Part shown: positions 1 to 64,000 of the stretch, one piece after another | How the letters are laid out: each line of letters opens with the position of its first letter | Numbering within the stretch: the stretch's first letter is position 1 | Assembly: GCF_964355755.1 (NCBI RefSeq) | Contig: NC_092672.1 | Location: 12,276,001 to 12,340,000 of the forward strand | Origin: Antedon mediterranea | Taxonomy: Eukaryota > Animalia > Echinodermata | Length of the DNA stretch: 64,000 nucleotides | Direction: 5' to 3' | The notes under the pieces: model-generated | What the model was told of the DNA's origin: nothing | What the model saw: the letters and a program-made list of their open reading frames with translations, nothing else | Database searches by the model: none | Program-made: the position numbers and the translations under genes

Positions 1-245
1 GTATATCGTTTGAACACCATGGACATAAACACATTCAATTCACTAGTATTATTCCTATTGTGGTGCGTTGGTATATTAGTTACCTGGATAAATTGGTGAT
101 GGCTCCACACTACTTCTGCCTGGAAATGAAATGATAATAAATGATGTTATATTTTAATATCTTCAAAAGTTGTGTAGATATTTTTATTATCATTACATAA
201 ATATTCACGTACATTTGTCACTGAAAGATATCATTGTTATTTATT

Positions 246-1357
246 TGTAGGTTAAATATGTGTGGGGATTAATCTAATCATGTGATAATTAAATACTGCC
301 CCCTATAGGTGTTGCTGCCCCCTATAATTGTAACAGTCTTTTTCAAATGATTTGCTTTCTTTTGTATTCATGAACCGGTCAAGGAAGCAGATAGTTTTGT
401 CTCTTATTTAATTAAAGATCTGATTAAAAGGTAATTACTCTACTTTATACATATATTACTTTGTTATACATTTATAAGATTCTGTTATGTTTAAGAAACA
501 TTAATGTTGTATTTTAAGATGATTGCATTCATAGGCCTAGACATTTGTTTTGGGTTAACCTTGACTCATGGAATGTGCAGTTAGGAAGCCTATTGAATAG
601 TATTGTGTTACAATCTTTGAACTAGGATTTTATGCCATATAATGTTATAATATATACTTTTGTGATAAACCTTCTTTGTATTAACAAAATATGTTTAGAT
701 AGATTTAGTAATGTTTAGTTTATAGAAGATAGTTTCTAGTTAACAGTTTGTATAAAATAGTTCATCCTACAGTTCACACTTGATTAATTTGTATACACGA
801 GGCTACCATGCTCGTGATAGATCGTCATGTAGTGCGCCCTCTATTTATCATACAAAATGGCTGCGCCCATGGATTTGTTATTGTTTATATATTTTACACA
901 AACCTAAGATTATAACTCCTTGATTCAATGAATAGACTAAGTTTAGTATTCAAATAGTGTGAGTAAATTCCAACATGCATTTATTCTAGTAATATAATAG
1001 TAATATTCAGGCACTTACGATGCAATTGTGTAGGTAATTAATTAGGTATTTGTATACTCTAACAAAGTATACAGAGGCTGTTTAGGTAGACGTGCCGTTT
1101 GACGTAATAGTCGCAGTCCTCAGAGAGAATCCTTTTTATTAGAGTCGCCTGTTAAGTGAGGTCGTTACTAAGAATTGGCTTGTATTTTAGAATATTATTT
1201 ACTTTTGTTTCTTATTGTATTTATTTTGTGGTTTTCAGGACCATACTGATCTCTATTGTTATGCTAAAAACAAATTAAAACCAAATACACCACCGGACCG
1301 TGGTAAAAGTGAGAAAAGGCGTGTTTTTCCTTTTGTGTTGTCGTCCACATCCTTACA
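246..1357 (+). mobile_element. Probable solo LTR in a gene A intron
   Basis: About 1.1 kb that is absent from the homologous ~190-bp intron of gene B. Termini TGTAGG...CCTTACA, attaaa signal ~80 bp before the end, flanks tatt/tatg (imperfect 4-bp TSD). Confidence 0.5.
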
Positions 1358-4300
1358 TATGTATATAAGTAATATAGTTAGTTGTCATAAAATACATATT
1401 TATTTTGTCATTAAACACAATATTGATGAATGTGTAATCCCACCTTCCAAAAATAAGCGCTTTAAGCGATCAGTTTTCATCGACTTCTCACCACATGGAA
1501 CAGTGCTGTTGTCTTCTTTTAAACACTCTTCCAGATCGTGTAAATGAATGTGCTCTGGATAACAGGCGAAACACAACACACGTAGGTTATAACCGATTCC
1601 TTCATTAGTTTTCAGGACAGTCTTTAGTTGAAGCTGTAAATAGCTTAGTATCTAAAACAAAAAATACACAATAAATAAATTTGAATGAAACGTTTCTTAT
1701 AACTGCATTCAGATAAGCTATTACATTACAATATTAGAATCTTTACCTCAATGCATAAGCTCGGTTTTAGTTCAAATATTTCCTCTGTGTTATTTTCGTC
1801 AACTTTAGTTCGACGGGATATTTCAAGCTGTTAAAAAAGATGTATTGATTTGTTGAATTATTTAACATATTCTATCTCACACTGCTTACGTCTACGTATA
1901 TTCATTACTGTACATTTATTTGGTGAATATAATGTATCATTTAATTTTTAGAATCTTTCAGAGAATTACAAATACCCGTTGGGCAACCTAGATACCAAAA
2001 CATTAAAAACTGTAACACAAAATAGCCTCTATATTAATTTTAGTTATATTATTATAATATTATTTGTTGTTTTATTGTCTAAGTTACTTTTATTCTAAGA
2101 ATCTTAAATGAATACATATTATTAGAATACATAAATTATGTTGTAATCACAGCTTGTATTATTATCCATCCGTGTAGTCATGATCAGACGTACTTAGCTC
2201 TCACTACTGCTAAAACTGATTGAATGTTTAGGAGACCAAATTTCTACATGCAGAAAATGATCGGAAATAATTGATAATTTGATATTTGTTTAAAATCTTT
2301 CTAAAGACATGCTAGCTAATCAACAGAAATAATAAATATTCAAATTATGGTAAATATGAGTTAAATAAATGTTCGTACCTTCAACGCATGCTTGTTTTCA
2401 TTTTGATGGTCGATTTTCATGGGACCTAAACGAACCTCATGATCTCCAAAGTCAAAATCACTACGATTTTGAAATACAACTGGGTCACGTCCTCTACCTT
2501 TAAGCTCCACCAGGTTCAGAAATGCAACAACCAATGTATTGTACACAGAATCAGGAAGGAAGTCCGTAGGTGTAAGATAAAGTGATACCTTCTGTTTCTT
2601 GTCCATTTCAACTTTAAGGCTTTCATCCTTAATTTTCATCCGACATGGAACCAGGAACATCCGGTTATCTTCGCTTTCATGCTAATGTAAAATAAGTATT
2701 TGTAGTGTTATGAACAATATAATATATAACATCGAACTATATTACTAAAATTATCTCAGATTTAGTTAAGAGCAAATTTGTTCAACTTACTTCTAATTTC
2801 TCATAGAGCAAACCAAATGTTTTCATCACTTCAGTAAAAATATCAAAACGATTTGGATCTTCTTCTAATTCTCTTTTCCATAAATGCCGTAGCAATTTTT
2901 CCTCAAGGATCCCTTCCTTGTTAAGCTTTTTCCAAAGATTTCTTAATTGTTTCTGTTTCCAAATAATAAATACAAAAACTAATTTGTAAACGTATTCATA
3001 CAACCACAATAAATGTTGACAACAAACAACTAACTAAATGTAATCATGTATCCACATGTCAATATTTTAAATCCGTTTTGTGACAATTATTTTGCTGCTA
3101 ACCTTATCTACTTACCACTTCAATAATTGGTTGAACTACTGTGATCACTTTTGTCACCATTTCAATCATCATGTAAAGATTTGTTATCACTGTGTTTCTT
3201 AATTTCTTATTAGTACTTGAATACATGATAACTCCAATGTCATTCAGGTACGCTATGGCAGTGGATAGCCAATCTTTTGAAATTCCACATTCAGTGCCGA
3301 CTTTAGATGTCTAATGCAAATTAATAACAAAATATAATGTACTGAATGTGATGATTAAATATTGTTATTTTCCTCTAAAAAAATTGTAAACAGCTTATTG
3401 TTGATTAAAACATATTTTTATCTAACATTCTTCACTTTGACTAGACATTTTAGAAAGCGCATTGTCGGAAAGGCATATTTCTGGTTAAATGTAACTGTTT
3501 CGTTGCATTTTTTTATATTTATTTTACATTATCTTTGTTCATTTTTCTTAGGAGATAGTAAATGACTTTATTCACATTACGAAATAACCAATTAAATTTT
3601 AGATTTTATTAGTCATCTCAGTTGTTCATGTTTTGCGGGAACAACTGAAACAAGAAAAATAGTACAATAATGATGAAGACTTCCCAAATACTAAAAAATG
3701 ACAAGACTATTGACTATTGTAATATTAATTCACATGGCTGGCTCAAAAAAAGAACTTGTCAACATTACATTGTAGACAGAAATGTGTCCTTCAAATTATG
3801 ACGTTATACATTATAATTGTTACCGTATAGTACACTATTTTTAATAAGATAATACATTATTTTGTACTAGTGTTCTTACTCCATATGTGTTTTATTAATC
3901 TGTGTTTACAGTTGTGACAACATAAAATTCACGGTTATACATTAAAAACCAAAATCTTACCTCAGTAAAAGTAATACACAGTGTTGTTTTTCCAATTTCT
4001 TGCATCTGTTCTTGCAAATCCACCCATTTTAATGGAACACTTCTCACCATGGCCTTCATATAACGACCAACGTTTCTCCTTAGTTGTTTTATACCTTCAT
4101 GCGATTTTACAGTGTTATCAACCATGTACATCTCACGATCTACATGATCGGCATATGGCATTCCTTCCATATTTTTAAACATTTTACGAAACTTATCCTC
4201 CACTTCCTTTAATAAAAAATGTTTTTCATAATTACAAGCTATAACAACAACAAGAATGTAATTATTCTTACAAACTGTTATTTCATTTCTGATTTGAATA

Positions 4301-7300
4301 AGTCTAACCAATAATTAAACTTAATACACGATTTAATTTGAGGACCGTAGGCTACGCTATTTAAACTTCATCACTGTATCGGTTTTAACTAATTCAGCTT
4401 TAATTCCGTCCGTGTATACCACATACCGTTGCAAAATTGTAAGCTTGTCTAATGTTAATGTACTTCTGTTACCTTGATCCAATTTTTAGATTTTGACTTT
4501 TTACGAAATGTGTCCATATGTGTAGCAACCAAACAGATAGGAGGTGACTCGATGATCTTGCCATCAATATTAATGGGACTTCCTGGACCATGTTGTGCCA
4601 CAGTATGTTCATAAATGGACCTTATCCAGAACATATTCATTTCCAAATTGGTCATTCCTAGTGTACTCTAAAATCACAAATAAAATGCAATCTTACAAAG
4701 TAAGCTAAAATATTTTCAATAACAAAGATATGCATATTTAATAAAGTGAATTCGAACGAAATAAGTAGGTAGTCAACTTACTGTGGTTGAATCTCGCGGA
4801 TTAGCTGGTTCATCCAAGTTATCACACGCATTAAACGTTACACAGTAGGACACTCTATTTGTGAGGAAAAACTAAACAAAATACAATTGATAATAATAAC
4901 TTTGTTTATACTTCAAGTCATTTATTAGGGATGTGTTAATTGATACATGAAATAATACTTTAGTGAAAATGTTATACCACACCACAATGTCGTCACTATG
5001 AGCAAATCTCTTTATTTTGTAATAATCATTTAACATATGAAACAAAAACTATAGAACAAACGAAAAAATACATAAATCAAATAAAATTTTAAAATATAAT
5101 TTAAATGTCTGTTTAATAAAATAGATACGTAAACAAGCAAATCAAGACCCTTTTTTTAAACATGCACCAATAAATTTATTTTTAAATTTTTAAGACATTT
5201 TTAAGTACAGTAATAGCAAATAACAAAATAGGAACATACCCTATGCGTTATGTAGTAGTCCAGTTGACCTGCGTAGTCCCATATAGTAGTTACGCCACTT
5301 GGAATACTTTCTGAATCATCACTTTTTACAAATTTCCTAAACATTTTCATCGCCCTACTATCTTTCTGTCTTCGCTTTTTTATTTTAGCAACAACTTTTT
5401 TTTTAATTGAGTCGGGAATTGTCAGATTTTCTTTTAGTTGACTCTCTAAATTCAAATAATTACTACAAATCAATGGTGTGTGTGTAAATTAGATATGGAT
5501 ATGGATAGATGGACTGGTCTGAATTTTTGTGATTAGACATAATGAATGTTATAAAGGATAAGTAAGTGTATACAATAAATAAATACATTAGTCAGAATAA
5601 TTAAAGAATTGAACGAGCAGCGAATATTATTGATTGCCCAGTTTTAATACCAATGCAATATTTGCATTTTAATACATTTATATGTTTGCAACAAGAACAA
5701 CCTCACTCTTCCATACATATTATTTTACAAAAATATAAAGAAAACCAAATAATGAGTCCAACCCTTTTTTGCCGAATCCACTGCCAATGACGTGTAATCA
5801 GACTCTCTGGAATCCGATGTAGAAGCCTCGCATAAAGGAAGTTCGTTGAAAGATGATCTTTCTTTCATCTTTGATGTAATTTCTTCGACTACAGCGTCTT
5901 CAAATATTCGCTGGGTTTGCTTGAATCTCAGGTTTTTTGTCGGCGAAAATGTATAACTAAAAATGATTATTTGTGTCATGTTGCACTCATAACGAATAAA
6001 ATGGTTATATTTTTATATACTAGAACACTGAAATATCACTTATAGGCCTGTATAAGCTCCACAGCTCTAAATTTACTTTATATTAATAATAATGAAACAA
6101 TAATATAAACAACACTCCTATGAAGTTATAGTGTTTATTTCAGCATCAGCATGTAGAATACACTACATTAATTTGTTATTTACATTAAATTGGTTTATTT
6201 ACTTTACAAAACCTAAACAATAAACTAAAATATTAATTTCTTTTCTTGTCATGAAATTAATTTGCTGTTATTAATTCGCGTGCTGACTTGATAGTAAAGT
6301 GATTAAAATGCGAAAAACCAAACTTTATTTATGCAAAATAATCGTCAGTACGTATTATATTATTGATGTTTATTTGAAAACTTTAAAAATATTTAAAAAA
6401 ATAATCAAACCTTCCACTGAATACACAGAGTCAGAAGATATAGAACATTCAAAATCAGATATCGAAGGTGTTGAAACAGCACCTTGTAAATGGAATTTGG
6501 TTTCAGTTGACGTTTGTTTTTCCATCTTTGCTGTGATGTGTTCAGGCGTTTTCTGGGATGTTCCTGCAATTCATTATAATATATTTTTGATACAATATAT
6601 AAAATGTCTAACATTTCACTTTTATGTATGTTTCTATACTGTATGAGTGCATCTTAACTTGATTTTGATCACCAATACAGTTTGTTTAGAATAATAAAAA
6701 TACCCTTGTAATATAAATTGTAGTAGATATTCATCATACCTGTTTTTACTGGATCCAAAGAAGAGATTGCTGATGATTCCAGTTGGGAATCAGATTTAGA
6801 TGTTGACATATCTGAACTTCCTTCGCCATCATCCATTTGTTCTTTTATTAACTGTGTTGCAAGTTTTTCTGCAAGTGCATCTTCCCGTATTTTCTTGTTG
6901 AGCTCCATAACTGTAAAAAAACACAAGGTGAAATAAGGTTGTACGGTACACATCATAGAAAATAAATTAAATACTAAAATTAGAAAAATGAGATATATCA
7001 TCAAATCACCGGTAAATAAAATAAATATAATATGTAGGTCATTTATGTAATTATAGACCAAAATGCATTTTTAAGTATTTATTAAAAATATTATTTCCAA
7101 TGTACCTTACCGGTACTTATTACCTTAATTATGGTACTAATAAATCTCTATACAAAAATTGCCCAAAGCAGGCAAGTATGCGTATGTTGAAGGAAGAGAG
7201 AGTTTCTCTCTTTTGTGGGGACAGCCCACTTTGAACGAACAGTTAATGTGTCATTTGTTATGTTTTAATTCTTCTTTTCAAACTTACCGTCGATATCTTC

Positions 7301-7518
7301 CTTCTTCCACTTGTCACAGTCGTTTCCAATTGCTTGAAACAATGTCGTTGTGATATCAATACCATCAGTAGATAGTTCGTTGGATTTAAATCTATAATAA
7401 TGAATAATGAACTCCAAAAGGTCGGATTTAATGAAAGTAGAATGTATCCAATTGTTCATCTTAAAATATTAATATATTTTTTGGTGCATCTTATAAAATA
7501 ACTTGGTTCTTTTGTTAC

Positions 7519-7675
7519 CTTAGTCCAAGCATGGCCTTTACACAGCTAGTTTTTCCAGCACCTTCTTTCCCGAGAAACATACATCTTGAATTTACAACTG
7601 CAATCTCACCATTTTCAAGTTCATTTTGAAATGATCTAACTGCGCTTTCACCTCTAGCTAATATTTCATCTGGAA
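7519..7675 (-). CDS. Gene A Roc P-loop exon (paralog of 54237-54393)
   Basis: IPDEILARGESAVRSFQNELENGEIAVVNSRCMFLGKEGAGKTSCVKAMLGL; GT-AG bounded, 157 bp in both genes. Confidence 0.9.
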
Positions 7676-8501
7676 CTAAATTGCAATTAAAATAAATGCA
7701 AAATATACAAAAACAAATGTAAAAATACAAATATTTTACACTTAAGAATCAATTCGAAGCCATAGTTTTAACAATGTCATTATGACTGCTCATCGTTGTC
7801 ACATTCATACAGTTCAAAGGTTCAGTACAATGTTCAATATGTGTCATTAGTAATATACTGTTTTTAAACAGTATATTACTAATGACACATTTTAAAATAT
7901 TAAAATATTCATGATGCAAAAATCAAGAAAAGTGCATTAATACAAACTTACTGTCAAATAACTTCAATATCTTATTTTTCGTCTGTTTGGAGATTAGAAT
8001 ATTTTCCTTCAAAGCAGATGCAGGTGTTTGTCCTCGCTATACAAAAAAATGTATTAAAGTATTATCCACTGTTACTTTACTAATACTAGTAATGTACATA
8101 ATCCGGATTGAAATTAATACATTTATAAGCCAATAACGTGCACACGTTAATATGACACAATCTGAGTATCTTTGCACTAGCCAACACCAACACTAACTGC
8201 TCTACCATTTAATGTTTAATGTGATTGAATACGGTACACTTTAAAAATGCTATTGAACATTTTTATAAAAGAATAGTCGATACTGATTAAATGTACATGT
8301 TAATTATCGCATCTATGAGAATGTACCACCATGCTAACATAATGACTTTAAATAATTAGCGCCCTTTCTGATATTCTTTAGCTCCATGTTAATAACATAC
8401 TCCTAATCACAATAAGAGTATATCTTGGATATAGGCGTAATGGTTTGCTTAATAAGCACAATTTAAAAATGCAAATTCAATTTTGCATTAATTGACGGTA
8501 C

Positions 8502-8609
8502 CTTGTTTCTTGCTCCAAGTGATGCTCCGTGGGCTATGAGACTGTTCACAATTTCTAAATTACCAATACCGCTAAAGCTGACGTGTTGATGTAGCGGTGT
8601 GTTTCCCTC
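8502..8609 (-). CDS. Gene A ANK exon 8 (36 aa): EGNTPLHQHVSFSGIGNLEIVNSLIAHGASLGARNK
   Basis: 108 bp, AG/GT bounded, phase 0-0; one extra codon in the variable loop. Positional homolog of 55664-55768. Confidence 0.9.
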
Positions 8610-9340
8610 CTAGAAAGCAGAAAGTTGTATGTATTATAATATACATTTTACACGTTTGATACTAGAACTAAGGTTTAAACACATATATTGTATTATTATC
8701 TTTCAGTAGGACTTCGTTGATCATCCCTGCCAAATCGCCAGGACTTGTCTGGTGGGTGTAGGCCAACTGGAAATGCGTCTGACAAGTGGACAGCAGGGAA
8801 TGAGTTCAACGGATGTGAAGCATATATGTCTATCGATTATTGAATGAAAGTTAGATGATAAATCTTAATTGGGGTAAAAAATTAACTTCAGTAATGTAAA
8901 CGGGGTCCCATCGTTTTATTATTTTTTATGAAATCATACACATAAGCGCCATTATTGGTTCGGCATCATAGTCCTCAAGGTTTATGGTAAAGAAATTGTC
9001 AAGTAAATGGAGTATGTTGTTAATTTTCTACGATAGACCACAGTATATCATTACTGTAAATAATACAACTAGTTGATTTTAATTGGGACGTGGAGAGGTG
9101 TTAGCAAACATTATTTTGAAAGTATTGGTATTAACGTCTTGTTAAATGCGGCAGCTATATGATGTTTAAAATAATTTAAACTCACTTTGATAAATAAATA
9201 TGACTTTTTTTCTAAATAAAAATAAATTAAACAAATTCAAGGTTTGTTTATACGGGAGCTCATTTAGATTAACTTATATTGTTAATTAATACGAATAATA
9301 ACGTTATTGATTTTTTAATCATTTTGAAAGAGTAATTTAC

Positions 9341-9442
9341 ATTGTTTGTTATATAGATACAGACGGGTTAGCACTGAACACATTTTAAAACTATTAATTT
9401 AGCGTCTTGTTCAACGTGTCTATGTAGCGGTGTGTTTCCATT
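9341..9442 (-). pseudogene. Broken chimeric ANK cassette exon (ANK ends, intron-derived middle, in-frame stop)
   Basis: 5' part reads NGNTPLHRHV and the 3' end reads ACA AAC AAT|gt. The middle ~60 bp is cassette-intron sequence with TAA at 9370-9368. Confidence 0.75.
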
Positions 9443-9954
9443 CTTAAAAGTAGAAAGTTAGATTAAACTTGAGAAATTTTTTTAAGAATACCGGTATTAT
9501 TATATTACATATTTATCTTTTTCTATATTAATTTTCTAGTTCATTAAGAGTGACTGTAAATTATATAGAAGAACCTGGTATTAAGAAAATAATACAACTT
9601 GCTAATTTTAATTATTATAATACAGACGGGTTAGCAATGAACACATTTTAAGAAAATAATACAACTTGCTGATTTTAATTATTATAATACAGACGGGTTA
9701 GCATTGAACACATTTTAAAAGTATTAATTTAGCGTCTTGTTCAATCTAAAACCCTACAGCTACACAATGTTTAATATATTTTAAATTGTATTTTTGCTTT
9801 GATAATAACTATACATTTTTCCAATGAAATACACATTAAACGAATCTAGGGTTTGTTTATAACGGGAGATAATGTAAATTAACTTGTAGTGTTAACTAAT
9901 ACAAATAATTACATTAACCCTTTTTAATTCATTGTATGTAAAAGAGTAATTTAC

Positions 9955-10059
9955 ATTGTTTGTTGCTGTGATTGGTGCTCCATGGGTTATGAGACTGTTC
10001 ACTATCTCTACATTACCCTGGATAGACATAACGTGTGTATGTAGCGGTGTGTTTCCTTT
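9955..10059 (-). CDS. Gene A ANK exon 7: KGNTPLHTHVMSIQGNVEIVNSLITHGAPITATNN
   Basis: 105 bp, AG/GT bounded, phase 0-0. Confidence 0.9.
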
Positions 10060-10456
10060 CTGAAAAGAAGAAAGTTAGATTAAACTTGACGCATTTTTTT
10101 AAGAATACAGGTATTATTATATTACATATTTATCCTTTTCTATATTCATTTTGTAATTCATTAAGAGTGAATGTAAATTATATAGAAAAATCTAGTATTA
10201 AGAAAATAATTAAACTTGTTTAAAAAGTATTGATTTAGCGTCTTTTTCGATCTAAAACCCTACAGCTACACGATTTTCAATATATTTTAAATTTTATTTT
10301 TGCTTTGATAATAACTATACATTTTTCCAATGAAAAATACAATAAACGAATCTAGGGTTTGTTTATAACGGGAGATAATGTAAATTAACTTGTAGTGTTA
10401 ACTAATACAAATAATTACATTAATCCTTTTTAATTCATTGTAAAAGAGTAATTTAC

Positions 10457-10561
10457 ATTGTTTGTTGCTGTGATTGATGCTCCATGGGTTATGAGACTGT
10501 TCACTATCTCTACATTACCCTGGATAGATAGAACGTTTGTATGTAGCGGTGTGTTTCCTTT
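10457..10561 (-). CDS. Gene A ANK exon 6: KGNTPLHTNVLSIQGNVEIVNSLITHGASITATNN
   Basis: 105 bp, AG/GT bounded, phase 0-0. Confidence 0.9.
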
Positions 10562-10959
10562 CTGAAAAGAAGAAAGTTAGATTAAACTTGACGCATTTTT
10601 TTAAAAATACAGGTATTATTATATTACATATTTATCCTTTTCTATATTCATTTTGTAATTCATTAAGAGTGAATGTAAATTATATAGACAAATCTAGTAT
10701 TAAGAAAATAATAAAACTTGTTCAAAAAGTATTGATTTAGCGTCTTGTTCGATCTAAAATGCTACAACTACACGATTTTCAATTTATTTTAAATTGTATT
10801 TTTGCTTTGATAATAACTAAACATTTTCAAATGAAAAACACAATAAACGAATCTAGAGTTTGCTTATAACGGGAGATAATACAAATTAATCTGTAGTGTT
10901 AACTAATACAAATAATTACGTTAATGATTTTTAAACGACATTGTATAAGAGTAATTTAC

Positions 10960-11064
10960 ATTGTTTGTTGCTGTGATTAGTGCTCCGTGAGCTATAAGAC
11001 TGTTCACTATCTCTACATTACCACGGCCAATCTCAACGTGTGCATGTAGCGGTGTGTTTCCATA
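10960..11064 (-). CDS. Gene A ANK exon 5: YGNTPLHAHVEIGRGNVEIVNSLIAHGALITATNN
   Basis: 105 bp, AG/GT bounded, phase 0-0. Confidence 0.9.
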
Positions 11065-11323
11065 CTGAAAAGAAGAAAGTTAGTATTATTATATTTCATA
11101 TTTATCCTTTTCTACATTCATTTTCTAATTCTAAGAGTGAATGTAAATTATATGGAAATACCCGGTATTAAAAAAATAATGACTAACTGATTTCAATTAA
11201 GACATGCAGAGGATTTAGCAATGAACATCATTTTGAAAGTATTGATGTTAGCGTCTTGTTTAATCTAAAATTCGACAGCTTTACATGATGTTTAAATATC
11301 GTAAATTATATGGTGATGGTTAA

Positions 11324-12642
11324 TCTATATATAAATTATGGTTAATTCTGACATAGGCGAGCACAATGCAAAAACTTCTCTACAAATCTCCGCCTTGGAT
11401 ACCTACCTTATCTATCCGAGATGTACCGCGAAACGTAGATTTGATAACATTAGTGTGCACGCCGACGCTATTGTTCCATATTTATATCTTAGGAAGATAT
11501 TATAAAGAGTTTTTTAACAACATTTATGATTTCAACATTGGATTTTCCTCTCAATTTCAATTCTTCCCGGTCAAAGTAATTTCCGGGTTTAAGATAAGTT
11601 CACCTTAGTTTCAAATATTTTCTCTCTTTTATACACAAGGGAGCAGTTAAAATAATAGATTTGACCCTAAAGGTGAAACAGGCACTTTCCATCAATCAAT
11701 ACAGTGTCCCTTTGGAAGACGAAAAAAAAATTGGCCATTAATCATAGCCATTTCAGTTTTTTGTTTATTTTAAAACATACCACACATGTGTGAAGGTACA
11801 GTAGTTAAATAGTAGGAATTATACTGCAAATTAATAAAGATCAAATTAAATATACGCCATAAAGAATCAGAATATATTGTGGGGAATAGTATTATAAAAT
11901 TACATAGGGAGATTTGATAAGACGTTTTTCGAGTGAAATCCCGATAGCTGAGGTTTATTGAGTAAGCTTGCAGGAATAACTGTAGGCTATCTTCCTGTGT
12001 CCCGTTGGGACCGAGATGTCTGCCCATGTTGCAAGCCGTAATGTCTTCTTTCTTGGGCCCACTCTGTCACGGCAGTTAGTTTCAAAAGATGATTAAATAA
12101 AATAATGTATTAATAATTATTAGGATGGTATTCATTTGAATAAACGCCTCTCCAATAAAACATCACTTTGAATAATAACCCCCCCCCCCCCCCACAACCC
12201 AACTATCTAATAAACGTCCATCCACATATTTATAATAACACAATTATACTATTTGTAGTAGAATTCACCGCACTGTTATCTGCAATTTACCAAGCATTTG
12301 TTACTCTTTTTTACCACTTTTCATATCTATGAGATGATTTCATTTGATTATAATTGTTACCATATTATTAGAACTAAAAAATTTAACATATATCCCTCGA
12401 ATAAGCACCTCCCTCAAATGACCTCCGCCTCCCCAAAGGGCCCTACCAAACAATAAAAACTATACTTTAAAATGTTATTAATCATCTAAGACACTGTGAA
12501 ACAAAGTAGTTCAGTTTTACGAATGTCAAGCATTTTCAATAATGGTAACCGACAGAAAATGTATAAGGAGAACATTATCATTCTAAGAACCATCGTCTAC
12601 ACTTCCTAGAGGGGGAGCGAGCGAAGCGAGCTCACCCTCTAG
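11324..12642 (+). mobile_element. Non-autonomous Helitron
   Basis: 5' TCTATATATAAA; 3' GC hairpin (gagggggagc...gcgaagc...gctcaccctc) ending in CTAG. Inserted between A and T with no TSD. The empty site ggttaa|taactat is visible in the sister unit near 17683. Confidence 0.85.
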
Positions 12643-13271
12643 TAACTATAAATAATATAATTTATTAAATTAATAAACATATTCCTACGCCTAGACATTT
12701 CGTTTAGATTCAAGTAAACTTTCATGAATACTGAATTTGTAGATATGTATGTATTTATCAAACCGCCTTCAAAACATAATTGCAAATTCCAACAATACAC
12801 ACTACGGTGAATTCAATAAATATTTTGTTATATTATTAATCTACTATCCATCCCACCTTCATCCTACAATAAAAGAAAATATTACGTAATTCATTTCTCC
12901 CATTTGCTATGAGGCTTTTGAATGCAAGCTATGTGTATGTATCGTGTTATATGACATTTGCCTTTTTGTTATATTTGTTGCATTTGTATTTTATCCTATA
13001 GGTGACGTACTGTCTGTAGTTTACCATTTTTTTTTCTACTACGAATAATAACGTTAATGATTTAAATAATAGTAAATCTCTGTCAACGCTACCAAACTGT
13101 ATCAATAAAGTGTCGTACTGTCTGTATTTTACCAATTTTATCAAAGAATTGAATCAAACAACAATAAAAACAAACTACTATTTATCAACTATGAGATTTA
13201 AATGCATGCTTGAGTTGAGAGCAAGCAAAACCGTCAACAACAACAATGTATCTCGTCACTTTCCTACAAGC

Positions 13272-14907
13272 CAGCGTTGCCAGCGATAAAATTTAAATTA
13301 TGCCGTATCCTGTCTCAAATAATGCCAGATTGGGAAAAATAATGCCAGATCCCCAAAATGTGGCCCTAAACAGCGCCACCAACGGTTGTATGTCTAATAA
13401 ACGTTTGTAAAACCCCAACTGACACAAAATAGGGCCTAAAATTGTATCCCCATGTCGTACAAAATTTATATTTTTAGTTTTGTGAGTATTAACTAATAAT
13501 TCTAAATATCTGGGGTGCGAAAATGGTAATTGCAAATGACACCAACACCAACCCCTACCCCCCCCCCCCCCCACCCTATAAAATAAAAAAACAGCCATGG
13601 AAATTTATAATTTTTGAGCTGAAATATGAGAGCTGCTCGATGGCCGGGATATTTGCACTTAATTTTAAAAAATGAAAGGATCTTATAGCCACCATAATTA
13701 GAAAATGGAAATTATAATTTAAAATAGGAAATAAAAAAGATTATTTTGAGTGTCTCCAGGACCTCAGCCCCACCATGGTTGATAAGAACATTTGGAAAAA
13801 TACAGCTACTCGATGGCCGGAAATGGCACTTAATTAATATGAAATAAAAATATATTTATTAGTGTCTCCATGATCTTAGCCCACCATAGTTCGAAAATGG
13901 CAATTATAATTTAAAATAGGAAATCAAAATATATATTAATTGTGTCTCCAGGACCTCATGGTTGGGGCTGAGGTAAGAAAATTTGAAAAAATAGAGCTGC
14001 TCAATGGCCGGAAATGGCACTTAATTTCAAATATAAAATAAATTTATTAGTACCTCCAGGATCTTAGCCCATGATAGTTTTGAAAGTGCCAATTATAATT
14101 TAAAATAGGAAATAAAAATATATATTAAGTGTTTCCAGGACCTCAGCCCCACCATGGTTGGGGCTGAGGTAAAACAAATTGGAATAATAGAGCTGCTAGA
14201 TGGCCGGAAATTGCACTTAATTTTAAATAAAAATGTATAAGAGTCCCTAGGACCTCGCCCCATCATGGTCACTGAGAGATGAAGAACATTTGGAAATATA
14301 GGGTTGCTACGACGATGCAAATGGAACATAATTTGAAATATGGAAAACAAATTCTCTAGAAGAAATTCTTTTTAAAATTAGAGCTTCTAGTTACCGGAAA
14401 TTGCCATTTTAAGGGTTGGGGTAGGGGTGTGGCCGCTTATAATTATGAACTGAAAAAACAAAACCCCTTTCATAATGTGTTTTCGTTCAATTGTCTCTAT
14501 ATCTGGGGATCCAATAACCTGCATGGTCTCTGAAATAGAGCAACATAATTGGCCAATAGGTAGCCTCTTCGGATTTGTTGTGCTGCCTATATCGCACACA
14601 CGGTAGTTTTCGAGCAGCCTTCCTATCCGAAGAGCCGATTAAGTCCGAAACGAAAGGATGGAAAAACTATTGTACGGAAAACCCGAACAGATCTGTTTTG
14701 TACGATATGATATTGTGTAGGGTGATATGTATTAACAAAATATTTTATTTTTGTTCTGTGGTATATTATTTTTCTGGTTGTTCAAAAAACACAAAATTAT
14801 GCCAGATTATGCTAAAAACGGCTAAATAATGCCGCGGCATTATGCCAGATGCCGTGGGCCTCCAAATAATGCCAAAAAGCATAATAATGCCAGAAATGGC
14901 AACTATG
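13272..14907. mobile_element. Non-autonomous hAT-like DNA transposon
   Basis: Perfect 8-bp TSD ctacaagc (13264-13271 and 14908-14915); imperfect TIRs cagcgttgcca / tggcaactatg; subterminal ataatgcca repeats; internal ~180-bp tandem repeats; absent from sister units. Confidence 0.85.
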
Positions 14908-16853
14908 CTACAAGCTTGCCGTTAAATAATTATAGAGGGGGTAGTTTCAATAAACTTTGGCAGACGGCAAACATACAATGTATAGAGTGCGTTTAAAAAT
15001 ATTTTCGGAGCTTATTAATGAGATCAGTATTTGTAGTAGACATGAAGACAATATATTTTAATTTAGATTGATTATTTGTGTAAGAGGAAAACATATACTT
15101 AGTTCTACTATCTGAATAAACTAAAGGGAATTCATCTTCAATTGATTGTAGAGAGCATAATTTGCATAGTCTATCATTTCTATTAGGCCTAATACGATTC
15201 CATCTTCCTTTTTCTAGTTATAATATTCCTAGTCTTTGTTTAGTCACAATGTGTCTATGTTTGTAATTTTAATTACGTATTCTTCCGTTCCAACATAATT
15301 TATATTGATTGCGTGTAAAATATTGGAGCTTATAGAGAGTGTAACCTATTATCTCATAGAATTGTGTCGTTCAATAAGCCTCGCCTTTGTTTAAATTTAG
15401 AAATAAAAAATATTGTTGACCTGTTGAGCATGCCATGTTGCCAAACCCATTTATACATAATAAGTTTTACATCATTGACCCAAATTGCTCATTTTGTTAC
15501 GTTTTTCTATGTTGAAAATCATAACATTGTTTAATGAATTTTTAATAATCTATTTGGCTTACTCTCAGCCACTAACGAATTAAATTAATGATAGTTGGAG
15601 TTTGGATAGGGAATCCTCGACATTCTCCTTTCATTACATCACTTGGAGCAGAATTTTCTATTCCTAAAATATATTTTTATTCTAAAATCAAAATATAATC
15701 CGAGTGGTATGAAGAAATTGTTCATCTGCTGGAAAACTACAAGTCAGTCGATGCTACAAACCACAAGGAAAGTCATTATATCTCAGATGCTAGTGAAGTA
15801 GTATGTGGTCAATGCACGTATTTAAGATTGATGACTCACGATAATATTCCTTCTATTTCTCTACTATTACAGTAGCTAACGCCAAAGTTACCCCAGCTAA
15901 AAAAAACAAGATATCAAGTGTATGTAGCTAACCGGGTACAACAAATCAACGATGCAACTTCCATAGAAAACATCTTCTAATCCGAGTGATATAGTCAGTA
16001 GAGCCGTGCGTGCTAACAGTAAGCAATTGATTTCAGATACCGGATGGGTGAGTAGTTCTACACTTCTTCACCAGGTAGTTCTTAACAAACAAAGGCGGTT
16101 GGCCGAAATCGATGACGAATCGAGTATAAGGTTGTTGCTTCAGAACTAAAATATATTCGCTCATTCCACACTAATGTTGACAAAGTTGCTTCAGAATGGT
16201 TTTATAACAGACAGATAAAATGAACTATAAATCACATTAAATGTATTGAATGTTCATTCCCCTTAAAGGAACCAACACGTAGTAAGGCATATTTTTTAGA
16301 TATGCCTATCAATGGTAAACTTAACAGTGATATAAGACAGCAAAACACATGCAATAATTTAATATGAAAAGATTGGTGTAAATATTGCGAGGAGCCATGT
16401 AACGGCAGTATGTGTAACCGAGTTAATGATTATGTAATTGTTGTTGAAGATATGCTCATCGGGAATAATTTGCATAAAATACCATGTTAGCCTACGTATA
16501 TTAGAAATCTCACTAGCTGTGTAGTTAGTTGAGACGATGCTATCGTCAGCTGCACGATTTTTAATATATTTTAAATTGTAGTTTTGCTTTGATAATAAAT
16601 GATTTTAATTATTATAATACAGAAGGGTTAGCATTGAACCCATTTTAGAAGTATTGGTTTAGCGTCTTGTTCAATCTAAAACGCTACAGCTACACAATTT
16701 TTAATATATTTTAAATTGTATTTTTCATTTGATAATAACTATACACTTTTCCAAAGAAAAACACATTAAACAAATCTAGGATTTACTTATAACGGGAGAT
16801 AATATAAATAATTACGCTATGGATTTTTAAATCATTGTATAAGAGTAATTTAC

Positions 16854-16958
16854 ATTTTTTGTTGCTGTAACTGATGCTCCGTTGGCTATAAGACTGTTCA
16901 CTATCTCTACATTACCCCTGCCAAACCTAACGTGTTCATGTAGCGGTGTGTTTCCATC
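16854..16958 (-). CDS. Gene A ANK exon 4: DGNTPLHEHVRFGRGNVEIVNSLIANGASVTATKN
   Basis: 105 bp, AG/GT bounded, phase 0-0. Confidence 0.9.
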
Positions 16959-17322
16959 CTGAAAAGAAGAAAGTTAGTATTATTATATTTCATATTTTTC
17001 TTTTCTAGATTCATTTTTTAATTCATTAAGAGTGACCGTAAATTATCTAGAAATACCTAGTATTAAGAAAATAATAAAACTTGTTTAAAAAGTATTAATT
17101 TCGCGTTTTTTTTTTATCTAAAACGCTACAGCTACACAATTTTCAATATATTTTAAATTGTATTTTTGCTTTGATAATAACTAAACATTTTTCCAATGAA
17201 AAACACAATAAACGAATCTATGGTTTGCTTATAACGGGAGATAATGTAAATTCACTTGTAGTGTTAACTAATACGAATAATTACGTTAATGATTTTTAAA
17301 TCATTGTATAAGAGTAATTTAC

Positions 17323-17427
17323 ATTGTTTGTTGCTGTGATTAGTGCTCCGTGAGCTATAAAACTGTTCACTATCTCTAAATTACCACGGCCAAACTCAAC
17401 GTGTCTATGTAGCGGTGTGTTTCCATC
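17323..17427 (-). CDS. Gene A ANK exon 3: DGNTPLHRHVEFGRGNLEIVNSFIAHGALITATNN
   Basis: 105 bp, AG/GT bounded, phase 0-0. Confidence 0.9.
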
Positions 17428-20400
17428 CTGAAAAGAAGAAAGTTAGTATTATTATATTTCATATTTATCCTTTTCTACATTCATTTTCTAATTCTAAGAG
17501 TGAATGTAAATTATATGGAAATACCTGGTATTAAAAAAATGACTAACTGATTTCAATTAAGACATGCAGATGATTTAGCAATGAACATCATTTTGAAAGT
17601 ATTGATTTTAGCGTCTTGTTTAATCTAAAATTCGACAACTGTACATGATGTTTAAATATCGTAAATTATATGGTGATGGTTAATAACTATAAATAATATA
17701 ATTTATTAAATTAATAAACATATTCCTACGGCTAGACATTTCGTTTAGATTCAAGTAAACTTTCATGAATACTGAATTTGTAGATATGTACGTATTTACC
17801 AAACCGCCTTCAAAACATAATTGCAAATTCCAACAATACACACTTACGGTGAATTCAATAAATATTTTGTTATATTATTAATCTACTATCCATCCCACCT
17901 TCATCCTACAATGAAAAAAAATATTACGTAATTCGTTTCTCCCATTTGCTATGAGGCTTTTGAATGCAAGCTATGTGTATGTATCGTGTTATATGACATT
18001 TGCCTTTTTGTTATATTTGTTGCATTTGTATTTTATCCGGTGACGTACTGTCTGTAGTTTACCATTTTTTTTTCTACTAGGAATAATAACGTTAATGATT
18101 TAAATAATAGTAAATCTCTGTCAACGCTACCAAACTGTATCAATAAAGTGTCGTACTGTCTGTATTTTACCAATTTTATCATATCTTTACTATATTTATT
18201 TAATATGTGACAAGCAGGACAATTTGTTTTACATTTCTCAGAGCTTGTTGGTATATCATCATAATTACATTTTTCACAAATTAAAATATTGTGGTTTAGG
18301 GCCTACATAGTTATTATCAAACATTCTCATATACAGTACTTCATTGCCTCTTTGTACTGTATTTCACCTTTCCTAGCTGTGGATGCTTGCCAACGTCGCA
18401 TAACATACTCGTTTAACTATCATTAATAACCAATAAACAAGTTAGCAAAATCTGTCTCACTACATTTGGCCAGTGCCATTAAAAAAACTTCTTGGAAGAG
18501 AGATGAGGATCTCAAAATCACAATAAATGCGTTAAAATTGAATCAAACAACAATAATAACAAACTACTATTTATCAACTGTGAGATTTAACAACAACAAT
18601 GTATCTCGTCTCTTTCCCTCAAGCTTGCCGTTACATAATTATAGAGGGGGTAGTTTCAATAAACTTTGGCAGACGGCAAACATACAATGTATAGAGTGCG
18701 TTTAAATATTTTCTGAGCTTACTACTAATGAGATCAGTATTTGTAGTAGACATAAGGACAATATATTTTAATTTAGATGGATTATTTGTGTAAGATGATC
18801 GAAAACATATACTTAGTTCTACTCTGAATAAACTAAAAGGAATTCATCTTCAATTGATTGTAGAGAGAATAATTTGCATAGTCTATCATTTCTATTAGGC
18901 CTAATACGATTCCATCTTCATTTTTCTAGTTATAATATTCCTAGTTAAGTCACAATGTGTCTATGTTTTTAATTTTAATTAAGTATTCTTCCATAATTCC
19001 AACATAATTTACATTAAATGCGTGTGAAATATTGGAGCTTATAGAGAGTGTAACCTATTATCTCATAGAATTGTGTCGTTCAATAAGCCTCGCCTTTGTT
19101 TAAATTTTGAAATAAAAAATATTGTTGACCTGTTGAGCATGCCATGTTGCCAAATCCATTTATTCATAATAAGTGTTACATCATTGACCCAAATCGCTCA
19201 TTTTGTTGCGTTTTTCTATGTTGAAAATCATAACATTGTTTAATGAATTTTTCATAATCTATTTGGCTTACTCTCAGCCACTAACGAATTAAATTAATGA
19301 TACTTAGAGTTTGGATAGGAAATCCTCGACATTCTCCTTTCATTACATCACTTGGAGCAGATTTTTCTATTCCTAAAAGATATTTTTATTCTAAAATCAA
19401 AATATAATCCAAGTGGTATGAAAAAATTGTTCATCTGCTGGAAAACTACAAGTCAGTCGATGCTACAAACCACAAGGAAATTTATTATATCTCAGATGCT
19501 AGTGAAGTAGTATGTGGTCAATGCACGTATTTAAGGTTGATGACTCATGATAATATTCCTTCTATTTCTCTACTATTAGCTAACGCCAACGTTACCCCAG
19601 CTAAAAAAAAACAAGGTATCAAGTGTATGTAGCTAACCGGGTACAACAAATCAACGATGCAACTTCCATAGAAAACATCTTCTAATCCGAGTGATATAGT
19701 CAGTAGAGCCGTGCGTGCTAACAGTAAGCAATTGATTTCAGATACCGGATGGGTGAGTAGTTCTACACTTCTTCACCAGGTAGTTCTTAACAAACAAAAG
19801 CTGTTGGCCGAAATCGATGACGAATCGCGTATAAGGTTGTTGCTTCAGAACTAAAATATATTCGCTCATTCCACACTAATGTTGACAAAGTTGTTTCAGA
19901 ATGGGTTTATAACAGACAGATAAAATGAACTATAAATCACATTAAATGTATTGAATGTTCATTCCCCTTAAAGGAGCCAACACGTAGTAAGGCATATTTT
20001 TTAGATATGCCTATCAATGGTAAACTTAACAGTGATATAAGACAACAAAACACATGCAATAAATTAATATGAAAATATTGGTGTAAATATTGCAAGGAGC
20101 CATGTAACGGCAGTATGTGTAACTGAGTTAATGATTATGTAATTGTTGTTTAAGATATGCTCATCGGGAATAATTTGCATAAAATACCATGTTAGCCTAC
20201 GTATATTAGAAATCTCACTAGCTAGTGTAGTTAGTTGAGACGATGCTATCGTCAGCTGCACGATTTTTAATATTTCTTAAATTGTGGTTTTGCTTTGATA
20301 ATAAATGATTTTAATTATTATAATACAGAAGGGTTAGCAATGAACACATTTTAAAAATATTAATTTAGGCTCTTGTTCAATCTAAAACGCTACAGCTACA

Positions 20401-20559
20401 CAATTTTTAATATATTTTAAATTGTATTTTTCCTTTGATAATAACTATAGACTTTCCAAAAGAAAAACACATTAAACAAATCTAGGATTTGCTTATAACG
20501 GGAGATAATTCAAATAATTACGCTATGGATTTTTAAATCATTGTGTAAGAGTAAATTAC

Positions 20560-20664
20560 ATTGTTTGTTGCTGTGACTGAGGCTCCGTTGGCTATGAGAC
20601 TGTTGACTATCTTTACATTACCCCTGCCAGACCTAACGTGTTCATGTAGCGGTGTGTTTCCATC
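20560..20664 (-). CDS. Gene A ANK exon 2: DGNTPLHEHVRSGRGNVKIVNSLIANGASVTATNN
   Basis: 105 bp, AG/GT bounded, phase 0-0. Confidence 0.9.
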
Positions 20665-22579
20665 CTGGAAAGAAGAAAATTAGTATTATTATATTTCATA
20701 TTTTTCTTTTCTATATTCATTTTCTAATTCATTAAGAGGGAATGTAAATTATATAGAAATACCTGGTATTAAGAAAACAATGACTAACTGATTTCAATTA
20801 AGACATGCCGATTATTTAGCAATGATCATTTTAAAAGTATTGATTTTAGCATCGTGTTTAATCTAAAATTCGACAGCTGTACATGATGTTTAAATATCGT
20901 AAATTATATGGTGATGGTTAGTAACTTTAAATAATATAATTTATTAAATTAATAAACATATTCCTACGCCTAGACATTTCGTTTAGATTCAAGTAAACTT
21001 TAATGAATACTGAATTTGTAGATCTGTATGTATTTACCAAACCGCCTTCAAAACATAATTGCAAATTCCAACAATACACTCTACAGTGAATTAAATAAAT
21101 ATTTTGTTATATTATTAATCTATTATCCATCCCACCTTCATCCTACAATGAAAATATTACGTAATTCGTTTCTCCCATTTGCTATGAGGCCTTTGAATGC
21201 AAGCTATGTTTATGTATCGAGTTATGACATTTGCCTTTTTGTTATATTTGTTGCATTTGTATTTTATCCTATAGGTGTCGTACTGTCATGTATTTTACCA
21301 TTTTTTTTTCTACTACGAATAATAAGGTTAATGATTTTAAATAATAGTAAATCTCTGTCAACGCTACCAAACTGTATCAATAAAGTGTCGTACTGTCTGT
21401 ATTTTACCAATTTTATCATATCTTTACTATATTTATTTAATATGTGACAAGTAGAAAAATTTGTTTTACATTTCTCAGAGCTTGTTGGTATTTCATCATT
21501 ATTACATTTTTCACGAATTAAAATATTGTGGTTTAGGGCCTACATAGTTATTATCAAACATTCTCATACACAGTACTTCATTGCCTCTTTGTACTGTATT
21601 TCACCTTTCCTAGCTGTGGATGCTTGCCAACGTCGCATAACATACTCGTTTAACTATCAAATAACAAATAAACAAGTAGCAAAATCTGTCTCACCACATT
21701 TGGCCAGTGTCATAAAAAAAAAAAAAAATTGGAAGACAGATGAGGATCTAAAAATCACAATAAATGCGTTAAAATTGAATCAAACAACAATAATAACAAC
21801 CTACTATTTATCAACTGTGAGATTTAAATGCATGCTTGAGTTGAGAGCAAGTAAAACCGTTAACAACAACAATGTATCTCGTCTCTTACCCTCAAGCTTG
21901 CCGTTAAATAATTATAGAGGGGGTAGTTTCAATAAACTTTGGCAGACGGCAAACATACAATGTATAGAGTGCGTTTAAATATTTTCTGAGCTTACTAATG
22001 AGATCAGTATTTGTAGTAGACATAAGGACAATATATTTTGATTTAGATGGATTATTTGTGTAAGAGGAAAACATATACTTAGTTCTACTATCTGAATAAA
22101 CTAAAAGGAATTCATCTTCAATTGATTGTAGAGAGCATAATTTGCATAGTCTATCATTTCTATTAGGCCTAATACGATTCCATCTTCCTTTTTCTAGTTA
22201 TAATATTCCTAGTCTTTGTTTAGTCACAGTGTGTCTATGTTTTTAATTTTAATTAAGTATTCTTCCATAATTCCAACATAATTTACATTGAATGCGTGTG
22301 AAATATTGGAGCTTATAGAGAGTGCAAACTATTATCTCATAGAATTGTGTCGTTCAATAAGCCTCGCCATTGTTTAAATTTTGAAATAAAAAAATATTGT
22401 TGACCTGTTGAGCATGCCATGTTGTCAAATCCATTTATACATAATAAGTTTTTCATCATTGACCCAAATCGCTCATTTTGTTGCGTTTTTCTATGTTGAA
22501 ATCATAACATTGTTTAATGAATTCTTAATAATCTATTTGGCTTACTCTCAGCCACTAACGAATTAAATTAATGATACTT

Positions 22580-23110
22580 GGAGTTTGGATAGGGAATCCT
22601 CAACATTCTCCTTTCATTACATCACTTGGAGCAGAATTTTCTATTCCTAAAAGATATTTTTATTCTAAAATCAAAATATAATCCAAATGGTATGAAGACA
22701 TTGTTCATCTGCTGGAAAACTACAAGTCAGTCGATGCTACAAACCACAAGGGTTTGGAGAAGTCAAGCAGGCAGAAATTCATTATATCTCAGATGCTAGT
22801 AAAGTAGTATGTGGTCAATGCACGTATTTAAGATTGATGCCTCATGATAATATTTCTTCTATTTCTCTATTATTAGCTGACGCCAGCTAAAAAAACAAGA
22901 TATCAAGTGTATGTAGCTAACCGGGTATACAACAAATCAACGATGCAACTTCCATAGAAAACATCTTCTAATCCGAGTGATATAGTCAGTAGAGCCATGC
23001 GTGCTAACAGTAAGCAATTGATTTCAGATACCAGATGGGGTGAGTAGTTCTACACTTCTTCACCAGGTAGTTCTTAACAAACAAAGGCGGTTGGCCGAAA
23101 TCGATGACGA
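22580..23110 (+). mobile_element. Degenerate BEL/Pao LTR-retrotransposon pol (RNase H region) fossil inside the 3.3-kb unit; copies at about 15600-16120, 19310-19830 and 25840-26370
   Basis: Reads LQVSRCYKPQGFGEVKQAEIHYISDASKVVCGQCTYLRLM, then YQVYVANRV, SNPSDIVSRA and WVSS across frameshifts. Matches the BEL/Pao pattern PRCY...ELHxFSDAS..YG...YLR / FVANRV / NPADxxSRG. Confidence 0.8.
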
Positions 23111-23849
23111 ATCGCGTATAAGGTTGTTGCTTCAGAACTAAAATATTTTCGCTCATTCCACATTAATGTTGACAAAGTTGTTTCAGAATGGTTTTATAAC
23201 AGACAGATAAAATGAACTATAAATCACATTAAATGTATTGAATGTTCATTCCCCTTAAAGGAGCCAACACGTAGTAAGGCATATTTTTTATTAGATATGC
23301 CTATCAATGTTAAACTTAACAGTGATATAAGACAACAAAACACATGCAATAATTTAATATGAAAAGATTGGTGTAAATATTGCAAGGAGCCATGTAACGG
23401 CAGTATGTGTAACTGAGTTAATGATTATGTAATTGTTGTTGAAGATATGCTCATCGGAAATAATTTGCATAAAATACCATGTTAGCCTACGTATATTAGA
23501 AATCTCACTAGCTAGTGTAGTTAGTTGAGACGATGCTATAGTCAGCTGCACGATTTTTAATATATTTTAAATTGTAGTTTTGCTTTGATAATAAATGATT
23601 TTAATTATTATAATACAGAAGGGTTAACAATGAACACATTTTTAAAATAATAATTTAGGCTCTTGTTCAATCTAAAACGCTACAGCTACACGATTTTTAA
23701 TATATTTTAAATTGTATTTTTCCTTTGATAATAACTATACACTTTTCCAAAGAAAAACACATTAAACAAATCTAGGACTTGCTTATAACGGGATATAATA
23801 TAAATCATTACGCTATGGATTTTTAAATCATTGTATAAGAGTAATTTAC

Positions 23850-23954
23850 ATTGTTTGTTGCTGTAACTGATGCTCCGTTGGCTATGAGACTGTTCACTAT
23901 CTCTACATAACTCCTGTCAGACCCAACGTGTTCATGTAGCGGTGTGTTTCCATC
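23850..23954 (-). CDS. Gene A ANK exon 1: DGNTPLHEHVGSDRSYVEIVNSLIANGASVTATNN
   Basis: 105 bp, AG/GT bounded, phase 0-0, TPLH motif. Confidence 0.88.
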
Positions 23955-26840
23955 CTGAAAAGAAGAAAGTTAGTATTATTATATTTCATATTTTTCTTTT
24001 CTACATTCATTTTCTAATTCATTAAGAAGGAATGTAAATTATATAGAAATACCTGGTATTAAGAAAATAATGACTAACTGATTTAAATTAAGACATGCAG
24101 ATTATTTAGCAATGATCATTTTAAAAGTATTGATTTTAGCATCTTGTTTAATCTAAAATTCGACAGCTGTACATGATGTTTAAATATCGTAAATTATATG
24201 GTGATGGTTAGTAACTTTAAATAATATAATTTATTAAATTAATAAACATATTCCTACGCCTAGACATTTCGTTTAGATTCAAGTAAACTTTAATGAATAC
24301 TGAATTTGTAGATCTGTATGTATTTACCAAACCACCTTCAAAACACAATTGCAAATTCCAACAATACACTCTACGGTGAATTAAATAAATATTTTGTTAT
24401 GTTATTAATCTATTATCCATCCCACCTTCCTCCTACAATGAAAATATTACGTAATTCGTTTCTCCCATTTGCTATGAGGCTTTTGAATGCAAGCTATGTG
24501 TATGTATCGAGTTATGACATTTGCCTTTTTGTTATATTTGTTGCATTTGTATTTTATCCTATAGGTGTCGTACTGTCATGTATTTTACCATTTTTTTTTC
24601 TACTACGAATAATAAGGTTAATGATTTTAAATAATAGTAAATCTCTGTCAACGCTACCAAACTGTATCAATAAAGTGTCGTACTGTCTGTATTTTACCAA
24701 TTTTATCATATCTTTACTATATTTATTTAATATGTGACAAGCAGGACAATTTGTTTTACATTTCTCAGAGCTTGTTGGTATTTCATCATAATTACATTTT
24801 TCACAAATTAAAATATTGTGGTTTAGGGCCTACATAGTTATTATCAAACATTCTCATATACAGTACTTCATTGCCTCTTTGTACTGTATTTCACCTTTCT
24901 TAGCTGTGGATGCTTGCCAACGTCGCATAACATACTCTTTTAACTATCAAATAACAAATAAACAAGTAGCAAAATCTGTCTCACCACATTTGGCCAGTGT
25001 CATAAAAAAAAAAAAATTGGAAGACAGTTGAGGATCTGAAAATCACAATAAATGCGTTAAAATTGAATCAAACAACAATAATAACAACCTACTATTTATC
25101 AACTGTGAGATTTAAATGCATGCTTGAGTTGAGAGCAAGTAAAACCGTTAACAACAACAATGTATCTCGTTTATAGAGGGGGTAGTTTCAATAAACATTG
25201 GCAGACGGCAAACATACAATGTATAGAGTGCGTTTAAATATTTTCTGAGCTTACTAATGAGATCAGTATTTGTAGTTGACATAAGGACAATATATTTTGA
25301 TTTAGATGGATTATTTGTGTAAGAGGAAAACATATACTTAGTTCTACTATCTGAATAAACTAAAAGGAATTCATCTTCAATTGATTGTAGAGAGCATAAT
25401 TTGCATAGTCTATCATTTCTATTAGGCCTAATACGATTCCATCTTCCTTTTTCTAGTTATAATATTCCTAGTCTTTGTTTAGTCACAGTGTGTCTATGTT
25501 TTTAATTTTAATTAAGTATTCTTCCATAATTCCAACATAATTTACATTGAATGCGTGTGAAATATTGGAGCTTATAAAGAGTGCAAACTATTATCTCATA
25601 GAATTGTGTCGTTCAATAAGCCTCGCCATTGTTTAAATTTTGAAATAAAAATATATTGTTGACCTGTTGAGCATGCCATGTTGTCAAATCCATTTATACA
25701 TATAAAGTTTTACATCATTGACCCAAATCGCTCATTTTGTTGCGTTTTTCTATGTTGAAATCATAACATTGTTTAATGAATTTTTAATAATCTATTTGGC
25801 TTACTCTCAGCCACTAACGAATTAAATTAATGATACTTGGAGTTTGGATAGGGAATCCTCGACATTCTCCTTTCATTACATCACTTGGAGCAGAATTTTC
25901 TATTCCTAAAAGATATTTTTATTCTAAAATCAAAATATAATCCAAATGGTATTAAGACATTGTTCATTTGCTGGAAAACTACAAGTCAGTCGATGCTACA
26001 AACCACAAGGGTTTGGAGTAGTCAAGCAGGCAGAAATTCATTATCTCAGATGCTAGTGAAGTAGTATGTGGTCAATGCACGTATTTAAGATTGATGCCTC
26101 ATGATAATATTTATTCTATTTCTCTATTATTAGCTGACGCCAGCTAAAAAAACAAGATATCAAGTGTATGTAGCTAACCGGGTATACAACAAATCAACGA
26201 TGCAACTTCCATAGAAAACATCTTCTAATCCGAGTGATTTAGTCAGTAGAGCCATGCGTGCTAACAGTAAGCAATTGATTTCACATACCGGATGGGTGAG
26301 TAGTTCTACACTTCTTCACCAGGTAGTTCTTAACAAACAAAGGCGGTTGGCCGAAATCGATGACGAATCGCGTATAGTTGTTGCTTCAGAACTAAAATAT
26401 ATTCGCTCATTCCACACTAATTGTTTCAGAATGGTTTTATAACAGACAGATAAAATGTATTGAATGTTCATTCCCCTTAAAGTAGCCAACAAGTAGTAAG
26501 GCATAATTTTTCACGCTGCTGCTTTAGCCCGCTACATCCCAGGAGGATGACACATTAAGAAACCGAAAGTAAAGCAGCAGTTATATATCCAAGGTTGACA
26601 GTTTTGCTAAAATGCATACTCGACTGTAATTTATAGGTACCACCAAAAAATGTCTGGGAAAAAGTCTAACGGTTGAATGACAAATCCTAAAGCATTTGTG
26701 GTATTTATGAGTCCCATGATATTATATAGTTCGTTGTCATACATTATTCAAAGGTTTTCTTGTTTTTCATCCTTGAGTTTACCGTAAACATGGTGATGAT
26801 TTATATCATATTCAAATTCAAATAAATATAGTTTCTATAC

Positions 26841-26934
26841 CTTATCTATGGAGTTCACAAGATGTGGTTATGTTTTACATATTTCTTCAATTTTTTCCAA
26901 ATTTCTATATCTTACAGCTCTTAGCAATACGTTT
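26841..26934 (-). CDS. Gene A ankyrin N-cap exon with in-frame TAA
   Basis: Strong acceptor (pyrimidine run + cag) and AAG|gtatag donor. Reads (E)NVLLRAVRYRNLEKIEEICKT*PHLVNSIDK and ends in phase 0, joining DGNTPLH of the first ANK cassette. Confidence 0.75.
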
Positions 26935-29900
26935 CTGAAAAAAAAGAAAGATAAAAATGAATCATGGCTAGAATACTCGGTCGATGATGTTAATATGTTT
27001 ATTTGTCATGTTTCTAAACAATAATAAATACAATTTTCTTTGAACTCTTTATAATATTAAAAGTTTGTTGGATATAAAATGTAAAGCTTACTTCTCCATT
27101 TAAAAAATGCAGTCAGTTTGAAGAAATAACTTACTCATCCATTGAAAGAGTGGTTGCTGAAAAATGAAACGTAAACTTAATTTATTAGGTGATCATTTAG
27201 AATAAAATGATCACATATTGTTATTGTATGAAATCTTTAATATTATTGTTTCTGTACTCTTTTTGTGTAACAATTATCTCAAAAAGTTTAATGTCAATGA
27301 TCACAAAAATTTCACCATGTCAAATACTTTAACTTAGTCCAAATAAGCTTTTCAGCGTGATCACTCACCCGTGACGTCATTTATACGCCATTTTGTGAAA
27401 TCACATTATCAATCATATCTCCATAAATTCATTATCACAAATTAATGAAATTCACTACACGTAAACTTCAGGTCAATGTAAAGATATTAGCAAATCGTGA
27501 AATCGCGCGTTAAAAATTGAAAAAGCTCAAAGTTAAGTTTTGATCAATGATTTGAGCATGAATTAGGATGTACGTGTTTCAAAATTTACTGCGCTTTTTG
27601 CGCACGCGATTCTTAGAAAGCGTAAAAAATTAAATTTGATGTATACATCACATTCTACTCACAATCCTTAGTACATTCACTTATTTTGAGTCCATTCCGA
27701 CTTAAAATTACGCTCTACGAGCACGTTAAAGATAACAAAATGCGCACATTAATTTCACAAAAATTCCGAAAATGGTGAAAAATAGGTCTTTTTTAAAATG
27801 GAAGAAACTCTTCAGAATGCAAGATGACCCCACTTATACGGGAAGCCATTGAGTTGTAGATATGAATTCATGTACACATTTGACGTACAAAATGTTGTTA
27901 CGTCACCAAATGGCCACTTGAATTTAAAAATTGGGATTTTTTGCTAAATTAATTATCTTTATCATGACTTGCCACTATTTTTGTTTGATGACGTCATCAC
28001 GCGTAAAAACTTGAGTAACATTGGTCGAGTAATTTCACCTTCAGCGTATATTTGAATATCTCACAGCTCTTCAGAATTAAAGGTGACCTTGATTAATTTA
28101 ATTTATTGTGAACAGCTGATGAAATTTAGATTAAACAATTAAGCCGATCGAATGTTGTGACGTTATGATATGGCCAGTTGAATTTAAAAAGTAGTTTTTC
28201 ATCTCTTTCGTCACATTTATAACAATTTTAAATAGCGCGCACTGCGAAATTTTCTTCCAAACCTTATATTTTTTTGCTCAATTCATTATCTTTCGAAATT
28301 GTCATCTTCAAGTTTATTTTATGTGGGTCCCGTAAGTGCATCTATGCTACACTGTATATGGATATACAGTATACTGTACATATTATATATGACACATAAT
28401 ACTGTAGGTACAACTCAGCACTAAAAGTGTATAATGCATCATGTCATAGGATGGCGTACATCAACTTTTTACGATCGTATGTTAACGTACATGCATGTTT
28501 AAAAAAATTTAATTTCATTAAAATTATAAAAATGATCCCGTATAATTCGTCAAAGTGACGAATTAAGAGCCATTGTCTGTAAGAATCAAAGAAATATAAA
28601 AAAGAGTGGCAGACTAAAAAAAAATGGATTTCTTTCAAATTTTGCACATGGCTATATATGTGTTGAGAGAAATCAAATATGAAGTATTTTTTATTTCACA
28701 CGTATATTTCCATGGCAACGGCCAAATTTGTGTTTTTGACAAATTTTTTCCTTTTTTAAGGTTTTTAAAAATGGATATTGGTACTATTTTGATGAACGAT
28801 ATTTTTGTTTTGTTCATTTAATTATAAAAAATAATTAGTGAATGCATAATAACAATGCATTGTGTACCTGTTTCAAATTTTTTTATTTTTTTTTATTTCA
28901 TACTTTGGGAGATAGCATTTATTTAAAAATGGGTGTTTTTCACTTTTTTTAAATTGTTCAATGCAACTAAACTTTACTTCACCATAACGCCCAAAGTGGT
29001 GTATTTTTTTAGCTGATTTATTACAAATAGGTAGTTCTAATGTTTAATAATTGATTTCTAAAATAAAATACTGGGTTAAATTTAAAATCTACAAGCAGTT
29101 TTACGAGAAACATAGGCATTTTTATTTTTAAAAAAAACATGGTATGTTAGTAAAAACATTTTATTTTCTTTGATTATTTGATTTGAAACGCATTGGTCAG
29201 AAAAATTCTTAATGTTTTATATAGTTCTAGTTGTGTTGCGAGAAAAAAAACCCAATATTTTTAATTATAGATTCTGTAATTCCCAGTTTTAATGTCATTT
29301 TATAGGTTATATCCTCTGGAAATTTGAATAAATTATCAGATCAATTTTAATCCTTGCAACATTACTCCTCACTTATTTTGAAGCTCCTCTTTCATTTGTT
29401 TACTTCTTTTATTTGCTAACATAAGCAGATCCCACGTGCCCATCCACCACCACTTTTGACTACCCCCCCCCCCCCACCCCGACAATAACCACAAACAGAT
29501 AAACTGCAACACTGGTCGATCATCCACTATAGAGTGTCAAATGCATGCACTCAAGCACCACCCACACTGCCGCTACCATCGCCCCTATGAATAGACGGAT
29601 TCAAACTCCTCCAACCCACCCCCTTCCCCTTTCTCCAAGCCCCCATCCACCCAAAGTTCAAAATTGCAATGCAAAAGATAGGACATAAAGTTAAGTTTTT
29701 AGACCCTCGCCTTCAACCCCCTAACTATTTAAAAGTCCTGAATCCACCACTTTCCCCTCCCCAAAATAGAACCAATCAAAAGTCAATGATATAGGCCTAC
29801 TCAGGTATGTTAATGCTACATAACAAATATTGAAGCCCTGATTTGAAATTTCATTTCATTTAAGGTCAGCATGTAAAATATCACACTTTATTATTAAATA

Positions 29901-30266
29901 TTGGTTTTAAATTCTGTATTTTTTTTACTGTGATGGTTGGATTCAGTATTAATTATTAATTAATAATTATCTGATAATTATTTAATTTCCCTTAGTTATG
30001 CATAGCAACAGTTACTATGGTAACTAAAAATGAGATATTCTTTAGATTTTGCATATTTATCTCATACAAATTTTCAAATTACCGTTTCACAATGTCATAT
30101 TCGTAAGCATTTTCTTCTGTGATTATTTTTATTCATGAAAACCCCATATTTCATTTACAGTGGCCACCTCCTTTAACGGACGCACTTTGATAAGCCTGTT
30201 TGTTCTTCTTATCTAATTAGTGCATTTGGTGCTTACCGTAAGCAGCTGCGGGCACCTTTTTATATT

Positions 30267-30610
30267 AGAGAGTTTACGAAACACGACGGAGAGGGACGAC
30301 GACGGATTACCAGTGCGCGCTGATGCGTGAAAAGCTGGTTGTCGTCCACTTTAAAAAGTTCGTTTACGATACGCGATGGGACGACGTCGTCGCGTCACGC
30401 TCGGCTTGCTATGTTTGTAAACAATCATCATGGCGTTCGTACAAGATGCATTAAATATCGCACTTTACGATGATATAATTGACCCCGAGGAGTATTTACT
30501 TTTGTATGATTTTAATAAATGCAATAATATAAATGTACAGTACAAAGATTACAATAATTTTAATCTTGCATCGTACAATGACGACGAATGCAACGTGTTT
30601 TTCAGGTAAG
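30267..30610 (+). mobile_element. 5' fragment of a PIF/Harbinger-like element, including the first transposase exon (30430-30605)
   Basis: MAFVQDALNIALYDDIIDPEEYLLLYDFNKCNNINVQYKDYNNFNLASYNDDECNVFF(R)|gtaag resembles the N-terminus of invertebrate HARBI1-like DDE_Tnp_4 proteins (DDEEFLLLYD...FDL...DDEC..FRF). Preceded by a GC-rich end tagagagtttacg...acgacg. Confidence 0.6.
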
Positions 30611-30732
30611 TCACCACCAACCAATCATTAGTAGGGCCTAAAGCCTAATCTAGTAAAGCCTATATTTTATGAAAGCAAATAGCTGATAGTAGGTCTAAAT
30701 GCAATTGAATTTACGTCAATAAGTTCATTACT

Positions 30733-31484
30733 AACAAGGCCAACAGCCATTAAGTCGCGTGCTACAATGCATAGTGATACCTGACCGACAGACAGACCGA
30801 CCGACCGACCGACAGACCGACAGACCGACCGATATAGTGAACTATAGAGACGCGTCCACGCGACTAAAAAGGCATAATCTTGACGAATTTTTTAACTTTT
30901 TCATCAAAACGTGCGCAAATTATCCAATTCGACGTGCTGGTATGACGTAATTTTAAGTCGAAATTGTTTAAAAGTTGGTAAAATTATTAGAAAAGGCTGC
31001 AAAAACATAAATCACGCGAAAAAAGTATGTATTTAACGCTACGTGCGCACCACGCACGTAAACATTTGCGCACGTATGGGAATTTTTGACATGCTCAAAA
31101 TGACAAGAAACGCGTAGAAAGTTGATTAAAAATTAATTGTGCGCATTTTAAAATTTTAAATGCGCGTGCGCGCGTAACTTTGTGTAAAACACACTAACAG
31201 AAAGTTAGCGCCTGATATAAATTAAACTTTTGCAAAGTTTCAATTTAAAATGTTATTTGGTTTTTGACCTATGTTAAATACGAGAAAATCGTTAAATCAC
31301 GCGTAAATCACGTTGCGCAACTCTAACGTCATTCACAATAGCACAATTTCACGTAAATGCCCACATGTTGACATCAAAACAGTTCAAAAAGTACAGAAAA
31401 GATATAAAACGCATAGTGATACCGGACCGACAGACCGACTGACCGACATAGTGAACTATAGAGTCGCTTCCACGCGACTAAAAA
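30733..31484. mobile_element. DINE-1/Helentron-associated (HINE)-like repeat with a duplicated end
   Basis: Starts aacaag; (gacc/gaca)n microsatellite followed by the stem-loop tatagag(t/a)cgc..ccacgcgactaaaaa, present at about 30780-30870 and 31410-31484. Confidence 0.5.
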
Positions 31485-34400
31485 TGAGATTTTTTGTAAG
31501 CGGCCAATCGAAAAATGTGATACTTATTGCATGAACCTATGAATTAGAGGTGCATGTTTATTGTATTTCTTTATATATTAGCTTTATTTTGAAGAGGTTT
31601 AAAAACATTACTGTGAAGAGATGAGAAAACTACACAGATTGTGACCGACCATTTTTCATATGATAAAAGTTTTTAAAATTTGTCTGAAAATGCTAAAAAA
31701 TACTAAACCACCTGATTATAAATAATAATTAGCTGGAAAATTGAAAGGCTCGTTTCGTTAAGAATATCGTATATAGCCATAATAAGTGATTTTGGCCCTT
31801 TATCGGCAGAACCTCCCGTAAGGGATCACCGCCCGTAAGCGGCCACTTTTCCAGGTCCCAAGGGTGGCCACTTACGGGAGGTTCAACTGTATTAAAAAAA
31901 ACAATTATCCTTAGTTATGCATAGAAACAGGTTCTAAGATAACATAAATAATACATTTTGACATAACTTGACCCAACAAAAATGACCCTTTCACAAGGTC
32001 AGACATTTTCTGGGATTCAGTAGATAAGTAAATTTGGGAAAAGGTAGTAAAGCTATGTAATCAATTGTTTGTAGTCATGAAACCCCATATTAAAAATATT
32101 GTACTTAGTTACGTATAGAAACAGTTGCTACAATACACTATAGGTAAAATGTTGATGTCATTTGACCTCAATATGTAATTTTTTTTTTTTCATGAAAACT
32201 CCATATTTAATTTTTTTTTTTAAATATCATTTAAGTTACGTAAACAGGTTTAAGATAACACTAAAGGTCATTTTTTTACCTTTATTCAGATTTCTTTCTG
32301 AGATTATTAGGATTCAGTATTTAAAGTAAATTTGGCAAAAAGTAGAAATGTAAAACTATGTAGAAAAAATGTTTTGTATTTAGGAAAAACCCCTTATTTT
32401 TTTTAAATTTTCGCATAGAAACAGTTACTATGGTAAAATTTTGACCTCAAAATGAATGAATTTACAAGGTCAAGTTTGTCATTAATGGAATGCAGTAGAA
32501 GTAAAATTGAGAAAAATTACAAATGCAATAAATTCTTTGTATTTATAAAAACGCCATTTTTTACGTTTTTTAAAAATTACTTTCCTTAGTTACACATAGA
32601 AATGGTTGCTAAGGTAACACTATAGGTAAAATATGAAAATTGTTGAGAATTGTTATGAACTATCTTGTAAATTTTGATCAAATATTAATAGTTGTAGTAA
32701 AGTGGGGACCTGTCCTGTTTTGCATTCTGACCCCTTTTGACCTCAAATGACCTATTTACCAGGTCAGATTTTGTTGGGAGATCTTTCTGTATCTCTTTAC
32801 ACAAAATAGATTTTAACATTTATAAAAACCATTGACGCAATTATTTCCAAGTTTAACATTATTTTCCATCAACTAAATATTTCAATGCAAAATACTGTTT
32901 TTCTGGCAATTAATTGAAATAAACCTGGCAACACATTCTCCTATTTTATCTAAACTATTCGTATGACTCTAGTAGCATTATGACAAGCCACATATACATT
33001 TTATTATTGGATTAGCCATATTTAAATTGTGTTTCATGTGTTTTGTTTGTTGATATTTTGTTATATTTTTTGTATTTTTCGTATTTTCGTGGCAACACAA
33101 AACCTATGTACGAAATTTACCCCAGTGTTTTTTTCGTGATTATTGTTGAAAAACCTATTGACTATCAAATTAAAAAACCTCATTGATTTAAAAACACCAC
33201 TTTGGAAGTTATAGGTACGTTTATGAGGTATACTTTAATAAAAAAAATTTTTTTTTAAAACACCCCTTTTTAAAATAATGGTATCAACCAAACTCCATTT
33301 TGTAATTTTTTTTTTCTACATTAATGGAACTCAATACATGTTGTTTACACTGCTATAAACAAAAACTGTATACTGTAAGTATTTTTGGTTAAAATAAGTA
33401 TACAAGTTTGTACTTTTTCACTATAGAAAATCTGTGAAAAATGGCAAAAACATCAAAATTTGGATAATTGACCGTTGTCATGGCAACGGAGGTTAAAAAT
33501 TGAAATGAATGTTGTAGATATGCTTTTTATTGAAATGTCTATTCTTGGTAAAAATTTGAGAGAAATCCATTTTTTTTACATCTGCCACCAAATCTTTGAT
33601 TTTTACAGACAATGGTTCTTAAATTCTAGTTTTTATTATTTTTATTTTGCTGTTCATTTTTCAATATTTCAATATTTTTCAATACTAGAAATTCTTCTTC
33701 TAATATTTTAAACTAAATTGAAAAATGAAGAGAAAACAAAAATAAAATACATTTGTATATATTAGGCCTAATTGTCTTTAGATGAAATTACAAGAATTGA
33801 TATTTATTCGAGCAGACCAACCAAAAACGGTTTTTTTTCTAGTATATCATTTACTGTCAATTTTAGTATTTTTGTCAAAGCATTGTACCAATAATTTAAT
33901 AAAAACATGTTAGGATTTATATACATTTTTCAAGTTTGTATTTTAACATAAATTATATAATTCTCGGTGGGAGCTAATAGATAAACTGCTAATATCAGAT
34001 ATAAGAAGTTTCTTCCCAAAGATAAGAAACATATCATCTCTACTCGCCTTAAGTGAAGTAAGACACTGCTTTGGTCCTGCCAGACCATAAAATAAAAGTT
34101 AGACTAGAAACCCAATTACATTGTAATTAATTACAAATGACCTTAAAGATCTATACATATACACTGCTTTGGTTCTTCCGAGAACCACACTCCAGAAGAT
34201 AGACATCCCCTACCTATTGCTGATAGAATGATCTAGCACATTGTAAGGAATATAAAATAAGCTATTACAGACTACCTACTTTGCATAGTACTGCCTTAGT
34301 TCTATCATCCCCATCTGAATATAGGGTACAATATCTCATCTGAGCTATCTTTTAGTACCAGAATATAAATACCAATATTCCCGCAAGAAATAAAAACAAA

Positions 34401-35081
34401 TTTAATTGAATAAAGTTGATGTATATCAGTACATTCATCTATTTGCAAGTTAGAGTCATTAAAATGATCATAAACAAAAATAGATTAAAGACATTAAGGG
34501 GAAACTTGTTTAACAGTTTCTTTTAAAATGTATAAGCTAATAAGAAAATCTCAGTTTCCAACGTATGATGAGGTTGGAATCCACTATCTAACATTTAAAC
34601 ATATTCACTGACCAAACTCAATTTTACAGAAAATAACTTTAAAATAATAGTTTTGTTTAGGTTCAGTATATATATATTTATATTAAACCGATGGCAACCA
34701 TAAAATCGGTATATGAGAGAAATATGGGTTATTCTGTAAATTTACACGATTAGATGGTTACCTAAAAACAGTATATTTTTACATTTAAAGTTGTCCTGTC
34801 CTAGTCATTGCTCAGAACTTGTATCATCTTTACTGTTTTCGGTCACAGATACATCTTCAAAAAGGTTGTCTGAATGCCTAAACCAGTCAGACATATAAGC
34901 GAATTAGAAAGCTGTATTTTACAGTATTGAAACAGTATATATAGTAGAAACTCACACACGTCACTGCATTATAGTAAATGTATATGTACTATTCATTATG
35001 TATTCATGTACGAGATCCTAACATTGGTAGCCGGTGGCATATGCAATACTCTATCTAAGGTAGGCTCCATGGGTCCAGGGG

Positions 35082-35570
35082 GCGATTTTTTTTTCGTACA
35101 GAAGTTGGGGACCCCATGTGAAAGATAGCCGAACGACTTCCTAAATATAACTAAACCTAACCCTCTAAATAATCTCTCTCACTATGTAATCATTTATTTA
35201 TTTGGAATTACACCTTTAGATCGGTGGCACACTTAGCACAAATGTGCATCCTTCACAATAACAATATAAAATATAACAATTAACAGAAAAGTAAAAAGCC
35301 AAAAGTAACTATCAACCCCTATACTATACTATAAAGTAAAACAAATAGCTCATGGGAGTCGAACCCCATACATCGGCATGTAAAGTCCATAGTGTTATCC
35401 ACTCGACTACACAGACGGCTCGACAGAAATCGTTTGCATTAGCGAATTGTAGTTATCTTAATTCTTACGTCACACCTTATGGATATGACTAATGAATATT
35501 CATGTTTATTTTGTGACGTTTCACGAGGGGTCCTCCCCCCCCCCAACTTATGTACGAAAAGAAATATCGC
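35082..35570. mobile_element. Mutator-like MITE containing a degenerate tRNA-like segment
   Basis: Imperfect ~45-bp TIRs (gcgattt...cgtacagaagttgggg...gtgaaa and its inverse). 9-bp TSD gtccagggg / gtccggggg with 1 mismatch. Confidence 0.6.
35346..35416 (-). other. tRNA-derived (Pol III A-box/B-box) degenerate sequence, not a functional tRNA
   Basis: Reverse strand gtctgtgTAGTCGAGTGG...GGTTCGACTCCcatgagc; acceptor and anticodon stems pair poorly. Confidence 0.55.
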
Positions 35571-36407
35571 GTCCGGGGGTTTGTAATCGAAATTAAGCGG
35601 GTCCTTTGGTATTCCAATGTGCTAGATCATAATGGTTTCTGATGCGATCTACAATAGAATAGCTTAGTTGGGAGAAAGGGGGTCTCTATAGTCAAATTAT
35701 AGAGCGTCTGGTACTTGCGGTGCCGTGGACAATTAGTCTGTTGTTACCCATTTAGTACTGTATGAACTCTACTTATTTATTTTACATTAATTGTGAGTGG
35801 TATCTTACTCATATATACTGCCCATTCTTTAGGTCCTCCTTAGGGGATCTGGCGGGCTTATTGCAAGAGATAAAATTTCTGTCGTTCGTGAATTTGGTAG
35901 GAAAATGTCATAGTATATAGTGATGAAATTACAGTAGGTGGTATCTCTCTTATCTCACTGGTACCGATTCGGGGTCCCCCACGTCTATACGCAGCAGGGG
36001 ATACCCGACAGGGCATAGGGAAATACGTAATAAAAAAAAAATACATATATAAACAAAAAAGTTAATTGTCTACAATTTATTTGACAAATTTGCGCATAGC
36101 AAGATACGATACCTACCCAACCATGTAGCATAGCATTAGCCATCAAATAAATTTAGCGATTCAATATTTAATAACATTAGAGCAATTTTAAGCTGTGGAT
36201 ACGAAACTGCATTATGGAATATTTAGATTATTTTGTATACCAAACTAATAATATTTGAAAATTTGATTTCGTATTATTTACATAATAAGTAGTGTTTACT
36301 TATTTACTACATTGGTCGGAGATTTTTTGGCGATTTTCCTCCTCTAAATCTCATTTCTTTATGTCTCAAGTTATTCTGCATTTGAACCATTTTATTGGAT
36401 TGTCATA

Positions 36408-36760
36408 ATTCAAATTCAAATTCAAATAAACATTTATTTCTTTCATTCATATTTGAGTAAAAAAACATTATAATTTCTGATATTTTATAAATAAATATTT
36501 TTTTTTTTTTTTTTTTAGAGATAAATACAGTAAATCATAATGTATAAAAAGATGATTCAGTAATATACAAAATGAAAGAGGCAAAAAACCCCAAGAAAGT
36601 ATCGATCAATTGGAAACAAAAATCCAATTGAAACTTGTATGTTGGGAAGCCATGTAAGAAGATTATATACTTATATATATAAATGTAAACATATAACTAC
36701 ACATACACAAAAAGATCAACAGACACACACACACACACCAACAATAATCTTTTTCCATTG
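36408..36760 (-). mobile_element. Possible 3' end of an L2/CR1-type LINE
   Basis: Minus strand ends aataaa...(tttgaa)3; an A-rich tract and a (tg)n run lie upstream. No coding remnant recognised. Confidence 0.35.
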
Positions 36761-39700
36761 TATTTATTTTATTTAGTTTTATTATTTATGTTTTATTTGT
36801 TTTGGTAATTAGCTATCGTTCTAAACGGTAGTATCCTAAATGTATGCATAAATAAATCAAGACGATTCATACACATTATATTTCTGTTATATTTTTGGAT
36901 CTTATGAATGTATAGCCTGATAAGACAACAGCACGGTCGGTGCCAGACACTAGTATTATATACGGACGGTGGTGGTATTATTATTCACGAAAAGCGTGGC
37001 ACAAGCTTCGACATGATAGCAAACTTAATTGTTGTATTGTATAAACTTGGATGTTAGAATATGTTCCATTGTTTCCAACTGATCGAAACGTGTATTTATT
37101 AATAAACCCATGATCGGTTATTTGATAAAAATGTTATATTTGTGAAGGTACCTTCCCGAATTCATTAAGTGTCAAGACAAGAAATCGGTTAGAACCATGT
37201 TACAATAAGTAGAATTCGTTTCTTCTTTGACTTAATTTAATTCAATATTTGGATTCAATTCTCTCGATATGTCATTCCCGGAGTGACAATTCTATTTTAC
37301 TATATATCAACATCATGCCTGTATCTGTCATTCCATGTGGACGATATGTATCTAGCTTACAACATTTATTTTCAAAGTTGTGAGTACATCTGTGGGAACT
37401 TATAAAAGTTATTTTTAATTTCGTAAACATTTCAAAACATTTAGGGCAGCCTAAGAATTGGGCGATGATGTAATATACCCCAGTTATTAATATGTTGCTA
37501 ATCTATAGTAAATAATACGTTATGTTAACTGTTTATTGTAATTCATCATTACATTTTCAAAACGGTAATTATAAATCACAAATTTAAAATTGTCGGTAAC
37601 TAAATTATATAACCAACCGTACCAATTGCTATTTTTAAAGACTGTGTCATTTACAATCAATTGTATTTGTTTTTAGAAACAATTTAAATATTATAATTTA
37701 ACTCTAAACTATAACGAATATCCTGTGGGATAATTTAAAGTTCATCTACTGTAAAATTAAATATATTGTGATTTATTTATCATTATAAAATTGTTTATAA
37801 AATATATTGATTTAGTGTTTTGAGAAATGTTTTTGTCTAACGAATCTGTAAAAATTACAGAAGTTTATGAGAAGTTTCACCAATTAGTAATACATTGTTT
37901 TGCTCTATTTTGAATTTAGTAGGCCTATAACATTATGTTCAAAACAGGTGGAAATTCACTTTTTATATATTTTATAAACATTTAAATTACGTTTATTCAT
38001 TCTTTCAAAACGTAATATATAATGTATTGATGTGTTCGTCGTCTACGCATCCTGTCTTTATCTGCTTACAAAGGAATGCAAAATGGCTAGCGTATTCCTA
38101 ATTTAGGTCAACATTAAGACTTGTTATCGTACATAATAGAGTGTGTAATCTTACAGTAATCTCTCATGATTATATGTTTACGGTACTACAGTATTTCAAT
38201 AAAATAAATACTTACAATTCATCTTATAAGTAAATATGATTATTCCTTATTTCAAATCCTTTATTTCTCCATAAGTTGCCGTGTATGTGTACAACTTGCA
38301 CAATATCAATAACATTGTTTGTGACTAGATTGGTACAGAGAATACCGAGTATATGTTTTCGCTCAAAAACTTAAAAGCGACTGGAAATGGCATGCTGAAT
38401 AAAAACAACAGGTAGTAGATCTGAATAACAATAATTCCATAATAGGGGTCGAATAACAATATTAGGTACCGAACTATATTGTACTCAATGTATTGTTGAT
38501 ATTAAAAAGAAGTTTATCGAAGCAGAAAGAGGTAGGTCTACTATGAGACGAATAACTAGAATTCCATTAAAACAGCCTTTGATTTTTAATTCTTACTCAA
38601 TTTCCTGATAGAGAGTACGTTATTATTAGCATTGGTAATAGAGTGCTTGGTTCATTTATTTTAATAGAGAAAATGATGCAAAGGTAACATTTAAAACCAG
38701 TTTGATAATATTATGAGTAGGCCTGATTTAAAGAACATTTAGAATAATCATAATATATTGCTACTTTAAAGTGGATATAACTCAGTGTCAACAATCTATG
38801 TTTTTTTTATAAAATATTGAATATGAATATTTATGAAATCAATTTAATCTATGTTTTCAGTAAAAAGAACTTTGTGAATAAGAAAATTTGTAAAGAGAAA
38901 TATTATGTTTGAGAAAATTAATTTAGTAAAAAATTATAATGTACATAAAAATAAGAAATCAAGCATAAGTACGACCTTAAGAGTATTTAAATGGTTAATA
39001 AAACACTTTTTTAAATGAATCAGTATAGTAATAGCCATCTTGTTAACTAAGGTTACCTATATCTATCCAATCATGTACACATGTACCTCTCATTTAATTT
39101 ACATTTAAAATAGAAAAACATTTTTTACTAACATTTGTTCTTGATCTGAAGAACAAGTTAATATGTCTAGTAACAAAATGTGTCCGTGGTCTTTAAACTC
39201 TACTCTTTATTTATTTAACTCTAACTGTTCTTTATGCCCTAAAACACTCAATTACATATGAGTCGTAACTGCATTGCATTAGCATTCACACTATATAGAA
39301 ACAGATCACAGATCAGCAAACAAGTATTTTGTGCCAATACAAAAGGCAGCAAAACTAATAATATAGGTGAAATCTCAGTGAATCGAAACACACTATTACT
39401 GTGGAATATATTAATTTAAACTCAATGGGTTTAACAAATGACTAAGCTGATATTGTAAAGACCAACATAATTATACAGGAAAAGAAACACAACTGTTTGT
39501 TATAGGTATATTGTTAAATAAGCACCGTTAAATTAAATGTTTGATAAATTTTCTAAGAACATCTATGAAAAACAAAACAATTACTGTGTGTCGGGCGTTA
39601 ACGTGCTATAATCGATTATCATTATCGTTTTATGTGTCAAGTGGTTAAAATAAGAAATTGACAGTTAGTTTAGGTTCAAGTTTAATTTTAATTTTCAAGT

Positions 39701-41605
39701 AAAAAGCAATTGTTCTTCAAAATGATACTTCATTTGTGTGAAATACATACCATATTTTAAATATAATATAATAATAAATAGATATGTGTATATTTATTGA
39801 ACATAATTCCAAGACAAATTTTATTTAGTTCAAAAATGCTAAAATTTAATGAATAGTTGGCCATAAACCTACTGTAGTAGGTGTGAGTTATCGTAAAAAT
39901 TAATCAATTGCAATAACTACACTGTAGTCACGAGTCAGAGAAAAGATGTTAGATGGAAATGGTCAGTTAAATGGTTAAAGTTATTCTGCTCTACAATGTA
40001 TACATGTAGGAATTTACTAGTATTCATATGTCTCATTTTTAAAACGTGTGTTGCACTACAATTTCTTCTAGAACCAGTAGACAGAGATGCAGTGGAGGAT
40101 GAAAACAATTATGAACCACTCAAACCGAAGAAGCAAAAACAAACAATTAACAGAACAAGCCTGGAAATACACCAGATTAATATGACATACTTAATTAGTT
40201 ACCGTACTCCATTTAACATAATTTAGTATTCACATATTAAATCCCTATTTCAACCAACATTGTTATGATAAATAGTGTATAGCATATAACATATAACGTA
40301 ATATATCAGTGTACACTGTTACTATAATAAACACACTATTTGCAGCCGTGACATTACAAGAAGGCACTGATGCCTTATTACAAATAATAAGCCCACATGC
40401 AATACGTCAATCATCTTCGTAACGATAATTATAATTAATTTAAAACTTTAATACAATTTATCAAATTATTAATTAATAATAATTTGTTTTCTTTTTTTTA
40501 TATTAAACAATTTCTAAACATTCAAAGCACATGATTAAAACTATATTCTAATGGTTTATAATTATTTAATTCTACTGTTTTAACTGGTTTATATACATGT
40601 ATTTTATAAACTGATTTGAATTAATTAAATGGACTAATGGATTTATAAAGGTTGCTATAATTTAAATTCGAATGCTAACATTTTTATCATTCTTGTAACA
40701 ATCAAACTATATGTTTCAGCCTATTATTAAATGTACTACGTAAAATTGTATGTACAGAACTAAGAGTAATGTCATTGGTTATTGGTTACCGTCAGTATAC
40801 AGCATAATATTATGATCTGTGGGTACAATCAACCTAACTAAGATGTTTCATGTTAAAAATTAATCCGTTAAGTAATTGAAATTTGGTAAAAAAGTCACAC
40901 AATACAGATTATTTTGCCTAGCACTTGAATTGGTTCTGTGTTGTAACCCGTTATCGATTGTTTGTCGCCTCAAATAGTATAATGTGTTATATTTTGTGTT
41001 TTACTTACTGTTTTGTTAACATTAACATTATTATGCCTATCATCGACCAGGTTTTCTTAGTTTATTTTTTGTAACATAGCATTTGTTAAGAAAGCATATG
41101 TCCGATAAATATGATGGTGACGTAGAATATTAATACAGAGATTAACAATTGTGATGTTAATTATGAATTCGTATTATAATAAGTATTACGAATTCATAAT
41201 ATATAACACATGGCATTTCGCTGCAATATTACTGGCAATAATGGACATAATTATGTTTTTGTTATTAAACAAATAAAACAAATAAAAACATTATTAACAA
41301 ATTCACAGGTAAATATGTATAACAAAAACATTGTGTATAATTGGTGCTGTACACTTAGTAAAAATAATTGTGTGTGTATCACCTATTGTTTATAGAAGAT
41401 GTATTTTAAAACAAACATTAAACTTAAAATAATATAAAAAGATACACCTAAACGTAAAAATAATGTTATGTTTGTTTTTAAAATGTTAAATAATACACCA
41501 AGGTGACAAGAATGAGGACAAAGAGAGCTCGATATCAACATGTGCATTCTTCTTTTCAAAATTACGGTCTGTTAACAATTTTGAATGACATTTCAAAGAA
41601 GATTC

Positions 41606-44520
41606 AATTACTCATACATGTTGTACCATTGATTCATTAATGTACGTACTGCTGTCAGTAAGGCTGAGCTGTAATTAATTACTCGTACATCTTGTACCAT
41701 TGATTCATTAATGTACGTACTGCTGTCAGTAAGGCCGAGCTGTAATTAATTACTCGTACATCTTGTACCATTGATTCATTAATGTACGTACTGCTGTCAG
41801 TAAGGCTGAGCTGTAATTAATTACTCATACATCTTGTACCATTGATTCATTAATGTACGTACTACTGTCAGTAAGGCTGAGCTGTAATTAATTACTCATA
41901 CATGTTGTACCATTGATTCATTAATGTACGTACTGCTGTCAGTTAGGCTGAGCTGTAATTAATTACTCATACATGTTGTACCATTGATTCATTAATGTAC
42001 GTACTGCTGTCAGTAAGGCTGAGCTGTAATTAATTACTCATACATGTTGTACCATTGATTCATTAATGTACGTACTGCTGTCAGTAAGGCTGAGATGTAA
42101 TTAATTACTCATACATGTTGTACCATTGATTCATTAATGTACGTACTACTGTCAGTAAGGCTGAGATGTAATTAATTACTCATACATCTTGTACCATTGA
42201 TTCATTAATGTACGTACTGCTGTCAGTAAGGCTGAGCTGTAATTAATTACTCATACATGTTGTACCATTGATTCATTAATGTACGTACTACTGTCAGTAA
42301 GGCTGAGCTGTAATTAATTACTCATACATCTTGTACCATTGATTCATTAATTTACGTACTGCTGTCAGTAAGGCTGAGCTGTAATTAATTACTCATACAA
42401 CATGTACCATTGATTCATTAATGTACGTACTACTGTCAGTAAGGCTGAGCTGTAATTAATTACTCATACATGTTGTACCATTGATTCATTAATGTACGTA
42501 CTACTGTCAGTAAGGCTGAGCTGTAATTAATTACTCATACATCTTGTACCATTGATTAATTAATGTACGTACTGCTGTTGTCAGTAAGGCTGAGCTGTAT
42601 TTAATTACTCATACATCATGTACCATTGATTCATTAATGTACGTACTACTGTCAGTAAGGCTGAGCTGTAATTAATTACTCATACATCTTGTACCATTGA
42701 TTCATTAATATACGTACTACTGTCAGTAAGGCTGAGATGTAATTAATTACTCATACATCTTGTACCATTGATTCATTAATGTACGTACTGCTGTCAGTAA
42801 GGCTGAGCTGTAATTAATTACTCATACATCTTGTACCATTGATTCATTAATGTACGTACTGCTGTCAGTAAGGCTGAGCTGTAATTAATTACTCATACAT
42901 CTTGTACCATTGATTCATTAATGTACGTACTGCTGTCAGTAAGGCTGAGCTGTAATTAATTACTCATACATCTTGTACTATTGATTCATTAATGTACGTA
43001 CTACTGTCAGTAAGGCTGAGCTGTAATTAATTACTCATACATCTTGTACCATTGATTCATTAATGTACGTACTGCTGTCAGTAAGGCTGAGCTGTAATTA
43101 ATTACTCATACATCTTGTACTATTGATTCATTAATGTACGTACTGCTGTCAGTAAGGCTGAGCTGTAATTAATTAATCATACATGTTGTACCATTGATTC
43201 ATTAATGTACGTACTGCTGTCAGTAAGGCTGAGCTGTAATTAATTACTCATACATCTTGTACCATTGATTCATTAATGTACGTACTGCTGTCAGTAAGGC
43301 TGAGCTGTAATTAATTACTCATACATCTTGTACCATTGATTCATTAATGTACGTACTGCTGTCAGTAAGGCTGAGCTGTAATTAATTACTCATACATCTT
43401 GTACTATTGATTCATTAATGTACGTACTGCTGTCAGTAAGGCTGAGCTGTAATTAATTACTCATACATCTTGTACCATTGATTCATTAATGTACGTACTG
43501 CTGTCAGTAAGGCTGAGCTGTAATTAATTACTCATACATCTTGTACCATTGATTCATTAATGTACGTACTGCTGTAAGTAAGGCTGAGCTGTAATTAATT
43601 ACTCATACATCTTGTACCATTGATTCATTAATGTACGTACTGCTGTCAGTAAGGCTGAGTTGTAATTAATTACTCATACATCTTGTACTATTGATTTATT
43701 AATGTACGTACTGCTGTCAGTAAGGCTGAGTTGTAATTAATTACTCGTACATCTTGTACCATTGATTCATTAATGTACGTACTGCTGTCAGTAAGGCTGA
43801 GCTGTAATTAATTACTCATACATGTTGTACCATTGATTCATTAATGTACGCACTACTGTCAGTAAGGCTGAGCTGTAATTAATTACTCATACAAATTGTA
43901 CCATTGATTCATTAATGTACGTACTGCTGTCAGTAAGGCTGAGCTGTAATTAATTACTCATACATGTTGTACCATTGATTCATTAATGTACGTACTGCTG
44001 TCAGTAAGGCTGAGCTGTAATTAATTACTCATACATCTTGTACTATTGATTCATTAATGTACGTACTGCTGTCAGTAAGGCTGAGCTGTATATAATTACT
44101 CATACATCTTGTACTATTGTTTCATTAATGTACGTACTGCTGTCAGTAAGGCTGAGCTGTAATTAATTACTCATACATCTTGTACCATTGATTCATTAAT
44201 GTACGTACTACTGTCAGTAAGGCTGAGCTGTAATTAATTACTCATACATCTTGTACTATTGATTCATTAATGTACGTACTGCTGTCAGTAAGGCTGAGCT
44301 GTAATTAATTACTCATACATCTTGTACCATTGATTCATTAATGTACGTACTGCTGTCAGTAAGGCCGAGCTGTAATTAATTACTCATACATCTTGTACCA
44401 TTGATTCATTAATGTACGTACTGCTGTCAGTAAGGCTGGGCTGTAATTAATTACTCATACATCTTGTACCATTGATTCATTAATGTACGTACTGTCAGTA
44501 AGGCTGAGCTGTAATTAATT
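41606..44520. repeat. 71-bp minisatellite, about 41 highly homogeneous copies
   Basis: Consensus aattactcatacatcttgtaccattgattcattaatgtacgtactgctgtcagtaaggctgagctgtaatt. Period of 71 measured between 41610 and 41681; no unique spacers. Confidence 0.97.
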
Positions 44521-46685
44521 TCAGTCGCCATTGTTAAACCTTCCCATCATCTTCGTTTTTCATTTCAAGCACAAGATGGCGCACTACGACTAATTAGAGT
44601 TGTTATAATAAGTAGGCGTGACTTACTTATCCCTCTACGTTCAAATATCTTATGAACGATCCAGCCCGCAAGAGGACTCTATATAAATTTGATATACCAT
44701 TATGTACTTCATTCAATATGTATTTTTTTGTCGCATAGCGTCTTTTTGTCGAATTTTGTAAACCGTTTGATATTCTTTAAACAGATATTATTGCATCATA
44801 TTCAATAAGCTGGTGATAGCGTCGACAAAGAGGTTAAGCAAACAAAGTGAAAGTAAATAATACAGTATCATACATATACATACATTCTTACATTGTATTT
44901 ATTACCATAAGTTCCATTCTATATAGGATTTCAGAAATAATAGGTAACCGACATATTTTACTATTAAGTTATGTAATATAATAATATGTACAATTTAATA
45001 AATAATACAACTAATTGATTATAATGATAAATAGAAGAAAACATTTTATCTCAATCCGTATTAATAAACAATCAATAGGTGTGAAACCGAACCTGTTATA
45101 AGTTCAATCAGTTCATTGCTAAATAAGCAAAACCAGTTATATTGTTACTCATTCCATGTTTGAATCAATTGTTGTGACCGCTATTATTTGCATAAGTATT
45201 GACGCTTTTTAAGTTATCAAATAAATATTGACATCACACTTTATGCGGCATATTTATTTTCAAATCTAACATTATGCACATTTTTGACAACATTGAATTT
45301 ATATAACATAATTTTAGAACAGTACTGTATAAATGTAAGTTTTGTCATTAAAAACAATATTTCACACAATAAGAAAGTGATTCACTGTTGTCTAAATCTT
45401 CATTTAAAAAAAAGAAATAATTTATAAATAAGCTAGCCTCAGTTGCTTGTTAATGTTCGTGCTTCACAGAAAATTAACAACTATACTAGATATTAAACTA
45501 TTTTACTACAATATATCTAGTTGTATAACATTACACTATGCAAACATGATATTAATTATAATTTATAGTAAATAATGATAGGATTATGATTAATTTACCG
45601 TACCGATACCGTAAGCCTATTCTACAAAAATAACATTGCTGTAACAAGTTTACAGTTAGCATGAGTAAAACAAAAACGCGTATTTTAAACAACACATAGA
45701 AAAACGCATCCAAAAACATTGCAAGCAAGTGATAAGAATTATTTTTTTCAGAAATATAAAGTGAAGTGTTTTAAGAAAATAATAATAAGAAAAATAAGAA
45801 AATCAGACTTCTTTTAACTAAGAAAATGAAATGGTATCATATTTCTTTTAACTAACTAAGAAAATGAAAAAAAGTATCAGACCTCTTTTAATGAAGAAGG
45901 AAGTGAAATGGTATCAGACCTCATTTAATTAAAACATTTTTTATATACATTATTAGTTAGGCCTATACGCATTCTTAAAAATTGCTTTTCCGCTGACATC
46001 AGTATACGAATTGTAAATACGATACCGATACTACCCGTATGCCTGTATCTCATCAAACTTGGCCACAATTGAATGAATACAAAGTTCAATATTAAAGGAA
46101 ATAGTGTTTCTTAATAACTTCCACCTAAAAACAACAATATTCATCTGAATATCGCCAAACTTACAACAAAATTATCAATGATCTAAGGGTACTTTCAAAT
46201 GGAAGGACAAAACTGCTATTAACTATGTAGTGCAATTATAGAGAAAAACTTTTTCTTTTGGTTGGATATTTTTATGTAAAAAAATAATACTCTAGGCGCG
46301 GTATACACTCTCGGAGTACCCTCTAGTTTGCTTTACAATCAGCCCCGAAATGTTAGTCGAAAGTTATCGAATAATATTTCCTTGCCTTTTTTAAATTTTT
46401 TGTTGTTGTATTTGGCGGAAATTTAAATCAATTAATATAACATTTACTGGCTTCAAAGATTCAAAGTTTATTAAACTTTATTCGTCAACATTATATGGAC
46501 GTGTTGATTTGATATAACTACAATATCTATACTATATATCACCTTTTTTGATCAAAATACTGTGATAGTGCTGACAGAGCTTTATATTGTTTACATTTTG
46601 TAAAATCTTTAAAAAGATTGGAACCCAAACACTCGATTGATTTACCGTCATTGAGTTTGGTAATACAGTATACTCGGCATCAATG

Positions 46686-47215
46686 CTAAGGATGATATTC
46701 AAACTTTTCAGCAGGAACAGTCATGTTATTCTCCTTTAAAAATGCAATAAATGAGTGCAAGTTATCCTCCCTTAGAATCCCCCTTTGTTCAAGATCTAAT
46801 ATCACTGTCCATTGGTTGTCACTTCGTTTTTTTAGAACACTTTTCAAACGGATGAGATCTCTTGTATTTTCTTCCGAAAGTGCGTCACCGAACTGAATTA
46901 ATTGTTGTCGATATGTCGAGAAGGATGTGACATGCTGGTTGGTTTTGTCACTTGTCTCTTTTAACAGTGTGTTGACCTCAAGAACACCATTGGTACCAGT
47001 GACATTAATTACATCGATAAGAACTTTAACGTTGGTAGTGGAAAGATGGCCAGAGCGTTTCAATAAATTGAAGAACTCCATATAGTCTGCATTCTGTAGA
47101 TCACTGTAGGGTGTTATTATACCTTTGCATAACACCTTCAGTTTATCAAGGGAGCCATGTTCATCATACCAGGTCGATACGTTTACAACCATTTGTTCAA
47201 ACTCCTCGGACGATC
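46686..47215 (-). CDS. Gene B terminal exon encoding two tandem death-effector-like domains
   Basis: FEQMVVNVSTWYDEHGSLDKLKVLCKG...EFFNLLKRSGHLSTTNVKVLIDVI, then FSTYRQQLIQFGDALSEENTRDLIRL...WTVILDLEQRGILREDNLHSF. This resembles caspase-8/cFLIP tandem DEDs (SxYRxxL...LExxGxLxxxNL). Recognised by eye, not by HMM. Confidence 0.75.
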
Positions 47216-50200
47216 CTGTAGAAAGAAACCAATAACAAGAATATTAAGATCAATATTGCAAATGGTTACACTTATCCTTTTGTTTACAGTAAATAACTGT
47301 TGAATACCATAGACAAAACACATTCAATTCACTTTCCTATCGTGCATGGTTGGTGTAAAATTTACCTGTGTGAATTGGTGCTGGCTTTACATTACTTCTG
47401 CCTGGAAATGAAATGATAATTGCAACAATAATGTTTTATTTAATATCTTCAAACGTTTTGCAAACATTATCATTATAAGATACTCTATGTATACAATTTA
47501 TATATTTATTTTTAATAATTTATATGATTATTTTATTTTTATTATTTATTATATTTAATACGAAATACATACATGAGTGTGTAAACTAACCTTCCAAAAA
47601 AAAGCACTTCAAGTAATCTGTTTTCATGGACCTCTTGCCACATGGAACAATTTTGTTACCTTCTTTCAAACACTCTTCCAGATCGTGTAAATGAATGTGC
47701 TCTGGAAAACAGGCGATACACAGCACACGTAGGTTATAACCAATTCCTTCATTAGTTTTCAGCACAGTCTTTAGTTGAAGCTTCAAATACTTTAATATCT
47801 ACAACAAATAATAATAAATTTGAATTAAAGGTTTCACATAATTGCATTCAGGTAAGCTATTAAATTAAAATCTTAGAATCTTTACCTCAATGCACAAGCT
47901 CGGGTTTGGTTCATATATTACTTCTATGTCATTTTCGTCAACTTCAATTCGATGGGATATTTCAAGCTGTTAAAAAAGATGTATTTATTTATTACAATAC
48001 TTACATTCTACATCTCACTCAGACTGCTTACGTCTACTGTTGCATTTCATTTCTCGGGTGAATATCATTTGACTTTTAGAATCATTCAGCAAATTACCAC
48101 AAGCTCGACACAAAAATATTAAGGCTTTTAAAAAAATCGCCTCTATATAATAATTTAAACTCTATTTTTCTAAGATTACTCATTATCTCTTTATTTTGTC
48201 TTATTTCTAGGATAATATTTCTAAGAATCTCAAACGAATACATATTATTGGAAAAAAAACATGTTCTAATTTTTGTAATCCCAGCTCTTAAATCTCATTC
48301 TCTGTAGTCACCAACAGATGTATTTGGTTCTTATTGCTTCTATAACTGGATGAACGTTCCTAAAAGAGACTAAACTGCATAACATAATCCGAAATAAATG
48401 ATAATTTTACATTTGTTTAATAAATTACTAATGCTATGCTAGCTAACTTAACAGACATATTACATATTCAAACTGATGGTAAATTATGAGTTAAATGAAT
48501 ATTCATACCTTCAACGCATGCCTGTTTTCATTTTGATGCTCGATTTTCACGGCACCTAAACGAACCTCATGATCTCCAAAGTCAAAATCACTACGATTTT
48601 GAAATACAACTGGATCGCGTAGTCTACCGTTGAGCTCCACCAGGTTCAGAAATGCAACAACTAATGTATTGTAGACAGCATTAGGCAGAAAGTCAGTAGG
48701 TGTAAGATACATCGACACCGTATGTTTCTCGTCTTTTTCAACTTTCAGGCTCTCTTGCGTGTTTTTCATTCGAGATGGAACAAGGAACAACCGGTTGTCT
48801 TCGCTTCGGTGCTGATGCAAACAACAGTTGAATTATATAGTGTTATAAAAAAGTAACATCGATTTGGAATAGGCCTACTATAATAATCTCTGATTTAATT
48901 AAAAGCCAAGATGCTTAACCTACTTGTAATTTCTCATAGAGCAAACCAAATGTTTTCATCACTTCAGTAAAGATTTCAAAACGCTTTGAATCTTCCTGTA
49001 ATTCATGTTTCCATAAATGACGTAGCAGTTTTTCCTCAAGTATTCCTTCCTTGTTAAGCTTATTCCATAGCATTCTTAGTTCTTTCTGTTACCAAATAAT
49101 AGAGAAAATAATAAAAACTTATACATACAGTACACTATAAAAGTGCAATACATTTTCATCAAAACAAGTAATTCGTTTTATATCAACATTGTTTTGTGAC
49201 AATTATTTTGCTAACCTTATCTACTTACCACTTCAATAGTTGGTTTAACTACTGTGATCACTTTTGTCACCATTTCAATCATCATGTAAAGATTTGTTAT
49301 CACTGTGTTTCTTAATTTCTTGTTAGTACTTGAATACATGATAACTCCAATGTCATTCAGGTACCCTATGGCAGTGAATAGCCCATCTTTTGAAATTCCA
49401 CATTCAGTGCCGATTTTAGATGTCTAATGCAAATTAATAACAAAATAGACTGTACTGAATTTGATGATTAAATATTGTTATTTTCCTTTAAAATAATTGT
49501 AAACAGCTTATTGTTGAATAAAACATATTTTTATCTAACATTCTTCCTTTTGACTTGACATTTTAGAAATCGCATTGTCGAGAAGGCCTATTTCTAGTTA
49601 AATGTAACTGTTTGCTTGCATTTTTCATATTTAATTTACATTATCTTTGTTCAGTTTTTTTAAGATGATAACTAGCTTTTTATTAACATTACGAAATAAA
49701 CAATTCAATGTTTGATTTCATTAATAATTTTAGTTGCTCATCTTTTGCAGGAACAACTAAAATAAGAAAAATAGTACAATAATGATGAAGACTTCCAAAT
49801 ACTAAAAAATGACAAGAAATCTATATTTACTATTGTAATATTAATTCACATCGCTGGCTGAACAAAGAACTTGTCAACATTACATTGTAGACAGAAATGT
49901 GTCCTTCAAATTATTACGTTATACATTATAATTGTTACCGTATAGTACACTATTTTTAATAAGATAATAAATTATTTTAGTACCAGCGTTCATACTCTAT
50001 ATGTGTTTTATAAATCTGTGTTTACAGTTGTGACAACATAAAATAAACGGTTATACATTAAAAACCAAAATCTTACCTCAGTAAAAGTAATACACAGTGT
50101 TGTTTTTCCAATTTCTTGCAACTGTTCTTGCAAATCCACCCATTTTAATGGAACACTTCTCACCATGGCCTTCATGTAACGACCAACGTTTCTCCTTAGT

Positions 50201-53200
50201 TGTTTTATACCTTCATGCGATTTTACAGTGTTATCAACAATGTACATTTCACGATCTACATGATCGGCATATGGCATTCCTTCCATTTTTTCAAACATTT
50301 TACGAAACTTATCCTCCACTTCCTTTAATAACAAGTGTTTTCATAATTACATGCTATAACAACAACAAGAATGTAATTATTCTTACTAACTGTTATTTCA
50401 TATTCTGATTTGAATAAGTCTAACCGATAATTAAACTTAATACTCGATTTAATTTGAGGATCGTAGGCTACGCTATTTATATTTCATCACTGTATCGGTT
50501 TTAACTAATTCAGCCTTAATCCCGTCCGTGTATACCACATACCGTTGCAAAATTGTAAGCTTATTTAATGTTAATGTACGTCTGTTACCTTGATCCAATT
50601 TTTTGTTTTTGACTTTTTACGAAATGTGTCCATATGTGTAGCAACCAAACAGATAGGAGGTGACTCGATGATCTTGCCATCAATATTAATGGGACTTCCT
50701 GGACCATGTTGTGCCACAGTATGTTCATAAATGGACCTTATCCAGAACATATTCATTTCCGAATTGGTCATTCCTAGTGTACTCTAAAATCACAAATAAA
50801 ATTCAATCTTACAAAGTAAGCTAACATATTTTCAATAACAAAGATATGCATATTTAATAAAGTGTATTCGAGCAAATAAGTCGGTACTGTAGGCACTTAC
50901 TGTAATTGAATCTCGCGGATTAGCTGGTTCATCCAAGTTATCACACGCATTAAACGCTACACAGTAGGATACTCTATTTGTGAGGAAAAACTAAACAAAA
51001 TACAATTGATAATAATAACTTTTTTTATACTCCAAGTCATTTATTAGGGATGTGTTAATTGATACATGCAATAATACTTTAGAGAAAATGTTATACCCCA
51101 ACACAATGTCGTACTGTCACTATGAGCAAATCTCTTTATTTTTTAATAATCATTTAACATATAAAACAAAAACTATGAACAAAAGAAAAAATACAAAAAT
51201 CAAATAAAATTGTAAAATATAATTTAAAGGTCTGTATAATAGAATAGATACGTAAACAAGCAAATCAATGCCCTTTTTTTAAACATGCACCAATAAATTT
51301 ACTTTTTAATTTTTAAGACATTTTTAAGTAATAGCAAATAACAAAATAGGAACATACCCTATGCGTTATGTAGTAGTCCAGTTGACCTGCGTAGTCCCAT
51401 ATAGTAGTTACGTCACTTGGAATACTTTCTGAATCATCACTTCTTCTTTTTACAAATTTCCTAATCATTTTTATGGCCCAACTATCTTTCTGTCTTCGCT
51501 TTTTTATTTTAGCAACAACTTTTCTTTGAATGGAGTCGGGAATTGTCAGATTTTCTTTTAGTTGACTCTCTAAATTCAAATAATGACTACAAATCAATGG
51601 GGTGTGTGTACATTAGATATGGATATGGATAGATGGACTGGTCTGATATGTTGTGAGTAGACATAATGAATGTTAATTTGGATAAAAAAGTGTATACAAT
51701 AAATAAATACATCAGTCAGGATGATTAAAGAATTGAACGAGCAGTGAATAAACACATTTATTTGTTTGCAACAAGAAAAGAAATCTCACTCTTCCCTGGT
51801 TGGACTAACTTTTTGAGAACAAAATTTTCCAGAATGTTTCATACTAATGGTACAATGCCATACATATTATTTTATCAAATATAAAGAAAACCAAATAATG
51901 AGTCCAACCCTTTCTTGCCGATTCCACTGCCAATGACGTGTAATCAGACTCTCTGGAATCAGATGTAGAAGCCTCGCCTAAAGAAAGTTCGTTGAAAGAT
52001 GTTCTTTCTTTCATCTTTGATGTAATTTCTTCCACTACAGCCTCTTCAAATATTCTCTGGGTTTGCTTGAATCTGGAGTTTTCTGTCGGCGAAAATGTAT
52101 AACTAAAAATGATTATTTGTGTCGTGTTGCACTCATAACGAATAAAATGGTTATATTATTATATACTAGAGCAGTGAAATATCACTTATATGCCTGTATA
52201 AACTCCACAGTTTAACAAGTACTACTTTATATTAATAATAATAAAACAATAATATAAACAACACTCCTATGAAGTTATAGTGTGATAATTTTGTGTTTCT
52301 TTCAGTATCAGCATGTATAATACACTACATTAATTTATTATTTACATTAAGTTGGTTTATTTACTTTTTTTAAGAAAAGAAATTACTATTTTAGATCTTG
52401 TCATGCAATTAATTTGTTGTTTATTAATTCGTGCGAGGACTTGTTAGGCCTATTAGTAAAGTGATTGTATGCGAAACGACCACACTTTATTTATACAAAA
52501 TGATCGTCAAAAATATTTTTAAAAATAATCAAACCTTCCACTGAAGACACAGAGTCAGAAGATATAGAACATTCCAAATCAGATATGGAAGGTGCTGCAC
52601 CTTGTAAATTGAATTTGGTTTCAGTTGACGTTTGTTTTTCCATATTTGCTGTGATGTGTTCAGGCGTTTTCGGGGATGATCCTGCAATTCATTATAATAT
52701 ATTTTTGATACAATATAATAGACTGTATAACATTTCACTTTTATGTATGTTTCAATACTGTATGAGTGCATCTTAACTTGATTATGATCACCAATACAGT
52801 TTGTTTAGAATAATAAAAATACCCTTGTAATAGATATTATAGTAGATATTCATCATACCTGTTTTTACTGGATCCAAAGAAGAGATTGCTGATGATTCCA
52901 GTTGGGAATCAGATTTAGATGTTGACATATCTGAACTTCCTTCACCATCATCCATTTCTTCCTTTATTAACTGTGTTGCAAGTTTTTCTGCAAGTGCATC
53001 TTCCCGTATTTTCTTGTGGAGCTCCATAACTGTAAAAAAAAAAGGTGAAATAAGATTGTACGATAAACATAATAGAGATAAATTAAAATACTAAAATTAG
53101 AGAAATGAGATACATCATCATATCATCATCATCACCTGTAAAATACAATAAATATGTAGGTAATTTATGTAATTATAGACCAAAATGCATTTTTAAGTAT

Positions 53201-56200
53201 TTGATAAAAATATTATTTCCAGTGTACCTTACCGGTACGTTTTTACCTTTATTATGATACAAATTAATCTCTATACACAAATTGGCCAAAGCAGGCAATT
53301 ATGCGTTTGTTGAAGGAAGAAGAAAGAGAGAGTTTCTCTCTTTTGTGGGGACAGCTCACTTTGAACGAACAGTTAATGTGTTATTTGGTATGGTTGAATT
53401 CTTTTTTTCAAACTTACCGTCGATATCTTCCTTCTTCCACTTGTCACACTCTTTTCCAATTGCTTGAAACAATGTCGTTGTGATAGCAATACCATCAGTA
53501 GATGGTTCGTTGGATTTAAATCTATAATAATGAATAATGAACTCTAAAAGGTCGGATTTAATGAAAGGAGAATGTATCCAATAGTTCATCTTAAAATATT
53601 AATATATTTAAAATAAAAACGAAGTGAAGATCACAAGTAAATAAGCATATGCTTCACACCTCTTGGGGATATTTAAAACAAACTGAAACTTTCAGCAGCA
53701 GAATTTGCATAAACATCGTCGTCACCATCACCGTCAATGTCACCATCATCGTCATTATCATCATAATTGCCATTATAATCATCATCATTATTATTATTCG
53801 AAAAGGAATGAAAACCCGTTACTCAAAGACGAAACTTCAGGTATCAACTATTTAAAATAAGAACCTCACTAATACCAATTTTTGTATTTTATTGAATAAT
53901 TACATATCAAAATACTCAGCACCAAACTTATTATAAACAAGAAATCCAAACAACTCGTTAAATGTTGTCAATTGCATTAGAGATACTTATGAAAAAAGAT
54001 AAAGTTTTTTAAATGGTTCAAAAAACAAAAGATTGATTTTAATATATTTTTTGATAAGGAATGTTATGCCATGACTATTATAGAGAACATGAATACAGGA
54101 TTAAAAATAAATGAGCACTTAATCTACTGTAATGGTAAAAACACCATTCAAATTGTATTATAAATACTTTATATTGATGAAGATCATGTATTTTTTTATT
54201 GGTGCATCTTATAAAATAACTTTGTTTTTGTGTTACCTTTGTCCAAGCATGGCCTTTACACAGCTAGTTTTTCCAGCACCTTCTTTCCCGAGAAACATAC
54301 ATCTTGAATTTACAACTGCAATCTCACCATTTTCAAGTTCATTTTGAAATGATCTAATTGCGCTCTTACCTCTAGCTAATATTTCAACTGGAACTAAATT
54401 GCGATTAAAATAAATGTAAAATATACAAAAACAAATGTACAAATACAAATATTTTACATTTAAGAATCATTTCAAAGCCAGAGTTTTAAAACTGTCATTA
54501 TGAGAGCTCATCTTCTTCACATTCATACAGTTCAAAGGTTCAGTACAATGTTCATTGTGTGTCATTAGTAATACACTGCACTTTAATATTCATGATGCAA
54601 AACTCAATCAAAGTGTATTAATTAATACAAACTTACTGTCAAGTAACTTCAATATCGTATTTTTCTGTTCTTTGGAGATATCACTATTATCCTTCAAAGC
54701 AGATGCTGGTGTTTGTCCTTGCTATACAAAAAATGTATTAAAGTATTATCCACTGTTGCTTTACTAATCTATATATAAATTTACGTAAGGAAAAAAATCG
54801 GTAAATCGCCCCTTACTTCTAGAATTTTTATTTGATGGTATATATAGTTGGTTCGTACTTTCGGTACTGATTTTAACCACCTTATGTAACTCTGTTTACT
54901 AATTAAATTGAGTTAGATAATTATTTATTGACGATTAAAGCGAATTTACGATTTGCCCCGAATAGAGATGTTTTTCACAAATTGTTTTACACTAGATGTT
55001 TTACGCTAGATGGTATCATCTAGGTCGTGCCCACAGATTGTTCTCGAATACACAGTAATTTCAGCGTAACAAAACTGGCGATTTCAAATGTACGTACCGC
55101 GGGACTATAATACATTGTCGTTTACAGAAACGAATAAATAGACACGATGATCTAAAACATTTTAATGAAGTATTGGAATAAATCAACACAAAAAGTAGTC
55201 CAATTTGGCGATGCGCTCGGACACAAACTATTACTTTTTGGGTGTATGTTTTCTTTAGACATCAAATTACTGCCATTGTTTGCCTTTTTTGTGTTTATCC
55301 TTAAAAAAAATCAGGAAAGTGAAATAGCCTATCGTGTGCGGCCCATCAATAAACATCAGTGTGCCAAATGTAAGCACGTACCGTTCAGTGGTTTTGGAAG
55401 ATATACATAAAAAAAAATATAGTAGCATTAATATTTAGATGCTAACATAATGTCTTTAAACAATTGGCGCCCTTTCTGATATTCTTTTGCTCCATCAAGA
55501 TGATGATTACTGTGTATTAGTTAACAAAAGATTTGTAATATTTTAAGTTACTAACATACTCCTAATCAAAATAAGAGTATACCATGGATATAGGCGTAAT
55601 GGTTTGCTTAATAAGCACAATTTAAAACTGAAAATGCAATGTTGCTGAATTAATTGACGGTACCTTATTTCTTGCTTTAAGTGATGCTCCGTGGGCTATT
55701 AGACTGTTCACTATCTCTACATTACCATAGCCAACCATAACGTGTTGATGTAGCGGTGTGTATCCATACTGGAAAGAAGAAAGTTAGAATAAACTTGAGC
55801 CATTTTTTTCAAGAATACAGGTAGTATTATATTACTTTTTTTTTCTATATTTCATTTTGTAATTCATTGAGAGTGACTGTAAATTATATAGAAAGACCTG
55901 GTATTAAGAAAATAATACAACTTGCTGATTTAAATTATTATAATACAGAAGGGTTAGCAATGAACACATTTTAAAAGTATTAATTTAGCGTCTTGTTCGA
56001 TCTAAAACGCTACAGCTACATGATTTTAATATATTTTAAATTGTATTTTTGCTTTGATAATAACTATACATTGATTCGAATGAAAAACACAATAAACGAA
56101 TCTAGGGTTTGCTTATAACAGGAGATAATTTAAATTCACTTGTAATGTTAACTAATACGAATAATTACATTAATGATTTTTAAATCATTTTAAAAGACTA

Positions 56201-58620
56201 ACTTACATTGTCTGTTGCTTTGATGGATGCTCCGTGAGCTATGAGACTGTTCACTATCTCTACATTACCATAGCCACCCTTAACGTGTTCATGTAGCGGT
56301 GTGTTTCCATCCTGGAAAGAAGAAAGTTAGAATAAACTTGAGCCATTTTTTTCAAGAATACAGGTAGTATTATAGGGTGTGTAAAAAGCGACGACCTCGA
56401 ATTGGACGACCCCAACGACCCAGGCGACCTCGAATTGGACGACCTAGAATTGGACGACCCATAACACGAAACCGACGACCCCTATAATAGCCTAGCCTAG
56501 CCTAGGCCTAAGTATGGTATAACATCCCGAAGCCGAACATAACCAAAGATCTTTAAACCATACCTTATATAATACTCGCAAGCAAGCAATTGATTGAAAA
56601 AATACAGAAATATCGCCATTTGATACTGAATGTGTCGACACGAACAAACGAACAGATATGGAACGCCAAGAGTGCATCATTAAAACTGCATTCGACTCGA
56701 TTAGCACACGAAATATCATAAACATGGCAAACCAGGCCCCTTTTTCAGCGGCAGGTAAGGTTTGACCATGGAGGTATATTTTACCTCCATGGTTTGACCA
56801 GCTCCATGGTTTGGTAAAAATATTTTTATACCTCCATGGTTTGACCGTATACAATGCATGTGTGAAATGTAAAGCTTTCTTATGGCCCTCCCCCATGCAG
56901 GATTAGGCCAAGTTGAGCCGCCGACAAGTTGAGGCGCCGCCAGAAAAACGTTATTTTCTATGAAACGCCAAATTCTTACTTTCGCCGGTGCTCGTTTCTA
57001 TTTAATAGAAGTTCTATTTATATTAATTATTAGATATAACGATGTATATTCCAAAGTTTATATATCACGGTTTTTAGTATAATTATTATTAAATATTATA
57101 ATTAAAGAGAAATAATTATGAATATCTGACTTGTAGATTCCAAAATATAAGGCCTAAAACATGACCGAAAATGATCGTTTTTAGCCAAAAATGACGTAAA
57201 CATGTTGCCCCCTCAGGCGGCAGTTGAAGTAAAATAATTGCATAAAATCACCGTTTTTTTGGAAAATATTTTGTGTATTAACATTGTAAAATTCAATAAA
57301 ATATGATATTAAAAGATAGTAAATAAAAAATAATAATTATTTAACCTCATTCGAAGAATATCAATACTCTATTAGTCCTGAGAGACAACGTGATTTTACG
57401 TGGTAAGCATACACGCGAGAAAAATATTATGGAGTGCACTGCATTTTTACCTTGAAAGATTAAAAACAATTAAATTATTAAATATGACTACTTTCCTTAG
57501 CTGTTTCAAACCAACAAAATTGTAGTATGTAATTATTATTTATTTTCATGACACAACAAACCTAAAGACCATGAACTTATGTAGGGCCTACTAGGACACC
57601 ACTCTATCACTAGGCGAAATGTCGTAAAAGACGCACTGGCCGTTTCATAGAAATTACCGGCGGATCAACTTGTCGGCGGCCCAACCGGTCATATCCCCCC
57701 ATGCACATGTTACGCTGCTTGGTAGGCCTATAGTGTTCGTTATAAGAAGACGAGATGTAATTATACGTCCATGGTTTAACCATGTATTGTATAATATTTA
57801 TTTCTTTTTAATTTATTTTTAATATGTCGAATGCAGTTTTAATGATGCACTCTTGGCGTTCCATATCTTTTCGTTTGTTCGTGTCGACAGAATCAGTATC
57901 AAATGGCAATATTTCTGTATTTTTTCAATCAATTGCGTGCTTGCGAGTTTTATATAATAAGGTATAGTTTTGATCTTTGGCTATGTTCGGCTTCGGGATG
58001 TTATACCACACTTAGGCCTAGGCTATAGGGGTCGTCGGCTATATGGGTCGTTCAATTCGAGGTCGTTCAATTCGAGGTCGCCCGGGTCGTTGGGGTCGTC
58101 CAATTCGAGGTCGTCGCTTTCTACACACCCTAGTATGATATTACTTTTTTTTCTATATTTCATTTTGTAATTCATTGAGAGTGACTGTAAATTATATAGA
58201 AAGACCTGGTATTAAGAAAATAATACAACTTGCTGATTAGAATTATTATAATACAGAGAGGTTAGCAATGAACACATTTTAAAAGTATTAATTTAGCGTC
58301 TTGTTCAATCTAAAATGCTACAGCTATACTATTTTTAATATATTTTAAATTTTATTTTTGGTTTGATAATAACTATACATTTTTTCCAATGAAAAACACA
58401 TTAAACGAATCTAGGGTTTGTTTATAACGGTAGATAAATGTAAATTAACTTGTAGTGTTAACTAATGCGAATAGTTACGTTAATGATTTTTAAATCATTT
58501 TAAAAGAGTAATTACATTGTCTGTTGCTGTGATTGATGCTCCGTGAGCTATGAGACTGTTCACTATCTCTACAATACCATCGCCAAGCGTAACGTGTTTA
58601 TGTAGCGGTGTGTTTCCATC
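46686..58620 (-). CDS. Gene B: ankyrin-repeat / Roc-COR (ROCO) / tandem-DED protein, 5'-incomplete (N-terminal exons not found, presumably beyond the retrotransposon and window edge)
   Basis: Twenty GT-AG exons splice in frame to TAG at 46686 (about 1136 aa in window): 58620-58516, 56311-56207, 55768-55664 (ANK), 54721-54637 (ANK C-cap), 54393-54237, 53521-53418, 53029-52859, 52681-52535, 52082-51909, 51569-51358, 50990-50901, 50783-50589, 50322-50077, 49423-49229, 49085-48924, 48811-48509, 47966-47886, 47798-47591, 47401-47366, 47215-46686. Roc motifs: PVEILARG, G1 GKEGAGKTS, G2 STDGI, G3 IWDYAGQLDYYITH, G4 LVATHMD. COR-like YLNDIGVIMY...VITNLYMMIEMV and FLVPSR. Confidence 0.9.
54768..55437 (+). 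mobile_element. 3'-truncated Helitron in a gene B intron
   Basis: Begins a|TCTATATATAAATT, the same 5' end as 11324, and is absent from gene A. Homology to gene A resumes near 55438 with ~260 bp of host intron missing; no CTAG/hairpin end found. Confidence 0.6.
55664..55768 (-). CDS. Gene B last internal ANK exon: YGYTPLHQHVMVGYGNVEIVNSLIAHGASLKARNK
   Basis: 105 bp, AG/GT bounded, phase 0-0. Confidence 0.9.
56207..56311 (-). CDS. Gene B ANK exon: DGNTPLHEHVKGGYGNVEIVNSLIAHGASIKATDN
   Basis: 105 bp, AG/GT bounded, phase 0-0. Confidence 0.9.
56375..58130. mobile_element. Mutator-like long-TIR (foldback) non-autonomous element in an ANK cassette intron
   Basis: About 350-bp TIRs (gggtgtgtaaaaagcgacgacctcgaattggacg... 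/ ...cgtccaattcgaggtcgtcgctttctacacaccc). Flanks tagtattata / tagtatgata (TSD 6-10 bp depending on boundary). Empty site at about 55822. Confidence 0.8.
56900..57696. mobile_element. Second Mutator-like MITE nested in the previous element
   Basis: Perfect 9-bp TSD ccccatgca (56891-56899 and 57697-57705); TIRs ggat...gccgccgacaagttga and its inverse. Confidence 0.8.
58516..58620 (-). CDS. Gene B ANK exon: DGNTPLHKHVTLGDGIVEIVNSLIAHGASITATDN
   Basis: 105 bp, AG/GT bounded, phase 0-0. Confidence 0.9.
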
Positions 58621-59530
58621 CTGGAAAGAAGAAAGTTATATTAAACTTTAGACATTTTTTTAAAGAATACAGGTATTATTATATTACATATTTATTCTTT
58701 TCTATATTCATTTTGTAATTCATTAAGAGTGAATGTAAATTATAAAGGATTTAGCAATGAACATTATCAAGTATTGATTTTAGCGTCTAGTTAAATGATG
58801 TTTAAAATACTTTTGAGCTCATTTATATTAACTATTGAGTGTTAACTAATACGGACAATGACGTTAATAATATTAATTCATTGTAAACGAGTAATTTACA
58901 TTAATTTACTGTAAAGAAAACCTGGTAATAAGAAAGTAATACAACTGACTGATTTTAACTTACAGGTGCAGAGGTGTTAGCAATGAACATTTAAAAGCTG
59001 ATTTTAATTTTGAACATGTACAGTAGATGTGGTAGCAGTGAACATACATTTTAAAGTATTGATGTTAGCGTCTTGTTTAATCTAAAATTCGACAGCTGTA
59101 CATGATTTTTAAATATCGTAAATGATATGGTGATGGTTCATAACTATAATTAATATAATTATTATTATTTATTAAAGGACGTTTAATTTATTTTATTACA
59201 AAATGTAATGCCAAAACAGGGATAGCCGACCATGTTGGTTCTTAGTGAACGTATTATTATTATTTTGTTTTTACTTGATCTCGAAAACGATAGCTGATTT
59301 AAATTAAATTTTGTACTACGAATAATAACGTTAATGATTTTAATATATACCGTAGTAAATCTCTGTCTACGCGACCTAACTGTATCAATAAAGCATCACA
59401 TGAAATGTGATTGAACAATATCATTAGTAGGAAGGACACCAAATTGGGGAAAGCGATCCCTTGACCAAAGACTAACGTGGACAAAAAATGTTCATGACCG
59501 CGTTGGACCGCAAAAATTAAGATGTGCTGA

Positions 59531-60824
59531 TGTCACACAGCCGCAATTACGGCTCTTTCGGACATGTAATATCTGGTAACCACCGGTAAACAACGGTAAA
59601 TAGCCACAACTGTACACATATAAATGTAAAAAGTAAATTTAATAATAATCTTTGACAAACAATTCTTCCTTCTATAATCCAAACCCCACCTAAAAAAAAA
59701 CCAACAAAAAAACCCAAGCAATTCTCAACCAATGATACAGTATCCCTATTCCCACACAATTTATACACTTTCCCAAATTCCCAATCCTTCCAGACAAAAT
59801 ATCGACAATCTTCTTATTGTCAGATATAAATCCCAGAAACCCCCCTTCCAAATACAATAATATCACAAGATGAATAATACAATAATAAATGTCCACAATA
59901 TCGTTCCTTCTTGCCTTTTCTCCTACGCTGACACAAAACAAATTCGAAAGATAAAAGTTAAAACGATTCCGCAACTAAACAACTCCTCTGCTCCCGTTCT
60001 GCTTGTATTCCCAATTATACTTCTTCTCAACCTGCAACTATCTTCTGACATATAAATAAATGAAATATAAAGTTAAAAATGTTTCTTGAGGTCCTTCTGC
60101 ACTGCAATCCGCTCCCCGATCAATTATTTCTTTCTCCTTTTCCACGTAACATAATATCAGTATCAATAAAGTCAGTCTTCGATACTTTCAACAAAAGCTT
60201 TCTTTAAAAGCAATTAATTCTGCTATTTCCAACAGTTATTATTCGATTTATTAACTTCATGTATCTCACTTTATTTCATTTCTGCTCCAGCTCTAGATCA
60301 CCATAATTATTTCCAACTCACAATTTATTAACTTCATGTATATCACCTTATTTCGTTTCTGCTTCAGCTCTATATCACCATAATTATTTCCAACTCACAA
60401 TTTACTAACTTCATGTAGATCACCTTATTTCCTTTCCGCTTCAGCTCTATATCACCATACTTCTTTCCAACCCACAATTTATTAACTTCATATATACCAC
60501 TTTACTTCCTTTCTGCTTCAACATAACATAACCCTCCTTCTCTGTCTCCTCTCAACTTTCATCTCCTTCTCAAACTTCCCTCAATTGCACACATACCACC
60601 ACCTTATCCTTCTCAACCAATCAGCAACTCACACACCAACTCAACTCTTACACCTCTCCTCCAATCAGCAACCTCCACACACTCCTTCTCTGCACACTAA
60701 CACTCTGCTCCACTGGCTTCAAACAATAGTTTCCTAAAACAAAAGAAAGGTTCAAATAATGAAAACAAAAGGAAAAGTAAGAATAACTTGCACAATAAAT
60801 ACAAAACTTATGTCACTTGTGACA
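59531..60824 (-). repeat. 3' LTR (1294 bp) of the retrotransposon
   Basis: Perfect 7-bp inverted termini TGTCACA...TGTGACA. Preceded on the minus strand by the polypurine tract AGAGGGGAGTAAA (60837-60825). Contains ~3.5 copies of a 77-bp tandem repeat (about 60246-60520). Confidence 0.85.
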
Positions 60825-60873
60825 TTTACTCCCCTCTAAAAGAAATATGTACCAACATTTTCTCTAAATATAT

Positions 60874-63800
60874 TTACACTCGACTTAGATAATCAGCTCC
60901 TACATTTTCACTGCCTTTAATCGCCTCTATTCGGAACTTGTACGGTTGTAGAGCCAGGGCCCATCTCATAATTCGCCCATTGGACAATTTCGCTCGCTGC
61001 ATAAACACAAGCGGCTGGTGATCAGTCTCCAACGTGAAGTTTCGTCCATATAAATAAGATTCAAACTTTCGTACACTCCAGACAATGGCTAAACATTCTT
61101 TTTCCATCACTGAATATGCTTTTTCTCGAGGAAGCAGTTTCTTGCTAGCGTACGCCACGGGAAACTTCACGTCACCATACTGCTGCATTAGAACCGCTCC
61201 CACTCCACATTCGGACGCATCTGTTCTCAAAATAAAATCTTTGTTTAAATTGGGAAGGCATAAAACTGGAGTACTATTTAATTTTCCCTTAAGTTTAACA
61301 AACGCACTTTCCTGGGCCTTCTCCCAACATATTCGGTTAGGTTCCCGATTCTTCGTTTTGTCGGTTAATGGACAAGCAATTACAGAGTAATTAGGAATGA
61401 ACTTCCTATAGTAGTTGGTCATCCCAAGGAATGACCGGAGTTGTTTCTTCGTTTCTGGCTGTTTGGCTGACAGGATGCTTTGCACCTTCTCCACCCTAGG
61501 TTGAACCTGTCCTTTCCCTACCACATGGCCAAGAAACTCGATTGTTTCATAACCAATGAAACATTTGCTCGGTCGAGCAGTTAGGTTGGCCCTGCGGAGA
61601 TGTCCAAACAATTCAGACAAACATTTCATATGTTGATCCCAAGAAGCTGTGTGAATTAGAATGTCATCAATATAATTAAGTGTATTATCCATTCCTTTGA
61701 GTAATTTTCTCATGATACGACTGAAAGTAGCTGGTGCATTGACTAAGCCGAACGGCATGACATTAAATTGAAACAAACCATCTGGTGTTAGAAAGGATGT
61801 TAAAGGTTTTGACGCTTCATCCATGGGAACTTGCCAATACCCTTTACTTAAATCTATCTTAGTAAAATAATGATCGTGGGCCAACCTTGTGAACTGTTCC
61901 TCTTGGTCCGGGATCGGTTCGGCGTCAAAACTGTAACCTGATTAAGTTTCCGAAAGTCCACGCAGAATCGATTTGACCCATCCGGTTTCTTTACCAATAC
62001 TATTGGTGATGCAAACGGTGCCCCTGAAGGCTCCACTACACCCAGATTTAACATCATATTTACCTCATCCTTAATGGTACCTCGCAACGCATGTGGAAGT
62101 GGATAGGGCTTGGAACGGATTATATCCTCAGTTTCCAACTTGATTTCATGCTGCCCAAGTGTAGTCTTCCCCGGTAAATCCGTCAATACATCTTTGTAGT
62201 TTCCGATGAGTCGGTGCACCTCATGCTTTAGGGTATCATCCAGGCTTTCGTTGATGTGAATGTCGGCTGTTGTTTCTTTTGCTAGTAAAGGGTGGAGCTG
62301 CAAAAGATTCTCATTAGATAGATGATAATTTTGGTTACTTGTAAATGTTTCATTAGGTTCGCATTCAATAACAGTGGTGCTAGCTAATTCAAGGATATCT
62401 GAAGGCTCGGATACCTCCAGAGCAGCACTAATGTCTGCGGTTCGCTCATAATACCTTTTCAAGAGATTGGCGTGAAATATTTTGAATTTCCCATTAATGT
62501 CAATTTGGTAGTCTAGATACCCAAATTTCTTTACAACCTTAAAAGGACCTTTCCATTGAAGCAACAGTTTGTTTTTGTCTGTGGGTAGTAAAAGTAGTAC
62601 CTTATCCCCAACCTCAAATTCCCGGGACTTACTCTTTTTGTCATAATATTGTTTATACCTGACCTTTGATTTTTGTAGATTCTTCTGAGCCATCTGACAG
62701 GTTTCATGTAATCGTTCCCGTAAATCCATAACGTACTGGTAGGTGGTTTTTGTTTCTGGTGTTTCAATTTCTTCGGTCCACAATTCCCTTAGGATGGACA
62801 TGGGTCCTCGGACGGTACGGCCATATAAGAGTTCAAAAGGAGAAAAACCTAAACTTTCTTGTGAAGATTCCCTAACAGCAAACAGTAGTGGGTCAATGTA
62901 TCGATCCCAATCAGTAGGCCTTTCGGCACACATACGTTTCAGCATTTGTTTGAGTGTTCCATTGAACCGTTCGACCAAACCATTACAAGCTGGGTGATAT
63001 GGAGATGTCATTACCTGACGTATAGACAACAACTTACTAACTTGCTTCATGACTTCCGATGTAAATTGTGATCCCCTATCGGTAAGCATTTCTTTCGGGA
63101 TACCAAGTCTAGAGAAAACACCAACCAAGGCCTCAGCAACCCGTTCAGCTTCAATACTTGGTAGAGGCACTGCCTCGGGATAACGAGTAGCAAAATCTAT
63201 TATTGTGAGTATATAACGATTACGACCTTTAGACATGGGGAAAATGGGACCAACTATATCAACGGCAATCCGTTCAAACGGCACCTCGATCAAAGGCATG
63301 CTTCCTAGAGGCACTTTCGTAACTCTACCTTTTTGTACAGTTCTCTGACAAATGTCACAGGATCGACAATATCGAGTAATATCCGCAGTGACCCCAGGCC
63401 ACCAAAAAGTTGTCAACACTTTATCCGTCGTCTTTTTGACCCCTTGGTGTCCTCCTAATAAGGTTTCATGGGCTTGGCGCATTACCTGGCGTCGATAGTC
63501 AGCTGGCACTACCAGTTGGGTAAACTTATCCCCGTGTTCAATATTAGGAGAGGAAAATTGCCTATATAATAGGTCTTTATGATAAATAAACCTAGACGTG
63601 GCTTGTTGTAGTTTGCTTCTCTGCAAGATCCTTGAATTTTGCAAGGCTGACATCTTGTTGCTGAGCGGTCTTCATAGTTACCGCTGTGATTATTTGCTGG
63701 TGTATTTCTGTAGTTTTAAGTGTTCTGAATGGTTTATCCATATTGTTAGCTTGAGACCGGGTGACAACAGAACATCCTTGAAGATTCCGCTCTGTCCATG

Positions 63801-63963
63801 TGGGATCTGGATTTCCTGGTGCTCGTACTCCTGCAATATTACCTAATATCAAGTCATAAATAGGGTTATTCATACATAGTGCATACGTATTTCCTGAAAA
63901 AAATGGTGTATTAACCTGTATTAATGCAACCGGTAGGTTGCGGACCGTGCCGTCAATCAGCAC
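60874..63963 (-). pseudogene. pol: Retrotransposon pol split into three ORFs
   Basis: ORFs 63592-63963, 61854-63653 and 60874-61884. Adding one T to the T-run at 61927-61930 restores VTVFDAEPIPDQ; a second frameshift lies near 63605-63620. Confidence 0.85.
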
Positions 63964-64000
63964 ACAGGTTTTCTCCTTACCAGTAAGTTGTTCGGCTGAT

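Follow-up and report, generated by a model that had tools for sequence, protein, structure and literature searches.

The window analysed here, a 64,000-nucleotide stretch of DNA from the crinoid Antedon mediterranea, carries two tandem ROCO genes (gene A and gene B) in which ankyrin repeats are encoded as separate exons. This raises the question of whether such genes are immune receptors diversified by recombination. On balance, we favour the view that they likely encode cytosolic immune sensors, with unequal crossover and conversion in the germline as the likely means of reshuffling their specificity, because the one-exon repeats are swappable, residues on the predicted binding rim evolve fast, and the repeats are followed by a GTPase switch and a domain linked to cell death.

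Ankyrin cassettes and traces of recombination

A motif scan of the window returned 12 ankyrin-start motifs, every one on the minus strand. As shown in Table 1, 11 intact ankyrin exons were found, ten of 105 nt and one of 108 nt, each between AG and GT. All 11 are symmetric (phase 0-0), with one repeat corresponding to one exon, a pattern far beyond chance. The first-pass annotation had reported 11 intact exons in phase 0-0, eight in gene A and at least three in gene B, and all were found again (eight and three). It had overlooked the broken twelfth cassette, in which a copy of the cassette intron replaces the sequence from the variable loop to the end. None of the 12 cassette copies in the window is inverted, and one is inactivated. 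The 11 loops at residues 11-14 are distinct within the window, as had been claimed, but not across the family: TLGD occurs once in B1 and twice in the paralog XP_071944626.1, that is, in 3 of 15 35-residue repeats.

Table 1. Coordinates of the features of gene A, gene B and the mobile elements in the window.
Feature	Position	Strand	Remark
Gene A start exon, coding part (Met-Asp-), phase-2 donor	27135..27142	-	matches XP_071944626.1 start
Gene A N-cap exon, 94 nt, in-frame TAA at 26870-26868	26841..26934	-	
Tandem units of ~3.3 kb	14911..26511	.	93-95% alike for three carrying A4, A2, A1
ANK cassette A1, loop GSDR	23850..23954	-	
ANK cassette A2, loop RSGR	20560..20664	-	
ANK cassette A3, loop EFGR	17323..17427	-	
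ANK cassette A4, loop RFGR	16854..16958	-	mosaic
ANK cassette A5, loop EIGR	10960..11064	-	
ANK cassette A6, loop LSIQ	10457..10561	-	
ANK cassette A7, loop MSIQ	9955..10059	-	
Broken 12th cassette, 102 nt between AG and GT, in-frame stop	9341..9442	-	
Terminal ANK exon A8, loop SFSGI, 108 nt, own flanking introns	8502..8609	-	
Gene A linker, Roc, COR exons; P-loop exon 7519-7675	84..8036	-	
LTR retrotransposon upstream of B1: LTR 59531-60824, pol ORFs 60874-63671	59531..64000	-	
ANK cassette B1, loop TLGD	58516..58620	-	
Inverted-repeat DNA transposon-like insertion, TA flanks, B1-B2 intron	56373..58132	.	
ANK cassette B2, loop KGGY	56207..56311	-	
Terminal ANK exon B3, loop MVGY	55664..55768	-	chimera
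Gene B linker, Roc, COR: 16 exons, all AG/GT, open frame	47366..54721	-	
Gene B last exon: tandem death effector domains (DED) and stop	46686..47215	-	

The cassettes had been described as lying in near-identical introns, which overstated their similarity. The 260 nt upstream are 67-98% alike among 9 of the 11, the outliers being A8 (47%) and B2 (with a transposon 62 nt upstream), and the downstream introns are 77-95% alike among 9 of the 11, with the terminal exons A8 and B3 carrying their own intron. Beside the three full ~3.3-kb units, a partial fourth lies at 25171-26511 (90% alike). Duplication by the assembly was ruled out for these units, since the three copies are only 93-95% alike. 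The proposed recombination among cassettes was borne out by two mosaics. In A4, the far-upstream intron resembles A6/A7, and the exon and downstream intron resemble A1/A2; in B3, the 5' part is B2-like and the 3' part A8-like. The PHI test on eight cassettes pointed the same way (p=0.008), and it was no longer significant once the loop codons were removed (p=0.076) or for the introns by themselves (p=0.10).

Selection on the variable loop and its place in the repeat

Codon site models, fitted with custom code to 11 exons of 35 codons and read for sites by naive empirical Bayes, placed cassette codons 8, 11, 12, and 14 under positive selection, so that the sites with dN/dS above 1 which the first-pass annotation had proposed to look for are present. 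The 2ΔlnL values were 31.8 (F3x4) and 25.8 (F1x4) for M1a/M2a, 32.8 and 29.2 for M7/M8, and 31.8 and 25.7 for M8a/M8, respectively, with ω2 = 6.7-9.9. On all four trees 2ΔlnL was 20-54, and the 30 neutral simulations with five reshuffled segments reached at most 12.2. A neutral mutation-hotspot class was inferior to ω>1 in four of six fits (p 0.0003-0.0006); the remaining two gave p=0.045 on the star tree and p=0.36 on the variable-codon tree, where the fit did not converge. At the variable codons pN was 0.516 and pS 0.130, against 0.084 and 0.153 at the other codons. In four close cassette pairs, 12 of 60 loop bases differed compared to 55 of 1100 intron bases, a fourfold divergence at sites picked after inspection of the data. 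The scaffolds of gene A and gene B differ with pN/pS 0.51.

The predicted structural model, whose Roc part was unusable (pLDDT <50 from residue 295), assigns residues 8 and 11 to helix 1 and residues 12-14 to the turn. Alignment to a DARPin (PDB 6mol) matched sites 1, 11, and 12 to positions that vary among DARPin repeats and site 8 to a position that is mostly Leu/Glu, and sites 13-14 fell in a gap. The variable residues had been taken to be largely those randomised in DARPins. The alignment bears this out only in part, for sites 1, 11, and 12, but not for site 14, which lies in an insertion that DARPins lack. Rapid change is concentrated in helix 1 and the lengthened turn, which overlap the randomised set only partly. 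DARPins are engineered proteins and, according to the accessible part of PMC8683736, share with the crinoid repeats a fixed self-compatible framework, an N-cap, and variable surface positions. The crinoid repeats differ in their length of 34-36 aa and in extra residues inserted in the turn between helix 1 and helix 2, among them the selected site 14, and they show almost no variation at those hairpin positions where DARPins vary. They would offer an ankyrin scaffold made by nature, with its variation in a lengthened turn between these helices instead of the hairpin.

Domain layout, gene status and transcripts

The tandem paralogs consist of an N-cap, one-exon ankyrin cassettes, Roc-COR, and a tandem DED. 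No kinase was matched in the close paralogs, and start exon, N-cap, and cassettes run straight into Roc. Both genes contain GKEGAGKT, STDGI, WDYAG, and ATHMD, which we take to be the Roc G1-G4 motifs. The Pfam Roc profile scored 39.7-41.2 bits in paralogs including the P-loop (cut-off 27), and COR follows directly (COR-A E 3e-16, 60.1 bits, cut-off 35.3, in the RefSeq gene B model). The NACHT or NB-ARC ATPase of NLR (STAND) receptors was absent by Pfam, with Roc-COR in its place. The DED of gene B scored 27.3 in Pfam, below the cut-off of 35.9. Its predicted structure, of middling confidence (pLDDT 64.7), resembles the caspase-8/cFLIP tandem DED (TM 0.63; Z 13.7, rmsd 3.6-4.3, 162-167 residues aligned); the best nine rows were all tandem DEDs, and death domains reached Z <=5.8. 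A related tandem DED stands at the head of a NACHT-LRR protein. Among 26 chosen Roc/COR relatives, 20 carry DED, Death, TIR, CARD, HEPN, or GT4 domains, and close relatives were named from crinoids only. The layout of variable ankyrin, Roc-COR, and tandem DED read from the locus earlier holds, directly for gene B and, for gene A, whose DED exon lies beyond the left window edge, through its RefSeq model.

Gene A begins at 27142, outside the stretch 8502..23954 annotated before. Its in-frame stop is codon 25, which is Tyr in paralogs, and the exon at 5763-5936 has the acceptor AA instead of AG (5938-5937). Because of these two lesions, gene A is probably a pseudogene, a dead copy or null allele in this sequence, and some of the turnover among its cassettes may therefore be neutral. 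Two independent assembly errors are an unlikely explanation. The start and N-cap exons, the stop, and the AA acceptor had been missed in the first-pass annotation. Gene B is open across all 20 exons seen, and one of its linker/Roc/COR junctions was matched by RNA contigs. The LTR retrotransposon separates its cassettes from its 5' end, which lies beyond. RefSeq's model of gene B opens with an exon that agrees with the window at just 93% and corresponds to a neighbouring paralog; the model is possibly chimeric or from another haplotype.

RNA-like contigs joined 8502 to 8036 (short side 85 letters) and 7952 to 7675. The RNA nature of both runs is a guess of the tool, backed by the intron-less joints, and neither run was registered as RNA. 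Since the contigs carry many mismatches to gene A, they come from its paralogs or alleles; in these family transcripts ankyrin exons are spliced to Roc-COR exons, a joint the earlier reading had asked for. ANK-to-ANK joints occurred in both runs but were dropped as proof of exon skipping, as near-identical paralog exons make their placement ambiguous. XP_071944626.1 joins the N-cap, six cassettes, and Roc in one protein. Most RefSeq models of the family are without cassettes, so that automatic annotation hides it. Summed contig depth over family exons, which is not a copy number, was many times that of exact-match pieces.

Proposed function, alternatives and known systems

Shifts of nucleotide and dimer state are known behaviour of ROCO proteins. 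In the proposed mechanism, a ligand-binding rim would be formed by the selected residues that lie where helix 1 ends and in the turn, which is lengthened by 1-3 residues, and ligand binding would shift the nucleotide and dimer state of Roc-COR. This shift may cluster the tandem DEDs, which, judging from their fold, could seed DED assemblies together with a partner resembling caspase-8/FADD, with cell death or inflammatory signalling as the outcome. Birth-and-death evolution characterises the family, gene A being probably dead or null and gene B open. We propose only tentatively, and with some doubt, that crinoids hold a natural 'DARPin library', a germline ANK-ROCO-DED immune receptor repertoire in which cassettes pass from gene to gene, defunct copies like gene A serve as donors, and arrays differ between individuals, which would be an anticipatory intracellular system in a deuterostome.

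The same recombination and selection would arise if the ligand were non-microbial and the proteins sensed self/non-self or cell quality (allorecognition-like recognition, parasite/symbiont control, or cell death in autotomy/regeneration), and sequence evidence cannot separate ligand types. High-identity-repeat fungal NLRs control allorecognition (accessible part of PMC13449251), and brown-algal ROCOs respond to non-immune stress too (accessible part of PMC11378527). However, nothing points to a polymorphic self ligand, and the relatives carry standard anti-invader effectors; we consider such a sensor rather unlikely. Diversity that is mainly somatic, through Dscam-like combinatorial exon skipping or somatic rearrangement, is quite improbable. 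Symmetric phase-0 exons would allow skipping, the broken cassette with its stop needs it for an open frame, and the same part of PMC11378527 reports alternatively spliced LRR exons in brown-algal ROCOs, but no RNA-like contig with skipping could be distinguished from paralog mapping, a mutually exclusive exon layout is not apparent, and mosaics at the DNA level already account for the diversity.

An unstable array in decay, whose exons duplicate neutrally in tandem and whose loop varies only because it is unconstrained or mutation-prone, would fit the two lesions and broken cassette of gene A, the transposons within gene B introns, and the absence of cassettes from most RefSeq models, and the damage of the broken cassette begins at the loop. 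This reading is largely refuted and very unlikely to hold: the loop outpaces the introns fourfold while its silent sites are not raised (pS 0.130 vs 0.153), models limited to ω=1 fit worse with or without a hot class, and more distant paralogs also vary at this loop. DAPK1 has an N-terminal kinase, ankyrin repeats, Roc-COR, and a C-terminal single death domain. The crinoid genes show the same order of ankyrin repeats, Roc-COR, and a death-fold domain, and might on that ground encode a scaffold that binds one fixed partner in housekeeping apoptosis or in the cytoskeleton. This reading is already highly improbable, since they lack the kinase, carry a tandem DED instead of a death domain, and are multi-copy, fast-evolving, hypervariable, and named only from crinoids among close relatives.

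Recombination-diversified immune sensors thus remain the favoured reading, and the brown-algal LRR-ROCO candidate receptors (Zambounis et al. 2012, PMC3341825; Teng et al. 2024, accessible part of PMC11378527) offer a precedent. Like the crinoid genes, they have a repeat domain before Roc-COR in which every repeat has its own exon, and they show recombination within and between genes, positive selection, and birth and death; they also hold inactivated exons in introns, of which the one broken cassette may be a crinoid counterpart. Their LRR has 24 aa in phase 2 (accessible part of PMC11378527) compared to the crinoid ankyrin of 35 aa in phase 0, and the crinoid genes have a C-terminal tandem DED, an animal host, and no inverted intronic exons in the window. 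As the repeats are ankyrin and not LRR, the crinoid genes work like the brown-algal ROCOs without belonging to them. Our literature search found no paper on an ankyrin version of exon-shuffled ROCOs in animals. Exon-cassette diversification of ROCO sensors being already known in brown algae, an echinoderm version with ankyrin and DED would show the design re-arising in animals and provide a testable receptor family for crinoids, a group in which immunity has received very little study.

Bacterial AP-GTPase (Roc)-COR conflict systems (PMC8195603) and invertebrate ROCO-TIR/Death proteins (Aplysia, PMC9334734) also combine fast-evolving repeats or N-terminal domains, Roc-COR, and a variable immune effector; the bacterial sensors are LRRs, and the accessible parts of the two sources describe neither exon cassettes nor selection. 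The crinoid system would support ROCO GTPases widely acting as NLR-like immune switches. Fungal NLRs with conserved WD40/ANK/TPR repeats, as described in the accessible part of PMC13449251, share near-identical repeats with variable positions, inter-gene exchange, pseudogenes, ANK units of 33-36 aa, and coupling to death effectors. They combine a STAND ATPase with a C-terminal sensor, whereas the crinoid genes have a Roc-COR GTPase and an N-terminal sensor with repeats as separate exons.

Ankyrin cassettes and the models of genes A and B

A six-frame scan of the window found 12 ankyrin-start motifs, all on the minus strand, and 11 of the 12 lay in intact AG..GT exons of phase 0-0, each of 105 nt except one of 108 nt. 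The splice-site and phase check bore out the 11 intact exons of the first-pass annotation, and all of the loop sequences (codons 11-14) that it had listed were recovered in them. It had also described the intron cassettes as near-identical; the flanking introns were homologous, but their similarity was 67-98%, and each terminal exon (A8, B3) had a downstream intron of its own. The twelfth copy (9341-9442) kept its splice sites and contained an internal stop, and a copy of the cassette intron replaced its sequence from the variable loop on. This replacement began exactly at the loop, at a short shared motif, and resembles a template switch. The breakpoint may mark the variable loop as a rearrangement point.

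Both genes were on the minus strand. The Roc-COR exons of gene A matched XP_071944622.1 at 99-100%, and the last exon of gene B was 100% identical to Antedon mediterranea XP_071944624.1. In the model of the latter protein, the first exon was 93% like window 53419-53589, matching a neighbouring paralog, and the remainder was 99.8% identical. From B1 to the stop, gene B had 20 exons with AG/GT throughout and a single open frame of 1136 codons, and its 5' end lies beyond the LTR retrotransposon that starts at 59531. The start and N-cap exons of gene A were taken as confirmed because its paralog XP_071944626.1 (start, N-cap, six cassettes, linker, Roc) has the same ones. Codon 25 of the gene A N-cap exon is TAA (Tyr in paralogs), and the acceptor preceding exon 5763-5936 is AA; this exon is 174 nt long, so that it could be skipped in frame. 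Judged from the assembly sequence, these two lesions mean that gene A is probably a pseudogene or a null allele.

Exons of gene A outside the cassette region and other elements in the window
Feature	Position	Strand	Remarks
Gene A start exon	27142	-	Outside the first-pass finding; same start in XP_071944626.1
Gene A N-cap exon	26934-26841	-	Outside the first-pass finding; same N-cap in XP_071944626.1
Tandem array	41606-44520		Between genes A and B; 41 copies of a 71-bp unit, 96% matches
Inverted-repeat element	56373-58132		B1-B2 intron; 1.76 kb, TA flanks
LTR retrotransposon	59531-64000	-	in pol, integrase precedes reverse transcriptase and RNase H; frame break in reverse transcriptase

With integrase first in its pol, the LTR element may be a Gmr1-like Ty3/gypsy. 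The inverted-repeat element was high-copy, judged from contig depth.

Selection and recombination in the cassettes

With the A8 loop masked, pN was 0.516 and pS 0.130 at codons 1, 8 and 11-14, against 0.084 and 0.153 at the other codons. Site models in an in-house GY94 implementation (M1a/M2a, M7/M8, M8a/M8) gave 2ΔlnL of 25.7-32.8 and ω2 of 6.7-9.9, in agreement with the earlier expectation of sites with dN/dS above 1. The posterior of positive selection was 1.0 at codons 11, 12 and 14, 0.78-0.98 at codon 8, and at most 0.73 at codon 1. Across four trees, M1a/M2a gave 2ΔlnL of 20-54. A neutral hot-rate class was rejected against selection in four of six fits (p 0.0003-0.0006); with a star tree the p value was 0.045, and with a variable-codon tree, where the fit failed to converge, it was 0.36. 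Neutral simulations with five segments reshuffled independently (n=30) reached at most 12.2 versus 25.8 observed. Four close cassette pairs, compared at sites picked after the fact, differed at 12/60 loop bases, 14/360 remaining exon bases and 55/1100 intron bases. The pN/pS of the Roc-COR scaffold between the two genes was 0.51. Near-identical repeats varying at the same loop were also found in more distant paralogs. These sequence comparisons indicate that the cassette variation is real and under selection.

B3 resembled B2 from the acceptor into the 5' part of the exon, and thereafter A8, up to the 3' end of the exon and into the intron. A4 combined a far-upstream intron of A6/A7 type with an exon and downstream intron of A1/A2 type. 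A1, A2 and A4 each lay within a 3.3-kb tandem unit, the units being 93-95% alike, and the B1 loop TLGD occurred twice in XP_071944626.1. The PHI test on 8 of the 11 cassettes, leaving out A8, B2 and B3 for their non-homologous flanks, gave p=0.008, p=0.076 with loop codons removed, and p=0.10 for introns alone. Between genes A and B, silent divergence was 2-9% over Roc but rose to 23-34% in some stretches of COR. The COR of the paralogs was of one of two types, which were about 55% alike, and the sequences on either side of it were 82-98% alike. The Roc-COR scaffolds of the family are thus mosaic as well. When the paralogs P0002, P0004 and P0011 were compared with genes A and B, the Roc and DED regions flanking the two COR types were highly similar. 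COR type might set dimer partners.

Family transcripts and predicted structure

Contigs from two sequencing runs, X8 (organism code of the best holders) and X9 (another organism code), showed spliced-RNA behaviour. X8 contigs had joints 7391-7519, 7675-7952 and 8036-8502, each omitting a GT..AG intron. X9 contigs had the first two plus ANK-to-ANK joints, and the modelled 51569-51909 joint was present in two of them. Splicing of ANK to Roc exons was therefore seen in the family, at joint 8036-8502, with a short side of 85 letters. Because the X8 terminal repeat was 6 nt shorter than A8 with many base differences, these contigs are transcripts of paralogs or alleles.

Residues 1-270 of the XP_071944626.1 model formed an ankyrin stack (block pLDDT 69-96) that matched DARPins and ankyrin-B structurally. 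The proposed match to DARPin positions held for sites 1, 11 and 12, which aligned with positions variable among the repeats of DARPin 6mol, but sites 13-14 were an insertion. As sites 8 and 11 fall in helix 1 and 12-14 in the turn, the model places the hot patch displaced toward the helix-1 end and turn, relative to 6mol. The predicted fold of the gene B last exon resembles the tandem DEDs of caspase-8/cFLIP.

Proposed function and the wider family

The architecture, cassettes, mosaics, selection and family splicing are established here. As to function, we lean towards an immune sensor with germline shuffling. A ligand bound at the variable rim would shift the Roc-COR state, the tandem DEDs would then cluster, and a caspase-8/FADD-like partner would be recruited; the switch and clustering steps follow the general behaviour of ROCO and DED proteins. 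Older ROCO surveys exist and may list ankyrin-ROCO architectures. In the literature searched, mostly without subscription papers, no ankyrin-cassette ROCO genes in animals were found by title or abstract, nor any paper on ROCO with ankyrin in crinoids or on ankyrin expansion in Anneissia. Algal (PMC3341825, PMC11378527) and fungal (PMC13449251) precedents exist for this kind of system.

At least nine RefSeq proteins of the gene A/B subfamily, some of which may be fragments or isoforms, were on the same 38.96-Mb contig, and two other contigs carried more distant ANK-Roc-COR paralogs. Relatives also occurred in the crinoid Anneissia japonica: of nine hits, seven were from Antedon and two from Anneissia. 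Among 27 long proteins chosen from the best 150 representatives, 26 had Roc or COR, and 20 of these 26 also had DED, Death, TIR, CARD, HEPN or GT4 domains, not all of which reached the Pfam cut-offs. The remaining one was a NACHT-LRR protein with related tandem-DED copies at its head. The ten relatives whose organisms were looked up included four from Antedon, three from Anneissia and two from Amphiura. P0037, a NACHT-LRR protein, had about five tandem-DED units related to the DED of the gene A/B family. The Antedon paralog P0015 carried ankyrins and two Roc-COR units within a single protein. P0008, P0009 and P0014, DED-only proteins with related tandem DEDs on the same contig as genes A and B, are candidate adaptors or decoys. 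P0047 and P0070, both ROCO relatives, carried fused TAZ or TAZ-KIX domains of the CBP/p300 type, which might serve as an integrated decoy.

What the first reader, a model, noticed from the sequence alone, without database searches (positions are those of the whole stretch)
46686..54721. Unusual domain order: ANK - Roc - COR - tandem DED with no kinase
Seen: Roc G1-G4 and COR-like exons spliced in frame to a terminal exon with two DED-like units. Established: vertebrate ROCOs are LRRK1/2 (kinase), MFHAS1 (LRR-Roc-COR) and DAPK1 (kinase-ANK-Roc-COR-death domain); tandem DEDs are the caspase-8/cFLIP-type filament module. Inference: ligand binding at the ANK array and Roc-COR dimerisation could nucleate a DED/caspase-8-like platform, giving NLR-like logic with a GTPase in place of NACHT/NB-ARC.
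Basis: partly seen in the sequence, partly recalled or inferred. Interest (0 to 1): 0.7.

Follow-up and report, generated by a model that had tools for sequence, protein, structure and literature searches.

The report
Feather-star ROCO receptor with tandem DEDs
This feather-star gene joins fast-evolving ankyrin repeats, a LRRK2-type GTPase module and a caspase-8-like pair of death effector domains also found on the animal's NLR-type proteins, and it likely works as an intracellular immune sensor, though no function has been tested.

Summary
The minus strand carries a 20-exon, GT-AG, stop-free model: ANK x3 plus cap, Roc (G1-G4), COR, tandem DED (tDED), stop. Spliced contigs bridge 14 of 16 introns examined, including COR to DED. 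The tDED model (pLDDT 90) matches caspase-8/cFLIP (TM 0.72). The organism is most likely the crinoid Antedon mediterranea. The ANK exons and the gene's 5' end lie outside the stated coordinates, and the ANK-Roc splice was not seen in RNA.

The gene belongs to an expanded crinoid family. Each ANK repeat is one 105-nt phase-0 exon; five codons are under diversifying selection (LRT 27-29, omega 6-7). The C-terminal effector is swapped among paralogues (tDED subtypes, Death, HEPN), and the same tDED sits on crinoid NACHT proteins. This supports NLR-like logic.

Kinase-less Roc-COR plus death-fold proteins are already known or public elsewhere, and the immune-receptor idea is in print for brown algae and bacteria. 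I found no paper on Roc-COR-tDED. Filament nucleation is unproven: caspase-8's F122 position is Arg here. Verdict: new variant of a known kind.

The parts
58516..58620 (-). ANK repeat exon (105 nt, phase 0-0)
56207..56311 (-). ANK repeat exon (105 nt, phase 0-0)
55664..55768 (-). Last ANK repeat exon (105 nt, phase 0-0)
54637..54721 (-). ANK C-cap exon
   Evidence: 93% identical to the cap in P0050
54237..54393 (-). Roc exon with P-loop GKEGAGKT (G1)
   Evidence: 3' joint seen in RNA-like contig
53418..53521 (-). Roc exon with G2-like STDG
51909..53029 (-). Three phase 1-1 exons (53029-52859, 52681-52535, 52082-51909) giving a 164-aa S/T/D/E-rich insert between G2 and G3
   Evidence: G1-G3 spacing 272 in P0002 vs 103-106 in insert-less paralogues
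51358..51569 (-). Roc exon with G3 WDYAGQ
50589..50990 (-). Two Roc exons (50990-50901, 50783-50589), the second with G4 THMD
47591..50322 (-). Six exons, end of Roc and COR (50322-50077, 49423-49229, 49085-48924, 48811-48509, 47966-47886, 47798-47591)
47366..47401 (-). 36-nt phase 1-1 linker micro-exon
46686..47215 (-). Terminal exon: tandem DED and stop; two AATAAA about 200 nt further on
84..26935 (-). Tandem paralogue: N-cap exon, 8 ANK exons, cap, Roc, COR, micro-exon; its last exon would lie just off the window. It has an in-frame stop in the N-cap exon and a non-AG acceptor at one insert exon
59531..64000 (-). LTR retroelement upstream of the first ANK exon seen; the gene's 5' end is inferred to lie beyond it

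Best explanation
This is a spliced crinoid gene for a kinase-less ROCO protein (ankyrin repeats, Roc-COR, tandem DED) that likely acts as an NLR-like intracellular immune sensor. Shown: the architecture, splicing from Roc to DED, diversifying selection on five ANK codons, exchange of the C-terminal effector among paralogues, and tDED units shared with crinoid NACHT proteins. Predicted: the tandem-DED fold. Inferred, step 1: the variable ANK surface binds a foreign or damage-linked ligand. Step 2: binding shifts the Roc-COR nucleotide and oligomer state. Step 3: this exposes or clusters the tDED. Step 4: the tDED recruits other tDED proteins, more likely the multi-tDED proteins found in the same animals than caspase-8 directly, and signals to cell death or inflammation.
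For: Ten 105-nt ANK exons in the window differ at codons 8 and 11-14 by 0.60 and 0.62 at codon positions 1 and 2, but by 0.15 at position 3, equal to the flanking intron (0.149). M1a vs M2a LRT is 27-29 with omega about 6-7 on two inferred trees (exon- and intron-derived) and 63.5 on a star tree. Null simulations with heavy recombination reached at most 10.5 (48 runs) and 4.2 (59 runs). In seven of the eight Roc/COR exon pairs compared between the two tandem copies pN is 0.01-0.10, and pN is below pS in six. Codons 11-12 align with the residues that vary among DARPin repeats; that these face the ligand is recalled. Effector exchange: P0010 is 86% identical to P0001 in COR but 29% in tDED, while P0002 is 60% and 85%; AU tests reject congruence (p 6e-5, 0.01, 3e-60). 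Close COR relatives end in Death, HEPN or a second Roc-COR. NACHT proteins P0061 (Anneissia, 5 tDED-NACHT-LRR) and P0181 (Antedon, 2 tDED-NACHT) carry the module, and P0181's first tDED is 67% identical to the C-terminal tDED of ROCO P0067. Precedent for the logic: PMC3341825, PMC11378527, PMC8195603 (passages seen).
Against: No ligand, GTPase activity, partner or phenotype is shown. DED2 has R-L at caspase-8's F122/L123 and this position varies across the family; F122A/L123A blocks caspase-8 self-filamentation, though FADD can still recruit such mutants (PMC11074299, passages). No tDED-caspase was among the 150 best of 7711 hits. The ANK-Roc splice was not seen in RNA and the start codon is not in the window. 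RefSeq's P0001 starts after G1. The neighbouring copy is damaged. The selection test uses my own code, 35 codons, and seven exons from that damaged copy. Effector swaps rest on automated gene models, which can fuse neighbours, and the AU groups were named after seeing the trees.
Confidence: 0.55

Rival explanations
1. It is a sensor-controlled brake or decoy, cFLIP-like: the tDED binds and caps DED assemblies made by NLRs or caspase-8 instead of starting them.
For: The DED2 FL motif is not kept. cFLIP and vFLIP chains are among the top fold matches. cFLIP caps assemblies (PMC11074299, passages).
Against: The best sequence matches are caspase-8, and no cFLIP chain was among the 24 hits. A hypervariable sensor with HEPN or Death alternatives in the same slot fits an activating effector better (inference).
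Confidence: 0.15
2. This copy is a decaying member of a birth-and-death array: the family is real, but this gene is truncated by the LTR element or expressed without its ANK head.
For: No N-cap exon homologue was found near this copy. The LTR element starts about 0.9 kb above the first ANK exon. The tandem copy has a stop and a lost acceptor. The RefSeq model lacks ANK and G1. The RNA contigs are about 97% alike, so they may come from a paralogue.
Against: All 20 exons keep the frame and GT-AG ends over 3411 nt. An element inside an intron can be spliced out. Complete ANK-Roc-COR-tDED models exist for paralogues P0002, P0006 and P0012.
Confidence: 0.15
3. The variable ANK array reads polymorphic self (allorecognition, tissue surveillance, regeneration control) and not microbes.
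For: Diversifying selection does not name the ligand. Fungal NLRs control cell death in allorecognition (abstract opening of PMC13449251).
Against: There is no direct evidence for a self ligand. The best-documented parallels are proposed pathogen receptors.
Confidence: 0.1
4. It is a DAPK1 derivative that lost its kinase and traded its death domain for a tDED, acting as a housekeeping apoptosis or autophagy scaffold.
For: It has the same ANK-Roc-COR-death-fold order as DAPK1. Look-alike Atlas clusters are auto-named DAPK1-like.
Against: The family has dozens of paralogues, repeats under selection and swapped effectors. The nearest non-crinoid relatives named are other multi-domain ROCOs. No tree with DAPK1 was built.
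Confidence: 0.05

Closest known systems
Brown-algal LRR-ROCO candidate immune receptors (Zambounis 2012 PMC3341825; Teng 2024 PMC11378527; passages seen)
   Same: Kinase-less Roc-COR; one repeat per phase-0 exon; exon duplication; positive selection on repeat residues; clustering and birth-and-death evolution.
   Different: ANK instead of LRR; an animal; a C-terminal tDED that is swapped and shared with NLRs.
Prokaryotic LRR-AP-GTPase(Roc)-COR-effector counter-invader proteins (Kaur 2021 PMC8195603; passages seen)
   Same: Variable repeat sensor, Roc-COR switch, interchangeable C-terminal effector, many paralogues per genome.
   Different: Predicted for bacteria; LRR sensor; the effectors listed in the passage are TIR, caspase, trypsin, GT4 and EADs, not a caspase-8-type tDED.
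Trichoplax ROCO expansion (Civiero 2014 PMC4104024) and Aplysia ROCO-TIR/Death proteins (PMC9334734); passages seen
   Same: Invertebrate Roc-COR proteins with repeat domains and death-fold or TIR domains.
   Different: CARD, Death, TIR, TPR and LRR are named; the terms DED and ankyrin did not occur in Civiero's text (figure not visible); no selection analysis in the passages seen.
DAPK1
   Same: ANK, Roc, COR, then a death-fold domain.
   Different: No kinase or CaM region in any tDED-bearing relative scanned; tDED instead of a single death domain; expanded and diversifying.
Caspase-8 / cFLIP / vFLIP tandem DED
   Same: Predicted fold and two-DED spacing (TM 0.72); DED1 K-x-L and inter-DED Y-R positions align.
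   Different: About 18% identity; C-terminal, not N-terminal; no protease; DED2 F122 position is Arg; DED1 RxDL absent.
Invertebrate NLRs with death-fold N-termini (Yuen 2014 PMC3879445; passages seen)
   Same: Sensor-switch-effector layout; DED among known effectors; the same tDED module occurs on crinoid NACHT proteins.
   Different: GTPase switch and reversed domain order; not a STAND ATPase.

Membership tests
ROCO | Roc G-domain with G1, G3 and G4 motifs | tested here: met
   Motifs; Pfam Roc 41 bits in paralogue P0002 but 21.9 (below cut-off 27) in P0001, which lacks G1; profile hits C. tepidum Roco at E 3e-14 and LRRK2
ROCO | COR directly after Roc | tested here: met
   COR-A 60 bits; COR-B only weak (E 0.21)
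ROCO | GTP binding/hydrolysis and nucleotide-dependent oligomer change | not testable with these tools
   Needs biochemistry
DAPK1 | N-terminal CaM-regulated kinase | tested here: inconclusive
   This copy's 5' end is outside the window. Paralogues with complete N-termini (P0050, P0006, P0012, tandem copy) begin with N-cap and ANK and have no kinase
DAPK1 | Single C-terminal death domain | tested here: not met
   Tandem DED
DAPK1 | Orthology by Roc-COR phylogeny | not tested
   No DAPK1 sequence was in hand
NLR | NACHT or NB-ARC ATPase | tested here: not met
   No such match in exons or paralogues; works like, is not a member
Caspase-8/cFLIP-type tandem DED | Two packed DEDs | tested here: met
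   Predicted model pLDDT 90, TM 0.72; profile match over both DEDs; single-exon Pfam score under cut-off
Caspase-8/cFLIP-type tandem DED | DED2 FL motif (F122/L123) and DED1 RxDL | tested here: not met
   R-L and GTNGVL at the aligned positions
Caspase-8/cFLIP-type tandem DED | Filament or DISC-type assembly | not tested
Exon-shuffling repeat receptors (brown-algal ROCO type) | One repeat per symmetric exon, with positive selection | tested here: met
   10 exons of 105 nt and 1 of 108 nt, all phase 0-0
Exon-shuffling repeat receptors (brown-algal ROCO type) | Alternative splicing of repeat exons | not tested
   No ANK-ANK joints among the rows shown; no raw reads were offered

The most novel reading that the evidence does not exclude
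Crinoids run a second intracellular receptor system beside their NLRs. Roc-COR GTPases replace NACHT, a natural DARPin-like library of one-exon ankyrin repeats supplies changing ligand specificity, and a mobile tandem-DED exon shared by ROCOs, NLRs and multi-tDED adaptors wires both receptor classes into one DED assembly pathway.
Probability: 0.35. Interest if true: 0.8.

Novelty: new variant of a known kind. Interest (0 to 1): 0.58.

Why it matters
Most ROCO proteins have no known function, and the idea that kinase-less ROCOs are immune receptors rests on algae and bacteria. A deuterostome family with selection on its ankyrin surface and an effector shared with NLRs makes that idea testable in animals. 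It also offers a simple read-out (tDED assembly) for the open question of how the Roc-COR switch transmits a signal without a kinase, which bears on LRRK2 and DAPK1.

Tried and rejected
Single-sequence AF2 was uninformative (pLDDT 41), and a single-sequence PDB search of the DED exon gave one unrelated hit at E 0.35; both improved only with alignments. No whole genome was held, so the 5' end and family size could not be read directly. No run was on record as RNA; X1 is treated as RNA because its contigs skip GT-AG introns, while X2-X4 contigs run through them. Word-based searches returned only crinoid proteins and four LRR-Roc-COR proteins (one named as bacterial, three unnamed); the full HMMER search shows this was a sensitivity limit (7711 hits at E<=0.001), so a bacterial origin was not argued. 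Paper searches returned 0 papers; searches listed none on crinoid ROCOs or Roc-COR-tDED by title or abstract opening. Earlier-findings look-ups by sequence, by place and one by words were empty. Rejected: a chance ORF mosaic (19 GT-AG introns in frame, RNA joints), and a mutation hotspot at the variable codons (third positions are at intron level).
Full report
Gene structure. The minus strand holds 20 exons from 58620 to 46686. Every intron is GT-AG, and the joined frame is 1136 aa with a single terminal stop. The order is three ANK exons, an ANK cap, Roc (G1 aa 169, G2-like 193, G3 442, G4 534), COR, a 36-nt micro-exon and a 530-nt last exon. Three symmetric exons put a 164-aa acidic, Ser-rich insert between G2 and G3; several paralogues lack it. 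The RefSeq protein P0001 (XP_071944624.1, Antedon mediterranea, 'uncharacterized') is identical over the DED exon and differs at 2 of 950 residues compared, but it starts after G1. The window is therefore most likely from this feather star, and the public model misses the ANK head.

Transcription. Contigs of run X1 bridge 14 of the 16 introns between 54760 and 46400: 11 at the predicted ends and 3 approximately, with a few unmatched letters (3 joints were not shown). One contig joins the COR-tail exon, micro-exon and DED exon, with 11 differences in 371 nt, so it is an allele or close paralogue. Complete ANK-Roc-COR-tDED proteins are annotated for paralogues P0002, P0006 and P0012. No first coding exon was found for this copy; an LTR element fills 59531-64000.

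Tandem DED. The exon scores below Pfam's DED cut-off, but the family profile aligns to caspase-8 over both DEDs. AF2 with 15 sequences gives pLDDT 90.1 and pTM 0.85, and all 24 Foldseek rows listed are caspase-8, cFLIP or vFLIP tDED entries. The surface differs: DED2 has Arg at F122 and the DED1 RxDL is missing. Yang 2024 (PMC11074299, passages) reports that the FL motif matters for caspase-8 self-extension but not for recruitment by FADD. Self-filamentation is therefore doubtful, while taking part in a mixed assembly remains possible.

ANK array. The window holds 11 ANK exons: 3 in this gene and 8 in a tandem copy at 84-26935. Ten are 105 nt and one is 108 nt, all phase 0-0, duplicated with their intron flanks. 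On the ten 105-nt exons (the 108-nt one was left out), my codon-model code gives M1a vs M2a LRT 27.2, omega 6.6, and posterior above 0.9 at codons 8, 11, 12, 13 and 14. The result holds on an intron-derived tree (29.1) and for the tandem copy's seven exons alone (16.4), and exceeds all 107 null simulations with recombination (maximum 10.5). Without any tree, those codons differ 0.60/0.62/0.15 at positions 1/2/3 against an intron level of 0.149; the codons were picked after seeing the data, which the LRT does not depend on. Codons 11-12 align with the residues that vary among DARPin repeats in the PDB. That this is the binding face is recalled; my paper search for it was empty.

Family. Of 188 proteins collected, my profiles find 32 with COR followed by tDED, 1 with tDED only before Roc-COR, and 16 with tDED and no COR. 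Names were seen for 41 of these 49, all Antedon or Anneissia. Only the best 150 of 7711 hits were examined, so 'crinoid-only' is provisional. COR and tDED trees disagree, and close COR relatives end in Death, HEPN or a second Roc-COR. Two crinoid NACHT proteins carry the same tDED at their N-termini, and one Antedon NACHT-protein tDED is 67% identical to an Antedon ROCO tDED. Several proteins consist of little but tDED repeats and are candidate adaptors; some may be fragments. Five non-crinoid relatives were named: ANK-Roc-COR-Death (Glandiceps), Bcl2-Roc-COR-caspase (Owenia), NHR-Roc-COR-Death-TIR (Branchiostoma), CARD-FN3-Roc-COR-TIR (Amphiura) and HEPN-Roc-COR-Death (Nematostella). Atlas clusters add mollusc COR-CARD/Death/HEPN and ANK-Roc sets. 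Two of the 40 wider relatives scanned have a kinase; neither has a tDED.

Mechanism. The best reading is sensor (ANK), switch (Roc-COR), effector (tDED), at about 0.55. Ligand binding, switch direction and partners are all inferred.

Prior art. Seen as passages: PMC3341825, PMC11378527 (one supplement searched), PMC8195603, PMC4104024, PMC9334734, PMC6337361, PMC3879445, PMC11074299. Ten searches turned up no description of Roc-COR-tDED or of crinoid ROCOs. Figures are not held: Teng 2024 Fig. 2 shows about forty animal ROCO architectures and could include DED, and subscription papers on ROCO evolution were not searchable. The proteins are public as 'uncharacterized'.

Verdict. The feature is real, a ROCO by the tested features, neither DAPK1 nor an NLR by membership, and a new variant of a known kind. 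Interest 0.58.

Noticed in passing
window 59531-64000 (-): LTR retroelement with integrase upstream of RT-RNase H, split over two frames. This order in a gypsy-type element matches the Gmr1-like group (label recalled). Putative 3' LTR at 60824-59531 with a purine tract before it.
   Followed up: partly
window 56373-58132: 1.76-kb element with long terminal inverted repeats inside the intron between the first two ANK exons; high copy by contig depth.
   Followed up: no
window 41606-44520: 71-bp satellite, 41 copies, 96% matches, between the two ROCO genes.
   Followed up: no
window 14911-26511: Roughly 3.3-kb segmental duplications (89-95% alike) that each carry ANK exons, showing how the array grows.
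   Followed up: partly
window 1444-7675 vs 47591-54393: The two tandem copies are 93-98% identical in Roc and early COR exons but 86-88% in later COR exons, a mosaic that suggests gene conversion.
   Followed up: partly
P0184 (Owenia fusiformis, CAH1786849.1): Bcl-2, Roc-COR and caspase domains in one protein; could be a fused gene model.
   Followed up: no
P0084, P0098, P0101, P0103, P0104, P0116, P0125, P0140: A recurring Neuralized-Roc-COR-Death-TIR architecture, MyD88-like at its end; one named from Branchiostoma.
   Followed up: no
P0142, P0164: Proteins carrying both NACHT and Roc(-COR), one with a trypsin-like tail; species not looked up.
   Followed up: no
P0008 (Antedon): ANK, two Roc-COR units in tandem, and a hydrophobic C-terminus that looks like membrane helices.
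   Followed up: no

Follow-up and report, generated by a model that had tools for sequence, protein, structure and literature searches.

Positive selection at predicted binding-groove codons of single-exon ankyrin cassettes in two tandem ROCO genes of the crinoid Antedon mediterranea

INTRODUCTION

This work concerns a 64,000-nucleotide stretch of the Antedon mediterranea genome (contig NC_092672.1, positions 12,276,001 to 12,340,000; referred to here as the window) in which short exons encode ankyrin repeats that share an identical TPLH motif and differ at a few neighboring codons. A preliminary description had proposed that these codons change at positions 1 and 2 while position 3 stays fixed, and it attributed the pattern to diversifying selection on a repeat otherwise homogenized by concerted evolution. 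The locus raises the question of which process makes these codons vary, and in what kind of protein.

RESULTS

The window contains two tandem ROCO genes, A and B (Table 1), with the domain order ANK-ROC-COR-DED-DED, ankyrin cassettes at the N terminus, and 99.4 to 99.7% identity to unannotated A. mediterranea proteins. Each 105-bp cassette exon encodes one phase 0 repeat of 35 amino acids and is co-duplicated with its flanking intron. Pfam Ank matched all three gene B cassette exons, so the repeat is ankyrin and not LRR. The G-box motifs GKEGAGKTS, WDYAG, and ATHMD are intact as read from the gene B model. In P0002, a paralogue sharing 77% identity with gene B, both Roc (41.2 bits) and COR-A (55.6 bits) exceed the Pfam cutoff, and structure matches for ROC-COR were the bacterial and archaeal Roco entries 4wnr, 3dpu, and 6hlu. 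As predicted from its sequence, the gene B chain (ROC followed by COR in an open model) is a ROCO protein by definition. The last gene B exon carries two stretches resembling DED at 32.5 bits, below the cutoff of 35.9, and a structure search with it matched no solved structure.

Gene A is broken in this assembly, through a stop in its N-cap exon and a lost acceptor; its DED exon lies outside the window. Its ankyrin exons sit in tandem units of about 0.5 kb and 3.3 kb (self-blast). The insertion between gene B ANK exons 1 and 2 has inverted-repeat arms of 91 to 132 nt that are 95% complementary, and its depth in public sequencing runs is very high.

Table 1. Features of genes A and B, in window coordinates
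Feature	Coordinates	Strand	Evidence and remarks
Gene A start exon	27142-27135	-	Matches N terminus of P0012
Gene A N-cap exon	26934-26841 (start exon + N-cap: 26841..27142)	-	Matches P0012 N terminus; in-frame stop 26870-26868
Gene A, seven intact 105-bp ANK exons	9955..23954	-	Codon table and self-blast; exon starts 23954, 20664, 17427, 16958, 11064, 10561, 10059
Inactivated ANK exon (102 bp)	9341..9442	-	Intron-like DNA replaces middle; in-frame stop
Gene A last ANK exon (108 bp)	8502..8609	-	Loop longer by one codon
Gene A C-cap, ROC, and COR exons	84..8036	-	Acceptor before 5936 is AA
Gene B ANK exon 1	58516..58620	-	105 bp, phase 0; AG/GT ends, open frame; Pfam Ank 27.2 bits (cutoff 21.1)
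High-copy insertion, long terminal inverted repeats	56373..58132	.	In gene B intron between ANK exons 1 and 2
Gene B ANK exon 2	56207..56311	-	Codon table; Pfam Ank; public-run variants; codon 8 at 56290-56288, codons 11-14 at 56281-56270
Gene B last ANK exon	55664..55768	-	Codon table; Pfam Ank
Gene B C-cap exon, ankyrin domain	54637..54721	-	Gene model; spliced to ANK exon in run X8
Gene B ROC GTPase exons	50077..54393	-	P-loop GKEGAGKTS, WDYAG, ATHMD; long low-complexity insertion
Gene B COR exons	47591..49423	-	COR-A E 1.9e-5 and 4.7e-4 (single exons)
Gene B final exon, DED-like pair plus stop codon	46683..47215	-	Pfam DED E 1e-7

The family comprises at least nine RefSeq models on one scaffold and more on three others, and the relatives carry DED, Death, HEPN_DZIP3, or ZU5 at the C terminus. 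The DED pair is common to the family and a crinoid NACHT-LRR protein; a Pfam scan of P0002, P0012, P0006, and P0013 detected neither NACHT nor NB-ARC. P0001 and P0011, the RefSeq models that match the two genes, omit the ankyrin arrays, and domain surveys would therefore miss them. No kinase was present: gene A opens with the N-cap exon, and Pfam scans of P0012, P0006, and P0013 detected none. The conserved metazoan gene DAPK1 has the order ANK-ROC-COR-death plus an N-terminal kinase; the genes described here differ from it in having no kinase exon. Public run X8 contains the junctions cap-ANK, ANK-ANK, and ANK-cap, from which it was judged spliced; none of the listed runs is on record as RNA. 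In RefSeq annotation of a related Antedon gene (neither A nor B), isoforms X1 and X2 (P0160 and P0060) differ by one 36-amino-acid repeat. A counterexample in loop diversity is the related subfamily P0159, whose loops are near-identical.

The TPLH 12-mer (ACA CCG CTA CAT) had been described as identical in 12 copies, and the window indeed contains 12 exact copies, all on the minus strand (chance mean, 0.21; 0/100 shuffles reached 12); blastn retrieved no further copy in the window. These correspond to ten 105-bp exons (seven in gene A and three in gene B), one 108-bp exon, and one broken 102-bp exon, so that 1/12 cassettes is inactivated and 0/12 is inverted. Cassettes remain in frame at 34 to 36 codons with the loop varying, mean column identity across repeats is 80%, and 14 distinct loops occur among 15 repeats (10 from the window and 5 from P0012). 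The reported codon forms were likewise recovered: codon 8 is NNA in all 12 copies, encoding six amino acids, and the exons of 105 bp have NNT at codon 12 (10/10), NNC at codon 13 (10/10), and NNG at codon 11 (9/10).

The fixed third position is thus present as a pattern in the window, but position 3 is not frozen; it runs at the intron rate. Third-position tree length is 0.61 (0.15 to 1.61) at codons 8 and 11 to 14 and 0.61 over all third positions, against 0.54 (0.45 to 0.64) for the intron. At codon 14, which the title of the preliminary description leaves out, position 3 varies, and in four public runs the third positions of codons 11 to 14 vary (as read from 40 of 51 variant rows). The probability that codons 8, 12, and 13, which were chosen post hoc, are all invariant at position 3 is 0.22 at the intron rate and 0.03 to 0.06 under an omega of 7, and that of the nine-codon invariant run is 0.06 to 0.11. 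Fixation is at most borderline, and the quiet third position is neutral background rather than a separate phenomenon. Given the intron-rate evolution and the variation in public runs, frozen third positions were rejected as a mechanism.

Positions 1 and 2 behave differently. The comparison proposed in the preliminary description, divergence at the variable codons versus intron, gave 3.73 (2.38 to 5.68) substitutions per site at positions 1 and 2 versus the intron value above; the four predicted binding-face codons (8, 11, 12, and 14) change about seven times faster than adjoining intron DNA. Codon models were run on the ten 105-bp window exons only (35 codons each), leaving out the 108-bp and broken exons; seven of the ten come from gene A, with its stop and lost acceptor. 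Across three trees, 2dL was 21.5 to 25.2 both for M8a versus M8 and for M1a versus M2a, with a top omega class of 6.0 to 7.4 and posteriors of >0.99 at codons 8, 11, 12, and 14. When the intron was used to set the neutral rate, the same four codons passed Bonferroni correction (omega 7.7 to 11); with that rate raised by 50%, only codons 8 and 11 still passed. Codon 13 (omega 2.6, p 0.08) was rejected as a selected site, so the proposed selection at codons 8 and 11 to 14 stands for four codons and not for the fifth. The four public runs repeat the pattern, with depth-weighted diversity of 0.35 to 0.72 at positions 1 and 2 of codons 11, 12, and 14.

Null simulations with recombination passed the 5% level in 7/44 cases (maximum, 16.9); because recombination inflates the test, nominal likelihood-test p-values are too small. 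A tree-free statistic with shuffled tracts, which allows recombination, was also applied: neutral simulations reached the observed value in 0/1000 cases at tree lengths of 0.54 and 0.64, and in 0 and 1 per 1000 at 1.14.

The gene B introns, previously called near-identical, proved only similar: those following exons 58620 and 56311 are mismatched at 25 of 357 aligned bases. Upstream flanks differ at 0/60 positions between 56311 and 55768 and at 8/73 between 58620 and 55768, and the sequence that follows the last ANK exon is an unrelated intron. Divergence among cassette introns is 10.5% inside gene A and 12.8% from one gene to the other (overall span, 7 to 13%), and single-copy introns of A and B differ by 9.5%. 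Homogenization by concerted evolution is supported only in part. A recombination signal is present (PHI-like p 0.01, 54 informative sites), and cassette introns are about as diverged as single-copy ones; recent tandem duplication therefore explains the similarity equally well.

In the P0012 model (pLDDT 80 to 97 by block over the repeats; TM 0.91 to a DARPin, by target), codons 5 to 11 form helix 1 and codons 12 to 16 the loop. The ANK-N5C library (PMC4308713) randomizes positions 2, 3, 5, 10, 13, and 33 on the concave face, and codons 8 and 11 are its positions 10 and 13. Codons 12 to 14 fall where the cassettes exceed the 33-residue ankyrin consensus by a two-residue insertion, a region of low constraint, and the beta-turn positions used by designed binders are mostly invariant in the cassettes. 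Codons 8, 11, 12, and 14 are predicted on the concave binding face, and, judging from the paralogue model and the designed-library positions, their residues may contact a ligand.

DISCUSSION

We consider it probable that the locus represents tandem-duplicated, single-exon ankyrin cassettes of a ROCO family in which four predicted groove codons are positively selected, and that the protein is a likely non-self sensor with a ROC-COR switch and a death-effector-like tail. Cassettes would have multiplied by tandem duplication, with unequal crossing-over a candidate source of copy number. Codons 8, 11, 12, and 14, predicted to line the binding groove, would diversify under positive selection, likely because the protein is an intracellular non-self sensor. 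From established knowledge of the ROCO and DED families, ligand sensing would putatively switch the ROC-COR GTPase, and the tail may recruit partners of the caspase-8/FADD type. The immune role is suggested by analogy.

Brown-algal LRR-ROCO genes, which shuffle their exons (Zambounis et al., PMC3341825; Teng et al., PMC11378527), share N-terminal repeats on ROC-COR, one repeat per phase 0 exon, gene clusters, pseudogenes, and positive selection at a few concave-face sites, the face being assigned here by model and library positions. Inactivated or inverted intronic exons are an algal trait; in the window, 1 of 12 copies is inactivated and 0 of 12 is inverted. Alternative splicing of repeat exons is another, and the related Antedon gene mentioned above has annotated isoforms one repeat apart. 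The Antedon genes differ in using ankyrin (35 amino acids, 105 bp) rather than LRR (24 amino acids, 72 bp) and in their animal host and C-terminal DED pair. Fungal NLRs with highly conserved ANK repeats (Dyrka et al., PMC4986451) likewise have selected sites on the inner helix and concave face of ankyrin repeats and a repeat-sensor, NTP-switch, effector logic; concerted evolution of repeats and repeat-number polymorphism among individuals also characterize them. They use a STAND ATPase instead of ROC-COR, whereas in Antedon every repeat has an exon to itself and was duplicated together with its intron, and the mean column identity of 80% found here falls short of the fungal criterion of 85%. 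Prokaryotic AP-GTPase/COR conflict systems (Kaur et al., PMC8195603) also combine fast-evolving N-terminal repeats, a GTPase-COR core, and an interchangeable C-terminal effector, although the bacterial repeat is LRR. Designed ankyrin binders (ANK-N5C, PMC4308713, and DARPins) share the N-cap, modular internal repeats, C-cap, and variable positions 10 and 13; the cassettes, unlike them, are natural, carry the loop insertion with codon 14, and keep the beta-turn positions mostly constant. Our search of the openly accessible literature retrieved no paper on crinoid or other animal ANK-ROC-COR-DED exon arrays; PMC8229355 and PMC9334734 offered general background only. Separately, the domain tables of PMC11378527 may include ANK-ROC-COR-DED among roughly forty animal combinations.

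It is unlikely, though the strongest of the alternatives, that selection is real and its target is not a microbe, the protein serving instead in self/non-self tissue, gamete, or symbiont recognition or in conflict with a selfish element. Selection tests are blind to partner identity, and some of the fungal ANK-repeat NLRs that bear this signature are allorecognition genes (PMC4986451). Against this, inspection of the models by eye shows neither a signal peptide nor a membrane segment, and the death-fold and HEPN tails of the relatives are typical of defense systems (PMC8195603).

Relaxed constraint on the loop insertion, combined with recombination between cassettes, could mimic selection; the variable loop length, the recombination signal, the inflated null likelihood ratios, and the broken state of gene A all lean that way. 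This account is largely refuted and very improbable, since relaxation cannot surpass the neutral rate and positions 1 and 2 do; the tract-shuffling simulations and the mid-helix location of codon 8 also oppose it.

Mutational accounts fare worst. A hotspot was rejected because it would strike position 3 as well, which runs at the intron rate and is variable at codons 11 to 14 elsewhere. Diversity-generating retroelements are marked by a template repeat, adenines at variable sites, and adenine-specific change. NNT and NNC codons that vary at positions 1 and 2 recall that signature, and third positions at codons 8, 12, and 13 are slightly quieter than selection at omega 7 predicts; even so, local hypermutation or template-driven rewriting (DGR-like, deaminase-like, or by donor microconversion) is scarcely credible, given a rejected equal-rate test (p 0.0004, codons picked post hoc), invariant adenines in TPLH and at the third position of codon 8, 0/10 loop 15-mers within two mismatches outside the exons (window only), and pairwise changes divided into 120 transitions and 117 transversions over all four bases. 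A retroelement proper was rejected, as the window holds no template-like copy and adenines in the region are invariant.

Positive selection on a ROCO-linked ankyrin sensor thus remains our preferred reading. A bolder extension, which we offer tentatively as possible but doubtful, is that germline arrays form a natural DARPin library in crinoids, in which alternative splicing and recombination would assemble interchangeable, positively selected ankyrin exons into many cytosolic receptors that signal through ROC-COR and a death-effector pair; these would be variable receptors of neither NLR nor immunoglobulin type in a deuterostome. If the preferred reading is true, a ROCO sensor design with one exon per repeat, described until now in brown algae, would extend to an animal with ankyrin repeats and death-effector output, and brown algae and a crinoid would have converged on the same sensor layout. 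It would also give the kinase-free ROCO expansions of invertebrates a concrete, testable role, with the residues to swap already marked.

Codon pattern and selection at the ankyrin cassettes

The TPLH 12-mer (ACA CCG CTA CAT) occurs 12 times in the window, always on the minus strand, with 0.21 copies expected. Ten copies are 105-bp exons flanked by AG and GT and one is a 108-bp exon; in the copy at 9442, the middle is swapped for intron-like DNA with a stop. The codon lists of the preliminary description were correct on rereading these copies, and codon 14 is variable too (four amino acids, with position 3 among the changing sites).

Codon models (Muse-Gaut, own implementation) were fitted to the ten exons using trees built from intron sequence, exon sequence, or the two combined. 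On all of these trees, a class with omega above 1 was preferred (2ΔL of 21.5 to 27.6), and codons 8, 11, 12, and 14 fell into it with posteriors of >0.99. Tree length at positions 1 and 2 of codons 8 and 11 to 14 was 3.73, compared with 0.61 at their third positions, 0.38 at other first and second positions, and 0.54 in the intron, the excess over the intron being what diversifying selection had predicted. The contrast between fast positions 1 and 2 and a neutral position 3 excludes a mutational hotspot. With the intron as neutral clock, codons 8, 11, 12, and 14 survive Bonferroni correction, unlike codon 13; raising the clock rate by 50% leaves codons 8 and 11 as the only ones to do so. The selection originally claimed for the whole variable set is supported at four codons and unsupported at codon 13.

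The likelihood test is inflated by recombination: 5.99 was exceeded in 7 of 44 nulls simulated with it (none reaching 21.5) and in 0 of 21 simulated without. For this reason, we added a tree-free statistic that builds in the choice of the top four codons; under either of two rates at the intron level it was matched by 0 of 1,000 nulls, and at double rate by 0 and 1 of 1,000.

Third positions

The fixed third position, initially singled out as a special feature, does not stand, as third positions evolve at the neutral rate. Their invariance in codons 8, 12, and 13 has a P of 0.22 at the intron rate and 0.03 to 0.06 under an omega of 7. Third positions also vary in four sequencing runs (X1 and X8 from organism A, X1 possibly being the source sample; X5 and X7 from organism B). 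Among the 40 of 51 variant rows listed, depth-weighted position 3 diversity was 0 to 0.54, 0 to 0.13, 0 to 0.33, and 0.20 to 0.38 at codons 11, 12, 13, and 14, respectively, with false changes able to arise from loops of differing length, and diversity at positions 1 and 2 of codons 11, 12, and 14 was 0.35 to 0.72. The nine successive invariant third positions of codons 2 to 10 (nonsignificant after scanning; P of 0.06 to 0.11) could reflect a splicing enhancer or conversion anchor.

Duplication and possible homogenization

Tandem units of ∼0.5 and ∼3.3 kb hold cassettes plus intron. Cassette introns differ by 10.5% within gene A and 12.8% between genes, no closer than single-copy introns (9.5% between A and B; ∼5 to 9% in the 5′ part, 13 to 23% in the 3′ part). 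A PHI-like test detected recombination (P = 0.01). The concerted evolution proposed earlier is partly supported; recent duplication with some recombination is at least likely, and the data can be explained without ongoing conversion. Within the window, the loop has no further copy that could serve as donor or template. Divergence between A and B is about twice as high in 3′ as in 5′ parts; together with 96% identity between gene A and its paralogue P0010, this gradient suggests mosaic paralogues.

Gene structure, family, and expression

The reading frame of gene B stays open across three ANK exons, a C-cap exon, a ROC domain that contains a long insertion, the COR domain, and a final exon encoding two DED-like stretches. 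Judging from the layout of gene A, its start would lie outside the window, past an LTR retrotransposon that probably sits within an intron. Gene A comprises a start exon, an N-cap exon containing a stop, nine ANK copies, and a body as in gene B; one of its acceptors reads AA for AG.

Features in and around genes A and B
Feature	Window position	Strand	Remarks
3′ parts, gene A versus B	84-3310 versus 47366-49423		
3.3-kb units	14911-26511		decayed fragment, presumably LINE-like, travels with ANK cassette
Fragment ORFs	21904-22197; 25148-25456		
71-bp satellite	41606-44520		between genes B and A; 41 copies, 96% matches
Very high-copy repeat	54770-55240		intron 3′ of gene B's last ANK exon
Codons 2 to 10	56285-56308 and equivalents		no third-position change in ten exons
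Gypsy-type LTR retrotransposon	59531-64000	-	5′ of the first ANK exon seen in gene B; integrase and RT/RNase H each in an ORF of its own; 3′ LTR ∼60823-59531

The RefSeq proteins P0011 and P0001 of A. mediterranea are 99.4% and 99.7% identical to the window gene bodies, and their models lack ankyrin arrays; P0012, on the same scaffold, has an N-cap, six such repeats, and a C-cap. Nine family models lie on one scaffold, with relatives on three more. Among 14 family proteins scanned, the C termini carry domains such as DED, Death, HEPN_DZIP3, and ZU5; in P0032 of Anneissia japonica, a similar DED pair is attached to NACHT-LRR. Repeats of other Antedon subfamilies (P0159, P0006, and P0013) span 35 to 38 residues; P0159 loops are nearly uniform, whereas P0006 and P0013 loops differ in sequence and length.

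Junctions in X8, a run judged to be spliced, were matched to the window by eye. Contigs join N-cap to ANK exons (27 of 30 loose letters matching the window N-cap end) and carry a sense codon at gene A's stop site; ANK-ANK joins appear in three loose-end rows and one back-joint, and the ANK to C-cap join matches at 28 of 29 letters, where DNA runs X5 and X7 read intron. These junctions stem from family members, with gene A or B not provable as the source. In X1, 23 contigs span the loop. For a related gene, the RefSeq isoforms are set apart by a single repeat.

Structure and proposed function

In the predicted structure of P0012, whose fold matches DARPins and ankyrins, codons 5 to 11 form helix 1 and codons 12 to 16 the next loop, which holds the two residues extra to the 33-residue consensus. 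Codon 12 equals position 14, a site randomized in DARPins. Codons 8 and 11 correspond to positions 10 and 13 of the ANK-N5C library, which are randomized there and form its concave binding surface (PMC4308713).

The protein is most likely a sensor-switch-effector, in which the variable ankyrin groove would sense, ROC-COR would switch, and the DED pair would act as effector; its immune role is putative. Its workings resemble those of brown-algal LRR-ROCO genes (PMC3341825, PMC11378527; LRR rather than ankyrin repeats), ANK NLRs of fungi (PMC4986451), and AP-GTPase systems of bacteria (PMC8195603), and genes A and B fall outside all three classes because repeat type or NTPase differs. Our literature searches found no account of this ANK-ROC-COR-DED family. 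The codon pattern is real and its mechanism ordinary, namely, positive selection on duplicated exons; the novelty of these cassettes lies in their setting.
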